Part shown: piece by piece, positions 1-64,000 of the stretch
Numbering within the stretch: the stretch's first letter is position 1
Layout: the number at the start of each line of letters is the position of its first letter
DNA from: Rickettsiales bacterium (ex Bugula neritina AB1)
GTDB lineage: Bacteria; Pseudomonadota; Alphaproteobacteria; CAJXXZ01; UBA1459
NCBI GenBank assembly: GCA_001730065.1
Contig: MDLE01000006.1
Coordinates: 4,041-68,040 of the forward strand
DNA length: 64,000 nt
Reading direction: 5' to 3'
Made by a program: the position numbers and the translations under genes
Notes under the pieces: model-generated
The model's database searches: none
The model's input: only the letters and a program-made list of their open reading frames with translations
Told to the model about the DNA's origin: nothing

Positions 1-10990: not shown

Positions 10991-12016
10991 ATGAAAATAA
11001 ATTTTTTTTATGATAAAGTAATTGATAATTATAATAATTTATCTAAAATCCATAAAATAGCAGCTGTTTTAAAATCTAATGCTTATGGATATAATATTCA
11101 AAAAGTAGGAGAAAAAATATTACAAAATACAAATTGTAGTATTTTTTTTGTTAATAATATTCAAGAAGGAATTATTTTATGGAAATGTAATAAAAACCAT
11201 AAAAAAATTCAAATTTTTATATTATACCCTTATATTACAACTGATGATTATGAAGTATATTTAAAATATAATTTTATACCATTAATTCAAAGTTATTCCC
11301 AATTAAATGAACATAAAATTTTTTTTCAAAAATCTAAAAATGTAGGAATTTTTGTAGATACAGGTTTATATAGAATTGGTTTTGAATATTCTATACTTCA
11401 AGAAATTCTTCAAAAAAACCCTAGTTATTTTAAAGATATTAATATCATACATGTAATGTCACATCTTAAAGAACGTAGTGATTTTTCAGATTTAGCATAT
11501 TTTCAAAAATATAAATTTGACAAAATTATTAAATATTTTCCTAATGCAACAAAATCTTTAATAGCTTCTAGTGGTTTAAATTTACCTAAAGAATTTTATT
11601 ATGATTTTGCACGCGTAGGTGGTGGTTTATTTGGACATAGTATTCTAAAAAACTGTATATTTAATTTGATAGGTAAAATTATTTATACTAAAAAAATTGA
11701 TAATAATTATGTAGGTTATGGTTATAAAATATATATAAAAAACTATTCTAATATAGGAATAGTGAATATAAGTTATAATAAAGGAATAAATGTGAATCGT
11801 CTATTAGGAAGATATATTTATATACCCAGATTAAATAAAAAATATCAAATTGTTTCTACTAGTATGGAGTATATAACTATAAATTTTGAAGATGATATGC
11901 CTATTGTAGGAGAAGATGTTCATTTCATATCTAATAAAAATACTTTACAAGAATTAATAAACAAAGATGATAATATTAATGAAATAATTATTAATTTATT
12001 AAATACAAATAGTTAG
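10991..12016 (+). CDS. alr: alanine racemase
   Basis: AAVLKSNAYGYN (PLP-lysine motif), HVMSHL and ARVGGGLFG. Confidence 0.8.
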   Translation: MKINFFYDKVIDNYNNLSKIHKIAAVLKSNAYGYNIQKVGEKILQNTNCSIFFVNNIQEGIILWKCNKNHKKIQIFILYPYITTDDYEVYLKYNFIPLIQSYSQLNEHKIFFQKSKNVGIFVDTGLYRIGFEYSILQEILQKNPSYFKDINIIHVMSHLKERSDFSDLAYFQKYKFDKIIKYFPNATKSLIASSGLNLPKEFYYDFARVGGGLFGHSILKNCIFNLIGKIIYTKKIDNNYVGYGYKIYIKNYSNIGIVNISYNKGINVNRLLGRYIYIPRLNKKYQIVSTSMEYITINFEDDMPIVGEDVHFISNKNTLQELINKDDNINEIIINLLNTNS

Positions 12017-12028
12017 TTTTTAATTTTA

Positions 12029-13324
12029 TTAAAAAGGTTTATTTTTAGATAAAATATAATTACACAAAATATGTGTGTTATTAATACATAAAAAAACTTT
12101 ACGTAAGTAGTGGGAAATTATTAAAACTGGGAAAAATATTAATATATATATTATTTTTAATGTTTTTGTCTTCGTAGAGATTTGATCTCTTATAAATTCC
12201 TCAAATAATATAATACTTACAAGTATATAGTCTATATGAACAAAGATAATACAAACTGAAAAAGGATAATAAAAAAATAATAATATTGTTTTAAAAATAA
12301 AAAGTAAAATTTCTATAATACTAATAATAAAATAGTTATTAGGATAAATAAATTTATTTTTTATTTTAATCAAACTTGATAAAAAAAAAATACCAATACC
12401 ACTATTTAAAACCACAAATAAACTTTGATTTATGGATGTATATCCCATGAAAATATCTATTAATAATGTAATTGTATTAGTAATATAAACCATAAACATT
12501 ATATCCAAATATTTAGGTTTGTTGTACTCTCTATCATTTTCATGACAATGTATTATAATATTTTGATGTTTTTTATAAAGATATATATAACGAGATAATA
12601 AAAATACTATTTTAATAAAATTTATTAAAATATTCCTTTTTGTGTATAAAAATAATCCTATTACTAAAGGATCAAATGTATATAATATATATATAATATT
12701 ATCATATTTATAATCATCTACATATATTTCTGAAGTACTTGAATTCTTTAAATTTGTGGGTTTTTTGACATAATTTTCGAATATATTTTTTGTAAAGTTT
12801 TGTGTACTATTATTATCATCTACATATATTTCTGAAGTACTTGAATTCTTTAAATTTGTGGGTTTTTTTACATAATTTTTGAATATATTTTTTGTAAAGT
12901 TTTGTGTACTATTATTATCATCTACATATATTTCTGAAGTACTTGAATTCTTTAAATTTGTGGGTTTTTTTACATAATTTTTGAATATATTTTTTGTAAA
13001 GTTTTGTGTACTATTACCAGTTTTTATATCATATATCAAAAAAGTAATAAAAATAATTAATATAATATTTATATATATATTTTTATAAAAATATATATCT
13101 TTAAAATCATTTTTAATAAAAATACTTTTATTATTTTTGTGATTTTCTAATTTTTTAAATTGTGTTTTGTGGAAGTGTTTTAAATAAAAATAAAAACCAG
13201 CGATTAATGAATTATTAATCAAAAATTTTTTTAAAATTTCTATCGTAAAAATATTACTAAAATTCCTACTTGTCAAGTTAAAAGGATTTATACTAACAAA
13301 TAAAATATAAAGTATATGTAACAC
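12029..13324 (-). CDS. polytopic membrane protein with 3 x 34-aa tandem repeat (hypothetical)
   Basis: 431-aa ORF with many hydrophobic segments. The repeat is NSTQNFTKNIFKNYVKKPTNLKNSSTSEIYVDDN, present 3 times. Confidence 0.6.
   Translation of the reverse strand: MLHILYILFVSINPFNLTSRNFSNIFTIEILKKFLINNSLIAGFYFYLKHFHKTQFKKLENHKNNKSIFIKNDFKDIYFYKNIYINIILIIFITFLIYDIKTGNSTQNFTKNIFKNYVKKPTNLKNSSTSEIYVDDNNSTQNFTKNIFKNYVKKPTNLKNSSTSEIYVDDNNSTQNFTKNIFENYVKKPTNLKNSSTSEIYVDDYKYDNIIYILYTFDPLVIGLFLYTKRNILINFIKIVFLLSRYIYLYKKHQNIIIHCHENDREYNKPKYLDIMFMVYITNTITLLIDIFMGYTSINQSLFVVLNSGIGIFFLSSLIKIKNKFIYPNNYFIISIIEILLFIFKTILLFFYYPFSVCIIFVHIDYILVSIILFEEFIRDQISTKTKTLKIIYILIFFPVLIISHYLRKVFLCINNTHILCNYILSKNKPF
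12713..13016. repeat. 102-bp tandem repeat, 3 near-identical copies
   Basis: atcatctacatatatttctgaag... recurs at 12713, 12815 and 12917 (period 102) with only a few substitutions. The period is in-frame (34 codons). Confidence 0.9.
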
Positions 13325-13403
13325 TTATTTTAGTGTATAATATATATATTATAATTTTGTTAACATGTTCTTTATCAATTAATATTTGATATGATATAAA
13401 CAT

Positions 13404-15056
13404 ATGTTATCTTTGAAAGGATATCAGATTATAATTAACAGGCCTGAAAATCCTTTATTAATAAAGGAATTATTAAAACAAAAAAATAAAAACATACAAT
13501 TTCTTAAGAAAGATATTAAAATTTTTTTAGAGGATATTGAAAATAAAATTATAAATTTTGATAAAGGTATTAATTTTTTAGGTGATGTGATAAAAAATAA
13601 AAAAAAAATTGGTATTATTGGTGATTATGATGCAGATGGTACTATAGCAACAAGTATTATTGTTAATTTTTTAAAACATATTAATTATCCTCATTGTTAT
13701 TATATTCCTAATCGTTTCAAAGATGGTTATGGTCCTTCTCAAACAATTATTGAAGAAATGTATAATAAAGAAGTAGAAGTAATTATTATGGTAGATACAG
13801 GTACAAAAGCTAATATAGAAGTAGCTTTGGCGGAAAATCTTGGTATGAAAGTAGTTATACTAGATCATCATTTACCATCAGAAGATTTACCAAATGCTTC
13901 TATATTAATTAATCCTCATATAAATGGACATTTTAATTATTTTTGTGGTGCAGGTTTAACATTTATATTTTTTTCAAAATTACAAAAATTTCTTATAAAA
14001 AATAATATTCTCAATAAAGATAATATATTTCTTTTTAATGATTTATTAGATTTAGTAGCGGTAGCAACCGTTTGTGATTTTGTACCTTTAAAAGATTTAA
14101 ATAGAAGTTTAGTATACTATGGTTTAGAAAAAATAAAAAAAAATCCTTATATAGCTTTTAAAATTATTTATGAAAATAATCCTTCTAATAATATTAATGA
14201 TGCAAGTGATCTTGGTTTTTATATTGGTCCTTACTTAAACGTTGCAGGAAGAATTGAAGATGCAAATATGGTGGTAGAATTTCTCACTACAAAAGATATA
14301 AAAAAATTAAATTATTATTTTAATCGTATTAAAATTATGACCGCAGAAAGAAAATATCTACAAAATAAAATGATCCAAAAAATAGAAATGAATATTCAAA
14401 ATACTAATGATATTTTTATAGCAAATGAAGAATTTCATGAAGGAATTATAGGTATAGTAGCATCCCAAATGAAACAAAAATATAATAGAACTTCTTGTGT
14501 TATATCTATTAAAGATAATATTTGTAAAGGATCTATGCGTACTAATGATAATTTTTCTGCTACAGACTTTATAGAAATGGCTTTAAAAGAAAATTTACTA
14601 ATTAAAGGAGGTGGACATGCAAGAGCTGGGGGTTTTTCTTTAAAAAAAAAAAATTTAGATTTACTAGAAAATTATTTCTATAAATATGGAAATAATTTTA
14701 TTAATTCTATTCAAAATATTTTTGTTTCTTCTATACTAGATTTTACAAATATTAATGAAAAAATATATAAAGAAATACATCAAATAGGTCCTTTTGGTAT
14801 TGAAAATGAAGAGTTTGTTTTTCTTTTTCCTTTTTTAAGAATTAATAATTTTTTTCTTTTACAAAACAAACATATTTCCTTTTATTTAAAACATTTTTAC
14901 AAAAGTAAATCTATTAAAGCATTGTATTTTAATTTTCCTATGAAATTAATATATAAAATACAAAAGAATAACATTATTCATTTAATAGGAAATATAAAAT
15001 ATAACAAATATTTTTATATTAATATCATTGATATTGTTGTAACAAACATAAATTAA
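13404..15056 (+). CDS. recJ: single-stranded-DNA-specific exonuclease RecJ
   Basis: IIGDYDADGT, MVDTG, ILDHH and GGGHARAGG motifs. Confidence 0.9.
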   Translation: MLSLKGYQIIINRPENPLLIKELLKQKNKNIQFLKKDIKIFLEDIENKIINFDKGINFLGDVIKNKKKIGIIGDYDADGTIATSIIVNFLKHINYPHCYYIPNRFKDGYGPSQTIIEEMYNKEVEVIIMVDTGTKANIEVALAENLGMKVVILDHHLPSEDLPNASILINPHINGHFNYFCGAGLTFIFFSKLQKFLIKNNILNKDNIFLFNDLLDLVAVATVCDFVPLKDLNRSLVYYGLEKIKKNPYIAFKIIYENNPSNNINDASDLGFYIGPYLNVAGRIEDANMVVEFLTTKDIKKLNYYFNRIKIMTAERKYLQNKMIQKIEMNIQNTNDIFIANEEFHEGIIGIVASQMKQKYNRTSCVISIKDNICKGSMRTNDNFSATDFIEMALKENLLIKGGGHARAGGFSLKKKNLDLLENYFYKYGNNFINSIQNIFVSSILDFTNINEKIYKEIHQIGPFGIENEEFVFLFPFLRINNFFLLQNKHISFYLKHFYKSKSIKALYFNFPMKLIYKIQKNNIIHLIGNIKYNKYFYINIIDIVVTNIN

Positions 15057-15115
15057 TAATTTAATAATAATTTATTTATGAATTTAAAAGTATTTTATTA
15101 GATAATATTTTATTA

Positions 15116-16204
15116 ATGAAATACACAAAAAAGTTATTTTTTTTTTTAATTTTTAATATCATTATATTTTGTCAACCTAGTATGATAGATGAGTATACAC
15201 AAGAAAATATAGATAATATAGATATAGTTGCAAATAAATTGAAGGAATTAGGTAAAAAACCTAGAAATGAGTATGATAGTAATATTAATGATGTATGTAA
15301 ATATTTAAATCAATCCTCCACAGAAGAACTAAATCAAATTAATGAAAAAAATCCACATTTTTTAAATTTATTTACAAATGATTCTAGCTATGAAATTCTT
15401 AAAAGTATAATACTTGTTTACTTGAAGGAAATTATTAATAATAAAAAAAAAATTAGTAAAATATTAAGTAAGAATGAAATTAATATTAATACAGATGATA
15501 TGGATAATATAGATACAAAATGTGAATATAGAGGTATAAAAGGTACTTTTCGTATACTAGCACGTATTAATGAAGATATTGATGAAGATGTTGATGAAGA
15601 TGTTGTTGATGTAAAGTATATAAATGATTGGTTAAAAAAATTTTGTAATTATATAGGTATTAATGAAGATGATGTAAAAAGATATGAAGATAGTGAAAGT
15701 TTTTATATAAAAGAAAATTATCCTGTAATCAAGTCTTTAAAATACATTGTAAAAGCATATAAGCGTGGAATGTTGCATTTTTATTTTTATCTATATTTTG
15801 ATTACATTGTTGTCATTGTTGCAGTTATTTTGTCATTAATATTTTTATTATATCATTTTGTTTATAATATAGATCAAGTAACAAATGTAGAAATTATTGA
15901 AGTACGTAATCAATGTGAAGCAACCATTTATAATGGTAAAAATACCTTAAAGGAATTCGAAGGTAAAATTTCTGACGAACTAAAAGCAGAAATTAATTCT
16001 ACAATAGAAGAAACGGAAAAGGTATTAGCATCTGATTCTAAAGATGTAGAAAAAATTAGAGGAGCTACAGAAAATTTACAAATGGTTTTGAGTAAAATTT
16101 ATGAAGAAATGAGTAAAAAACAAAATCAAGAAGCACCTCAAGATCAAGCATCTGAAAATAATCCTTCACAGGAAGAGAAACAAAAAGAAGAAGAAAATAA
16201 ATAA
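15116..16204 (+). CDS. chimeric protein: signal peptide/acidic/TM surface-protein part fused to a DnaK C-terminal lid domain
   Basis: The N-part has a signal-like segment (MKYTKKLFFFLIFNIIIFC), DEDVDEDVDEDV, and a TM segment (VVIVAVILSLIFLLYHFVYN). The C-part from about 15885 reads EVRNQCEATIYNGKNTLKEFEGKISDELKAEINSTIEETEKVL..ENLQMVLSKIYEEM, which is the Hsp70 helical lid. Confidence 0.7.
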   Translation: MKYTKKLFFFLIFNIIIFCQPSMIDEYTQENIDNIDIVANKLKELGKKPRNEYDSNINDVCKYLNQSSTEELNQINEKNPHFLNLFTNDSSYEILKSIILVYLKEIINNKKKISKILSKNEININTDDMDNIDTKCEYRGIKGTFRILARINEDIDEDVDEDVVDVKYINDWLKKFCNYIGINEDDVKRYEDSESFYIKENYPVIKSLKYIVKAYKRGMLHFYFYLYFDYIVVIVAVILSLIFLLYHFVYNIDQVTNVEIIEVRNQCEATIYNGKNTLKEFEGKISDELKAEINSTIEETEKVLASDSKDVEKIRGATENLQMVLSKIYEEMSKKQNQEAPQDQASENNPSQEEKQKEEENK

Positions 16205-16266
16205 AAATAATATTACTAACTAAATAATATTACTAACTATTTTTTAGTTTGTGATATAATATTTTT

Positions 16267-17496
16267 GTGAAAAATAATTTACCTGTTAAAGGATTTAGAT
16301 ATCAGGATGAAAGAAAATATACTCTTTTAAAGTTTATTGAAGAAAAATTTATTAATATTACAAAATTATTTGGTATTAAATTAATTCAACTACCAACTAT
16401 TGAATATTCAGAGCTTTTTACAAATTGTGGAGAAAATAGTGATATTGTAAATAAAGAATTATTTTTTTTAGAAAACTCTAATTATTGTTTATTACCAGAA
16501 GGTACTAATGCTTTTGTAAAATATGTGGATAATAATTATGGTAACTATGGTATGATTATAGATTGTTTTCGTTATAATAATCCTCAAAAAGGTAGGTATC
16601 GTCAATTTCGTCAAATGGCATTAGAAATGATAGGAAACAGTCATTATACACAAGAAGTAAATTTAATAGTAATAATAGAAAATTTTCTTCAAGAATTAAA
16701 AATTAATAATAATAATTATCAATTAGAAATTAATTGTATTGGTAATAATAATGATCGTTTAAGATATAATGAAGTTCTCAAGGAATATTTTATGAATAGT
16801 TTTGATAATTTAAGTTATGAATCACAACAAAGATATAAACGTAATGCTTATTTAAGAATTTTAGATTCTAAAAATGATGATGAGATTTTAAAAAATATTC
16901 CAAATATATACAATTATTTATCAGAACAATCAAAAACAAAATATGAAAATATTAAAAAACTATTAAGATCTTTAAATATTAAATTTAAAGAAAATTTTCA
17001 ACTTGTACGTGGTTTAGATTACTATAATGATTTTGTATTTGAGTATACAAGTTCATTATTAGGTGCTCAATGTAGTTTTGCAGGTGGTGGACGTTATGAT
17101 AACTTATTTCTGAAAATTAAGGAGGATAATATACCTGCTTTAGGTTGTGGTATTGGCCTAGAAAGAATAGGAATAATGTTAGAAAATATAAATTTTTCTT
17201 TAGAAAAACCTAAAAATATTTTAATACTTCCAATTGAAGAACAAAATCTTGTATATGCATATACATTACAAAATATTCTTCATAAAAAAAATATTAATGG
17301 TGAAGTATTATATAGTTATATAAATCTTTCAAAACGCATGAAAAAACATTCTAATAATTATGATTTTATGATACTTGTAGGAGATACAGAAGAAGAAAAC
17401 AATAGTTGTATTATTAAAAATTTAAAAAATCATACAGAAATTAATATAAAAATAAATAATATTTCTAATAAATTATTCTTTGAAGAAATAATCTAA
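16267..17496 (+). CDS. hisS: histidine--tRNA ligase
   Basis: LLPEGTNAFVKY, FRYNNPQKGRYRQFRQ, RGLDYYNDFVFE, GGGRYDNL and GIGLERI. Confidence 0.9.
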   Translation: MKNNLPVKGFRYQDERKYTLLKFIEEKFINITKLFGIKLIQLPTIEYSELFTNCGENSDIVNKELFFLENSNYCLLPEGTNAFVKYVDNNYGNYGMIIDCFRYNNPQKGRYRQFRQMALEMIGNSHYTQEVNLIVIIENFLQELKINNNNYQLEINCIGNNNDRLRYNEVLKEYFMNSFDNLSYESQQRYKRNAYLRILDSKNDDEILKNIPNIYNYLSEQSKTKYENIKKLLRSLNIKFKENFQLVRGLDYYNDFVFEYTSSLLGAQCSFAGGGRYDNLFLKIKEDNIPALGCGIGLERIGIMLENINFSLEKPKNILILPIEEQNLVYAYTLQNILHKKNINGEVLYSYINLSKRMKKHSNNYDFMILVGDTEEENNSCIIKNLKNHTEINIKINNISNKLFFEEII

Positions 17497-17705
17497 AATT
17501 TTTATAATTTTAAATTGTAGTAATTATAAAAAACACTATTTTCATTTGTTTTTTCATAATTAATTTCTACATCAAAAAAAACTTTCTTTAAATTTTTCTA
17601 CAAAAACATTATGTAATGTTGTAATAACATTACTATTTAAATAACAAATTTTTTTTTATTATTATAATAATTTATAGAATCAATTTATTTAAACAAAAAT
17701 ATTAA

Positions 17706-18155
17706 TAATATTTAAATACACCACCTAAGGTTTCTAAACCTAAAGAAAGAAGTGTTACGTCTAATAACAACATATCTTTTGTGGATACATCACCCGCTAA
17801 AATAGCTGCTTGTATTGCAGCACCTGCTGCCACTGCTTCATCAGGGTTTACACTTTCATTTAAAATCCTTACCTATTAATTTTTTTAATTCTTCTTTAAC
17901 TAATGGTACACGTGTAGAACCACCTACTAATAGTATATCTTTAATATCTTGTATTGTTAATTTCGCATCTTTAATAGCTTCTTCTGTAATTCTAATACTT
18001 CTATTTACAAGTGATTTAATTAAATCATTAAATTTTGCTCTTGTAAATGTCATTTTGAAATGTACAGGTTGATTATCTTTAGGATTAATAGCTAAAAATG
18101 GTAGGTTAACTTCCGTTGCCATAGATCCTGATAATTTTATTTTTGTATCTACAAT
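17706..18155 (-). pseudogene. dnaK: dnaK internal fragment (NBD subdomain IIB to start of SBD), frameshifted
   Basis: Track ORF 17856-18122 reads TEVNLPF..TRAKFNDL..ILLVGGSTRVP. After a frameshift at about 17856 my translation continues [44 protein letters not shown] and then stops. There is no N-terminal 250 aa and no SBD-beta. Confidence 0.85.
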
Positions 18156-18193
18156 ATTATTAATATAAGAAATTTATTATATAATTATATTAT

Positions 18194-19453
18194 ATGTTTA
18201 AGTTCCTAAAAGACAAAATACAAAATCAAATTTTAAATAATAGTAAAGTACACAAAGAATCTATAGGTAATCAAGTTTTCCGTATTTTAGTGGAATCAGA
18301 TTTAGATTATAATTTTTCAAAAAAAATTAGTGATGAGATTCAAAAGTTAATCAATGATGATGTCCCTATAAAAAATGCATTTACAAATGTAATAAAAAAC
18401 AACATGTATATGTCAAATATAAAAAAAGGTATTGTTACCTTAATAGGTTTTCAAGGACATGGAAAAACAACTAATATTAATAAACTTGCTTATTTCTTAA
18501 GAAAAAAAGGCTGGAAAGTTGCAGTAGCAACTACTGATACAAACAGATATGCGGCTACGGAACAATTATATCATTTAGCGGAAAAAAATAATATTAACAT
18601 AATAAAAACAAATGCTAATAATAGTAATGAAATAGCGAAAGAAATTCTATCTCAAAAAGAAAATTATGATTCTATAATTATTGATACACCAGGTATTAAC
18701 CCTAATAATAAAGAAAGCATTCAGCATTTAAATAATATTTTAAATATAATATCACCAAATGAAAATTTATTAGTACTTAATTCTTTATTAGGTAGTAGTG
18801 TTTTTAAAATGATTGAAAATTTTCTTCATGTTTCTAAACCTATTACAGGAGGTATTATTACAAATATGGATGGTGACACAAAAGGTGGAGTGTGTTTGTC
18901 TTTTAGTTATATTACAAAAAAACCTATTTATTTTATTTCAAATGGTGAAAAAATACATGACTTAGAGTATTTTAATAGTGATAGTATCTCTAATAGAATT
19001 GTGGGTGATATGGATTTTGTTGGATTACAAGGATTATTAGATAATTACTTTTCAAAATCAACAGAAGAAAAATTTATGTATCGTATAACAAATAAATTAT
19101 TTAATTTTGAAGATATGATATTTTATCTAACACATATGCAAAATTTTGGTTTAGAACGTATTATGAGTTTTGTAGGAAATCGTATGAAACCTATTAATAT
19201 ACAAGAAGGGGAAAAAAATATTAAAATTTTTACTAATATTATAAATTCTATGACAAAAAAAGAGCGTAAAAACCCTAATTTAATCAATAATTTATCTCGT
19301 ATGAAAAGAATTAGTAAAGGTTCTGGATATAGTATAAATACTGTACAACAACTATCTACAAATTACGAAGAATTAAAGAAGAAGATATTTATGTTGTCAG
19401 ATATGTTAAAAAGTAATACAAATCCTCAAGATATTTTAAAAAAATTTTTATAA
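18194..19453 (+). CDS. ffh: signal recognition particle protein Ffh
   Basis: GFQGHGKTT, IIDTPG, a TNMDGDTKGG G-domain and a Met-rich M domain. Confidence 0.9.
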   Translation: MFKFLKDKIQNQILNNSKVHKESIGNQVFRILVESDLDYNFSKKISDEIQKLINDDVPIKNAFTNVIKNNMYMSNIKKGIVTLIGFQGHGKTTNINKLAYFLRKKGWKVAVATTDTNRYAATEQLYHLAEKNNINIIKTNANNSNEIAKEILSQKENYDSIIIDTPGINPNNKESIQHLNNILNIISPNENLLVLNSLLGSSVFKMIENFLHVSKPITGGIITNMDGDTKGGVCLSFSYITKKPIYFISNGEKIHDLEYFNSDSISNRIVGDMDFVGLQGLLDNYFSKSTEEKFMYRITNKLFNFEDMIFYLTHMQNFGLERIMSFVGNRMKPINIQEGEKNIKIFTNIINSMTKKERKNPNLINNLSRMKRISKGSGYSINTVQQLSTNYEELKKKIFMLSDMLKSNTNPQDILKKFL

Positions 19454-20170
19454 ATCACTAACACCAAAATCAATATTAATATTACTATTATTTTCATCTT
19501 TTAATTTTATAATTTTATTTAAAAATTCTTCCATAACTATAAAGTTTTCATTTTTTTCTAATTCTTGAATTATAAAATTTCCAATTTCCTTTGAGTCCTT
19601 ATGATCAATATCAATAATAAAATTAGCAAGTTTATTATTAATATCATCTACAAATTTTTTTTGATGTTCAGCAATACCTATACTACGATCTTCACGAAGT
19701 TTTTCACGATTATTAAGATTTTCAATAGAAGACTTAAGACCTATGAGAATAATTTCGTATTCTATTTCTTTTAATTTAATATCTTTTATAATATTAATAA
19801 TATTTATTATGCTATCAATATTACAAATAACATCTACAATTATTATGTTATGCATTGTATTCACTAATATATTAAAAATAGTTTGCATATAATTTCTCCA
19901 ACTATTTAAAGCAATATTATCATTATTTGCAGTAACACTAATAATTTTATTATCTATATCACGTTTACATATAAAACCAGAGTTATCTTGATCAAATTGC
20001 CATTTTATAGGCATAATTTTAAAAAAAAAATAATCGGAATCATAAATTGTATATATATCATTAATATTATTATATAAAAATTTTTTATGAAAATAATTTC
20101 TCAAATATAAACTAATAGTACTTTTATAACTTGAAGATGTACCATTTAAAAAAATTAACTTACGTTTCAT
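19448..20170 (-). CDS. chloramphenicol phosphotransferase-like (CPT family) P-loop kinase, atypical Walker A
   Basis: IFLNGTSSSYKST aligns to the CPT motif ILNGGSSAGKS. Also IIIVDV, and ILIGLKSS..NNREKLREDRSIGIAEHQ aligns to VGVRC..GRE.ARGDR..G.A..Q. Confidence 0.65.
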   Translation of the reverse strand: MKRKLIFLNGTSSSYKSTISLYLRNYFHKKFLYNNINDIYTIYDSDYFFFKIMPIKWQFDQDNSGFICKRDIDNKIISVTANNDNIALNSWRNYMQTIFNILVNTMHNIIIVDVICNIDSIINIINIIKDIKLKEIEYEIILIGLKSSIENLNNREKLREDRSIGIAEHQKKFVDDINNKLANFIIDIDHKDSKEIGNFIIQELEKNENFIVMEEFLNKIIKLKDENNSNINIDFGVSDL

Positions 20171-20295
20171 TTATCACCCTATAAGGATTATATAATATAA
20201 TTGATATTATATAAAATAAAAAACAAACAAAATTATTTATTTATTTGTTTATTTCAAATAATTAAAATAAAACTAAAATAAAAAGAGTTTAAAAT

Positions 20296-21744
20296 TTACT
20301 CTTCATCACCTTCAATTGTATCCAAAGGCATTTGTGAAATAGCAAAAAATCCACCTACAAAAGCAGCAAGGAATAACAAAAAACCAAATATTTTTGTAAG
20401 AATTGTAAATTGTTTTTTAATAACAACACTACCGTCGTTATTTACAGAATATACAAATTTTCTAATTCCGAACTTACTTTGTGAATCTACACCTCTCATT
20501 TCTTGTATTTTTTTTTCTATATTTTTATTACTACCAAATAATTGTTGTAAAACATTATATTCTTTTACAGCTTGCGCGATCATTATTTTCATAAATGAAT
20601 TGATATTTGTCATTGATGACTTGATATCACTATTGATACTATGTATAGAAGAAGATACATTTAATGTCTTTTTCATATTAAAAATAACAGAAAAAATACC
20701 ATTCTCATCCATTTCAATAATTTGAAAAATTTCGGGAAAATATTTTAGTACTAATTCCTTAAAATTACGCATATTCATTACTTCACTATTCAATTTACTA
20801 TCAGTATTAATAGCTTCTGACATAGATGCAATAATTTTATCTTTTGTTTTTTTATCAAAATATTTAGATATTTGTACACCACCAAAAAATATTCCACCTA
20901 ATAAAATAACAGAAAAAATAAATGTAAACATCAAAGTCCAATCACCTTTTAAATTTAAATAATGGTTAAAGTAATCTTTAAAAATCATACTATCATTTAA
21001 ATCTTGTTTTAATGACGTAACAGGTTCATTAGCAGAAAATTGATAAAAAAAAGAAGAAGAAAAAAAACTAAACACATGATCTATAACACCTATTGTTTTA
21101 TGAACTTTGAATGCACTTGTCACTTTATCGTCGCTTCCTTTTTCATAATTAATTTCTACAAAATTAGATTCTTCTTTTTCCACCAAATGACAAAAAAGAC
21201 CACCAAAATTATCACGAGAATTAATATTTTGAATTATAATTGTACTAAAATTTTGTTCTTTATTTTTTTCTCCATTTTTACACGTAGAAGATATTGTTAC
21301 ATATAAATCATCATCTTTAATTTCAGCTTTCAATGTAACTTTTTCTTGGTTTTGGTTGAAAAAATTTGCTTTTAAAAATTCTTTTAATGTATTTAAACTA
21401 TTATCTATAGTTAAATTGAAAACCTTTTTATAACCTTCTTTAAAATCTGCCATTTTTTTGTCATCTTTTAATTCATTAAATAAAGAACTTTCAATGAGTT
21501 CTTGAATATTTTTTTCAAAATCATCTTTTAAATAATCTTTTAAAACACCATTATTATTTTCACAAAACAAAGTACCCTCATCATTTTTATAAAGATAAAA
21601 GTTTGTATTGCACATTTCTTTTGATTGTTGATATGTTACTTTTTGGTTTGTTGCTTCTGTTTGAACCTGAACAAATAAACCACTAAACAAACATAGAATT
21701 TTTATATTTTCTAAAAAAATAAATTTTTTTTTTTTAATTTCCAT
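20296..21744 (-). CDS. signal-peptide protein with two TM segments (hypothetical)
   Basis: 482-aa ORF with an N-terminal hydrophobic segment and TM segments near aa 270-290 and 455-475. No recognisable family. Confidence 0.6.
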   Translation of the reverse strand: MEIKKKKFIFLENIKILCLFSGLFVQVQTEATNQKVTYQQSKEMCNTNFYLYKNDEGTLFCENNNGVLKDYLKDDFEKNIQELIESSLFNELKDDKKMADFKEGYKKVFNLTIDNSLNTLKEFLKANFFNQNQEKVTLKAEIKDDDLYVTISSTCKNGEKNKEQNFSTIIIQNINSRDNFGGLFCHLVEKEESNFVEINYEKGSDDKVTSAFKVHKTIGVIDHVFSFFSSSFFYQFSANEPVTSLKQDLNDSMIFKDYFNHYLNLKGDWTLMFTFIFSVILLGGIFFGGVQISKYFDKKTKDKIIASMSEAINTDSKLNSEVMNMRNFKELVLKYFPEIFQIIEMDENGIFSVIFNMKKTLNVSSSIHSINSDIKSSMTNINSFMKIMIAQAVKEYNVLQQLFGSNKNIEKKIQEMRGVDSQSKFGIRKFVYSVNNDGSVVIKKQFTILTKIFGFLLFLAAFVGGFFAISQMPLDTIEGDEE

Positions 21745-21808
21745 ACATTTTCTATTATAACAAAATAAAATAAAAATACAATAGTATAAAAACGTTTTAT
21801 TTTTATCA

Positions 21809-22750
21809 TTAAATTATCTTATTTATATAATAACAATAAGATACATAAGCAATCATAATACCATTATCAGTAGACATCTCTAACAGAGGGAATAATATAT
21901 TTTTCCAATATTTTTTTAACTCCTTACGAATATATTTATTAGAAGTAACACCACCCCCTAAGATAATAGGATAATTGTATTTACAATGTTTTTTTAATGT
22001 TTTTTGTAATAAACTCACTATAGATTGTTGTAGATTATGAGCAATATCTTCTAAATTATAATGTTTTTTTTTTACCATACCTATAAAATGAGTCTTTAAT
22101 CCTGAAAAAGATAAAATACGAGGTGTATTGATAGGTAAGGCTTTTTTATTTTTTTTTGCAATTTTTTCTATATGTTTTCCTGCAGGGAATGGTAGACCCA
22201 TTTCTCTTCCTACTTTGTCAAACAACTCCCCTGCCGCATCATCACAGGTACTTTCCAAAATTTTATAGTCATTTAAATTATTATAATGTATAAGGGATGT
22301 ATGTCCTCCTGATAGTAATAAACAATAAGAAGGTAATACTATAGGTACATTTTCTATAAAACTTGATAATATATGAGCTTCAATATGGTTTACATATATT
22401 AATGGTTTATTTAAAGCTATACTTAGTCCTTTTGCGAAATTTATACCCACCAATAAACTACCTATTAAACCTGGTTCTTTTGTGACACCTATAAGATCTA
22501 TATCATTAGATGAAATATTAGAAGTTTTTAAAGCTTCTTCAAAAATAATATCAATATTTTGTAAATGACTTCTGGAGGCAATTTCTGGTACAATACCACC
22601 ATATTTTTCATGTAAAGTATTCTGATTTTCTTTTAAATTAGCAAGAATCTTTTTTTTATTTTTGTCAATTGATAAAATACCTATACATGTATCATCACAA
22701 CTTGTTTCAATACCCAATATTATAAAAGGTTTATTTTTTCTTTTATACAT
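21809..22750 (-). CDS. tsaD: tRNA N6-adenosine threonylcarbamoyltransferase
   Basis: ILGIETSCDDT, HLQNI, VNHIEAHI, LLLSGGHT and GGGVTSN. Confidence 0.9.
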   Translation of the reverse strand: MYKRKNKPFIILGIETSCDDTCIGILSIDKNKKKILANLKENQNTLHEKYGGIVPEIASRSHLQNIDIIFEEALKTSNISSNDIDLIGVTKEPGLIGSLLVGINFAKGLSIALNKPLIYVNHIEAHILSSFIENVPIVLPSYCLLLSGGHTSLIHYNNLNDYKILESTCDDAAGELFDKVGREMGLPFPAGKHIEKIAKKNKKALPINTPRILSFSGLKTHFIGMVKKKHYNLEDIAHNLQQSIVSLLQKTLKKHCKYNYPIILGGGVTSNKYIRKELKKYWKNILFPLLEMSTDNGIMIAYVSYCYYINKII

Positions 22751-22783
22751 TGTAGGAATTTACTTGGGTCATTTTTTTCAAAT

Positions 22784-22849
22784 AAATCTTTTGCTATTTC
22801 ACTATCTTCTTTTAAAAATAGAAAATAAACTAAAAAATTCTTTTTCATA

Positions 22850-22850
<1 letters not shown>
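22784..22850. repeat. 67-bp direct repeat, copy 1 (between the 182-aa gene and tsaD)
   Basis: aaatcttttgctatttcactatcttcttttaaaaatagaaaataaactaaaaaattctttttcatat closely matches 23413-23479, differing by a few substitutions. Confidence 0.85.
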
Positions 22851-23398
<548 letters not shown>

Positions 23399-23412
23399 AA
23401 ATTTATAACATT

Positions 23413-23479
23413 AAATCTTTTGATATTTTACTATCTTCTTTTAAAAATAAAAAACAAATTAAAAAATTCTTTTTCATAT
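23413..23479. repeat. 67-bp direct repeat, copy 2 (upstream of the 182-aa gene)
   Basis: See copy 1. The offset between copies is 629 bp. Confidence 0.85.
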
Positions 23480-23522
23480 TTATCTATATTTGAAATTTAT
23501 AATATATATTTGTTATTAATAT

Positions 23523-24512
23523 ATGTTTGTAGATAGAATAAAAATATTCGCAAAAGCGGGTAATGGTGGAGATGGCAGCATCTCCTTTAGAAGAGAAAAA
23601 CATGTACCTTATGGTGGACCAGATGGTGGAAATGGTGGTAGAGGTGGAAGTATTTTTTTAAAAGGTAATCCTCATATAAATAGTTTAGAATATTTTTATT
23701 ATCATCCTCACTTAAAAGGAAATAACGGTGAAAAAGGTGGTAGAAAAAACTTGTATGGAAAAAGTGGTGAAGATAAAATTTTTAATGTTCCTATTGGTAC
23801 AAGTGTTTATGATGAAAATATGAATATATTACTAGAAATTAATGATAGTAATACTTATCTTTTATTAAAAGGAGGAAAAGGTGGTATTGGTAATTATGAT
23901 TTAAAAACTCATAGAAACCCAACACCAAAACATAATATTCCTCCAGAAATCACCCAAGAAAAAACATTATTTTTATTTTTAACATTAAAATTTGATGTAG
24001 GATTAATAGGATTACCAAATAGTGGAAAATCATCTTTGATTAATATATTATCAAATGCAAATTCTGTAGTAGGAGATTATAGTTTTACAACTTTAAATCC
24101 TGTACTTGGTATGTTATATAATAGTTCTATTTCTATAATTGATCTTCCAGGAATAATAGAAAATGCTCATCAAGGTAAAGGTAATGGTTTAAAATTTTTA
24201 CGGCACAGTGAAAGTTGTAAAATTTTTTTACATATAATAGATATATCAGATGATCCTTTAGAAAGTTATTATAAGGTACGTCAAGAATTGAAGTTTTATA
24301 AATCAGAAGTTTTTTACAAAAAACATATAATTATTTTAAATAAAATTGATAAATTAACGAATAAAGAGTTAGAAAAAATAAAAAATAATATTTTAGAGTT
24401 TAAAGATGCTATATTTATTTCTTGTTTAACAAAAAAAAATACTTTTCTTGTTAAAGATTTATTAATAGAATTTTTTAAAAATATAGAAAAAGATATAAAA
24501 ACAGATATTTGA
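23523..24512 (+). CDS. obg: GTPase Obg/CgtA
   Basis: MFVDRIKIFAKAGNGGDG..FRREK, a glycine-rich Obg fold, GLPNSGKSSL and DLPGII. Confidence 0.9.
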   Translation: MFVDRIKIFAKAGNGGDGSISFRREKHVPYGGPDGGNGGRGGSIFLKGNPHINSLEYFYYHPHLKGNNGEKGGRKNLYGKSGEDKIFNVPIGTSVYDENMNILLEINDSNTYLLLKGGKGGIGNYDLKTHRNPTPKHNIPPEITQEKTLFLFLTLKFDVGLIGLPNSGKSSLINILSNANSVVGDYSFTTLNPVLGMLYNSSISIIDLPGIIENAHQGKGNGLKFLRHSESCKIFLHIIDISDDPLESYYKVRQELKFYKSEVFYKKHIIILNKIDKLTNKELEKIKNNILEFKDAIFISCLTKKNTFLVKDLLIEFFKNIEKDIKTDI

Positions 24513-25555
24513 AAAAGATAAGATATAAAAAAAGATATTTAATTAATTTTAAGAAAAATTTTACTATACAAATATTTTATGATATTATTGTAAATAGCAT
24601 GTATTATAAATTAAATTTATTATTAATTTCTTTTATTGGTATTAAAGGTGTAGAGAATCAAACTGAAATACTACTTGATGAAAACAAAATTCAAAATGTC
24701 TTAGATTCTTTAAAGAATAGATACAATAGAGAAAAAATGGAAGAACCTTATATATTTTTGCATAAAAATTATAGTATTTCTTTAAAAGAATTAGCGGTAT
24801 TTTTTGTTTTTATAAGCGAAATTATGGAAGATTTTTTAAAAAACAATCCATCAAAAATTTATAAAGATATTTATGAATTATATTTAAATTTAAAGGTAAA
24901 TAATAATGATATAGAAAATGTTATAACTCTTATTGATCTATTAAAACATTATTTAATTTATGAAAAATATAACAATGAAAAAAACTTAGATGATGCTTAT
25001 AAAGAATATGTACAAGAATTCTTTTTTTGGCAACTAAAAATTATGGAAGTTACGATACCAATGGAAAACACAGAAATATCTGGATACTTAGATAGTGTAA
25101 AAGGTGAGTTTGAAAATATAAATTATGATGTATATAAAATTATATTAAATATGGAAAAGGTAATAAACTGGTCGAAAGAAAATAATAAGTTTTCTTCTTT
25201 TTTTTTAAATTCTGAAGAAATATCTTCTATGCCTATCAATATAATTTGTCCATTAGTAAGTAATGAGTATATAAAAATGGAAGAAATGATTCAAAATTAT
25301 AGATATTGGTTATGGGGAAGAAAAATAGATGTAGAAAAAAAAATCTATATATATTATATAATTTCTGATGTTGTAAAAAAAAAACCTTTAAATAAAGAAG
25401 ATTTTATAGAAATGAAATCTTTTGAGCTTCTTAAAAAGAAAATTGAAGAATTATCTAAAACAAGAGAAATTACATATGATAATAAAAAATATTTATTAGG
25501 TACTTTTATAGATAAATTATTAAGAGTATTTTTCAAATCAATAAAAAGAAACTAA
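24509..25555 (+). CDS. hypothetical protein
   Basis: Long ORF with no recognisable motif. The track start is non-ATG, and a later Met (MYYKLNLL, about 24599) is possible. Confidence 0.45.
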   Translation: MKKIRYKKRYLINFKKNFTIQIFYDIIVNSMYYKLNLLLISFIGIKGVENQTEILLDENKIQNVLDSLKNRYNREKMEEPYIFLHKNYSISLKELAVFFVFISEIMEDFLKNNPSKIYKDIYELYLNLKVNNNDIENVITLIDLLKHYLIYEKYNNEKNLDDAYKEYVQEFFFWQLKIMEVTIPMENTEISGYLDSVKGEFENINYDVYKIILNMEKVINWSKENNKFSSFFLNSEEISSMPINIICPLVSNEYIKMEEMIQNYRYWLWGRKIDVEKKIYIYYIISDVVKKKPLNKEDFIEMKSFELLKKKIEELSKTREITYDNKKYLLGTFIDKLLRVFFKSIKRN

Positions 25556-25558
25556 TTT

Positions 25559-26119
25559 ATGATATTAATAGAGAAAATATATCAAAAATTAAATAATTTT
25601 GCATTTATTTTACAAAAAGATTTTTTTGATGTAAAAAAAATATCTTTTATTAATAGAAGAAATTTTACCCAAAAAAGTTTTAATTTATTTAAAAAAAAAT
25701 TTTTAGAATCCGTTAAAGAATTTTCTTTAGATATAGATATATACGTCAATTCTTTAAACTTGATGGAAATATCTATTAATTTATTTTCTATTTCTTTAGA
25801 AATAAATCTTAATTCTCAAAAAATTTATATTATATATTTGCCATTAGAAATGGATATTTTTTATAATTATCAAAAGATTTCTTATTTTAATGGTGATAAA
25901 ATTACACGTCCAAATACTAATAATGTTTTAATTTCATCTAATAATGTTTTATTTGGTCATAACTTAATGCTTATAAAACTTTGTAGAGGAGAATTTAAGG
26001 AAGTAATTCTACAAAAAGAACATTTTTCATTGAATGAAACTGCTATTAGTATTTGTAAAAATACGGAATTTATTCAAATTAAAAATCTTGATAATAGTCT
26101 AAGTTTTACTATTATTTAA
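25559..26119 (+). CDS. hypothetical protein
   Basis: 186-aa ORF packed tightly between its neighbours. No recognisable motif. Confidence 0.45.
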   Translation: MILIEKIYQKLNNFAFILQKDFFDVKKISFINRRNFTQKSFNLFKKKFLESVKEFSLDIDIYVNSLNLMEISINLFSISLEINLNSQKIYIIYLPLEMDIFYNYQKISYFNGDKITRPNTNNVLISSNNVLFGHNLMLIKLCRGEFKEVILQKEHFSLNETAISICKNTEFIQIKNLDNSLSFTII

Positions 26120-26147
26120 AGAAAAATTTTGGTAGTATTTTAGGTAT

Positions 26148-27680
26148 ATGTTTCTTTTAATGATAATAGAAGATTTACCTATAAGAGAAACAAAACAAGC
26201 TATATCATATTTTAAAGATTTTAAAACTTATTTTTGGAAAGATGGTTTTTATGTTTATAAAGAAAAAAATCAAAAAACAATTAAAGGTCCAAAAATAGAA
26301 AAAATAAAAGAATGTGAATTGTTTAAAGAAAAAATAAAAAGACAATACAAAGATAATTACTCTTTTTATAATGATAAGAGATATATTTATGGAGATATTT
26401 TAGAAACAGAAATAGATTTTTTAAAGATAATACAAAGTATTAAATGGATTAATCCTATAAAAATTTTTGGAGATTTATCTCCTAGACCTATCAAAAAAAT
26501 ATATACAAACAAACAAATATTCTCTTATGGAGGTATTAGTTCAGAAATAGTTTCTCAAGATTTTATAAACAATATTATTTCTAATGTTACAACTATAGAA
26601 AAAAAATTAGAAATTACTAGTGTATTAAAAAAATATATATCTATAGAAGAATTAAAAAATTTATTATTTTCTATTAATAATCCTCAAATTATTTCCATAG
26701 ATTATAAAAAAAAATATCATCATTTACCTTATAAATTAGTAGAATATATTCTAAAAAAAGAACAAAAAATTATTACTGTCATAGAAAATAATAAGATTAT
26801 TAATTTTTATTTTATTGCTGATAAATTATTTAAGTTAAATTCTAAAAAGTTTCAAATTACTATTGATGGTCGTTTAGAAGATTTATGTATTTCCTACGAA
26901 AGAGATATAAAATTAGTAAAATTTCATCACAAACAAAAAGAATTATGGGAATTTTGTAAATATTTACTTAATAAGTATTTAGAAAATATTTCAGAAAAAT
27001 ATTTAAAAGAATTAATCAATAATTATAAAAGTGATTTTTTTACAAGTATTATAGAAGAATATCCTAATTTAATAGGTATATTAAGTTCACATATTTATGA
27101 TAAAAATATTTTAGTAAAAGAAGGTTTTTTAGCTTTAAGTGGTGAATTAAAAAATATATATGGAAGCTATTTATATTTAACAATAAATATATTTTTTCTT
27201 GAAAACTTATACAAAAATAATAAACTACCTACCGCCAAAAATGATCCTTTTGGAGTGAGACATATATCAAATACATTGTTAGAGATTATCATTTATAATG
27301 ATTTATGGAATTTGAATATTAATGATGGTGTAAAAATATTTCTTAAAGAAAGATTATATATAATGCTTAATAAAAAATATTCTTATGGAAATATTTTAAA
27401 TTATACAAATATTGATTTTGAATTTATTACAAAAATTATTCCTTATATAGAAATAAATTATAAAAAAATAAAAAATATTATAAATAGATGTAAATACTTT
27501 GTAAATAATCAAGTATCTCAAAAATATTTTGCAGATATTAATGAATTTATCAATGAAATAAAAAAAACAGAAGAAATACTAAACAATGAAAAAATTCAAA
27601 AAAATTTAAAACTTAAACATTATATTAATGATTTTATGGGAAAAATTAAAAATCTTTTTTATTTAAATAATATTAACTAA
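26148..27680 (+). CDS. glyS: divergent, shortened glycine--tRNA ligase beta subunit-like protein
   Basis: The N-terminus IIEDLPIRETKQAI aligns to GlyS EIGTEELPPKAL. WINPIKIFGD..PRPIKK aligns to LMRWG..FVRPVH. AKNDPFGVRHISNTLLEIII aligns to the GlyS motif KDPFALRRAALGIIRI. Confidence 0.5.
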   Translation: MFLLMIIEDLPIRETKQAISYFKDFKTYFWKDGFYVYKEKNQKTIKGPKIEKIKECELFKEKIKRQYKDNYSFYNDKRYIYGDILETEIDFLKIIQSIKWINPIKIFGDLSPRPIKKIYTNKQIFSYGGISSEIVSQDFINNIISNVTTIEKKLEITSVLKKYISIEELKNLLFSINNPQIISIDYKKKYHHLPYKLVEYILKKEQKIITVIENNKIINFYFIADKLFKLNSKKFQITIDGRLEDLCISYERDIKLVKFHHKQKELWEFCKYLLNKYLENISEKYLKELINNYKSDFFTSIIEEYPNLIGILSSHIYDKNILVKEGFLALSGELKNIYGSYLYLTINIFFLENLYKNNKLPTAKNDPFGVRHISNTLLEIIIYNDLWNLNINDGVKIFLKERLYIMLNKKYSYGNILNYTNIDFEFITKIIPYIEINYKKIKNIINRCKYFVNNQVSQKYFADINEFINEIKKTEEILNNEKIQKNLKLKHYINDFMGKIKNLFYLNNIN

Positions 27681-28510
27681 ATTTTATTATATAGAAAATA
27701 CATTGTAAAAATACTCATAAAAGAAAAACTAATATTTTTTTCTTTTACTTTTTTTTTTATAAATTTAATTGCTTCTTTTTCTAATTGACGTACTCTTTCC
27801 TTTGATAAATTTAAATCTTTTCCTAAACTTTCAAAGTTTTTATCCTGTAATAACCATTTATGTTCAATAATATATTTGTGACGATCACTAAGTTTATTAA
27901 CAATATCATGAATTTCTTTCATAGTAGAATCAATTTCTTTGTTTTTTAGAAGATTTTCATATTCATTATTTTCAGCAATATTTTCCCAAGTCATTAATTG
28001 ATCATCTTCACTAGAAATTCTTTGAGACATACTAGTAATGTGTATAGAAAGTTCTTTCATTTTTTTACGAATAATTTTTTGTGATAAAGATGTTTTTAAG
28101 GAAATATCTTCAAGTGCCTGTTCTTTTGAAGTGTCTCCATTTTTTATTTTCATCATCATATGTTTTATTAAACGATGAATAGAAGAATTACTAACTGTAA
28201 TAATATTTTTAATTTTCCAGGTAAACTCCTTCATCTTCCATACAATCCAATAATATACATATGTAGAAATTTTTACTTTTTTTTTTATATCAAAATTTTC
28301 TAATGCATGTATAAAACCAATTATTCCTTCCCCTAATAAATCATGATGATTTATATTTTCTCTAGAGTATTTATTTGCAATATCTTTAATTAAATATATA
28401 TGTCTATTTATAATTTTTTCTAAAAGACCAGGGTCTTTTGTTTTCTGCCATTCTTCAACTAAAACATATTCATCCACATCAGAATTATTAAATATCTTAT
28501 TTTTAAACAT
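27677..28510 (-). CDS. rpoH: RNA polymerase sigma-70 family factor, probably sigma-32
   Basis: 277 aa. Region 2 (DLLGEGIIGFIHALENFD) and region 4 (LNLSKERVRQLEKEAIKFIK). The size fits RpoH rather than RpoD. Confidence 0.7.
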   Translation of the reverse strand: MFKNKIFNNSDVDEYVLVEEWQKTKDPGLLEKIINRHIYLIKDIANKYSRENINHHDLLGEGIIGFIHALENFDIKKKVKISTYVYYWIVWKMKEFTWKIKNIITVSNSSIHRLIKHMMMKIKNGDTSKEQALEDISLKTSLSQKIIRKKMKELSIHITSMSQRISSEDDQLMTWENIAENNEYENLLKNKEIDSTMKEIHDIVNKLSDRHKYIIEHKWLLQDKNFESLGKDLNLSKERVRQLEKEAIKFIKKKVKEKNISFSFMSIFTMYFLYNKI

Positions 28511-28551
28511 CTATAACATTATTTATTCTAATATATAAAAGTAAACTTTTT

Positions 28552-28830
28552 ATGATAAAATTTTTAATAGTGGTTAAAAATAACAGTGATAATCTGTTTT
28601 TAGGACAAACAGTAGAAAAACAGGGAACAATAATAGAATTATTGGGTAACATGCGTTTTAAAGTTGAATTAGATGAAGATGTAGTTCAATTTTTTTCTAA
28701 AAAAATAATAACTTGTAAACTATCAGGAAAAATGTTCACAAGACATATACGTATTATATTAGGAGATCGTGTAAAAGTACAAATTACAATTTATGATAAT
28801 CTTATAGGAAGAATTATGTTGCGTTTATAA
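28552..28830 (+). CDS. infA: translation initiation factor IF-1
   Basis: GTIIELLGNMRFKVEL..KLSGKM..HIRIILGDRVKVQITIYD..GRI. It has an N-terminal extension, or the true start is later. Confidence 0.85.
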   Translation: MIKFLIVVKNNSDNLFLGQTVEKQGTIIELLGNMRFKVELDEDVVQFFSKKIITCKLSGKMFTRHIRIILGDRVKVQITIYDNLIGRIMLRL

Positions 28831-29907
28831 TTTTATTATCAAACTAACAGAATTATCAAAATACCTTTCTATTTCTCCAAGTATTTCCATTTCCGTCAAT
28901 ACATAATTTACATCACCAATAGGATATTTTGTATATTCTATAATACTATTTATGGAAACAGGTAATATAGATAAAAAATTAAATATCTTTTTTTTTAAAA
29001 TTTCTTTATCTTTTAAGGATATATTTTTATTAAAAATATTATTTATAGAAGATATCAAAGGTATTTCTTCTTCTTCTTGCATAGATAATGAAAATATTTT
29101 ATCAACTAATATTTGCGGATCATCCATTAAATATCCACCATTTTTTAATAAAATATTATTTCCTTCATACCTCATATCTAATGGATGACCAGGGACCGAA
29201 AAAATTTTTTTATTATATTTTTTACCATAATTTGTAGTAATTAATGCACCAGAATTTTTCATGGCTTCTGTTACAACAATTGCATTTCCTAATGCTGCTA
29301 AAATACGATTTCGTCTTGGAAAATTACGATTTGTGACATTTTCTCCAAAAGGACAAGAAGATATAAGTAATCCATTATTTTTTATATCATTATATAAGAA
29401 ATAATTCTGTTTAGGATAAATAATATCTATACCACCTGGTAATACAGCAATAGTATTACTAGTATTTTCTTCATGGGCAATTGTATCTATACCTAAAGCC
29501 ATACCCGAAATAATAACTAAATCTTTTTCCCTCCACTTTCTGCATAAATATTTTGTATATTGTAAACCATTTAAAGATGGATTACGTGTACCTATTACCG
29601 TAACAGATTTTTTTTTTAAAAGTTCTATATTACCAATTATAGATAAAATAGGAGGTAAATCATCATTATTTTTTGGAAATTCATTATCTTCTTCCGTAAT
29701 GAATCTTCCTCCAAAATTTTTAAGATTTGTTATCTCTTTATCAATATCTTCCCAAGAAGATATTTTATACTTATAATTCTCTTTTAAAACTTGAGATATA
29801 TATTCAATAGCTCCATCTATACCAAAATTTTTTAATAACATTTTATAGGTAACAGTTCCTATATTACCACATCTAAATATAAATAATTTTTTTCTTATTA
29901 TTGTCAT
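28825..29907 (-). CDS. dprA: DNA processing protein DprA/Smf
   Basis: VIGTRNPS..ISGMALGIDTIAHE..PGGIDIIYP..FPRRNRILAALGNAIVVTEA..SGALIT. Confidence 0.9.
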   Translation of the reverse strand: MTIIRKKLFIFRCGNIGTVTYKMLLKNFGIDGAIEYISQVLKENYKYKISSWEDIDKEITNLKNFGGRFITEEDNEFPKNNDDLPPILSIIGNIELLKKKSVTVIGTRNPSLNGLQYTKYLCRKWREKDLVIISGMALGIDTIAHEENTSNTIAVLPGGIDIIYPKQNYFLYNDIKNNGLLISSCPFGENVTNRNFPRRNRILAALGNAIVVTEAMKNSGALITTNYGKKYNKKIFSVPGHPLDMRYEGNNILLKNGGYLMDDPQILVDKIFSLSMQEEEEIPLISSINNIFNKNISLKDKEILKKKIFNFLSILPVSINSIIEYTKYPIGDVNYVLTEMEILGEIERYFDNSVSLIIKL

Positions 29908-29981
29908 TTTTTTATGTATATCATATATTTTTATAAAAACTATTTATTTTTAAAAAAAAATTTTCTATAATGTATATGATT

Positions 29982-30053
29982 AGGTGCTTAGCTCAGTGGT
30001 AGAGCATCTCGTTTACACCGAGAGGGTCAATGGTTCAAGTCCATTAGCATCTA
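29982..30053 (+). tRNA. tRNA-Val (anticodon UAC)
   Basis: Manual cloverleaf. Acceptor AGGTGCT/AGCATCT, D-arm TAGCTCAGTGGTAGAGC, anticodon stem TCTCG/CGAGA with loop TTTACAC, and T-arm with GGTTCAAGTCC. Confidence 0.85.
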
Positions 30054-30151
30054 TTTTTATTAAATCAGAAATAAAATTTAAATATATATATGAACAAAGA
30101 ATAAAAATACTTAATATATAAATAATCTATTTTATGTGTTAATATACATTA

Positions 30152-31291
30152 ATGATAATGTCCTATAAAAATATTTGGAGTGTTTTAATTTTTACATTTA
30201 CTTCACAAATTGGTTCTGGTATATTTTTGCTACCAACTTTTTTATACGAATTTGGTGAAATGAGTTTGTTAATTATTATTTTCACAGGAATAATAAGTAC
30301 TTTAATTAGTTTAGTTTTTGCGGAAACAGGTCTCACTTGTTGTGAAATTATAAAAAAATCATTTGGAGAAAAAATAAGTAGTTATATAGGAAAAGTATAT
30401 TGGTTTATTTCCTGGTTTAGTACAATTATTGTTGTAAAAGAATTAAGTGGATATTTATTTCAAGAAAGTTATATATTATTTGAGGTATTAGTAGTATTAT
30501 TTTTTATACTTATAAATTTAAAAAACACTAATAATTTAATGTTAATTGAATCAATTTTTACAATACTTAAAATATTACCATTATTTGTGCTTATTTTTTG
30601 TTATTACAAAACAACAAATACTTATTTAATTAAACAAACATCTCCTATAAATTTCTCTATATTTTTAAAATCTATGTGGCTTTTTGTAGGACTAGAAAAT
30701 GGTAGTCTTATTAGTAATTTATTTAAAACTAATATAAAAGAACGAAAAATAGGTGTTTATTTAGGTATGCTTTTAGTAATTTTAATGTATCTTATTAGTG
30801 TTTTTTGTGTATTTAAACTAGGAGGTAAAGAAATTTTAAACAATACTAGACCTTACCAAGTTATTTTTCAAAAATATTTATCTTCTAATTCAAATATTTT
30901 ATCATTTTGTATTATATCAGTACTTCTTGGGTGTATAAATTCTTGGATTTTAAGTACCGGATATTTAGGATATGAATTAGCAAAAATTAAAATATTACCA
31001 AAAAATTTTCTTATTGTTAATAAAAATAATATTCCTTATGTAAGTATTATTGTTTCTGGTCTATTAATAATTCCATTTTTATTCATAAAATCAAATAGTT
31101 TATATACTATGTTAGTAAAACTTGTAGATTTTTCTTCTTTATTAGCTTTTTTAATATATGGGATGTGTACGGCTGCTTATGCTAAAAATTTTGTAAATAA
31201 AACTTCACAAAAACTTCTTTATGGTATTATTAGTATTTTTATTATGTTTTTTTTCTTTTTAGAAATATATAAATTTATATTTATTCATTGA
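30152..31291 (+). CDS. APC-family amino acid permease
   Basis: About 11 hydrophobic segments. The N-terminal SQIGSGIFLLP motif is typical of APC transporters. Confidence 0.6.
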   Translation: MIMSYKNIWSVLIFTFTSQIGSGIFLLPTFLYEFGEMSLLIIIFTGIISTLISLVFAETGLTCCEIIKKSFGEKISSYIGKVYWFISWFSTIIVVKELSGYLFQESYILFEVLVVLFFILINLKNTNNLMLIESIFTILKILPLFVLIFCYYKTTNTYLIKQTSPINFSIFLKSMWLFVGLENGSLISNLFKTNIKERKIGVYLGMLLVILMYLISVFCVFKLGGKEILNNTRPYQVIFQKYLSSNSNILSFCIISVLLGCINSWILSTGYLGYELAKIKILPKNFLIVNKNNIPYVSIIVSGLLIIPFLFIKSNSLYTMLVKLVDFSSLLAFLIYGMCTAAYAKNFVNKTSQKLLYGIISIFIMFFFFLEIYKFIFIH

Positions 31292-31307
31292 ATATGAATA
31301 TTTATGA

Positions 31308-33590
31308 TTATGAATATTTATTTAATAAAAAATTTGTAGAAATAACCTGCAATGGTGAAACGGATAGATAATTTATATCTAAATTTGCAAATTTCTTTAT
31401 TGATTTTTCATATCCCGCATGTTCACCGCAAATACCTATAGTAATATTAGGTTTAATATTTCTAATTTTAATAATTGTAGATTTAATTAAATTAAAGACA
31501 ACATCATCAATTACCTTAAAAGGATCTTCAGAAAAAATACCATATTCTAAATATTTATTTAAAAAACTATTATAATCATCTCTAGATATTCCTAATAACA
31601 TTTGTGTTAAATCATTTGTACCAAAAGATATAAAATCCACATATTCAATAAATTCTTCTATAATACTTGTTATTCTTGGTATCTCTATCATAACACCTAA
31701 TTTATAAGTAAAGTTTTTACATTGATATTTATTTTTATAGATATTTTCTATAAGTTTTTTAATATGTATAATTTCTTTAGAATGATTCACAAAAGGGATT
31801 TCTATCTCTATATTATTTTTGTTTGTGGTAATAATTGCATCAAAAATAGCCTCTATTTGCAATTTATAGATATAATCATAGGTAATTCCTAAACGTACAC
31901 CACGATTCCCCAACATAGGATTAATTTCTTTTAATTCTTTTGTATCTATAAATTCATGTAATGGTGGATCTAATAAACGTAGTTTAAAGGGTTTGTTTTC
32001 ATTAATCTTCAACATATCTACAATTGTTTCTATGTATAGTTGTTTTATTATTTTTATTTTTGACATGTCTTTATAACAAATTAAATCACGAAAATAACTT
32101 AACATTTCTTTACTACGAAATAACATATGTTCCGTACGACACAAACCTACACCATTAAAAATAAAATTTTTAGCATTAATAATATCATCTACATGATCAG
32201 CATTTATACGAACAGAAATTCTAGAAGATGATTCTTTTAAGAATTCATAATTATTTTTTATAATTTCTATATTTTGTGGACCTTCTAGTAAATATCCATT
32301 ATGACCATCAATTGTAATTAAATCTCCTTCTTTTAAAATTTTATCATTAACTTGAATATGATTTTTAAAAATTTTTAAATTCTCTAAACTTAGTAGAGAA
32401 ACTTTTCCTAATCCTCTTGCAATAATTCCTAAATGACAAGTAGCACCTCCATATTTTGTAATAATACCATTTGTTTTCATAAGAGCTGATATGTGATTAG
32501 GATGTGTTTCTTCTAGGAATAAAATTGTATTTTGATTATTTTTTATGTAAAAATCTAATTTGTTAACATCTAAAACCACCACTCCTGTAATAGCACCTTT
32601 TATTACAGAGATTCCAAAAGATAATTTTTTTGTTTCCTCTTTATAAACAACCTGTTGTGTATCAATATTATCTAAAATATTATCAGGTATAATTTGAAAA
32701 AATTCTTTTTTATTAATAATGTTATGTTTTAAAAATCTCTCACCCATAGTGACAATTTCATGATTATTTAATTTACAATTACGAGTTTGTAGTATATATA
32801 AATCATTATCTTCTACCGTAAATTCTATATCTTGAATAAATTTAAAATGTTTTTCTAATAAATTTGATGTTTTGTTTAATTCTTTTAAAATATTTTTAGA
32901 AAGATTTTTAATATTTTCACCTGTTCTTGAACCATTAACAATTTCGTTTCCTTGAGTTTGTTTTAGAAACTCCCCAAAAATAATATCTTTATCTGGATAA
33001 CTAGAAAATACAATACCCGTAGAACTATTTTCATTTAAATTTCCAAATACCATTTGTTGAATAATTATTCCCATTGATAAATCTTTTATATTGTTAAGAT
33101 TAATATAATCGTTAACACGATCTTTTTTTAAGGAGCAAATAATTTCTTTAATAGCAAGAATGATTTGATCATAAATATTTTCTATGTCTTTAAAGGGATT
33201 ATTTTTAAATATATTTTCTAAAAATTCTTTTGAATATTTTTTTGAATTATTTTTTATATTATTATTTATTCCTATATTCAAAACACTTTCTAACATACCT
33301 GGCATAGATATATTACAACTTGATCTAACAGATATAAAAAGAGGATTTTTAGTACTATTAAATTTTTTATCTGTTATTTTTTCTAATTCATATAGATATT
33401 TATAAAGATTTTCTTGAAAGTTATTAGGAAATGAATTGTTTTTTAAAAAATAATTTACAACATTACTAGTTATAATAAACCCCTTAGGTATTTTAATACC
33501 AAGTTTCATCATTTCTTTAAGATTATTTCCTTTATTACCGGCATTATCTATATTAATAGAGAAGTTTTCTAACATATATATATGAGACAT
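31308..33590 (-). CDS. ppdK: pyruvate, phosphate dikinase (shortened)
   Basis: GNKGNNLKEM..IPKGFIIT, the phospho-His region GGATCHLGIIARGLG, and the PEP-utilising C-terminus GLCRTEHM and FISFGTNDLTQ. Confidence 0.9.
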   Translation of the reverse strand: MSHIYMLENFSINIDNAGNKGNNLKEMMKLGIKIPKGFIITSNVVNYFLKNNSFPNNFQENLYKYLYELEKITDKKFNSTKNPLFISVRSSCNISMPGMLESVLNIGINNNIKNNSKKYSKEFLENIFKNNPFKDIENIYDQIILAIKEIICSLKKDRVNDYINLNNIKDLSMGIIIQQMVFGNLNENSSTGIVFSSYPDKDIIFGEFLKQTQGNEIVNGSRTGENIKNLSKNILKELNKTSNLLEKHFKFIQDIEFTVEDNDLYILQTRNCKLNNHEIVTMGERFLKHNIINKKEFFQIIPDNILDNIDTQQVVYKEETKKLSFGISVIKGAITGVVVLDVNKLDFYIKNNQNTILFLEETHPNHISALMKTNGIITKYGGATCHLGIIARGLGKVSLLSLENLKIFKNHIQVNDKILKEGDLITIDGHNGYLLEGPQNIEIIKNNYEFLKESSSRISVRINADHVDDIINAKNFIFNGVGLCRTEHMLFRSKEMLSYFRDLICYKDMSKIKIIKQLYIETIVDMLKINENKPFKLRLLDPPLHEFIDTKELKEINPMLGNRGVRLGITYDYIYKLQIEAIFDAIITTNKNNIEIEIPFVNHSKEIIHIKKLIENIYKNKYQCKNFTYKLGVMIEIPRITSIIEEFIEYVDFISFGTNDLTQMLLGISRDDYNSFLNKYLEYGIFSEDPFKVIDDVVFNLIKSTIIKIRNIKPNITIGICGEHAGYEKSIKKFANLDINYLSVSPLQVISTNFLLNKYS

Positions 33591-33614
33591 ATATATTCAT
33601 TTTATCATAGATTT

Positions 33615-35081
33615 TTAATTATTTTTTTTGCCGTATATTAAATCTATTAGGTATTTTTTTGCAAATTTATGATTATTTAATAGGATTTTATAATTATTAA
33701 TAATTTTATCTGTATGGTTTGTAGGTTGAAATGTATTATTTACAAGTTTATTTTTTATTTCTTCTAAAAAAGAATTAGAAAATTCAAAAATACTTATAGA
33801 ATCCCAAAATTCTTCTAATAAGTCTGGGTATAGAATTAATATAGAAATTATTAGTTCTTCTGTTTTAGGAAAAGAAAGTTTTTGAGATTTTTTATTTATA
33901 TTATTTTTAATAAAATTATTAATTTTTTTTTTCCATAAAGTTGTATAAGTATTCTGTAGAATTCTATCTCTTATGTGTTTTGTATAATAATTAAATCTAT
34001 AAAATAATTTTGGTAGATCTTCTTCATAAGAAATATTTTCAATAATTTTATTAAAAATATAGTCTTCTATTTTAATTTTAATTTTTTCTATAGCACCTAT
34101 AGTATTTTGTAAATACTCATCAGGATCTTGATTTTTTATTATTATTATATATATTTGGTAGTTTATTTTTATTAATGATAATAATAATAATATAATTTTT
34201 TCTAATGCCTTTTCACCTGCTTTATCACCATCTAAAAATATATTGATAGTGTTTGTTTTTTTTAAAATTAGTAATAACTGATGTCCACTAATACTTGTAC
34301 CCATTGTAGCTACTGTATTTATAAAACCCTTCTGATACATACGAATTACATCCATATAACCTTCTACTAAATATACTTCTTGATGAGGTATTTTAAGAAT
34401 TTGACTATGATATAAACTAATATTTTTATGAAATAAATTATTATCATTAGAATTTAAGTATTTTGGATCTGTATTATCTATAGATCTACCACCAAAACCT
34501 ATAATTTTATTTTGTAAATTAAATATGGGAAATATAATTCTATTACGAAATCTATCCTTATTAATGTAGGATATAATACCCGCATCTTTCATTTCTTGGA
34601 GAGAGTACCCTTTCCCCAAAAGTTCTTCCACTACTGTATTTTCATGACTATATCCTAATCTAAAATACTTTATACTTTCTTCTTCTATTTTTCTGTTTTT
34701 TAAATAATCAATAGCAGGTCTATAGTTATATAATTGTTTTTCATAGAAATTATTTGCTTTTTCTAGTAATTCTTCTAATCTTACTTGTATATTATTATAT
34801 ATAATAGGTTTATAAATAATACCTAGATATTTATGTAAATCTTCTATAACTTCTTGAAAACTTTTATTTTCTATATGCATTAGAAATAGAAAAACATCAC
34901 CACTTACACCACAACCAAAACAATGATAAAATTTTTTTTCTTGATTAACTACAAAAGAGGCGGTTTTTTCTTTATGAAATATACAGTTAGACCAATACAA
35001 CAATCCTTTTTTTTTTAATTTTAAATGTTTACTTATAATCTCCACAATATCAATTTTTTCTTTAAGTTCTTGAGGTGTCAT
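33615..35081 (-). CDS. dnaG: DNA primase (shortened)
   Basis: Zinc ribbon CIFHKEKTASFVVN..YHCFGCG, a Toprim domain (LVEGYMDV, FLDGDKAGEKA). Confidence 0.9.
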   Translation of the reverse strand: MTPQELKEKIDIVEIISKHLKLKKKGLLYWSNCIFHKEKTASFVVNQEKKFYHCFGCGVSGDVFLFLMHIENKSFQEVIEDLHKYLGIIYKPIIYNNIQVRLEELLEKANNFYEKQLYNYRPAIDYLKNRKIEEESIKYFRLGYSHENTVVEELLGKGYSLQEMKDAGIISYINKDRFRNRIIFPIFNLQNKIIGFGGRSIDNTDPKYLNSNDNNLFHKNISLYHSQILKIPHQEVYLVEGYMDVIRMYQKGFINTVATMGTSISGHQLLLILKKTNTINIFLDGDKAGEKALEKIILLLLSLIKINYQIYIIIIKNQDPDEYLQNTIGAIEKIKIKIEDYIFNKIIENISYEEDLPKLFYRFNYYTKHIRDRILQNTYTTLWKKKINNFIKNNINKKSQKLSFPKTEELIISILILYPDLLEEFWDSISIFEFSNSFLEEIKNKLVNNTFQPTNHTDKIINNYKILLNNHKFAKKYLIDLIYGKKNN

Positions 35082-35182
35082 ATCTCTATAGTAATTTTAC
35101 TATAAACTTTGAAGCATAAGAATATTATAGAAATATAAAAAATTTTTCTAAAAAACATTTTATAATATTTATCTTTATTTTT

Positions 35183-36517
35183 TTGTATAAAAATCATATA
35201 ATTAAAACACATATGAATACAAAAAAAAATAGTTTTTTTAAACATTATAAGGATTTTCTCAAGAAAGTGTTTTTTACACTTGGTGTTTTAGCTATATATA
35301 AAATTATTAGTTTTATAATATTACCAGGTATAGATGTAGAAATTATGAAGATATCCTTATCAAGTGAATCTATCGCTAATAATATTTTTAAATCATTTGA
35401 TTTATATTTAGGTGGTAATTTAGAAAAATGTAGTATTTTATCCTTAAATGTTATGCCCTATATTAGTGCTTCTATTGTTATACAACTTTTAAGTTCAAAA
35501 ATGGGAGGTGTAGATTTGTTTATCAAGCTAAAAGAAGAAGGAGAACTAGGACGTCAAAAAATTACTGAATACACACAATATTTAGCTTTAATAATAAGTC
35601 TTTGTCAATCTATATTTTACTGTACATATACATCATATCAAGTATTTGAAGGAGTATCTGCTGTTTTTATAAACAGATTTATATTTATATTAGTGGGTAC
35701 TACTTCTTTAATTACAGGTACAATGTTTACAATATGGTTGAGTGGACAAATACAAAACCATGGTGTTGGTAACGGTACATCTATAATTTTATTAACAAAT
35801 ATTTTAAGTAAACTTCCTTTGAATATTAATAAATTTTTAAATCTATATACTTCTAATAAAATTAGTAGTATTATGTTTTTTAGTGGTGTTATTGTATTAA
35901 TTCTTGTACTTTTATTTATTATTTATGGAGAAAATACTATATATCCTATTGCTATAAAATATCCTATTCATTATCGTACAAATAATCATCATATTTTACC
36001 AATGCGTTTAAACAATGCTGGTATTTTACCATCTATGGTTGTTTCTACTATTTCTTACTTTCCTAATATTGTTATGTATTTTTTATATAGTTTTGATAGT
36101 GAATTAGGTGGTATCAAGAAATTAGTAGAATATTTACAAGAAGGAACTGTTTTATTTTATATTATACAAATGTTTCTTATTATGTATTTTACATTTATAT
36201 TTAGTGAAATGACATTTAATCCTGAAGAAAATGCTAAAAATCTTAATGAAAATGGTGGTTTATTAATGAATTGCCGTCCTGGAAAACACACCTCTAACTA
36301 TTTTGAAAAAGTTCTATCAAATATTGACTGGATAGCGGGTTTATATTTATCTTGTATATGTATTTTTTTTAATATTATTGGTAATAAATTTGGTTTAAAT
36401 ATTAGTGGTACATCTATTCTTATTACTATTACTACTTTACAGGAACTTTTAAGACAATGTCTTGGATATTTTTTAACAAAACAACATAAAAATGTTATGA
36501 AAAATATGATGTATTAA
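35183..36517 (+). CDS. secY: preprotein translocase subunit SecY
   Basis: 10-TM profile with SILSLNVMPYISASIVIQLL and GNGTSIIL motifs. Confidence 0.9.
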   Translation: MYKNHIIKTHMNTKKNSFFKHYKDFLKKVFFTLGVLAIYKIISFIILPGIDVEIMKISLSSESIANNIFKSFDLYLGGNLEKCSILSLNVMPYISASIVIQLLSSKMGGVDLFIKLKEEGELGRQKITEYTQYLALIISLCQSIFYCTYTSYQVFEGVSAVFINRFIFILVGTTSLITGTMFTIWLSGQIQNHGVGNGTSIILLTNILSKLPLNINKFLNLYTSNKISSIMFFSGVIVLILVLLFIIYGENTIYPIAIKYPIHYRTNNHHILPMRLNNAGILPSMVVSTISYFPNIVMYFLYSFDSELGGIKKLVEYLQEGTVLFYIIQMFLIMYFTFIFSEMTFNPEENAKNLNENGGLLMNCRPGKHTSNYFEKVLSNIDWIAGLYLSCICIFFNIIGNKFGLNISGTSILITITTLQELLRQCLGYFLTKQHKNVMKNMMY

Positions 36518-36589
36518 TAGTTTTTTAAATTTTTTTATTTATTATTATTTTTGTAAATTTTTAATTCAATTTTGTGTATAATATATTAA

Positions 36590-38023
36590 ATGCAAAAAAA
36601 TATGAGTAAAACAAATATTGTATTTCAAACAAGTGAAAAAATACATACAAGTTCTAAAAATAATATATCCGTATATATAGAAATAAATAAAAATCCTAAT
36701 GATCCTATAAAAAACTATTTTGATACGGTAAGTGATCGTTATATTATTAAAATCTTTAAAGATACACTAAATAGTACTTTTGATTTTGAATTATTAGGGG
36801 GAGAAATATATAATCAACTTCCTAAAATGGAAGAAATATATTTATACTTGGACAGTTTTGAAGAAGATGAAATACCTTATATTTTAAATGGTATTTTTCT
36901 AAAAAGTTGGGTATATGATGAATTTAAAAAAGTAGAATATATTAAAAATATTATATTCATCCATAATCAACATGCATCTATTTCTGATAAATTTAAAGAA
37001 TTATCTAAAATTTCTTATGGTAATATGCTAACAAGATATTTAACGGAATTACCTTCAAATTTTCTTAACCCTACAACATTTCCTATGTATATAGAAGAGT
37101 TTTTAAAGGATACAGATGTGGAAATAAGTGTTATTCATAAACGACAATTAGAAGAATTAAATTGTAATTTAATATTGGCGGTGGGAAAAGGAAGTAAATA
37201 TCCTCCTAATATGGTTGTTTTAAAAAAAGGCAAAAATCCTTCAAAAGCTATCATAGGTAAGGGTGTAACATTTGATACGGGCGGTATAAATTTAAAATAT
37301 GATTCGAATAGTATGTTTGATATGATTCATGATATGAGTGGAGCAGCTGCTATAGTAGGAGCTTTATATGGAACAGATGAAGAAGTTTATGGTGTAATTC
37401 CAATTGCAGAAAATATGATTGGTAGTCATTCTTATAATATTAGAGATGTTTATAAAAGTATGAGTGGTCATTGGGTGGAAATATTACATACGGATGCGGA
37501 AGGACGTTTACTATTAGCGGATGCGGTATTTTACGCCTATAAAATTTTAAAAGTAAAAACAATTATAACAATTGCAACACTAACAGGTGCAGTAGGTGTG
37601 GCATTAGGAATGGAATATGGAGGATTAATGACAAACTCCTGTAATTTAAAAAAAAAACTTTTAGTAGCAGGAGAAAAAGTAGGTGAAAAGTTATGGCCAT
37701 TACCACTTTCTAAAAATTATGATTATTGTTTAGAAAATCCTAGATATAATTTAGGTAATTGTTCTTTAATACATAAAGGTAAAGCAGGTTCAATTGTAGG
37801 TGGTAAATTTATAGAATACTTTATAAATTTAAAACATATGATAAACAAAACTAATGAAGATTATCAAGTAGAATTTGCACATATGGATATCGCATATGTT
37901 ATTAATAACTCTAATGATTTATATAATAAAAATTATTGTAATGGTTTTGGAGTTCGTCTTTTAGTAAATTATTTAAAATCTTCTAATAGCTGTTGTAAAA
38001 ATAGTTGTAATAGTTGTAAATAA
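36590..38023 (+). CDS. pepA: leucyl aminopeptidase with Cys-rich C-terminal tail
   Basis: M17 motifs VGKGVTFDTGGINLK, HTDAEGRLLLAD and ATLTGA. An extra tail SSNSCCKNSCNSCK is present. Confidence 0.9.
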   Translation: MQKNMSKTNIVFQTSEKIHTSSKNNISVYIEINKNPNDPIKNYFDTVSDRYIIKIFKDTLNSTFDFELLGGEIYNQLPKMEEIYLYLDSFEEDEIPYILNGIFLKSWVYDEFKKVEYIKNIIFIHNQHASISDKFKELSKISYGNMLTRYLTELPSNFLNPTTFPMYIEEFLKDTDVEISVIHKRQLEELNCNLILAVGKGSKYPPNMVVLKKGKNPSKAIIGKGVTFDTGGINLKYDSNSMFDMIHDMSGAAAIVGALYGTDEEVYGVIPIAENMIGSHSYNIRDVYKSMSGHWVEILHTDAEGRLLLADAVFYAYKILKVKTIITIATLTGAVGVALGMEYGGLMTNSCNLKKKLLVAGEKVGEKLWPLPLSKNYDYCLENPRYNLGNCSLIHKGKAGSIVGGKFIEYFINLKHMINKTNEDYQVEFAHMDIAYVINNSNDLYNKNYCNGFGVRLLVNYLKSSNSCCKNSCNSCK

Positions 38024-38124
38024 AAATATTAATTCATTATTTAATAAATTTGCAATAATATAAAAAATGTTAAATTTTGTTATAGACTTTATTCATATAT
38101 GATGTATAATGATATTAATAACTT

Positions 38125-39375
38125 ATGTTGTTAATTTTTAAACTATTTAAAGGAATTTATGGAAAATTCTTAGGTTTTTTTTATAAATTTAAAAAATTTC
38201 CTGGTGCTGTTCTTTCTTTAGCACTTGTTAGTGGATTAATGAATTTATCTACTGCTATTATTGGTTCAACAGCTTTAGATTTTTTTTCTAGTATTGGTGA
38301 TACTTCATTTTTAATAGGAATAAGATCTTTTTCTGAAGGTGCTGGTTATATTATAAAAGTATTAATTGGTGTTATGAGTGATATAGCAAAACAAAGAAGA
38401 TTATTTTTATTAGTAGGTTATGGTTGTGTATTATTTATTAAACCTTTATTTGTATTAGTAAGTTTTAATTTTTTTACAAATTATATTAAATCTATTATAT
38501 ATTGTATTGCACAAAGTAGTGATCGTATATTAAATGCCGCTCGTGATCCTGCTCGTGATTCATTAATCGCAGACTGGACAAATAAAGAAGATAGATTATC
38601 TGCTTTTAGTTTTAGAAAATTTTGTTCTTCTTTAGGGTCTATATTTGGTGGTATATTAGTAATAATTTGTTTAAAATATACTTCTAAATATTCGATAATA
38701 TATACAATTGCGGCAATACCCGCATTTTTATCTGTATTTATTTTATATATATATGTAAAAGATAATAAAAATGATAAAATTACAGAAAAAGAATCTTGGT
38801 TTTCTATAAAAGATTTATTATTAGATAAACAATCCTTAAAATATTATGGTATTTTTATGTTAACGATATTTTTATTAAACTTTGGTAAGTTAAATGAAGT
38901 TTGTTTATGGAAAATATCTACGGATATAGGTTATAGTCATTTAAATGGTTATTTATACATTTTGTATTATACAATTATTGCTTTTTCCTCTTATTGTATT
39001 GCTTGTTTTAATGTTAGAAACAATCTAGAAATAATTATTTTTTGTAATTTAAGTTTATTTTTTGGTAATTTAATAATCAGTTATAGTAATTCAATTTTTA
39101 CACTTCTGTTGGGTATTGTTCTATATGGAATATACAATGGTATAATAGAAAATATTATTTCTGGTATGATTATTACAATCTTTCCTAAAAAAAATATGAG
39201 AGCTACTCTTTTTGGTATTATGAACACAATACTTGGTATGAGTATATTTTCTTCTTTTTTATGTGTTCGTTATTTATTAAAAAGTATGCATTTAAAAAAT
39301 ATATATTTTATTTCTACTATACCTACTATTGGATCATTTATAATATTACTTTTTCTAAATAAGTATTTTAAATAA
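38125..39375 (+). CDS. MFS-type transporter
   Basis: About 12 TM segments, and a loop motif GVMSDIAKQRR between TM2 and TM3. Confidence 0.6.
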   Translation: MLLIFKLFKGIYGKFLGFFYKFKKFPGAVLSLALVSGLMNLSTAIIGSTALDFFSSIGDTSFLIGIRSFSEGAGYIIKVLIGVMSDIAKQRRLFLLVGYGCVLFIKPLFVLVSFNFFTNYIKSIIYCIAQSSDRILNAARDPARDSLIADWTNKEDRLSAFSFRKFCSSLGSIFGGILVIICLKYTSKYSIIYTIAAIPAFLSVFILYIYVKDNKNDKITEKESWFSIKDLLLDKQSLKYYGIFMLTIFLLNFGKLNEVCLWKISTDIGYSHLNGYLYILYYTIIAFSSYCIACFNVRNNLEIIIFCNLSLFFGNLIISYSNSIFTLLLGIVLYGIYNGIIENIISGMIITIFPKKNMRATLFGIMNTILGMSIFSSFLCVRYLLKSMHLKNIYFISTIPTIGSFIILLFLNKYFK

Positions 39376-39384
39376 AAAATTAAC

Positions 39385-39456
39385 TGCCAAAAGCGAGACT
39401 TGAACCCGCCACCTCATCATTACCAATGATGCGCTCTACCTCTGAGCTATAATGGC
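39385..39456 (-). tRNA. tRNA-Thr (anticodon GGU)
   Basis: The reverse complement is GCCATTA TA GCTCAGAGGTAGAGC G CATCA TTGGTAA TGATG AGGTG GCGGG TTCAAGT CTCGC TTTTGGC A. The acceptor stem has two U-U mismatches in my fold. Confidence 0.75.
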
Positions 39457-39585
39457 TTTTTCGTTCATTATAACAAAATATTAACGAAAAATAAAATATT
39501 TGTAAAACATTTTAAATTTATTATATATATAAATAAAAAATTAATATATATAAAATTAAATCATAAAAAGAGAATTAAAAAAGAT

Positions 39586-40035
39586 ATGGAATTTAAAGAC
39601 AAACAAATTTTTTATAAACATTTTTTTCACGAAATGTCAGGAGAAATAATGAAGTGTATGTTTCTACTAGAAACAAATAAAACCCCCAAATTATTTAATT
39701 ATTTAAACAATATGAAAAAAATATTTTGTGGATATAGAAATATTTTTGAAAATAATATTAATATAAATGAAATACTAGAAATAATTAAAAATAAAAATGT
39801 TACTATTAATATTCAAGAATCTATTGAAAAATATTCTTCTACTAAATTTTTTATTTTAGGATTTTTGTATTTTTATAGTTCTTCCATAACAGTTATTAAT
39901 ATATATGAAAAATATATATCTTTCTCCTGTAATGATAAGATTTATGAAAAAATCTCTAAAGACTTTAAAAATTTAAATATTAATAATGTAAAATTAAAAT
40001 TTGAAAATGAAATAATATTCTTTGATATAATATAA
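39586..40035 (+). CDS. hypothetical protein
   Basis: 149-aa ORF. There is a weak resemblance of FFHEMSGEIMKCMFLLE to histidine phosphotransfer H-box helices, which is unverified. Confidence 0.45.
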   Translation: MEFKDKQIFYKHFFHEMSGEIMKCMFLLETNKTPKLFNYLNNMKKIFCGYRNIFENNININEILEIIKNKNVTINIQESIEKYSSTKFFILGFLYFYSSSITVINIYEKYISFSCNDKIYEKISKDFKNLNINNVKLKFENEIIFFDII

Positions 40036-40297
40036 AGAATGTTAAGTAGTATAAAAACAATAACAATATATCTTATATTTATCTTGGAAATATGTTTTTT
40101 AAATATATATTTTAATAATTTACAAAAAAAACTAAAAAACCACAAAAACTATAAATACTTTATCTTTAATATTTATATAGGAAATAAATCAAAATATTCA
40201 TTAGTTATAAACAACAAAAACTATTGTTTTGTTACCTTATATAATATTCAATATGATCCAATTAAAAAAGAAAATGTTTACAATGTATCATATATAT

Positions 40298-40696
40298 ATG
40301 ATGTTATTAGCAATAAATGAAGCCTTAAAAGCCGCCTATAAAGGTTTTGTACCTGTAGGTGCTGTAGTAGTAAAAGATAATACTGTATTATATAAAAGTC
40401 ATAATCATGGACGTTTTAAACATGTAGAATTAGATATATGTGAGTTTGTATTTAATAATAATATTAAAAATTATAATATATATATTACTCTAGAACCCTG
40501 TTTAGGTTGTAGTTTTTTTTTATCTAAGACAAATATAAATTTTTTGTTTTTTGGGAGTTATAATACAAATAAAAATACTTTAAAGTATCCTATCGATAAT
40601 AAATTTATGTTTCCATTAATTAACAAAAATTGTGAAAGAATTTTACGAAATTTTTTTTTCACAAAACGATATAATATTAATAGAAATTGTGTATAA
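40298..40696 (+). CDS. tadA: tRNA-specific adenosine deaminase (CMP/dCMP deaminase fold)
   Basis: MMLLAINEALKA..VPVGAVVV.., an H(V)E zinc motif and EPCLGC. The start was chosen at the Met pair inside track ORF 40229-40696. Confidence 0.7.
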   Translation: MMLLAINEALKAAYKGFVPVGAVVVKDNTVLYKSHNHGRFKHVELDICEFVFNNNIKNYNIYITLEPCLGCSFFLSKTNINFLFFGSYNTNKNTLKYPIDNKFMFPLINKNCERILRNFFFTKRYNINRNCV

Positions 40697-40708
40697 TTAT
40701 AATTGTAA

Positions 40709-41227
40709 ATGGTAAAAATACTAAAACCAATTGGTACTTCTAGATGGTTACTAAGAAATTATCCAAAATTAACATTAAAACAAATTTCAGATTTTTGTTC
40801 TATTGATTTTGTTGAGGTAATGGTCATAAAAAATCAATTAGATAAAGGTGTTGTTATAGCTGAGTCGAACCCTGTATTTGATGGATATGTTAGTATAGAA
40901 GAGTTAAATAAAGCATCTGAAGATAATAGTCATGTTATTAAGTTTTTAAAAGGTAACGATATAAATTTCAAGCCTACTAAACGCACTTTTATACCTATTA
41001 TTGAAAAACAAAAAAAAAATTCTGCTATTTTTTGGTTAATAAGAAATTATGAAAATATTACAGATGAACAAATTAAAAAACTAACGAAATCCTCATATAG
41101 TACTATTAAAAAAGTAAAAGGTAATAATTTTTATCCACCTCTTAATATAAATAGTCCTTTGAAACTAGGATTATGTTCAAAAGAATTATTTGAAGAAGTA
41201 TTAAATAATTTAAAAAATACAAATTAA
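40709..41227 (+). CDS. alphaproteobacterial DUF1013-family protein
   Basis: KPIGTSRWLLRNYPKLTLKQISDFC...NSAIFWLIRNYENITDEQIKKLTKSSYSTIKK...PLKLGLCS matches the two-repeat DUF1013 pattern. Confidence 0.75.
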   Translation: MVKILKPIGTSRWLLRNYPKLTLKQISDFCSIDFVEVMVIKNQLDKGVVIAESNPVFDGYVSIEELNKASEDNSHVIKFLKGNDINFKPTKRTFIPIIEKQKKNSAIFWLIRNYENITDEQIKKLTKSSYSTIKKVKGNNFYPPLNINSPLKLGLCSKELFEEVLNNLKNTN

Positions 41228-41248
41228 TTAATATAGATTGTAAATAGA

Positions 41249-41277
41249 TTGTAAATTTAATGAATATCTTATATAAT
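41249..41277 (+). promoter_or_regulatory. sigma-70-like promoter (TTGTAA, 17 nt spacer, TATAAT) upstream of atpE
   Basis: TTGTAA at 41249-41254 and TATAAT at 41272-41277. It is preceded by a tandem atagattgtaa x2 and followed by an AGGAGG RBS. An almost identical cassette lies at 41604-41632. Confidence 0.55.
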
Positions 41278-41306
41278 ATATAAAAAATTATCATAGGAGG
41301 TAATAT

Positions 41307-41519
41307 ATGTTATATAAAGTTTTATGTTTGGCATTTATAGGTATTTGTGTTGTTTCAATTTCTTTAGCATGGGTAATAAGTAGTTTTTTTAATTCTGCAA
41401 GTAGAAACCCTGTAATAATTGAAGGTACCAAAACACTTTTATATGTAGCTATTGCAACACTAGAAGTATTAGCTTTAGTAATGTTTATATATCTAATATT
41501 AACATTAGGTAAAATATAA
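41307..41519 (+). CDS. atpE: F0F1 ATP synthase subunit c-like protein (orphan, divergent)
   Basis: Two-helix hairpin. NSASRNPVIIEGTKTLLYVAIATLEVLALVMFIYLIL aligns to the c-subunit loop ARNP/ARQP and the carboxylate helix (LxEAL). The helix-1 glycine motif is missing. Confidence 0.7.
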   Translation: MLYKVLCLAFIGICVVSISLAWVISSFFNSASRNPVIIEGTKTLLYVAIATLEVLALVMFIYLILTLGKI

Positions 41520-41603
41520 TTAATATATATATTTTTATGAATATAATATTATTTTTAATAAAAAAAAGTATTTAAAAAGATTTGAAAAATATTAGAAATA
41601 GAT

Positions 41604-41632
41604 TTGTAAAATTCACAAATATCTTATATAAT
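41604..41632 (+). promoter_or_regulatory. sigma-70-like promoter (TTGTAA, 17 nt spacer, TATAAT), duplicate of the atpE cassette
   Basis: TTGTAA at 41604-41609 and TATAAT at 41627-41632. It shares the aaatagatt(t)gtaaa...aatatcttatataat context, and AGGAGG lies at 41651-41656. Confidence 0.55.
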
Positions 41633-41662
41633 TATAACTGTTATTTATATAGGAGGATTATA

Positions 41663-41764
41663 ATGAATAGCCTTTTGCCTATATTTAGGAGTTTATATAA
41701 AAATAGGAGAATAGTTCAGTTGTTTGTATTATTATCAAATCTTATTTTTATAAATGTAATATAA
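41663..41764 (+). CDS. 33-aa small hydrophobic-tailed peptide (leader ORF of AAA operon)
   Basis: The ATG lies 7 nt after a perfect AGGAGG. The peptide is MNSLLPIFRSLYKNRRIVQLFVLLSNLIFINVI, and its stop lies 2 nt before the next ATG. The track ORF 41582 start is probably too far upstream. Confidence 0.5.
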   Translation: MNSLLPIFRSLYKNRRIVQLFVLLSNLIFINVI

Positions 41765-41766
41765 TT

Positions 41767-44070
41767 ATGAAATACAAAGTTTTTTTTATTTATTTTTTAT
41801 TAAATTACTCTATTGTTTGTAGTAATAGTGATTTAAAAATCCTTGAAAAAATTGATGATTTATCATTACAAGAAGAAATAAAAACATCATTAGAGTCAGA
41901 AACAATATTTCCTTATTTATCATTTTTGCACGAATTTTTAGGTGATAATATAAAAGGACAACAATTTCTTAACAATGATTTTTATAATTTAACAAATTCA
42001 CCTATACACTTAAATATTATTAATAATAAAAAATATTTTTTTAAAATATTAGACAAAATAAAAAATATAATTAATGTTATTATTTTTTACTCTACTTTAG
42101 GTTTCTTGAGTTTTATAAAAGAAAAATGTTATTTTGTTCTTTATAACTTTTTTCCAAATATGTTTATTAATACAAATATCCTAAAAGAATATGCATTAAG
42201 TCAAAGACATAAAGTTTTAGATTTTATTAATGGATACTCTAAAAACTACCAACGTAATATTCAAGATTTATATGAAAATGTACAAATTGATTATTTTAGA
42301 GAGGTTATACTTGATCTTGTAATACTTGGTGGAAATAGTGTTGTTTATAAAGAATTTGCTATTAATTTTAAAATTATTCAAGATTTTCTAGAAGAAAGTT
42401 TACAAAAATTACCAAAAGAATACAAAAAATTAATGTGGTTAGATCTTTTTATAAAAAAAACTAATTTGAATTTTTATATTCTTGGTGATCGTCTTTCAAT
42501 AACTCCTACATTAATTTCTACTTGTATACCACAAGTAAGAAATATTATTACAGGGCCATATTTTTTACATATGATGACAAAAAACATCAATGAAAAAAGT
42601 ATTATATTTATGAAAGATAATATTGATTTTGTTATCAATTATGAATTTAATAATAAAGAAAAAGAAGCTTTGTTTTTTAAAAATATACAAAAATCCTACT
42701 TAAGTGGTATTGATAATATATTGTCATTACTAGGACCATTTTATGAATATCCTAAAATAGTAATATTATTTCTAATAAAAATAATTTTTACAATATTTAT
42801 AAAAATATTTTTTACATTTATAAATATATATTCATTTTTTAAAAAAACTATTTTTGGTAAAGAATCAGAAATAATTGTTCAGGAATCTGATAAAAATAAA
42901 CATTTTAATATTACAGATGAAAAAATACACACCATAAGAAACTATCGAAATAGACTTATTAATTTATCTATTAATAATGATTTAATACAATCAAAAGGTT
43001 TGTTTTTTTCCAATTATCCTATTCATTATCTTGCAGATAAGTTTGAATATAAAATACAATCTTTTTTTTACAAATTATCTAGTGATTTATTATTTAGAAT
43101 AGTTGATTATGTAGGACGTAATGAAGAATATTATTTTCCTGAGGAAATTATTTTAAATAAAACAAATAATAAACTCAATACTATTTGTTTTAAATCTCTA
43201 AAAAATAGTATTAATAAAAAAGTGACACTTCCTCATATTATTATAGAAGGAGGTATGAATATATCTATGAGTTTTATAAGAAATTTAGAATATATTATCA
43301 ATGACAGTACCAAACAAACTGTATATCGCACTAATATTCAAGATCCATTAAGAGTTACAAATATTTTATTAAATCAAAAAAATATTGGAAAAACATCTAT
43401 GAATGTGGGAACAGTAGCAAAAAAATCCTTTTCAAATATATTTCAACATAATTTAAATAATTTAAAAAGTGTATTGAGTATACATTTTTTAAATGAAAAT
43501 GATAATCGATTAAGTTTTATTAATAAATTTTATTTATCTGTTGTTCATCGTTTATATAGTTTTTTTTCTGGTGGTAGTATATTTTCTCCTTGGAAAAAAC
43601 GTATTAGCATGGTAGTTATTGAAAATATTAATAGATTTCTTGGTCAAAGAAAAAAGAATGATATGGATAATATTAAAACTTCTGGTGTTCATTATTTACT
43701 AGGTATTATAACTCAGCAAGTAAAACATTTTTTACTTTTACAATGTTATGATTTAGAAAATGTAGATAGTGCTATCAAAAGTCGTATGGATTTTTCTATA
43801 GTTTTAACAATACGAGAACATGATGAGTATCAAACATTATTACGTAGAAATCTTTTAGAAATAATACGTGAAAATCCTAATTTATTAAATTTTTCAGATG
43901 AGAAATTTGAGATTTATGTATTTGAATTAACACAAGTATTTAGAAAAAAATATGTTTCTATTCGAATGTTAAAAGAATTGATGAATTACTATATTAATAT
44001 ACAGGGAAAAGAAAAAGGTACAAATTTAAAAATTATTTTAGAACTTATTAATAATGATAGGAGAGTATAA
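41767..44070 (+). CDS. membrane protein with C-terminal degenerate (Walker A/B-less) AAA+ domain
   Basis: Signal-like N-terminus and internal TM segments. The C-terminal 250 aa are paralogous to the downstream AAA protein. LPHIIIEGGMNISMSFIRNL aligns to KPVILIYGEPGVGKTLLIRNL, ISMVVIENI to YILVIDDVE, and DSAIKSRMDF to DPSISRRINY. Confidence 0.7.
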   Translation: MKYKVFFIYFLLNYSIVCSNSDLKILEKIDDLSLQEEIKTSLESETIFPYLSFLHEFLGDNIKGQQFLNNDFYNLTNSPIHLNIINNKKYFFKILDKIKNIINVIIFYSTLGFLSFIKEKCYFVLYNFFPNMFINTNILKEYALSQRHKVLDFINGYSKNYQRNIQDLYENVQIDYFREVILDLVILGGNSVVYKEFAINFKIIQDFLEESLQKLPKEYKKLMWLDLFIKKTNLNFYILGDRLSITPTLISTCIPQVRNIITGPYFLHMMTKNINEKSIIFMKDNIDFVINYEFNNKEKEALFFKNIQKSYLSGIDNILSLLGPFYEYPKIVILFLIKIIFTIFIKIFFTFINIYSFFKKTIFGKESEIIVQESDKNKHFNITDEKIHTIRNYRNRLINLSINNDLIQSKGLFFSNYPIHYLADKFEYKIQSFFYKLSSDLLFRIVDYVGRNEEYYFPEEIILNKTNNKLNTICFKSLKNSINKKVTLPHIIIEGGMNISMSFIRNLEYIINDSTKQTVYRTNIQDPLRVTNILLNQKNIGKTSMNVGTVAKKSFSNIFQHNLNNLKSVLSIHFLNENDNRLSFINKFYLSVVHRLYSFFSGGSIFSPWKKRISMVVIENINRFLGQRKKNDMDNIKTSGVHYLLGIITQQVKHFLLLQCYDLENVDSAIKSRMDFSIVLTIREHDEYQTLLRRNLLEIIRENPNLLNFSDEKFEIYVFELTQVFRKKYVSIRMLKELMNYYINIQGKEKGTNLKIILELINNDRRV

Positions 44071-44072
44071 AA

Positions 44073-45284
44073 ATGATAAGATATTTTGTATTATTAATGA
44101 CTTATATTTCTACAATAAATAGATATACAAGTCCTTATACAACAAAAATTGCTTCAGCATTAAGTGATGCTTATATAGATATGAAAAGAATGGATTTATA
44201 TATGCAAAAAAAAGGTAATGATGATTTTATAGAATTTTTTAAAAATGCCTTTAATTTTACAGGTAATATTTCTGATATTTCTACTTATACTATTGAAACG
44301 GTTCAGCATATGCGTAGCCATGAAGGGTATTGGAGTCAATTTTGGGAATCTATTACTATACGTGTAATAACAAAATTTTTATTTAAAATATTTGAAAGAA
44401 TATTAGAATATTTTGCCATCAGTTTTGATAAAATTCCTATCTATGAAGTATTAAAAAAATCAAAAAAAAAAATTTTTAAAATCTTTTTAAACGAAAAAGA
44501 AATGTTAATGTGGAAAAAGATTAAAAATCTTATGTCGTTAAAATTTCCAAAAGGAGAAAAACCTGTTATTTTGATATATGGTGAACCTGGTGTAGGAAAA
44601 ACTCTGTTAATTAGAAATTTACTTCAATCATTACCTAAAAAAAACAAAATAATTTATTTACATGCAAGTAATATATTTACAACTGATGAAAATAAAAATG
44701 TATCAATTGCAGAGCTAAATAAGGTTATAGATATGTTAATTAAAAATCCTGATTATATACTTGTAATTGATGATGTAGAAATTATTCTTTCCGCAAGATA
44801 TTATTTTCATCAACACTATAAAAACGACCAAGAAAAAGAATTTTCTGATGATTTTAGAGATATGTTACGTACTATTTCTACGTTAATACTATTTGTTTTT
44901 TCTCGTAGAGAAACAAGAACAATATTAATATCTAATTTACCTAATGTGAATAATATAGATCCTTCTATTAGTCGTCGTATAAATTACATGTGTTATATAT
45001 CTTTACCAAATTTAAATACCCGTAGCAAAATGTGGAGGCATAAAATAATAAAATATAAAATTCACATTAATGATTTAAATATTGACGAAGCAATTCAAGT
45101 ACTTGGAAATGCTTCCTATAATTTTTCTCTTAGAGATATTAATGCAATATGTCGTAATTTCAAAGAATCGCATATTTCTATAAAAGATTTATTAAATTTT
45201 ATTGAAGAATACACAAAAAGACTTAAAGAGTTTCAAATTTTATCAAACAATATGAAAACAATCTTTGAAAATTACAGTTTATAG
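44073..45284 (+). CDS. N-terminally anchored classic-clade AAA+ ATPase
   Basis: Walker A GEPGVGKT, Walker B LVIDDVE and an SRH-like NIDPSISRRINY. AGGAG lies inside the end of the upstream gene, and the ATG is 2 nt after the upstream stop. Confidence 0.8.
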   Translation: MIRYFVLLMTYISTINRYTSPYTTKIASALSDAYIDMKRMDLYMQKKGNDDFIEFFKNAFNFTGNISDISTYTIETVQHMRSHEGYWSQFWESITIRVITKFLFKIFERILEYFAISFDKIPIYEVLKKSKKKIFKIFLNEKEMLMWKKIKNLMSLKFPKGEKPVILIYGEPGVGKTLLIRNLLQSLPKKNKIIYLHASNIFTTDENKNVSIAELNKVIDMLIKNPDYILVIDDVEIILSARYYFHQHYKNDQEKEFSDDFRDMLRTISTLILFVFSRRETRTILISNLPNVNNIDPSISRRINYMCYISLPNLNTRSKMWRHKIIKYKIHINDLNIDEAIQVLGNASYNFSLRDINAICRNFKESHISIKDLLNFIEEYTKRLKEFQILSNNMKTIFENYSL

Positions 45285-45292
45285 TATTTAAG

Positions 45293-46759
45293 ATGTTATA
45301 TAGAAATAGAAATATTAAAGAAAATATAGTATTCTCTTCTATAATATTGTTTTATTTTTTTATATTTATGAGTATTATATTTAATAAAATAATATTTAAA
45401 CCTTTTATTAAGAAAAATTTTCAAGAACTATATACAATTTATGATAGAAATAATAATATATTATGTGAAACAAAAATTGTATATGATTATTATCTTAATG
45501 TAGGAAAAAATATTCCTTCTATTAAATCTTCTACTAAATTTTTTATAAAAAAACATTTTCCAAAATTTTCTATTTCTTCCATTAAATCAAATAAAGTATA
45601 TTTATTAGGTAGTAGTTTATATAAATTATCTTCTAAAATTCCAAAAAATATTTCCATAAAAAAAAGATTTTCTCGATATCACCCCTATGGTAAAGTAACT
45701 AGTACATTATTAGGAATTCGTAGAAATAATATTATTTTTGGATTGGAAAAATTTACGGATAAAGAAAAAATTATTAGTAGTATAGATATAAGAATACAAA
45801 ATATTTTGTACAAAGCTTTAATGAAAGGTTATAAACAATTTCCTTGTGAAGCAGTACATGCTATTATAGAAAATGAAAAAGGTGAGGTTCTTGCAATAGT
45901 ATCTCTACCTAATTTTGATCCAAACGATTTAAATAAAACACCTAAAAATACCTCTAATAAAATCTTTCAAGGTGTTTATGAAATGGGATCTATTATTAAA
46001 GTATTTGCAATTATGGGGGGAGTACATTATAATTTAATTAAAATTAATGATATATTTGATATTTCAAAAACCGTCAAAATTGGAAATTTTATAATTACAG
46101 ATGCAAATAGAATGAATAATACTGCTACCGTTAAAGAAATATTAATGAAATCTTCTAATAAAGGTATGGTTTTAATAGCAGAAGTTATTTATAATATTTT
46201 ACCGGATTTTTATAAATCTCTTCTTCTTCATAAACGTATTAATAATAAATATATAAAAACACCTCCTATATTCTTTAGTAATAATCCTTCATTAGCACTT
46301 ATAAAAAGTTATTGTTTTGGTTATGGTTTTGCTACAACTCCTTTAAATATTCTTAGGGCAATGCGTTGTATTTGCACAAACAATTTAATTGATAGTTCTA
46401 TCATCAAAATTGATAAACCTGTTATTCAAGATAAAATAAAAATTCACGATAAAGAAAAAGTATTAAAAATAATGGAAAATATTGCTAATCAATATATAAA
46501 AACTCCTTATAATATTAAAGTAATGTTTAAAACGGGCACCGCTCGACAAAATATAAATGGAAAGTATATAAAAAATGTTGTAAATACATTTTTTATTGTT
46601 ATTTTAGAAGTAAATAATAAAAAATTTTTTTTGTTTTTTATGATGGAAAAACCTACAAATATGCCTAATACTGGATTTTTTAATATAAAAAAAGTAGGAG
46701 AAGATTTTATAAATTTATTAATAAAATCAAAAATCTTAGAAGAAAAAAATAATAAATAA
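45293..46759 (+). CDS. ftsI: penicillin-binding protein, FtsI/PBP3-like transpeptidase
   Basis: N-terminal TM segment, SxxK (GSIIK), SxN (SSN), KTG (FKTGTAR), and LAIVSLPNFDPN. Confidence 0.8.
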   Translation: MLYRNRNIKENIVFSSIILFYFFIFMSIIFNKIIFKPFIKKNFQELYTIYDRNNNILCETKIVYDYYLNVGKNIPSIKSSTKFFIKKHFPKFSISSIKSNKVYLLGSSLYKLSSKIPKNISIKKRFSRYHPYGKVTSTLLGIRRNNIIFGLEKFTDKEKIISSIDIRIQNILYKALMKGYKQFPCEAVHAIIENEKGEVLAIVSLPNFDPNDLNKTPKNTSNKIFQGVYEMGSIIKVFAIMGGVHYNLIKINDIFDISKTVKIGNFIITDANRMNNTATVKEILMKSSNKGMVLIAEVIYNILPDFYKSLLLHKRINNKYIKTPPIFFSNNPSLALIKSYCFGYGFATTPLNILRAMRCICTNNLIDSSIIKIDKPVIQDKIKIHDKEKVLKIMENIANQYIKTPYNIKVMFKTGTARQNINGKYIKNVVNTFFIVILEVNNKKFFLFFMMEKPTNMPNTGFFNIKKVGEDFINLLIKSKILEEKNNK

Positions 46760-46836
46760 ATATAAATTATAAAATTTATAGAAAAAATATAAAAATTTTA
46801 ATAAAAAATAAAGATAATATATGGTAAAATTACAGC

Positions 46837-47151
46837 ATGACAAATAATGTATTAGTGAATTTTATAGAAATAGCTTCTGAAAAGGGTATTAAATTAACAA
46901 AAAAAGAATTAAAAAATATTCTAGAAAATTTTGTTTGTTTTTTAAAAGAATCTATTGAAAACACAGATGAAGAAGTTGTGTTGCCAAAAATAGGTAGATT
47001 TTCATTTACAGTAAAACCTGCTCGTCAATTAACACATCCTAAAACAGGTGAAAAACATAATATATCCCCTAAAAAAGTTGTTAAATTTAAAATATCTCCT
47101 ACTACTAAAAAAGCTGTAGCAGAAAATCATGAAAATCGTTCTAAAAAATAA
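46837..47151 (+). CDS. hup: HU/IHF-family DNA-binding protein
   Basis: LPKIGRFSFTVKPARQLTHPKTGEKHNISPKKVVKFK is the beta-arm signature. Confidence 0.85.
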   Translation: MTNNVLVNFIEIASEKGIKLTKKELKNILENFVCFLKESIENTDEEVVLPKIGRFSFTVKPARQLTHPKTGEKHNISPKKVVKFKISPTTKKAVAENHENRSKK

Positions 47152-47154
47152 ATA

Positions 47155-47454
47155 ATGATTATATTGAAAAGAATATTTTTATTTTTAAAAAACAATATTT
47201 TTATTTTTTTCACAATTATTTTGATTTACTCAGTTTTTTTAAGAAAAAATGGTATTTTTCATAATTTATATGAAATTTATTTTAAAAAAAATTATTATGA
47301 AAGTTATATATTATCTTTAAAAGAGAAAATTGATAAATATAACAACTATCTTCAACTAATAGATGAAAATAATAAAGATTACATAGAAGAGTTGTATTTT
47401 TATCGTTATAATTTTTTACCATATTCTCATAAAATTATAGAGGTAGAAGAGTAA
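47155..47454 (+). CDS. ftsB: septum formation initiator FtsB/DivIC-like
   Basis: N-terminal TM segment, a coiled coil, and a C-terminal DYIEELYFYRYNF..KIIEV pattern. Confidence 0.6.
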   Translation: MIILKRIFLFLKNNIFIFFTIILIYSVFLRKNGIFHNLYEIYFKKNYYESYILSLKEKIDKYNNYLQLIDENNKDYIEELYFYRYNFLPYSHKIIEVEE

Positions 47455-47522
47455 ATTAATATTAAAATTTTTAATAAATAATTTCAAATTAAACAATTTT
47501 GTGATAAAATTATAGAGTAAAT

Positions 47523-47594
47523 TGAGATGTAGCCAAGTGGTAAGGCAACGGTTTTTGGGTCCGTGATGCATAGGTTCGAATCCTATCATCTCAG
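47523..47594 (+). tRNA. tRNA-Gln (anticodon UUG)
   Basis: TGAGATG TA GCCAAGTGGTAAGGC A ACGGT TTTTGGG TCCGT G ATGC ATAGG TTCGAAT CCTAT CATCTCA G. The U1-A72 pair and G73 are typical of Gln. The 3' end overlaps the leuS stop. Confidence 0.85.
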
Positions 47595-49987
47595 TTTTTT
47601 ACAAAATTAATCAATTTATTTTTTACAAAAATAATTTTTTTACTCTTTTTAAGATTTAAATCTGGAAAAATAAGAAAGATTTTTTCTTTAATTATATCTT
47701 CATTTTCATTGTTATTTACTTCTATTTCATGTATTTTTTTACCATTTACACATATTAATAATAAGTATTTATTAAGTTGATGACTTTCTTTTACATAAGG
47801 CATTGTAAGATTAAAATTATTCCAACTCTCTAAACATTCCATAGAAACAATAGGACATATACACCAAAATAATTTAAGAAAATCCTGCCAAATTTCTTTA
47901 AGTTTTGTAGCATCTATTTTACTCCAATGTTCTTCTATATAATTTATAATAATACGCATATGTGCTATTCCAATATTAAATTCAAAATTTTCAAAATTTT
48001 TTACTATTCTATAAAACATATTCATAACAAAATCTTCTAAAGCTTCTACTTCACCTACCTGATGAAGGTTTTGAATGTTTGTATTTAAATTCCAAATTTT
48101 ATTAATAAATCTCCAACAACCTTGTAGATTATTTTCATTCCAAATAAAGTCTTTACCAGGTGGTGTATCAGACATCACAAACAGACGCATTGTATCAACT
48201 CCATAACTATCAATAATTTCCAAAGGATCAATAATATTTTTTTTTGATTTACTCATTTTTTCATAAACACCTACTTTTATAGGATTTTTATCTTTTATAG
48301 TATAAAATTTATTATTTTCTTCATAAACATCTTTTGGAAATACATATTCATTTTTTATTGTATCTTTATAGGATTTCATTAGTATCATACCTTGTGTGAA
48401 TAAGTTTCGAAACGGTTCATCTTCATTAATATAATTATACTTTTTTAAAATTTTTCCCATATACCTTGCATATAATAAATGAGTGGTAGCATGTTCAGGT
48501 CCTCCTACATAATAATCTACAGTACCAGTGGTTTTTACAGATTCATTAAAAATATCTTCACTATTGATGGAAGAAAATTTCCATGAATACCAACTTGAAT
48601 CCACAAAAGTATCCATTGTATCTGTTTCTTTATAGGCATTTGTATTACCACATTTTGGACAATTAATATATTTTTTCTTTTCATGATTTTCCATATTTTC
48701 TTCTAACTCTATAGGAAAATTTTCATTAGGTACAATATAACAATTTTCACAAAAAATAAATGGCATAGGTGTTCCCCAATATCTTTGTCGAGAAATACAC
48801 CAATCCTTTAAACTATAAACGGTTTTATTTTTAATAATATTTTCTGATAATAATTTTTTTGTAAAATCATTATCTTGTTGAGAAACATTATCTAAATAAT
48901 TATTTATATTATTTTTATGTATTATATTGATAGAATTATTTTTGGCAAAAAGTTCATCATTTTCACAAACGGATGGCACACCCATTACAACTCCTGTTCC
49001 ATAATTACCTTCTACATAATTACCAATATAAAGTGGTATAGAAGAAAAATCATAGGGATTAATAAGATAAATACCTGTAAAAATTCCTCGATAATCTTTT
49101 TTATTTTTTATTTTTGGATTATTTTTAATAAATTCTTTTATTTCTTTATTAGATTTATATAAATCAATACCAATTTTACTATCAGGTGCCGCTACTACAA
49201 ATTCTACTTTATTGATAAAATGTGGAGATTTTGTAAATATAACTATATCTTCCACATCTTTTTCACAACAGGAAAACTTTTCACCACAACTTTGAAATTT
49301 TATTATATAACCAGTTTTTTTACCTATCCAATTTTTCTGCATTTCAATAATTTTTTGTGGCCACTTTCCCTTTAATTTATCTAAATCTTTTAATAAAATT
49401 TCTGCATAATCACTAATTTTAATAAACCATTGACGCATAAGTTTTTTTTCTACAAACGCACCAGATCTCCATCCTTTACCATCTATCACCTGTTCATTAG
49501 CAAGTACTGTTTTATCCACAGGGTCCCAATTTAAATATTCTTCTTTGTTTATCAAATATCCATCTTTAAACATACGAATTAATAACTTTTGTTGATGTTT
49601 ATAGTAATCTTTATTACAAGTAAACATTTCATTTTCCCAATTAAACATAAATTGACATTTTTTTATTTGAGATTTCATTTTTTCTATATTACTATAGGTC
49701 CATTCTTTAGGGTGTATACCATAACTTTTAGCAGCATTTTCTGCTGGTAAACCAAAGGCATCCCAACCAATAGGATTAAAAACTTTATAATCTTTTAAGT
49801 GAAATAATCTTGCAATAATATCTACGATCATAAAACTTCTTACATGTCCCATATGCATATAACCAGAAGGATACATCCACATACCTAATATATATATTTT
49901 TTTTTTACAAACTTTTTCTTCTTTTTTAGGTGTGAAATTCTTCCATTTATCTTCGTATTTTTTAAAATTAAATATTTTTGTGCGCAT
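47591..49987 (-). CDS. leuS: leucine--tRNA ligase
   Basis: PYPSGYMHMGHVR-type HIGH region, a KMSKSKKN motif and the editing domain. Confidence 0.95.
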   Translation of the reverse strand: MRTKIFNFKKYEDKWKNFTPKKEEKVCKKKIYILGMWMYPSGYMHMGHVRSFMIVDIIARLFHLKDYKVFNPIGWDAFGLPAENAAKSYGIHPKEWTYSNIEKMKSQIKKCQFMFNWENEMFTCNKDYYKHQQKLLIRMFKDGYLINKEEYLNWDPVDKTVLANEQVIDGKGWRSGAFVEKKLMRQWFIKISDYAEILLKDLDKLKGKWPQKIIEMQKNWIGKKTGYIIKFQSCGEKFSCCEKDVEDIVIFTKSPHFINKVEFVVAAPDSKIGIDLYKSNKEIKEFIKNNPKIKNKKDYRGIFTGIYLINPYDFSSIPLYIGNYVEGNYGTGVVMGVPSVCENDELFAKNNSINIIHKNNINNYLDNVSQQDNDFTKKLLSENIIKNKTVYSLKDWCISRQRYWGTPMPFIFCENCYIVPNENFPIELEENMENHEKKKYINCPKCGNTNAYKETDTMDTFVDSSWYSWKFSSINSEDIFNESVKTTGTVDYYVGGPEHATTHLLYARYMGKILKKYNYINEDEPFRNLFTQGMILMKSYKDTIKNEYVFPKDVYEENNKFYTIKDKNPIKVGVYEKMSKSKKNIIDPLEIIDSYGVDTMRLFVMSDTPPGKDFIWNENNLQGCWRFINKIWNLNTNIQNLHQVGEVEALEDFVMNMFYRIVKNFENFEFNIGIAHMRIIINYIEEHWSKIDATKLKEIWQDFLKLFWCICPIVSMECLESWNNFNLTMPYVKESHQLNKYLLLICVNGKKIHEIEVNNNENEDIIKEKIFLIFPDLNLKKSKKIIFVKNKLINFVKN

Positions 49988-50126
49988 ATTATATATTATA
50001 TTACTATTATTAAATGTATTGTTTAATTATTTAAATAATATTCCAATAATAATATGAACATATTTAAATAAAAAATATAAATATCTCTTTTTGTTTATGG
50101 GTTTATTTGATAAAATTGATATTAAA

Positions 50127-50498
50127 ATGAGTACTATAAATAACATAATTACTAAAATTGAAGAAACACATATTAAAGAACTAGGTTTTTTCAATAGATG
50201 GAAATCTTTTAAAGTAGGAGATAATATTGAAGTTATTTTAGAGGTATTGAGTAGAGATAAAAAAAACATACGTTTCCAACGTGTTAATGGTAGATGTATT
50301 GGTATAAGAAAACCAAAATCTACAGGAAGTACTTTTAAGGTATTAGATTTAGATACTAAAATTACTTATATATTTCCCTTATACTCTCCTGATGTTAATA
50401 TTAATGTAAAAACTTCCGGTGAATCTAGAAAAGCCAAACTGAATTATTTAAAACATAAATCGAGAAAAAACTCTCGTATTAAAATTAAAAAAAAGTAA
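50127..50498 (+). CDS. rplS: 50S ribosomal protein L19
   Basis: FKVGDNIEV....RFQRVNGRCIGIRK..GSTFKV.. The start was set at the MSTINN Met within track ORF 50091-50498. Confidence 0.85.
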   Translation: MSTINNIITKIEETHIKELGFFNRWKSFKVGDNIEVILEVLSRDKKNIRFQRVNGRCIGIRKPKSTGSTFKVLDLDTKITYIFPLYSPDVNINVKTSGESRKAKLNYLKHKSRKNSRIKIKKK

Positions 50499-50541
50499 AT
50501 TTAAAAGATAAACTTAACTATTTAAAGGATCAATCCAAAAA

Positions 50542-51627
50542 ATGCTTATATTAAGATTTAAAAATAGTTATTTTTTTTTATTATTAATAATAATAGATGG
50601 AAAAATAAACATCAAACCTCCTACTAATCATTTAATTAATAAGAATATGATAAAATATGAATTTTTAGATATCATTCATATTTTATGTACATACTTACCA
50701 AATTTTGAGTACAAATTCACATATCAATTTAAAGATAATAAAAATTCTTTTTTATCACAAATAAAAGTTTTTTTTAATACTTTTTATAAAATTCCTAAAA
50801 TACATAACTATAGTCAATATATAGATAAAAAATATAGCTTAAATATTGTAAATAATTATAATAAATACATATTATGTAAAAAACTTATAGATATACACAA
50901 TATCTCTATAGATTATAGGAGAAAATATATAAATATTTTAAAAAAAAATATTAAATTTATAGGTGTTAATGAAATATTAAAAAATAAACTTAAAATAGAA
51001 AATGAAATTTTATCATTAATGAATTTAGAAGAAAAAATATCATTAATTAATGCTGATAATAAGTATGGTATTAATGGTAATATAGAAAATTTTTCTACAA
51101 ATTATTTGGTGCCTTTTGGGGAATTTAAATTTAAAAAATATTTTATACCCTATAGTTTTAGTATAAACAAACAATATTTAGAATTTTCCCAATGGATAGA
51201 TAATGTTAATTTTTTCTGGCAATATACTAATATAATAAATAATTATGATCAATATAGTTTTTATATTAATAATAAATTTGAAATGTTTCGGGATTATAAT
51301 AAATTACAAAAAAAAATAAAAAAAAAAAAAAATAAAATATTTTATAATATAACAAAAACTAATAATCTCTTATTAAGAAAAAAATTATTAATAAATAAAT
51401 TTTATCTATTTAAAGAATACAAAAATAAACTTCAAAACAAAAATTGTTTTATTGTACATCATGAATATAATATTGTTTTTAAAATTATAAAAATTATCGA
51501 AAACATTCATAACATTGATTACAAAATTAGTAGAAATCTATGGGAAATATATTTAGAGTTGATACCTTTAGAAAAAAACAAAAATCAATATCTATATGGT
51601 ACAAATTTTTCACTAACAAAAAAATAA
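50542..51627 (+). CDS. hypothetical protein
   Basis: 361-aa Lys/Asn-rich ORF containing a 15-A homopolymer (51318-51332) that remains in frame. No recognisable motif. Confidence 0.45.
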   Translation: MLILRFKNSYFFLLLIIIDGKINIKPPTNHLINKNMIKYEFLDIIHILCTYLPNFEYKFTYQFKDNKNSFLSQIKVFFNTFYKIPKIHNYSQYIDKKYSLNIVNNYNKYILCKKLIDIHNISIDYRRKYINILKKNIKFIGVNEILKNKLKIENEILSLMNLEEKISLINADNKYGINGNIENFSTNYLVPFGEFKFKKYFIPYSFSINKQYLEFSQWIDNVNFFWQYTNIINNYDQYSFYINNKFEMFRDYNKLQKKIKKKKNKIFYNITKTNNLLLRKKLLINKFYLFKEYKNKLQNKNCFIVHHEYNIVFKIIKIIENIHNIDYKISRNLWEIYLELIPLEKNKNQYLYGTNFSLTKK

Positions 51628-51629
51628 AT

Positions 51630-52583
51630 TTATAAAATTATTTTTTTCTTTTTGTCTTCCACCATTTTATTAAAATGATAAGATAATGATTCATTAAAAC
51701 TTGTAATTTTTATAATAATACTTTTTATAAAATCACGTGATACATTAAAAACAGAAAGACCACTGTCTTTAAAAGTAAGTGTATAACCTGTTTTATGTTT
51801 ATATTTTTCATCATAAATAAACATAAACATACCATTTTTTCTATCTCCAATTATATTAGCACGTTCATTAAATATATCATTCTTTAAATTAACAATAGGA
51901 ATGACAAAGTTTTCTTTTTTAGATGTAATATGTGTATAAGAATCTAAATTTTTTTTTTGAGTTTGGATTGTATTATTTGTAAAATCATTTATAAATCGAT
52001 CTGTCATTTTTTCTTGCCATATTTTATGATCATTCTTCCAAAGAATATAATCATCGTCGAATGTATGCATATCAAGACCCATATAATCAATACCATAATT
52101 TTTTAACTCTTCTTTCACTTTATCAATTTGATCTTGAAATGCAGGATAACTATCAAAACTATGAAAACAATTATCAACATTCATATATTGTTTTTCTAAA
52201 GATTTCATAGTTTCATCTAATACATTTTTTAATATCTCTAAAGAAAATGGTTTTTTTAAAAATTGTTTTGCTCCTAGTGATAAAAATTTTTCTTGTATAT
52301 TTTCACTACTCATACCAATTATATAATAATTTTCTATGCTATCTTTTATTTGTAATAAAATCTTATCACTAGTTGTATTATTAAGATAATAATCTAAAAG
52401 AATAATATGTGGATTAATAATATTTATTTTTTTTATTACATCTTCACATTTATTAACGGTATGTATATCTAAATTAAGATTATAATTCTTTAGAAAATAA
52501 GATACTGTTTCTAAAATATCATCATTATCATCAATAATTAAAATTTTATATCTCTTTTTATACTTATACTTATTGCAAATCAT
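51630..52583 (-). CDS. response regulator: intact receiver domain + unassigned (possibly degenerate GGDEF-like) output domain
   Basis: ILIIDDNDD, ILLDYYL (phospho-Asp), IIGMSS and LKKPF (Lys-Pro) define the receiver. The 190-aa C-terminus lacks wHTH, sigma-54 or intact GGDEF motifs. Confidence 0.75.
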   Translation of the reverse strand: MICNKYKYKKRYKILIIDDNDDILETVSYFLKNYNLNLDIHTVNKCEDVIKKINIINPHIILLDYYLNNTTSDKILLQIKDSIENYYIIGMSSENIQEKFLSLGAKQFLKKPFSLEILKNVLDETMKSLEKQYMNVDNCFHSFDSYPAFQDQIDKVKEELKNYGIDYMGLDMHTFDDDYILWKNDHKIWQEKMTDRFINDFTNNTIQTQKKNLDSYTHITSKKENFVIPIVNLKNDIFNERANIIGDRKNGMFMFIYDEKYKHKTGYTLTFKDSGLSVFNVSRDFIKSIIIKITSFNESLSYHFNKMVEDKKKKIIL

Positions 52584-52799
52584 GTTTGTCCTTTCCCAGT
52601 TTATTTTCTATATATGAATAGATTATATATGTATTGCAATTCATTATAAATACTATAATCTATACAATTAGAAATATGTATACTATTTAAAGAATATTAC
52701 TTTTTATTAAAAATAACAAATATTTATTTACATAAAATTTAAAATTTCTATAATATTCTTAATTTTTAATAAAAAATATAGTAGAATTTATAAAAAACT

Positions 52800-52870
52800 T
52801 GGAAAATAGTTTAAAGGTAGAACGTTCGGTTCTGGACCGAAAAATTTTAGTTCGATTCTAAATTTTCCAG
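52800..52870 (+). tRNA. tRNA-Gln (anticodon CUG by manual fold)
   Basis: TGGAAAA TA GTTT AAAGGTA GAAC G TTCGG TTCTGGA CCGAA AAAT TTTAG TTCGATT CTAAA TTTTCCA G. It has U1-A72 and G73. It sits where tRNA-Trp usually precedes secE. Confidence 0.65.
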
Positions 52871-52962
52871 TATTTAATTTAATAATTTTAGAAAAATTGT
52901 TATTAAGGTTTGCAAAATAAAGTTTTGCAGTATATAAAAAAAGTAAATAATATGGAGGAATA

Positions 52963-53154
52963 ATGAAAAATCTTTTAAAGGAAATAAGCAAAACATATAT
53001 AGGTGTAATAAAAGAAGTAAAAAAACTTAAATTACCTAATTTTAAAGAAGTATTGAATATTTTATTTTGGATATCTATACTTGGTGTTTTTTTAACATTA
53101 TTTTTGTTTGGTGTATCAGAACTTATTGTACCGATTATAAAATATATTTTTTAG
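52963..53154 (+). CDS. secE: preprotein translocase subunit SecE
   Basis: EVKKLKLPNFKEV followed by a single TM segment, upstream of nusG. Confidence 0.8.
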   Translation: MKNLLKEISKTYIGVIKEVKKLKLPNFKEVLNILFWISILGVFLTLFLFGVSELIVPIIKYIF

Positions 53155-53161
53155 GAATAAT

Positions 53162-53707
53162 ATGTTAGAAAACGATTATAAGTGGTATCTACTTCAAACC
53201 TATAATGTAGTACGTACACGTATACTTTTTAAGGATGAAAAAACAAAAATGGCAAAACTAAAAAATATTTTACAAAGGGAAAACCTATGGAATAATGTAA
53301 AAGAAGTTTTTTTTCCTATTGTAGAAGCATTAGATGCTTATGGTAAATCTTATGAAACCAATTTAGCGCCAGGACATGTATATATAAATATGATTTATAC
53401 AAAAAAAATTGGAGAACTTATTAGGGTTTCTAAGACATTTATATTAATGGGTAAATTTGCAAGTCCTACAATTATTGATGAAGATAGTATTAACAGGTTT
53501 AAAAAAAATATTGATAATAAAAAAAATGCATTAAATTCTTTTTATGTAGGAGAAAATGTTATTATTATTCGTGAAGATCTTCATGGCTTTGATGGGATTA
53601 TTAAAGAAATAAATAATAATGTATACTCGGTAGCAATAGAAATTTTTGGCTGTACAAGTACTTATAAATTACTAGAAGATGAAATAAAAAAAATACCTTT
53701 TAAATGA
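53162..53707 (+). CDS. nusG: transcription termination/antitermination factor NusG
   Basis: An NGN start (KWYLLQTY) and a C-terminal KOW (GENVIIIREDLHGFDGIIKEI). Confidence 0.9.
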   Translation: MLENDYKWYLLQTYNVVRTRILFKDEKTKMAKLKNILQRENLWNNVKEVFFPIVEALDAYGKSYETNLAPGHVYINMIYTKKIGELIRVSKTFILMGKFASPTIIDEDSINRFKKNIDNKKNALNSFYVGENVIIIREDLHGFDGIIKEINNNVYSVAIEIFGCTSTYKLLEDEIKKIPFK

Positions 53708-53766
53708 ATTATAAAATATATTTGTAATTTTTTTGTAAAGATAAATATTTAATGTAAAATATCAAT

Positions 53767-55512
53767 ATGTTGTGTGAAAAAAATATATACCATGATGTTT
53801 ATAGTATAAATATTAGAAAAAAATTAGGTGAAGAGATCACTATTAGTGGTTGGTGGTGTAATTTTCGTCATCATGGTGGTGTATTATTTGGAGATTTAAG
53901 GGATACAAAAGGAATATGTCAACTTGTATTTGAGGATAAACATCTTATTGAAACTGCTAGTCATTTAAATATTGAAACGGTAATTCGTATAAAAGGTAAA
54001 GTTTTAGAAAGAAGCTATGATAATATAAATAGTAATATACCATCTGGTAGTTTTGAAATATATGTAAATCATTTAGAAGTTTTATCTAAAAGTCAAATTT
54101 TGCCTTTTCATATTGAAGAATCTCGTAAAATTGAACAGGAATTAGCATTAAAATATCGTTTTTTATATTTAAGACATGATAAAAACCAAAAAATGTTAAA
54201 AATGCGTTCAGATTTAATGTTTTATGTACGTGAATTAATGAGGGGTATGGATTTTATCGAAGTACAAACACCTATATTAACAAGTAGTTCTCCAGAAGGA
54301 GCAAGAGAATACGTAGTATTTGGTACTAAAACAAAAGGTAAAGGATATGTTTTACCACAGGCACCTCAAATATTCAAACAATTGTTAATGGTATCAGGTT
54401 TACATAGATATTTTCAAATTGCTCCTTGTTTTCGTGATGAAGATAGTAGAAAGGATAGAGCCGTTGGTGAGTTTTATCAAATAGATTTTGAAATGAGTTT
54501 TACTACAGAAAAAGAAGTATTTGAAGTATTAAATAATTTATTAATAAATATCTTTAAAAAATTTGCTCCTCATAAAAAAGTATTTGATTTTGTAACAATA
54601 AATTACAAAGAAGCATTAGAAAAATATGCTTCTGACAAACCTGATTTTCGTAATCCTTTATATTTAGAAGATGTAACAAATATTTTTAGAAATTCATCTT
54701 TTAAATTATTTATAAATCGTATTGAAAAAGGAGATATTGTAAAAGCTATTCGTGTTAATAGAGAGGATATAAATAAAGTTACAACTCGTGGAGATTTTGA
54801 TCGTATAAATACATTAGCACAAGAAGAAGGTTTTCATTTAGGCTATATATATAAAGAAGAAGAAGAGTGTAAAGGTCCAATTAGTAAATTTATTTCTGAT
54901 GAAATGAGAGAAAATATTAATAATAATGAATGTTTATTTTTTTTATGTGATAATAAAAATAATATAAAAAAAAATGCCCTACAAGCTTTAAATCTAATTT
55001 GTGATTATTTTAATCTAAGAGAAAAAAATACTTTTAGATTTGTATTTGTAAAAAATTTTCCTATGTTTGAAAAAAATAATGGAATAATAGAATTTTCTCA
55101 TAATCCCTTTTCTTTACCAGAAGGAGGTATTGAAGCATTAGAAAATATGGATCCTTTAGAAATTAATGCCCTACAATATGATGTTGTATGTAATGGAATA
55201 GAATTATGTAGTGGTAGTATTCGTAATCATGAAATAAATACTTTAATAAAAGCTTTTGAAATTGCAGGGTACAGTAAAGATGAAGTATTAAATAAATTTT
55301 CTTCTATATTGAATGCTTTTCAATATGGTGTACCACCTCATGGCGGTGCAGCACCAGGATTTGATCGTATACTTATGTTGCTTTTGGGAGAGGAAAGTAT
55401 TCGTGATGTTACTGCATTTCCCTTAAATACAAATGGTGTAGATATGATGATGAATACACCTTGTGAAATTTCTCAAAAACGTTTAAAAGAATTACATATA
55501 AAAATTATTTAA
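53767..55512 (+). CDS. aspS: aspartate--tRNA ligase
   Basis: GWWCNFRHHGGVLFGDLRD, FQIAPCFRDED, GIELCSGSIR and PPHGGAAPGFDR. Confidence 0.95.
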   Translation: MLCEKNIYHDVYSINIRKKLGEEITISGWWCNFRHHGGVLFGDLRDTKGICQLVFEDKHLIETASHLNIETVIRIKGKVLERSYDNINSNIPSGSFEIYVNHLEVLSKSQILPFHIEESRKIEQELALKYRFLYLRHDKNQKMLKMRSDLMFYVRELMRGMDFIEVQTPILTSSSPEGAREYVVFGTKTKGKGYVLPQAPQIFKQLLMVSGLHRYFQIAPCFRDEDSRKDRAVGEFYQIDFEMSFTTEKEVFEVLNNLLINIFKKFAPHKKVFDFVTINYKEALEKYASDKPDFRNPLYLEDVTNIFRNSSFKLFINRIEKGDIVKAIRVNREDINKVTTRGDFDRINTLAQEEGFHLGYIYKEEEECKGPISKFISDEMRENINNNECLFFLCDNKNNIKKNALQALNLICDYFNLREKNTFRFVFVKNFPMFEKNNGIIEFSHNPFSLPEGGIEALENMDPLEINALQYDVVCNGIELCSGSIRNHEINTLIKAFEIAGYSKDEVLNKFSSILNAFQYGVPPHGGAAPGFDRILMLLLGEESIRDVTAFPLNTNGVDMMMNTPCEISQKRLKELHIKII

Positions 55513-56168
55513 TTATTATTGTTTAATTTTTCTATTATTACTTCATGTTCTTGTAATTCTTCACTTGAAGGAAAAATGATTAGATTACGATTCCAGTTAA
55601 ATATTTCATTACTAGATAATTGAAAATCTTCTTCTACTAAAAGACATTCTTTATTTGTTTTTTCCAATAAATTAATATAAACTTCCACTAATAATTGAGC
55701 ATCTAAAAGAGCACCATGTTTTGAACGTTTGTGGAGACTAATTTTAAATCTTTTACAAAGTGCATCAAGATTACAGGGCATACCCGGAAAAACTTTTCTA
55801 GCAATTTCTAAAGTATCCACAAGAGGATTTTGTAAAATAGGTAAATTTAACCTCTCTAGTTCCATATTTACAAAACCTGCATCAAATTTTATATTATGAG
55901 CAATAATAGGATCATTTTTAATAAAGCTTAATAATTCATCTACAATTTCTCCAAATATAGGTGAATTTTTTACCATTTCATTTGTAATACCACATACTTT
56001 AGTACTATCTTCAGGAATAATCATTTGAGGATTAATTCTATAATGGATAAAATTACCAGTAGGCATTCTGTCAAATAATTCTACGGCACCTATTTCAATT
56101 ATACGATTTTTTTCTTTATTCAAACCAGTAGTTTCTGTATCTAAAACAATTTCTCTCATAACAACCAA
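55509..56168 (-). CDS. dnaQ: DNA polymerase III epsilon subunit (3'-5' exonuclease)
   Basis: Exo motifs VLDTETTG, IAHNIKFDAGF and HGALLDAQLL. Confidence 0.9.
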   Translation of the reverse strand: MVVMREIVLDTETTGLNKEKNRIIEIGAVELFDRMPTGNFIHYRINPQMIIPEDSTKVCGITNEMVKNSPIFGEIVDELLSFIKNDPIIAHNIKFDAGFVNMELERLNLPILQNPLVDTLEIARKVFPGMPCNLDALCKRFKISLHKRSKHGALLDAQLLVEVYINLLEKTNKECLLVEEDFQLSSNEIFNWNRNLIIFPSSEELQEHEVIIEKLNNNN

Positions 56169-56170
56169 AA

Positions 56171-56242
56171 TGAATATGTGAGGATTCGAACCTCAAACCT
56201 CTACAATGTCGGTGTAGTACTCTACCATTGAGTTACATACTC
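56171..56242 (-). tRNA. tRNA-Val (anticodon GAC) with C at position 33
   Basis: The reverse complement is GAGTATG TA ACTC AATGGTA GAGT A CTACA CCGACAT TGTAG AGGTT TGAGG TTCGAAT CCTCA CATATTC A. Its 3' end is 2 nt from the dnaQ start. Confidence 0.7.
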
Positions 56243-56333
56243 TATAGTCTATATTTTAACAGAAAATATTTATAATTTTACAATATGTCTAAATTTTTTT
56301 AAAAAATTTTATAAATATTTATATACTATCTTT

Positions 56334-56726
56334 ATGTTTAAAATAATGTTAGATAAAAAATTTTTCATACCATTAAAATTAGAGATTAATATTCACAAAT
56401 ATTTTTCTATAAAATTAAAATTTTTAAAAGATTATATTAATTTAAAGGATTGTTATAAAAGTATATGTGAAATATTTTATAATGATGTTTTAGAAATTGT
56501 TGCTTATTATTCTAGTTATAAACAAGATAATAAATATACATATATAGAATTTATAGCCCTTAAACCAGAAATTATTAATGATCATTTATCAAAAAAATTG
56601 ATTAATGATAAAGAATATGAATTTTTAAATGAATATATACATCCAGTTAGTCATAACATAATAGAAAAAAATAACAAAAATATCAGTATCCATGATATTA
56701 TTTCCTTTAATTTAATACAAAAATAA
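56334..56726 (+). CDS. hypothetical protein
   Basis: 130-aa ORF upstream of tsaB, a position often held by rimI. No GNAT motif could be confirmed. Confidence 0.4.
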   Translation: MFKIMLDKKFFIPLKLEINIHKYFSIKLKFLKDYINLKDCYKSICEIFYNDVLEIVAYYSSYKQDNKYTYIEFIALKPEIINDHLSKKLINDKEYEFLNEYIHPVSHNIIEKNNKNISIHDIISFNLIQK

Positions 56727-56788
56727 TATAAATATATTAGTATTTTTTATAAAAAAAACTTGTATAATACTATTTATAATTTAATATT

Positions 56789-57322
56789 TTGTATTATATA
56801 AATATGATAATTTTTATTTCTTTTATTAAAAGTAATTATTACATAGGTGGAAAAGATTGGTATATATCTTTTCATTACTCTATAGATATGTTAGAAACAA
56901 TAAAAGATTTTATAGAAAATGTTACAGAAATATGGGTTACTACAGGACCAGGAAGTTTTATTAGTAATCGTAGTATTTTAGCTTTTTTAAAAGGTATAGT
57001 TATTATTAAAAAATCCATTAAACTTTATAACTATAATATATTAAATCTAATATATGAAAATAAAAATAATCATTTATATTTTTTTGTGGAACTAGATCGA
57101 TTTGTATACTATAAAGAAGAAAATAAAATATATTTAACTTATTTAGATAAATTTATACAGCACTTAAAAAAAATTAATAAAATTTCAATAGGTAATCATA
57201 TTATTGCTCAAAAATTTATTGATATAAACTTTTTTTTCTTATTTTCACTGATAGAAAATAAGAAATCTTATTTAAAATCTTCTACTAACATAGAGTATTG
57301 TGATAAATTTATAGATAATTAA
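56789..57322 (+). CDS. tsaB: tRNA threonylcarbamoyladenosine biosynthesis protein TsaB-like
   Basis: IWVTTGPGSFISNRSILAFLKGI aligns to the TsaB motif GPGSFTGLRIG. The protein is shortened. Confidence 0.6.
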   Translation: MYYINMIIFISFIKSNYYIGGKDWYISFHYSIDMLETIKDFIENVTEIWVTTGPGSFISNRSILAFLKGIVIIKKSIKLYNYNILNLIYENKNNHLYFFVELDRFVYYKEENKIYLTYLDKFIQHLKKINKISIGNHIIAQKFIDINFFFLFSLIENKKSYLKSSTNIEYCDKFIDN

Positions 57323-57382
57323 ATATTAATAAAAATTTTAACTATAATACAAAACTTTTTATACTATGTTAATAAATATAAT

Positions 57383-57943
57383 GTGTTATATTTATTAATA
57401 ATAAGTTTAAATTTATTAAAATGTTCATTTGCATATACTATTAAAAAAATATCTCCTCAATTAAAAAAAGATGAAGTATTTGAGAATCAATTAAAAAAAA
57501 TTCAATATCTATATAAAGATATCGATAATAATAATAGGAAATTTTATCATAAAGGTATGGATAATAAAAAAAAATTTTATAATAATAATATTTGTTGTGA
57601 TATAAAATATAATCTCACAATATTGAAATATTTAATTTTTTTAACTATTTTAGTATTTACGTTTTTCAATTTTAATTATTTTATTATTATATTTTGTTTA
57701 ATAAATTGTTTGTTTATTTTACATTTATTAATTATTTATATAAAGAAAAAAAACATAAATATTTTATTGTTGATTTTTTGGCAAATTCTATGTTTTTTTG
57801 GAATATTTTTTTTATGGTTTAGTTATATAATAATACCAATAAACATTCTCTTAGTTTTAGTTTTTAAGAATTTATCATTTTTTTTAAAAATAAAAAAAAT
57901 AATTTTAACAAAATTAAAATTAATATATAAAATTTTATTGTAA
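57383..57943 (+). CDS. hypothetical membrane protein
   Basis: 186-aa ORF with several hydrophobic segments. Confidence 0.45.
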   Translation: MLYLLIISLNLLKCSFAYTIKKISPQLKKDEVFENQLKKIQYLYKDIDNNNRKFYHKGMDNKKKFYNNNICCDIKYNLTILKYLIFLTILVFTFFNFNYFIIIFCLINCLFILHLLIIYIKKKNINILLLIFWQILCFFGIFFLWFSYIIIPINILLVLVFKNLSFFLKIKKIILTKLKLIYKILL

Positions 57944-57966
57944 TACTAATATAGTATAATCCAAAA

Positions 57967-59160
57967 GTGTTTTTATATATATTATTTTCCTTAGGTTTCT
58001 TTAATTATAGTTCTAATATAAAAAAAAAACCTATAAAAAAAGTTAGTAGATTAACAAGAGGGTTAATAAATATAAAAAATTTTTTTTTAAAAATATCAAT
58101 TTTTTATTTAATTTATTCTTTATCGATATTTATTGTTATTTTTTTTATTTTAAGGTATAAAATCTTTTCTAAAAAAATTATTTATGATAATAATAAAAAT
58201 ATTAATAATATTAATTTATTAGAATTTTTACATGAAATTAGTAATAAAAATTATATAAATACAATAGAACTAACTATTGAAAAAGTATTAAATACTTATT
58301 TACTACATAATAAATTAAAATATACAAATAATATAAACATATATTTGAAAAGTATTGAGAATATCAAAGATATTTTAAAATATTTAAATATTATTTTTTT
58401 AGAATATAAAAATATTAATGAAAAAATAATTAACAAATTTATTCCTGAAGAAAATAAATTTATTTTTTTAAATTTATATAGGGAAATTACAAAAATATAT
58501 TCTTTTTTACATCCTAAACTAGAAATCGCATTAGATAATTTAATAGAAAGACAAAAAAAAGAGTTTAAAAAAAACAAAAAATTATTGTTTTGTCATGTAA
58601 TAACTGATAATAATAAAAAAGACAATAATAATATATATCGAAATATTATATATAATAATATTTATAAAAACTTAGTAAATTTATTAGATATAGAATTTGT
58701 AGAAGAAATAACAAAAAATATTGTAATTTATTATAAAAGTTTTTATGTTAATAAATTATTTGGTTATACTTTTTTTAAATATTTTTTCAGTTCTAATGAC
58801 TATATTATTCAAAATATTTTTTTAACATTTTATACATATTTTGAAAATCAAATAGATTTAAATATTATGTTTTCTTTTTTTATTGAGGGAGCGATAAGAA
58901 ACTTTTTTTCCGTCTTTTATAAAAAAAATGATATCTACTATACTTTTAGTAAAGAACTTTCTTCATCTATTAGTGTATACAATAAATGCAAAAATTATAT
59001 ATATTATATATTAAATTTTTTATTAATAAAATCTATAATTTTTTTGTTAAATTTTATTTTTATTACTTTAAAATTTTATTTTTATTCTTTAATAATCAAA
59101 AAATCCTACAAAATATTTTTATTTTTAAGTTTTATTATTATTTTATTTTTTTTCAATTAA
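57967..59160 (+). CDS. hypothetical membrane protein
   Basis: 397-aa ORF with N- and C-terminal TM segments. GTG start. Confidence 0.45.
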   Translation: MFLYILFSLGFFNYSSNIKKKPIKKVSRLTRGLINIKNFFLKISIFYLIYSLSIFIVIFFILRYKIFSKKIIYDNNKNINNINLLEFLHEISNKNYINTIELTIEKVLNTYLLHNKLKYTNNINIYLKSIENIKDILKYLNIIFLEYKNINEKIINKFIPEENKFIFLNLYREITKIYSFLHPKLEIALDNLIERQKKEFKKNKKLLFCHVITDNNKKDNNNIYRNIIYNNIYKNLVNLLDIEFVEEITKNIVIYYKSFYVNKLFGYTFFKYFFSSNDYIIQNIFLTFYTYFENQIDLNIMFSFFIEGAIRNFFSVFYKKNDIYYTFSKELSSSISVYNKCKNYIYYILNFLLIKSIIFLLNFIFITLKFYFYSLIIKKSYKIFLFLSFIIILFFFN

Positions 59161-59506
59161 TATATATTTTTTTTTATAATATTTCTTATTCATTTTTTTG
59201 ATATTTTTCAATATAAATCTATATTTATATTTTATGATAAATTTTTCTATTCTATTTTTGTATTTTTTTAAGACAAATTATTTATTTTTATTTTTAAGGT
59301 TTAGTTAGAATAATAATCTATAATATCTTAAATAAATATCCTCACATTACCTTCAATAACATGATATTTTTAACTAATTCTATATTTAATATAATAATTT
59401 TTATTTAATATAATTAGTTTGATAATTATTTATCTAATTATTAGATTTTATAAATTTATTCATATATTTTTCTATGTGTAAATTATATGTTATATTTCAA
59501 TTATAA

Positions 59507-59580
59507 ACTTCAATAACTCAATTGGATAGAGTACATGGGTCCTAACCATGAAGTTGTGGGTTCAAGTCCCATTTGAAGTA
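59507..59580 (+). tRNA. tRNA-Arg (anticodon CCU)
   Basis: ACTTCAA TA ACTC AATTGGATA GAGT A CATGG GTCCTAA CCATG AAGTT GTGGG TTCAAGT CCCAT TTGAAGT A. The acceptor stem is perfect. Confidence 0.85.
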
Positions 59581-59581
59581 A

Positions 59582-59965
59582 TTATTGATTATTACAACAG
59601 TTATTATTACAACAATTATTATTAGCCTTATTTAAATAACTTAAAAAAATTCGAGTAACAAATACTATAGTATTACTAACGGAAATAATTGTCCATAAAA
59701 TAGGAAAGGATCTACTTATAAATTCCGGTAAACTATTTTTATAAAACTTCGTTAAAAAAACAAGTATATTTAAAAACATAGCTATCAAAATATGCATATT
59801 ATAGGAATATTTTTTTAAATAAAAATTGTTAATTCCTAAAATACTACAATGATATAAAAAAAGTAAATAATGTACATAATTTCCAAAAATTATTGAAGAT
59901 ACACAAGATAGTAAAATAAAAAAACCACACCCACAAAGACACATAATTACTAAGAATAATAACAT
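59582..59965 (-). CDS. small polytopic membrane protein with CCNNNCCNNQ C-terminus
   Basis: 127-aa ORF with 4 hydrophobic segments, ending KANNNCCNNNCCNNQ. Its stop lies 1 nt from the tRNA-Arg 3' end. Confidence 0.5.
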   Translation of the reverse strand: MLLFLVIMCLCGCGFFILLSCVSSIIFGNYVHYLLFLYHCSILGINNFYLKKYSYNMHILIAMFLNILVFLTKFYKNSLPEFISRSFPILWTIISVSNTIVFVTRIFLSYLNKANNNCCNNNCCNNQ

Positions 59966-60107
59966 AAATCATTAACTTAATATTAATTTTTATAAATTTT
60001 TTAATTTAATTTTTAATTTAATTGTTTTTTTATATTCAATTGAAGTATAAAATTTACAAAAACATCACTATATTTATAATTTTATTTATGTTATAATTTT
60101 AATTAAA

Positions 60108-64000: not shown

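What the first reader, a model, noticed from the sequence alone, without database searches (positions are those of the whole stretch)
15116..16204. Chimeric ORF: surface-protein N-part fused in frame to a DnaK C-terminal lid domain
Residues 1 to about 255 look like the local surface-protein family. They have a signal-like start, an acidic DEDVDEDVDEDV block, and a TM segment VVIVAVILSLIFLLYHFVYN that resembles the tail anchor of the pseudogene at 2895-3660. Directly after the TM segment the sequence becomes unmistakable Hsp70 lid: EVRNQCEATIYNGKNTLKEFEGKISDELKAEINSTIEETEKVLASDSKDVEKIRGATENLQMVLSKIYEEM, followed by a Q/E-rich tail. The reading frame is intact through the junction (about 15870-15890). 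A former tail-anchored protein therefore now carries about 105 aa of chaperone lid on the other side of the membrane. It could be a neutral by-product of rearrangement, or a new exposed helical domain.
Basis: partly seen in the sequence, partly recalled or inferred. Interest (0 to 1): 0.65.

Follow-up and report, generated by a model that had tools for sequence, protein, structure and literature searches.

The report
Orphan membrane gene fused to DnaK-lid copy
In a very AT-rich bacterial symbiont, an unbroken 362-codon gene joins an orphan membrane-protein front half to a near-identical spare copy of the tail end of the cell's own DnaK chaperone gene; this is most likely a young by-product of local duplication, and no new function has been shown.

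Summary
ORF 15116-16204 is open for 362 codons, and its last ~105 residues are a true DnaK/Hsp70 alpha-helical lid plus tail. Evidence: Pfam HSP70 positions 524-598, 60-65% identity to the closest relative's DnaK, and a confident AF2 bundle whose top ~45 PDB hits are all Hsp70 lids.

The front 256 residues are real coding sequence with a signal-like start and a strongly hydrophobic segment. They are an orphan: I found no paralogue in the window and no homologue among 1.84 billion representatives.

The key new fact is that dnaK is not destroyed. Contigs from the same sample, including RNA, join dnaK's substrate-binding domain and its N-terminal part to sequence 98-100% identical to the window's pieces. 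The lid is multi-copy, with three different left contexts and a 291-nt in-frame tandem junction. A second piece (aa 269-413, frameshifted) lies inverted beyond hisS.

So this is a recent, or gene-converted, partial duplicate captured in frame. No transcript of the front half was seen, but the RNA data are shallow.

It stays open whether the window assembly collapsed lid repeats, and so whether the printed tail and its link to hisS belong to this ORF. Moderate to low interest.

The parts
15116..16204 (+). Chimeric ORF of 362 codons (stop included)
   Evidence: the ORF listing. Codon-position composition is like real genes: GC1/2/3 = 0.32/0.19/0.11 in the front part.
15131..15190 (+). Signal-peptide-like or signal-anchor hydrophobic start (aa 6-25, KLFFFLIFNIIIFCQPSMID)
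   Evidence: Kyte-Doolittle 19-residue window above 1.8. No lipobox and no clear AxA site on direct reading.
15564..15605 (+). 12-nt tandem repeat encoding the acidic EDIDEDVDEDVVDV block
   Evidence: the repeat finder family D1, spacing 12.
15770..15874 (+). Strongly hydrophobic, T-rich segment (aa 219-253), the putative membrane span
   Evidence: Hydropathy up to 2.96. AF2 draws one continuous helix from aa 203 to 280. Run X1 has a coverage drop-out here.
15880..15892 (+). Junction zone. From 15880 the window is identical to the tandem-repeat (B) copies; from 15892 it is identical to the intact-dnaK (D) copy.
   Evidence: Contig ends and loose ends in X1, X2 and X4.
15887..16201 (+). DnaK lid (distal helix B plus helices C-E) and Q/E-rich C-terminal tail; equals aa 535-629 of relative DnaK P0002
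   Evidence: Pfam, tblastn, AF2 plus Foldseek, blastn 76% to the relative's dnaK DNA.
16267..17496 (+). hisS, lying between the two dnaK pieces
   Evidence: Pfam tRNA-synt_His plus HGTP_anticodon. 65% identical to the relative's HisRS P0136.
17497..17713 (.). Spacer between hisS and the inverted dnaK piece; its right end is junction J2
   Evidence: X1 contig 17396-18150 spans it. X3 contig 17578-17750 spans it too.
17714..18149 (-). Second dnaK piece (aa 269-413 of P0002: nucleotide-binding subdomain IIB/IIA, linker, first strand of the substrate-binding domain). One extra base near 17862 causes a frameshift, and the invariant DVTPLSLG motif reads Leu instead of Pro.
   Evidence: Pfam E 1e-22 and 1e-11. 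tblastn 67% and 90%. X3 lacks the extra base. X1 and X3 read G at 17751, which gives Pro.
13404..15056 (+). recJ, the upstream neighbour; contiguous with the ORF's front part in reads
   Evidence: Pfam DHH, DHHA1, RecJ_OB. X1 contig of 1687 nt ending at 15647 with 0 differences over the part laid (15380-15647); its record positions place its start near 13961.
18194..19453 (+). ffh, starting 44 nt beyond the inverted dnaK piece (junction J3 at 18150/18151)
   Evidence: Pfam SRP54 plus SRP_SPB. X1 contig 18121-18320.

Best explanation
The ORF is a young chimera. An orphan gene has a signal-like start and a hydrophobic segment, and it sits directly after recJ. It has been joined in frame to one copy of a roughly 290-nt repeat unit derived from the 3' end of the genome's own dnaK (distal lid helices plus tail).

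That unit is multi-copy in this organism. One copy ends the intact, transcribed dnaK. At least one more sits in a head-to-tail tandem junction. One is fused to the orphan. A further dnaK piece (aa 269-413) lies inverted on the far side of hisS and carries disabling lesions.

The copies are 98-100% identical to the intact gene. A roughly 3%-diverged strain from another sample shares two parts of the arrangement: the inverted piece and extra lid copies. The pieces are therefore either very recent or kept alike by gene conversion with dnaK.

Shown: the fusion, the repeats, and the intact-type junctions in DNA and RNA. Inferred: that the fused product has no evolved role and is a by-product of duplication and rearrangement around dnaK-hisS. 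If it is made, it would be a membrane-associated protein carrying an isolated three-helix lid bundle without the ATPase or the peptide-binding domain, so it could not act as a chaperone.
For: (1) Lid identity.

(2) Intact dnaK-type sequence in the same sample.
- Contigs in X1 (127 nt, depth 7.8) and X2 (145 nt, depth 4.7), and the RNA contig of X4 (223 nt), read ...NAEEDKKRVA and then run into 15892 onward. The relative has EEDKKRVALIETRNQ there.
- An X2 contig of 833 nt has 545 nt unlike the window, then 18150 down to 17863 with 0 differences. Its loose end translates to ALQRIKAAA, as in P0002.
- In X1 the two continuations at 18121-18150 have equal depth, 6.1 each.
- An X3 contig of 525 nt joins 17750->17713, then 367 nt, then 15892->16008. 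That gap is exactly the missing 121 codons, and it begins LGGVFTVLIPKNTTI.

(3) Multi-copy lid.
- Three left contexts were seen (W, B, D).
- The right end 16104-16145 continues either to hisS or through a 25-nt linker back into 15880, giving a unit of 291 nt = 97 codons in frame.
- Lid core depth is 18.1 in X1 and 12.5 in X2, against single-copy depths of 6-8 and 3-5.
- At least three lid haplotypes exist at 15963, 15976, 16021 and 16040.

(4) No sign of constraint on the spare copies.
- 4 of the 5 variant sites within the S1 sample are non-synonymous.
- The inverted piece has a frameshift and a Pro-to-Leu change in an invariant motif.
- X3 carries a lid version with a premature stop.

(5) The window pieces are no more diverged from outgroup DnaKs than the relative's functional DnaK is. 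This fits a recent copy or gene conversion.

(6) The front part is an orphan and is absent at 90% identity or more from strain X3, although X3 holds hisS at 97%.

(7) RNA runs X4 and X5 hold none of the front part's words.

(8) In the closest relative, hisS has no dnaK piece within 10 kb, and dnaK lies near efp and alaS. The pieces are therefore lineage-specific.
Against: - The frame is open across 362 codons and across the junction. For a pure accident this needs some luck, roughly 1 in 3 for the frame alone.
- The RNA runs are shallow: hisS also shows no RNA, so absence of transcripts says little.
- The intact dnaK was not seen as one contiguous gene in sample S1. The stretch aa ~365-500 is shown only in X3.
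- Contig depths are noisy at 3-8x, and one lid exit (about one copy) is missing from the contig graph. The true order of the copies, and hence the ORF's true 3' end, is unresolved.
- The four window-specific letters in the lid are not found in any Logan contig. Logan contigs do drop minor variants.
Confidence: 0.6

Rival explanations
1. Assembly collapse. The front part really is fused to a lid copy, but the window's assembler jumped between near-identical lid copies. The printed tail and the direct link to hisS would then belong to the intact dnaK (which would lie just upstream of hisS, as X3 suggests) or to a longer tandem-lid array. The ORF as printed (one lid, 362 aa) would not be the true gene.
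For: - The lid is a repeat longer than 250 nt at 98% identity or more, with three entrances but only one non-loop exit in the contig graph.
- The depth of the intact-type entrance matches the exit to hisS in X1 (7.8 against 7.5).
- In X3 the only lid entrance seen is the intact-dnaK one, and its exit runs into hisS.
- No intact DnaK closer than 58% to P0002 is in the protein collection, although that collection holds the window's own proteins. This fits dnaK having fallen out of the assembly at repeats.
- The window's letters at 16021 and 16040 are found in no Logan contig.
Against: - The window's four lid letters form a haplotype of their own, which an assembler does not invent.
- The junction front part -> lid is independently present in X2.
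- Short contigs at 3-8x with tip clipping can easily lose an exit.
- This rival changes the 3' end of the ORF, not the existence of the chimera.
Confidence: 0.3
2. Functional new gene. The fusion is expressed and selected, giving a membrane-tethered three-helix lid module. It might dock to or interfere with DnaK or its partners at the membrane, or serve as an exposed helical domain. Amplification of the lid unit would reflect selection for it.
For: - The frame is intact and the front part has gene-like codon composition.
- The lid portion folds confidently on its own in silico.
- The lid unit is amplified in frame (97 codons).
Against: - No RNA was found for the front part.
- The front part is absent from strain X3 and has no homologues anywhere.
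- Variant sites are mostly non-synonymous.
- The charge distribution around the hydrophobic segment is inconsistent with an evolved stop-transfer anchor (direct reading of the sequence).
- Promoter-like sites are no more frequent than in shuffles.
Confidence: 0.12
3. A single ancestral dnaK was broken by an inversion around hisS plus deletions. The organism would then have no working DnaK, and the lid would be the last remnant, captured by the upstream ORF (the reading of the companion first-stage note).
For: - Inverting 15887-17713 puts the two pieces in gene order on the minus strand.
- No other dnaK piece is in the window.
- No intact own-genome DnaK appears in the protein collection.
Against: - DNA and RNA contigs of the same sample carry intact-type junctions (substrate-binding domain -> lid, N-terminal part -> aa 269) at single-copy depth.
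- The pieces are 98-100% identical to that copy, which is not expected of old relics.
- dnaK is present in 98.9% of bacterial genomes (PMC11019930).
Confidence: 0.05

Closest known systems
DnaK/Hsp70 substrate-binding-domain alpha-helical lid (SBD-alpha) with C-terminal tail (Pfam PF00012, C-terminal end; PDB 1DKX, 4R5J, 5Z8Q)
   Same: Residues about 258-340 align to the lid in sequence and in predicted fold (distal helix B, helices C-E), followed by a disordered Q/E-rich tail as in the relative's DnaK.
   Different: The ATPase domain, the linker, the beta-sandwich peptide-binding domain, helix A and the proximal half of helix B are all missing. The lid is attached to an unrelated hydrophobic segment instead.
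Chimeric genes born from partial duplication and illegitimate recombination (reviewed in PMC3449122; a Drosophila example in PMC1463047)
   Same: The parental gene is kept intact, a partial copy is fused in frame to unrelated coding sequence, and the copy is young (near-identical to its parent).
   Different: Here it occurs in a tiny, 21% GC bacterial symbiont genome. The donor is an essential chaperone gene, the donated unit is also tandemly repeated, and expression is not shown.
Full-length DnaK paralogues in bacteria (6.4% of genomes; PMC11019930)
   Same: More than one dnaK-derived sequence in one genome.
   Different: Those are complete, specialised chaperones found in large proteomes. 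Here the extra copies are fragments of 97-145 codons in a reduced genome.
Pseudogene or partial-copy cassettes kept alike by gene conversion with an expressed gene (for example Anaplasma msp2 and Neisseria pilS; from general knowledge, not tested here)
   Same: Truncated copies near an expressed parent stay almost identical to it, although the arrangement predates a strain split.
   Different: Those systems diversify surface antigens. Nothing suggests that dnaK is being varied. Conversion here is only inferred from identity levels.

Membership tests
Hsp70/DnaK chaperone (PF00012) | N-terminal actin-like ATPase (nucleotide-binding) domain | tested here: not met
   The Pfam match of the ORF covers only profile positions 524-598. 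tblastn with E. coli-type and relative DnaK finds no aa 1-268 anywhere in the window.
Hsp70/DnaK chaperone (PF00012) | Beta-sandwich substrate-binding domain (aa about 395-505) | tested here: not met
   No match to aa 414-534 of P0002 in any frame of the window.
Hsp70/DnaK chaperone (PF00012) | [quoted passage not shown] | tested here: met
   Pfam E 3e-5, above the curated cut-off. 60-65% identity to P0002. Foldseek top hits are all Hsp70 lids.
   tblastn best E 0.04, elsewhere in the window. Local alignment z-scores 0.2-1.7 against shuffles.
Chimeric gene from partial duplication | Parental gene still present and intact | tested here: inconclusive
   Intact-type junctions are present in DNA (X1, X2) and RNA (X4) of the same sample. 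Continuity from aa 402 through the peptide-binding domain into the lid is shown in X3.
Chimeric gene from partial duplication | Fusion junction present in the DNA, not only in one assembly | tested here: met
   X2 Logan contig 15713-15909, 0 differences, depth 3.2. X1 has a coverage drop-out at 15650-15880.
Chimeric gene from partial duplication | Transcription or translation of the fused frame | tested here: inconclusive
   RNA runs X4 and X5 hold 0.00 of the front part's words. The only RNA contig on the lid carries the intact-dnaK left context. The runs are shallow: hisS has no RNA either.
Pseudogene / gene relic | Disrupted reading frame or loss of invariant residues | tested here: met
   This applies to the inverted piece 17714-18149: a frameshift near 17862 and Pro->Leu in DVTPLSLG. 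It does not apply to ORF 15116-16204 itself, whose frame is intact.

The most novel reading that the evidence does not exclude
The three-helix DnaK lid has become a proliferating protein module in this symbiont lineage. It exists in four or more near-identical copies, kept alike by gene conversion, including an in-frame tandem array (perhaps a multi-lid DnaK) and a membrane-anchored version. At least one of these variants would be expressed and selected, for example to tether or modulate the Hsp70 system at the membrane.
Probability: 0.1. Interest if true: 0.65.

Novelty: new member of a known kind. Interest (0 to 1): 0.35.

Why it matters
If the reading is right, the locus is a clean, very young example of how partial duplicates of an essential gene seed chimeric open frames, even in a tiny and decaying symbiont genome. 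It also shows that such genomes can still be locally repeat-active.

It carries a practical warning. The published contig probably under-represents dnaK and its repeats, so 'dnaK lost or broken' would be a wrong annotation for this organism.

It would matter more only if the membrane-tethered lid, or a multi-lid DnaK, turned out to be expressed and conserved.

Tried and rejected
- The look-up of encoding contigs does not hold the window's own genome. Three look-ups found nothing; the first of them was given wrong minus-strand coordinates and was void, while searches used correct sequences. I therefore could not walk left of the window towards the place where the relative keeps dnaK (about 6.4 kb beyond alaS).

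**Searches that led nowhere**
- The genome-contig scan with P0002 returned only DnaKs at 48-54% identity. Neither the window's genome nor the close relative appeared.
- Inverted repeats at the two breakpoints: the best pair (15835-15866 / 17675-17706, 72% complementary) is at chance level for 79% AT DNA and is wrongly placed for the inversion model.
- Promoter and terminator scans show nothing above shuffles.
- The PDB sequence search with the lid alone is weak (mitochondrial Hsp70 at E 0.004) and is topped by a spurious amphipathic-helix match to apolipoprotein A-IV. Fold comparison was needed.
- The last 71 nt of the relative's dnaK contig do not overlap its hisS upstream region, so dnaK-hisS adjacency is not ancestral there.

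**Ideas dropped**
- HscA as the donor is rejected: the pieces are 65-90% identical to a DnaK.
- I first thought the letters before the lid in the window were clearly homologous to the inter-repeat linker. Only the 12 nt at 15880-15891 are firmly shared, so I dropped that claim.

Full report
**The observation**

The window is about 21% GC throughout. ORF 15116-16204 (+) is open for 362 codons. About one random codon in ten is a stop in such DNA, and the other five frames of the front part hold 10-49 stops. Its codon-position composition (GC1/2/3 = 0.32/0.19/0.11, 71% purine at position 1) matches recJ, hisS and ffh. The front part is therefore real coding sequence.

It has three visible features:
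- a hydrophobic, signal-like start (aa 6-25);
- an acidic block made by a 12-nt tandem repeat;
- a very hydrophobic stretch at aa 219-253.

Residues 257-333 hit Pfam HSP70 at profile positions 524-598 of 599, above the curated cut-off. A single-sequence AF2 model is confident only for aa 260-338. Foldseek's first ~45 PDB matches to it are all DnaK, Hsp70, BiP or HscA lids at 1.2-2 A rmsd.

**The front part is an orphan**

- A word-indexed search of 5.8 billion proteins with the whole ORF found only itself and DnaKs, the latter through the lid.
- phmmer of aa 1-256 against 1.84 billion representatives found itself and two long repetitive proteins matched in 13-14 short stretches, which is compositional.
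- Nothing in the window resembles it. Alignment to the neighbouring 'surface' ORFs and the pseudogene frames is within 0.2-1.7 sd of shuffled controls.

The 'local family' claim is not supported.

**More dnaK in the window**

On the minus strand, 18149-17844 and, in another frame, 17869-17714 encode aa 269-413 of a DnaK (Pfam E 1e-22 and 1e-11; reading). The closest intact DnaK in public data is P0002 (629 aa, Logan assemblies of ERR104668xx). It matches these two stretches at 67% and 90%, and the lid at 60%. At the DNA level the figures are 78% and 76%. No trace of aa 1-268 or 414-534 exists in the window. hisS lies between the two pieces, recJ upstream and ffh downstream. A companion first-stage note proposed one inversion of one ancestral gene. 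Geometrically that works, but it is not the whole story.

**An intact dnaK persists**

Four public runs hold this DNA: X1 and X2 (DNA) and X4 (RNA) from one 'symbiont metagenome' sample, S1, and X3 (DNA) from another sample. Laying their Logan contigs on the window showed contigs that leave the window exactly at the edges of the dnaK pieces and continue as dnaK.

- *Before 15892.* X1 (127 nt, depth 7.8), X2 (145 nt, depth 4.7) and the RNA contig of X4 read ...AATGCAGAAGAAGACAAAAAACGTGTGGC, which is NAEEDKKRVA. This is the end of the peptide-binding domain region as in P0002.
- *Beyond 18150.* X1, X2 and X3 continue with the reverse complement of ...ALQRIKAAA(E). An X2 contig has 545 such nucleotides joined to 18150->17863 with no difference.
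- *In X3.* One 525-nt contig joins 17750->17713, then 367 nt beginning LGGVFTVLIPKNTTI, then 15892->16008. That gap is the length of the missing 121 codons.
- *Depth.* In X1 the two continuations at 18121-18150 (towards ffh as in the window, and towards the dnaK N-terminus) have equal depth, 6.1 each.

An intact-type dnaK is thus present at single-copy depth in the same sample and is transcribed. The window's pieces are 98-100% identical to it. This agrees with the near-universality of dnaK (98.9% of bacterial genomes, PMC11019930).

The amino-acid distances of the window pieces to outgroup DnaKs are no larger than those of P0002. That fits recent copying or gene conversion, not old relics.

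**The lid is a multi-copy repeat**

Three left contexts run into it in S1:
- W, the ORF's front part (X2 contig 15713-15909, 0 differences, depth 3.2);
- D, the intact dnaK;
- B, a 20-nt context AATAATATTGAAATTGAACA entering at 15880.

On the right, 16104-16145 continues in one of two ways. It runs either into hisS (depth 7.5 in X1, 4.1 in X2) or into CACAAAATAATATTGAAATTGAACA and back into 15880 (depth 19.9 and 6.0). The second path is a head-to-tail junction with a unit of 291 nt = 97 codons in frame...QEAPQD-PQNNIEIEQ-TNVEIIEVRNQ....

The lid core contig has depth 18.1 in X1 and 12.5 in X2, against 6-8 and 3-5 for single-copy flanks. It differs from the window at 15963, 15976, 16021 and 16040. 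The RNA contig shares only the last two of these differences, so at least three haplotypes exist.

Of the five variant sites in S1, four change the amino acid. X3 also holds a second lid version, in which 84 nt are replaced by 29 nt ending in a stop. The inverted piece carries an extra base near 17862, which X3 lacks. In the window it also reads Leu where X1 and X3 read the invariant Pro of DVTPLSLG. None of this looks like constraint on the spare copies.

**Age and lineage**

X3 is about 97% identical in hisS and shares the junction spacer/inverted piece (17578-17750). The rearrangement therefore predates the split of the two strains, yet the copies within S1 are almost identical to the parent. 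Gene conversion is the simplest reconciliation; this is inference. X3 shows no contig at 90% identity or more for the ORF's front part or for recJ's 3' half, so the chimera itself may be specific to the S1 strain.

In the closest relative, hisS (P0136, 65% identity) has no dnaK piece, recJ, ffh or front-part homologue within 10 kb. There dnaK lies near efp and alaS. Gene order is scrambled between the two lineages, and the dnaK pieces next to hisS are lineage-specific.

**What remains open**

The contig graph has entrances W, D and B but only one non-loop exit, so about one copy's exit is missing. There are two possibilities:
- the intact dnaK lies elsewhere and its exit was lost at low coverage; or
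- the intact dnaK sits directly upstream of hisS, as X3's contigs suggest, and the window's assembler jumped from the fused lid to the dnaK lid, dropping dnaK.

The second would explain why no DnaK closer than 58% to P0002 is in the protein collection, although that collection holds the window's proteins. In both cases the front part -> lid junction is real. What is uncertain is the number of lids and which tail belongs to the ORF. X1 has a coverage drop-out at 15650-15880, the most T-rich part. Its 1687-nt contig, placed by its record positions from about 13961 in recJ, ends at 15647 with no differences over the part laid (15380-15647) and no loose end.

**Expression and topology**

The RNA runs hold none of the front part's words. 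The only RNA contigs here are the intact-dnaK junction and a 151-nt stretch of the aa 269-413 region. The runs are shallow and hisS is also silent, so this is weak evidence of absence. Promoter-like sites are at chance level.

Topology cannot be settled. A signal-like start would put the middle part outside and the lid inside. But the flank before the hydrophobic segment is K/R-rich and the flank after it is acidic, which is the reverse of an evolved stop-transfer anchor.

**Verdict**

This is a real, in-frame fusion of an orphan membrane-type gene to a spare copy of the dnaK lid unit. It arose within a small nest of dnaK-derived repeats around hisS. It is most likely a young, neutral by-product (0.6). 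Assembly collapse of the repeats may distort its 3' end (0.3; this is compatible with the main reading). A selected membrane-tethered lid is possible but unsupported (0.12). Loss of dnaK is effectively excluded (0.05).

Noticed in passing
window 8330-10249 (+): A single 639-aa ORF carries VipA/TssB (aa 11-162) fused to VipB/TssC (aa 215-633). This is a fused type VI secretion sheath gene in a very reduced, 21% GC genome (Pfam).
   Followed up: partly
window 10271-10897 (+): The 208-aa ORF just after the fused sheath gene, called Hcp-like by a first-stage note, has no Pfam match at E <= 0.001.
   Followed up: partly
window 27677-28510 (-): A 277-aa sigma-70-family protein with only regions 2 and 4 (Pfam). 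Its size and architecture fit RpoH, so a heat-shock sigma factor seems to be retained alongside dnaK.
   Followed up: no
window 12029-13324 (-): A 431-aa orphan polytopic membrane ORF contains three near-identical 34-residue repeats (NNSTQNFTKNIF.NYVKKPTNLKNSSTSEIYVDD), visible in the translation. It has no Pfam match. It is another sign that this small genome is repeat-active.
   Followed up: no
window 16252-16260 (+): TGATATAAT, a perfect extended -10 element, ends 6 nt before the GTG start of hisS. hisS may therefore be transcribed from its own promoter as a nearly leaderless mRNA, independently of the ORF upstream (direct reading; the consensus scan did not score it).
   Followed up: no
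L001 10016-10086; L002 and L003 ends: In three different samples of the closest relative, the contig carrying dnaK stops about 70 nt after the dnaK stop codon. This hints at a repeat or an extreme AT tract directly downstream of dnaK there too.
   Followed up: no
window 16081-16164, as seen in run X3: Strain X3 has, besides a collinear lid-hisS contig, a contig in which these 84 nt are replaced by 29 nt (GTCGAATTATCAAACAATAGTAGGATAAA). That creates a stop inside the lid, so this is a damaged extra lid copy in the other strain.
   Followed up: partly
window 17765, 17797, 17934, as seen in run X3: The X3 contig covering the aa 269-413 region lacks the window's frameshift. Relative to the window it has two single-base insertions and a 6-nt deletion. 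The relic copies in the two strains therefore seem to carry independent lesions, or the contig mixes two copies.
   Followed up: no
window 19448-20170 (-): A 240-aa ORF matches the chloramphenicol-phosphotransferase-like family (Pfam CPT, E 5e-11), as a first-stage note had said.
   Followed up: no

What the first reader, a model, noticed from the sequence alone, without database searches (positions are those of the whole stretch)
41663..45284. Candidate novel membrane machine: 33-aa peptide + 767-aa pseudo-AAA membrane protein + 403-aa anchored AAA+ ATPase, translationally coupled
Three ORFs are packed with 2-nt gaps behind one strong promoter and RBS. The 403-aa protein is a single-domain classic-clade AAA+ with an intact Walker A (GEPGVGKT), Walker B (LVIDDVE) and SRH-like arginines (PSISRRINY), preceded by hydrophobic N-terminal segments. 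The 767-aa protein has a signal-like start and several TM segments, and its C-terminus is clearly paralogous to that AAA domain, but every catalytic motif is destroyed. GGMNISMS replaces Walker A, VIENI replaces Walker B, and AIKSRMDF replaces SISRRINY. An active subunit paired with a dead paralog is the hallmark of heteromeric AAA+ machines. Outside FtsH, classic-clade membrane-anchored AAA proteins are rare in bacteria. In size and topology the 403-aa protein resembles eukaryotic N-anchored AAA proteins of the Msp1/ATAD1 or Bcs1 type, so host-derived HGT is conceivable. The unit sits next to the orphan c-subunit gene and is followed by ftsI-hup-ftsB. Possible functions include protein extraction or insertion at the symbiont envelope, or secretion support. 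I recognise no match to ClpV or any T6SS/T4SS ATPase.
Basis: partly seen in the sequence, partly recalled or inferred. Interest (0 to 1): 0.75.

Follow-up and report, generated by a model that had tools for sequence, protein, structure and literature searches.

The report
Conserved active/dead AAA+ ATPase gene pair
A very AT-rich, fast-evolving alphaproteobacterium that imports ATP (probably a symbiont) carries a conserved two-gene unit, a working AAA+ motor ATPase next to a large partner whose own AAA domain can no longer bind ATP but keeps its arginine finger; the pair is found in only a handful of related uncultured bacteria and has no characterised counterpart.

Summary
The core observation holds. 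ORFs of 767 aa (41767-44070) and 403 aa (44073-45284) are real, 2 nt apart, and evolve like their housekeeping neighbours (dN/dS about 0.28-0.29). They sit next to each other in five divergent loci. Only five relatives of the 767-aa protein exist among 1.84 billion representative proteins.

The 403-aa protein is a classic-clade AAA ATPase. It has Walker A, sensor-1 Asn and a double Arg finger. Its Walker B reads DD here and DE in distant orthologues.

The C-terminus of the 767-aa protein is a degenerate AAA domain. Profile-profile comparison gives E 5.7e-6 against a best shuffled control of 0.064. Marginal PDB and Foldseek hits are almost all AAA, and one orthologue gives a near-threshold Pfam AAA hit. 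It has no conserved P-loop or catalytic Glu, but its D-x-A-x-x-S-R motif is invariant.

Three claims are not confirmed:
- The 33-aa ORF is absent in the sister genome and lies in a local promoter duplication.
- The 767-aa protein does not have "several TM segments", and the 403-aa protein has no true TM anchor. Both have only short signal-like N-termini.
- Nothing supports transfer from a eukaryotic host.

Best reading: a heteromeric AAA+ machine, co-transcribed with ftsI, in which the dead subunit acts as scaffold and Arg-finger donor. The substrate is unknown.

The parts
41767..44070 (+). Gene for the 767-aa large subunit. It has a short N-terminal hydrophobic stretch, an all-helical region of about 450 aa with no detectable relatives, and a C-terminal degenerate AAA domain plus lid.
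   Evidence: ORF. No Pfam or NCBIfam hit. Orthologues P0005, P0007, P0008, P0009. dN/dS 0.29.
43129..44067 (+). Pseudo-AAA domain of the large subunit (about aa 455-767). It has no conserved P-loop. The Walker-B strand is MVVIEN (612-620), with no catalytic Glu. R628 is invariant.
   Evidence: hhalign. PDB profile hits are all ATAD1/Msp1, Vps4, spastin or fidgetin. Foldseek hits are almost all AAA. Pfam AAA on orthologue P0007 gives 20.8 bits (cut-off 21.2). AF2 strand/helix order follows the AAA pattern.
43765..43785 (+). Retained SRH / Arg-finger motif D667-S-A669-I-K-S672-R673 of the dead domain. D667, A669, S672 and R673 are invariant in all five family members.
   Evidence: Alignment A3.
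42757..42813 (+). The only strongly hydrophobic internal segment of the large subunit (aa 331-349). It is weaker in the sister and absent in P0007 and P0009.
   Evidence: Hydropathy. Alignment.
44073..45284 (+). Gene for the 403-aa active AAA ATPase. It has a short N-terminal hydrophobic stretch, a helical region of about 150 aa, and a classic-clade AAA domain plus lid.
   Evidence: Pfam PF00004 E 1e-10. PDB hits to Rpt, p97, NSF, Vps4 and Msp1. Orthologues. dN/dS 0.28.
44580..44603 (+). Walker A motif GEPGVGKT (aa 170-177).
   Evidence: G170, P172, G173, G175, K176 and T177 are invariant in alignment A6.
44757..44780 (+). Walker B strand YILVIDDVE (D233 and E236 invariant). Position 234 is D in the window and its sister and E in distant orthologues.
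44958..44987 (+). SRH motif DPSISRRINY with the double Arg finger R301-R302. Sensor-1 N288 lies upstream.
44060..44065 (+). Shine-Dalgarno-like GGAGAG for the 403-aa gene. It lies inside the 3' end of the 767-aa gene.
   Evidence: Sequence.
41663..41764 (+). 33-aa ORF with a strong SD (AGGAGG at 41651-41656), ending 2 nt before the 767-aa start. It is not conserved and is probably a leader ORF that delivers ribosomes.
   Evidence: Absent in the sister.
41604..41632 (+). Promoter-like site TTGTAA-17-TATAAT. It is a local near-duplicate of the promoter of the 70-aa gene at 41249-41277.
41307..41519 (+). 70-aa protein like ATP-synthase subunit c. In the sister genome it lies directly upstream (12 nt) of the large-subunit gene. 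It is not linked to the pair in the distant loci.
   Evidence: NCBIfam subunit C gives 30.5 bits, below the cut-off of 85. Synteny.
45293..46759 (+). ftsI (PBP3-type transpeptidase), 8 nt downstream with no SD of its own. It is probably co-transcribed and translationally coupled.
   Evidence: Pfam Transpeptidase E 3e-26. Junction sequence. Same order in the sister.

Best explanation
The two genes encode the subunits of one heteromeric AAA+ machine.

The 403-aa protein is the motor. It binds and hydrolyses ATP through Walker A, Walker B, sensor-1 and two trans-acting arginines. It carries a hydrophobic or aromatic pore-loop position.

The 767-aa protein cannot bind nucleotide. It keeps an AAA fold and one invariant SRH arginine. 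It therefore most likely docks against the motor subunit through the normal AAA-AAA interface. There it would complete or stimulate the neighbouring active site. Its N-terminal region of about 450 aa would serve as scaffold or substrate adaptor. LAP1/LULL1 do this for Torsin, and delta-prime does it in clamp loaders.

The unit is transcribed and translationally coupled with ftsI. Both proteins start with short signal- or anchor-like hydrophobic segments. The likeliest job is therefore ATP-driven unfolding, extraction or assembly of envelope or divisome proteins.

Shown: the gene pair, its conservation, the motif status and the AAA homology of both proteins.
Inferred: physical association, Arg-finger donation, envelope location and substrate.
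For: - Adjacent genes (overlap of 1 nt to gaps of up to 6 nt) in five loci. Proteins are only 20-29% identical between the distant ones.
- The large-subunit family has only 5 members among 1.84e9 representatives. The AAA family has only 3 clusters among 5.8e9 sequences.
- dN/dS is 0.29 and 0.28, the same as FtsI at 0.28.
- The catalytic motifs of the 403-aa family are invariant.
- The dead domain is homologous to AAA: hhalign E 5.7e-6 against shuffled controls of 0.064 or worse. All 20 PDB profile hits are meiotic-clade AAA. The Foldseek top 50 are almost all AAA. Pfam AAA on P0007 gives 20.8 bits.
- Within the dead domain, the invariant residues include D667, A669, S672, R673 and R628. No P-loop is conserved.
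- An SD for the 403-aa gene lies inside the 767-aa gene.
- ftsI follows directly in the window and its sister, and lies about 3 kb away in the JGI contig. rlpA-like and murJ genes lie within 3 kb in L003.
- LAP1 is a precedent: an atypical AAA+ fold without nucleotide motifs but with a strictly conserved arginine (PMC4358337 abstract).
Against: - There is no direct evidence of a complex.
- Both AF2 monomer models are poor (pLDDT 43 and 46).
- The 403-aa protein has its own two arginines, so it does not need a donated finger.
- Window and sister carry DD instead of DE at Walker B, which may slow hydrolysis.
- The N-terminal hydrophobic stretches (KD10 about 1.9) are weaker than those of bona fide exported or membrane proteins of the window (2.7-3.4). 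A few cytoplasmic proteins reach similar values.
- If these stretches are true Sec signals, the AAA domains would be outside the cytoplasm.
- The link to ftsI is only by gene neighbourhood, in a gene-dense genome.
Confidence: 0.5

Rival explanations
1. The 403-aa protein forms an ordinary homohexameric AAA unfoldase. The 767-aa protein does not enter the ring. It is a dedicated adaptor, regulator or substrate whose AAA-like domain is only a structural relic.
For: - The 403-aa family keeps every motif needed for a self-sufficient ring, including two Arg fingers.
- Conserved adjacency fits an adaptor equally well.
Against: - The best-conserved residues of the dead domain include the SRH/Arg-finger motif. 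That is hard to explain for a relic that never contacts an ATP site.
Confidence: 0.2
2. Both proteins are exported and act outside the bacterial cytoplasm. One option is the periplasm, which in an ATP-importing intracellular bacterium must contain host ATP. The other is the host cytosol, as a Vps4/katanin/spastin-like remodeller of host membranes or cytoskeleton.
For: - Most orthologues of both families (at least four of five AAA proteins and three of four full-length large proteins) start with a short hydrophobic run of about 9-14 residues, usually after K/R. That length suits a signal peptide and is too short for a TM helix.
- The window encodes a TLC ATP/ADP translocase and a T6SS sheath.
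- SRH and post-Walker-B motifs resemble Vps4, spastin and ATAD1. Vps4 is the top Foldseek hit for the 403-aa model.
Against: - No signal-peptide predictor could be run.
- The hydrophobicity is modest compared with true exported proteins of the window.
- P0003 and P0009 have weak N-termini.
- T6SS substrates normally lack Sec signals.
- Similarity to meiotic-clade AAA is no stronger than to p97 or Rpt.
Confidence: 0.12
3. The pair substitutes for ClpV (TssH) or ClpB and recycles the contracted T6SS sheath.
For: - A fused TssB-TssC sheath gene lies at 8330-10249.
- No other AAA protein is detectable in the 64-kb window.
- Holosporaceae-type symbionts carry modified T6SSs (bioRxiv 10.1101/719211).
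Against: - The pair lies 31 kb from the sheath gene.
- It has no Clp N-domain and no double-ring architecture.
- Only 64 kb of a contig of at least 177 kb was visible, so ClpV or ClpB may exist elsewhere.
- In L003 the neighbouring secretion gene is a T2SSE/VirB11-type ATPase, not a T6SS gene.
Confidence: 0.06
4. The 403-aa protein is a fast-evolving remnant of FtsH that lost its protease domain (FtsHi-like), and the 767-aa protein is a second degenerate copy.
For: - FtsH is, from general knowledge, the only universal bacterial classic-clade AAA.
- Ycf2-FtsHi and Orf2971-FtsHi complexes appear among the Foldseek hits.
Against: - There is no M41 domain and no two-TM N-terminus.
- FtsH is absent from the PDB sequence hits at E of 1e-3 or better for the family profile.
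- FtsH is absent from the top NCBIfam hits, where CdvC, PAN and CDC48 appear.
Confidence: 0.05

Closest known systems
Torsin with LAP1/LULL1 (eukaryotic ER and nuclear envelope)
   Same: An active AAA+ ATPase is partnered with a protein that has an AAA-like fold, no nucleotide-binding motifs and a strictly conserved arginine (PMC4358337). The active subunit carries an N-terminal signal-like sequence.
   Different: - Torsin itself lacks an Arg finger, while the 403-aa protein has two.
- The clades differ: Torsin is Clp-like and this family is classic-clade.
- No sequence relationship was detected.
- Here the dead partner is a 767-aa protein with a large unknown N-terminal region.
Meiotic-clade AAA ATPases (Vps4/CdvC, spastin, katanin, fidgetin, Msp1/ATAD1)
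   Same: - Both proteins have a single AAA domain plus lid.
- The SRH has no 'PG' insertion (IDPSISRRINY, VDSAIKSRMDF).
- The post-Walker-B 'L-x-G-x-R' resembles Vps4 (that resemblance is read from memory of the Vps4 sequence).
- These proteins are the only PDB hits of the large-subunit profile. Vps4 tops the Foldseek list for the 403-aa model.
   Different: - All scores are marginal (E 0.04-2).
- The 403-aa protein scores better against Rpt and p97 than against Msp1 or Vps4.
- No MIT domain, Vps4_C domain or TM anchor was detected.
Heteromeric classic-clade AAA machines with inactive subunits or domains (Ycf2-FtsHi, Pex1/Pex6)
   Same: Active and degenerate AAA modules are combined in one machine. 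These complexes appear among the Foldseek hits.
   Different: These are eukaryotic or plastid systems. There is no orthology, and the domain architectures differ (FtsHi has a pseudo-protease, Pex1/6 are two-ring proteins).
IetA/IteA anti-phage AAA ATPase (IetAS system)
   Same: A bacterial single-domain AAA of about 370-395 aa. It is the best PADLOC hit (36.6 bits) and the top NCBIfam hit (30.8 bits).
   Different: The score is far below the NCBIfam cut-off of 510. No IetS protease partner is present. The context is housekeeping, not a defence island.
FtsH
   Same: A classic-clade AAA that works at the bacterial envelope.
   Different: There is no M41 protease and no two-TM N-terminus. FtsH is not among the better sequence matches.

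Membership tests
Classic-clade AAA ATPase (Pfam PF00004): 403-aa protein | Score above the Pfam gathering threshold | tested here: met
   42.6 bits against a cut-off of 21.2, E 1e-10.
Classic-clade AAA ATPase (Pfam PF00004): 403-aa protein | Walker A GxxGxGK[ST], Walker B hhhhDE, sensor-1 Asn, SRH with two Arg | tested here: met
   GEPGVGKT, D233, N288 and R301-R302 are invariant in 5 orthologues. Walker B is DD in the window and its sister and DE in the other three.
AAA fold (degenerate): C-terminus of the 767-aa protein | Significant profile similarity to AAA domains | tested here: met
   hhalign against the 403-aa family gives E 5.7e-6 and Prob 85.5%. Shuffled controls give E 0.064 or worse. 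PF00004 on orthologue P0007 gives 20.8 bits against a cut-off of 21.2. PDB and Foldseek hits are AAA, with two Foldseek exceptions or doubtful rows.
AAA fold (degenerate): C-terminus of the 767-aa protein | Functional nucleotide-binding motifs (P-loop, catalytic Glu) | tested here: not met
   No GxxxxGK[ST] is conserved in any of five members. A GKT tripeptide at 541-543 occurs only in the window and its sister. The Walker-B strand reads VVIEN.
Msp1/ATAD1 | N-terminal transmembrane anchor | tested here: not met
   No 19-residue window reaches KD 1.6 in the 403-aa family, apart from one internal AAA-core strand in P0003. The N-terminal hydrophobic run is only about 9-14 residues.
Msp1/ATAD1 | Closer to Msp1/ATAD1 than to other AAA subfamilies | tested here: not met
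   Msp1 scores E 1.3e-4 to 3e-4, while Rpt scores 5e-8 and p97 about 2e-7.
FtsH | C-terminal M41 metalloprotease domain and two N-terminal TM helices | tested here: not met
   No Peptidase_M41 hit. Hydropathy shows no such helices.
ClpV/TssH | Clp N-domain plus two AAA+ modules (D1, D2) | tested here: not met
   There is a single AAA domain. No Clp family appears among the Pfam or NCBIfam hits shown.
IetA/IteA (IetAS defence) | Score above the curated cut-off, and an adjacent IetS protease | tested here: not met
   30.8 bits against a cut-off of 510. The neighbours are a c-subunit-like gene and ftsI.
Torsin-LAP1-type active/dead AAA pair (working analogy, not a family) | The dead partner keeps a conserved arginine at the SRH position and lacks nucleotide motifs | tested here: met
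   R673 is invariant and the P-loop is lost.
Torsin-LAP1-type active/dead AAA pair (working analogy, not a family) | Physical heteromer in which the arginine activates the partner's ATPase | not testable with these tools
   This needs multimer modelling or biochemistry.

The most novel reading that the evidence does not exclude
Both proteins are Sec-exported. They would then form an ATP-driven AAA+ machine working outside the cytoplasm: in the periplasm, using host ATP that must pass through it on the way to the TLC translocase, or in the host cytosol. That would be a bacterial counterpart of luminal Torsin-LAP1. It would also be an exception to the rule that the bacterial periplasm has no ATP-dependent machines. 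A link to FtsI-dependent septal wall synthesis is possible.
Probability: 0.1. Interest if true: 0.9.

Novelty: new variant of a known kind. Interest (0 to 1): 0.55.

Why it matters
Heteromeric AAA+ machines that pair an active subunit with a dead, arginine-donating one are known mainly from eukaryotes and organelles, such as Torsin-LAP1, Ycf2-FtsHi and Pex1/6. This is a bacterial, lineage-restricted example.

About 3.5 kb is devoted to the pair in a very gene-dense genome. It is conserved across deep divergence and is co-transcribed with ftsI. It therefore probably performs a function these symbionts cannot lose.

Defining its substrate could show how highly reduced intracellular bacteria maintain or divide their envelope. 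If the proteins are exported, it could show how they use host ATP outside their own cytoplasm.

Tried and rejected
1. Pairwise BLASTP of the two proteins gave E 0.96. This was not informative and profiles were needed.
2. Scans of GTDB genomes and JGI metagenome contigs for relatives of the AAA protein found nothing. DNA of the JGI contig that carries P0003 and P0009 could not be fetched.
3. AF2 monomer models of both proteins are low confidence (pLDDT 43 and 46). I used them only for secondary-structure order and as a mutual calibration of the Foldseek hits.
4. The global hhalign alignment misplaces the P-loop. I relied on the local alignment with shuffled controls instead.
5. The anti-phage reading (IetA, TRIP13) was rejected. 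Scores are generic AAA similarity and the context is housekeeping.
6. The consensus promoter scan is uninformative in 20% GC DNA.
7. Looking up the window's own protein to find the source sample failed. A literature search for the run accessions found nothing, and the rumen-ciliate preprint was not relevant.
8. Re-scanning the unknown ORFs of the window for T6SS components found none.
9. A search for further paralogues or other AAA genes in the window found none.


Full report
WHAT IS THERE

The window has about 20% GC. The protein database records a 177,484-bp contig for the window's proteins. The window carries:
- the alphaproteobacterial marker TrcR;
- a TLC ATP/ADP translocase;
- a fused TssB-TssC T6SS sheath gene;
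- housekeeping genes.

LepA is at most 48% identical to any GTDB species representative, and the best hits are mostly Alphaproteobacteria, including Holosporaceae MAGs. The organism is therefore a fast-evolving, probably intracellular alphaproteobacterium that parasitises host ATP.

The three ORFs of the finding are at the stated coordinates with 2-nt gaps. ftsI follows 8 nt after the 403-aa gene.

THE 403-aa PROTEIN

It passes Pfam AAA with 42.6 bits against a cut-off of 21.2. In the PDB it matches proteasomal Rpt, p97, NSF, Cdc48, archaeal Vps4/CdvC and Msp1 at E 5e-8 to 1e-4. A family profile gives the same picture, and FtsH is not among the hits at E of 1e-3 or better.

I found orthologues in four other loci:
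- P0002, 67% identical;
- a 409-aa protein in L003;
- a 412-aa protein in L005;
- P0003, 28% identical by BLASTP.

Across the five sequences, Walker A (G170, P172, G173, G175, K176, T177), Walker B D233, E236, sensor-1 N288 and R301-R302 are invariant.

THE 767-aa PROTEIN

It has no Pfam or NCBIfam hit. Pairwise BLASTP against its neighbour is insignificant (E 0.96).

An exhaustive HMMER search of 1.84 billion representative proteins found only five relatives. Four lines of evidence show that the C-terminal 300 residues or so are a degenerate AAA domain plus lid:
1. hhalign of the five-member family against the AAA family gives E 2.7e-4 over the full length. On the C-terminal sub-alignments it gives Prob 85.5%, E 5.7e-6 and score 48.1. 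Forty column-shuffled controls reach at most score 20.9, with a lowest E of 0.064.
2. The family profile searched against all PDB sequences returns only ATAD1/Msp1, Vps4, spastin, fidgetin-like 1 and NVL. The E-values are marginal (0.04-2), but every alignment falls on the Walker-B to SRH stretch.
3. The AF2 model is poor (pLDDT 43), yet it shows the strand-helix order of an AAA core. Its Foldseek hits are almost all AAA ATPases, at E about 1e-4 to 2e-3. That is the same range as the equally poor model of the bona fide AAA neighbour.
4. Orthologue P0007 hits PF00004 positions 31-125 with 20.8 bits, against a gathering score of 21.2.

No P-loop is conserved in the family. A GKT tripeptide at 541-543 exists only in the window and its sister. 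The Walker-B strand reads VVIEN. The invariant residues include R628 and the SRH motif D667-x-A669-x-x-S672-R673.

THE PAIR IS A UNIT

In all five loci the large gene is immediately followed by the AAA gene:
- window: 2-nt gap;
- L001/L002: 2-nt gap;
- L003/L004: 1-nt gap;
- L005: 6-nt gap;
- JGI contig: 1-nt overlap.

Between the window and its sister, dN/dS is 0.29 for the large gene and 0.28 for the AAA gene. FtsI gives 0.28 and PepA 0.24. An SD for the 403-aa gene lies inside the 3' end of the 767-aa gene. No further paralogue or other AAA gene exists in the window.

WHAT DOES NOT HOLD

The 33-aa ORF. In the sister genome the 70-aa c-subunit-like gene ends 12 nt before the large gene, so there is no room for this ORF. 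In the window, the extra 247 nt contain a near-copy of the promoter and SD of the 70-aa gene. The 767-aa gene has no SD of its own. The short ORF therefore most likely only delivers ribosomes. That last point is inference.

The topology. The 767-aa protein has one strongly hydrophobic internal segment (331-349). It is weaker in the sister and absent in P0007 and P0009. The 403-aa protein has no TM-grade segment.

Most members of both families begin with a short hydrophobic run of about 9-14 residues, usually after K/R. That looks like a signal peptide rather than an anchor. In the window it is less hydrophobic (KD10 about 1.9) than in clear exported or membrane proteins (2.7-3.4), and a few cytoplasmic proteins reach 1.7-2.0. 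Localisation is therefore open.

Host-derived HGT. No protein outside the family is closer than generic AAA similarity. Msp1 is not preferred over p97 or Rpt.

CONTEXT

ftsI follows directly in the window and its sister, and lies about 3 kb away in the JGI contig. In L003 an RlpA-like (DPBB_1) gene and murJ lie within 3 kb. Immediately after ftsI the window and the sister differ (hup and an ftsB-like gene, versus a thioredoxin-reductase-like gene). The block of 70-aa gene, large gene, AAA gene and ftsI is thus what stays together. This is association by neighbourhood only.

MECHANISM

The conservation pattern of the dead domain is nucleotide motifs lost and SRH arginine kept. That is the pattern of partners that contact a neighbour's ATP site, such as LAP1/LULL1 with Torsin (PMC4358337) and delta-prime in clamp loaders (general knowledge).

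I therefore favour a heteromeric AAA+ machine. The 403-aa subunit is the motor. The 767-aa subunit is the scaffold, adaptor and Arg-finger donor. The unit is co-expressed with ftsI and probably acts on envelope or divisome proteins.

Four rivals remain:
- a homohexamer with a non-ring adaptor;
- an exported machine acting in the periplasm or the host;
- a ClpV substitute for the T6SS;
- a degenerate FtsH.

The evidence for and against each is given in the rival explanations.

NOVELTY

The kind of system is known: an AAA+ machine with an inactive partner. This family is not. It is an orphan, restricted to a few uncultured AT-rich bacterial lineages, and it has an unrecognisable 450-aa N-terminal region.

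Noticed in passing
window 8330-10249 (+): A single 639-aa ORF fuses the T6SS sheath subunits TssB/VipA (aa 11-162) and TssC/VipB (aa 215-633). Pfam E-values are 3e-37 and 3e-105. No other T6SS component was recognisable among neighbouring unknown ORFs.
   Followed up: partly
window 41307-41519 (+); L001 4009-4221: A 70-aa two-helix protein is weakly similar to ATP synthase subunit c (30.5 bits, cut-off 85). It keeps an RNP loop and a Glu in helix 2. No other ATP synthase gene is recognisable in the 64-kb window. In the sister genome it lies 12 nt upstream of the large-subunit gene.
   Followed up: partly
window 41228-41306 and 41575-41665: The promoter and SD of the 70-aa gene are duplicated locally. 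The exact 12-mer ATAGATTGTAAA occurs only here in the window, twice in tandem at 41233 and 41244, plus a copy with one inserted base near 41598. The sister genome lacks the second copy and the 247-nt spacer.
   Followed up: yes
window 60108-61616 (+): A TLC-family ATP/ADP translocase (Pfam E 7e-75), a hallmark of bacteria that parasitise host energy. A pyruvate phosphate dikinase lies at 31308-33590 (-).
   Followed up: no
JGI 3300059473 contig, genes at 6905-8929 (-) and 8977-9660 (-): A 674-aa protein with only a weak AAA hit lies convergent to, and immediately after, the pair in the most distant locus. It could be a third related subunit or a degenerate FtsH. Its sequence could not be retrieved.
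   Followed up: no
window 15116-16204 (+): A 362-aa ORF has a strongly hydrophobic N-terminus. Its only hit is to the extreme C-terminus of Hsp70 (PF00012 positions 524-598, E 3e-5).
   Followed up: no
window 1393-2868, 12029-13324, 20296-21744, 24509-25555, 50542-51627, 57967-59160, 61798-62715: Seven ORFs of 305-491 aa have no credible Pfam match; the only hits are chance-level (E 0.009-0.025, below cut-off). Several have signal-like N-termini. They may be lineage-specific envelope or secreted proteins, or unrecognisably diverged T6SS parts.
   Followed up: partly
L003 8432-9472 and 3672-7796: The second pair-bearing lineage has a T2SSE/VirB11-type ATPase gene and a 1374-aa protein without credible Pfam hits, a few kb upstream of the pair. 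Two pair-bearing lineages co-occur in run ERR10466835: L001 (GC 24.4%) and L004, which carries the same gene as L003 (GC 24.1%).
   Followed up: no
window 47155-47454 (+): A 99-aa ORF with one N-terminal TM helix and a coiled-coil tail starts 3 nt after hup. It is FtsB/DivIC-like in architecture but has no Pfam hit.
   Followed up: no
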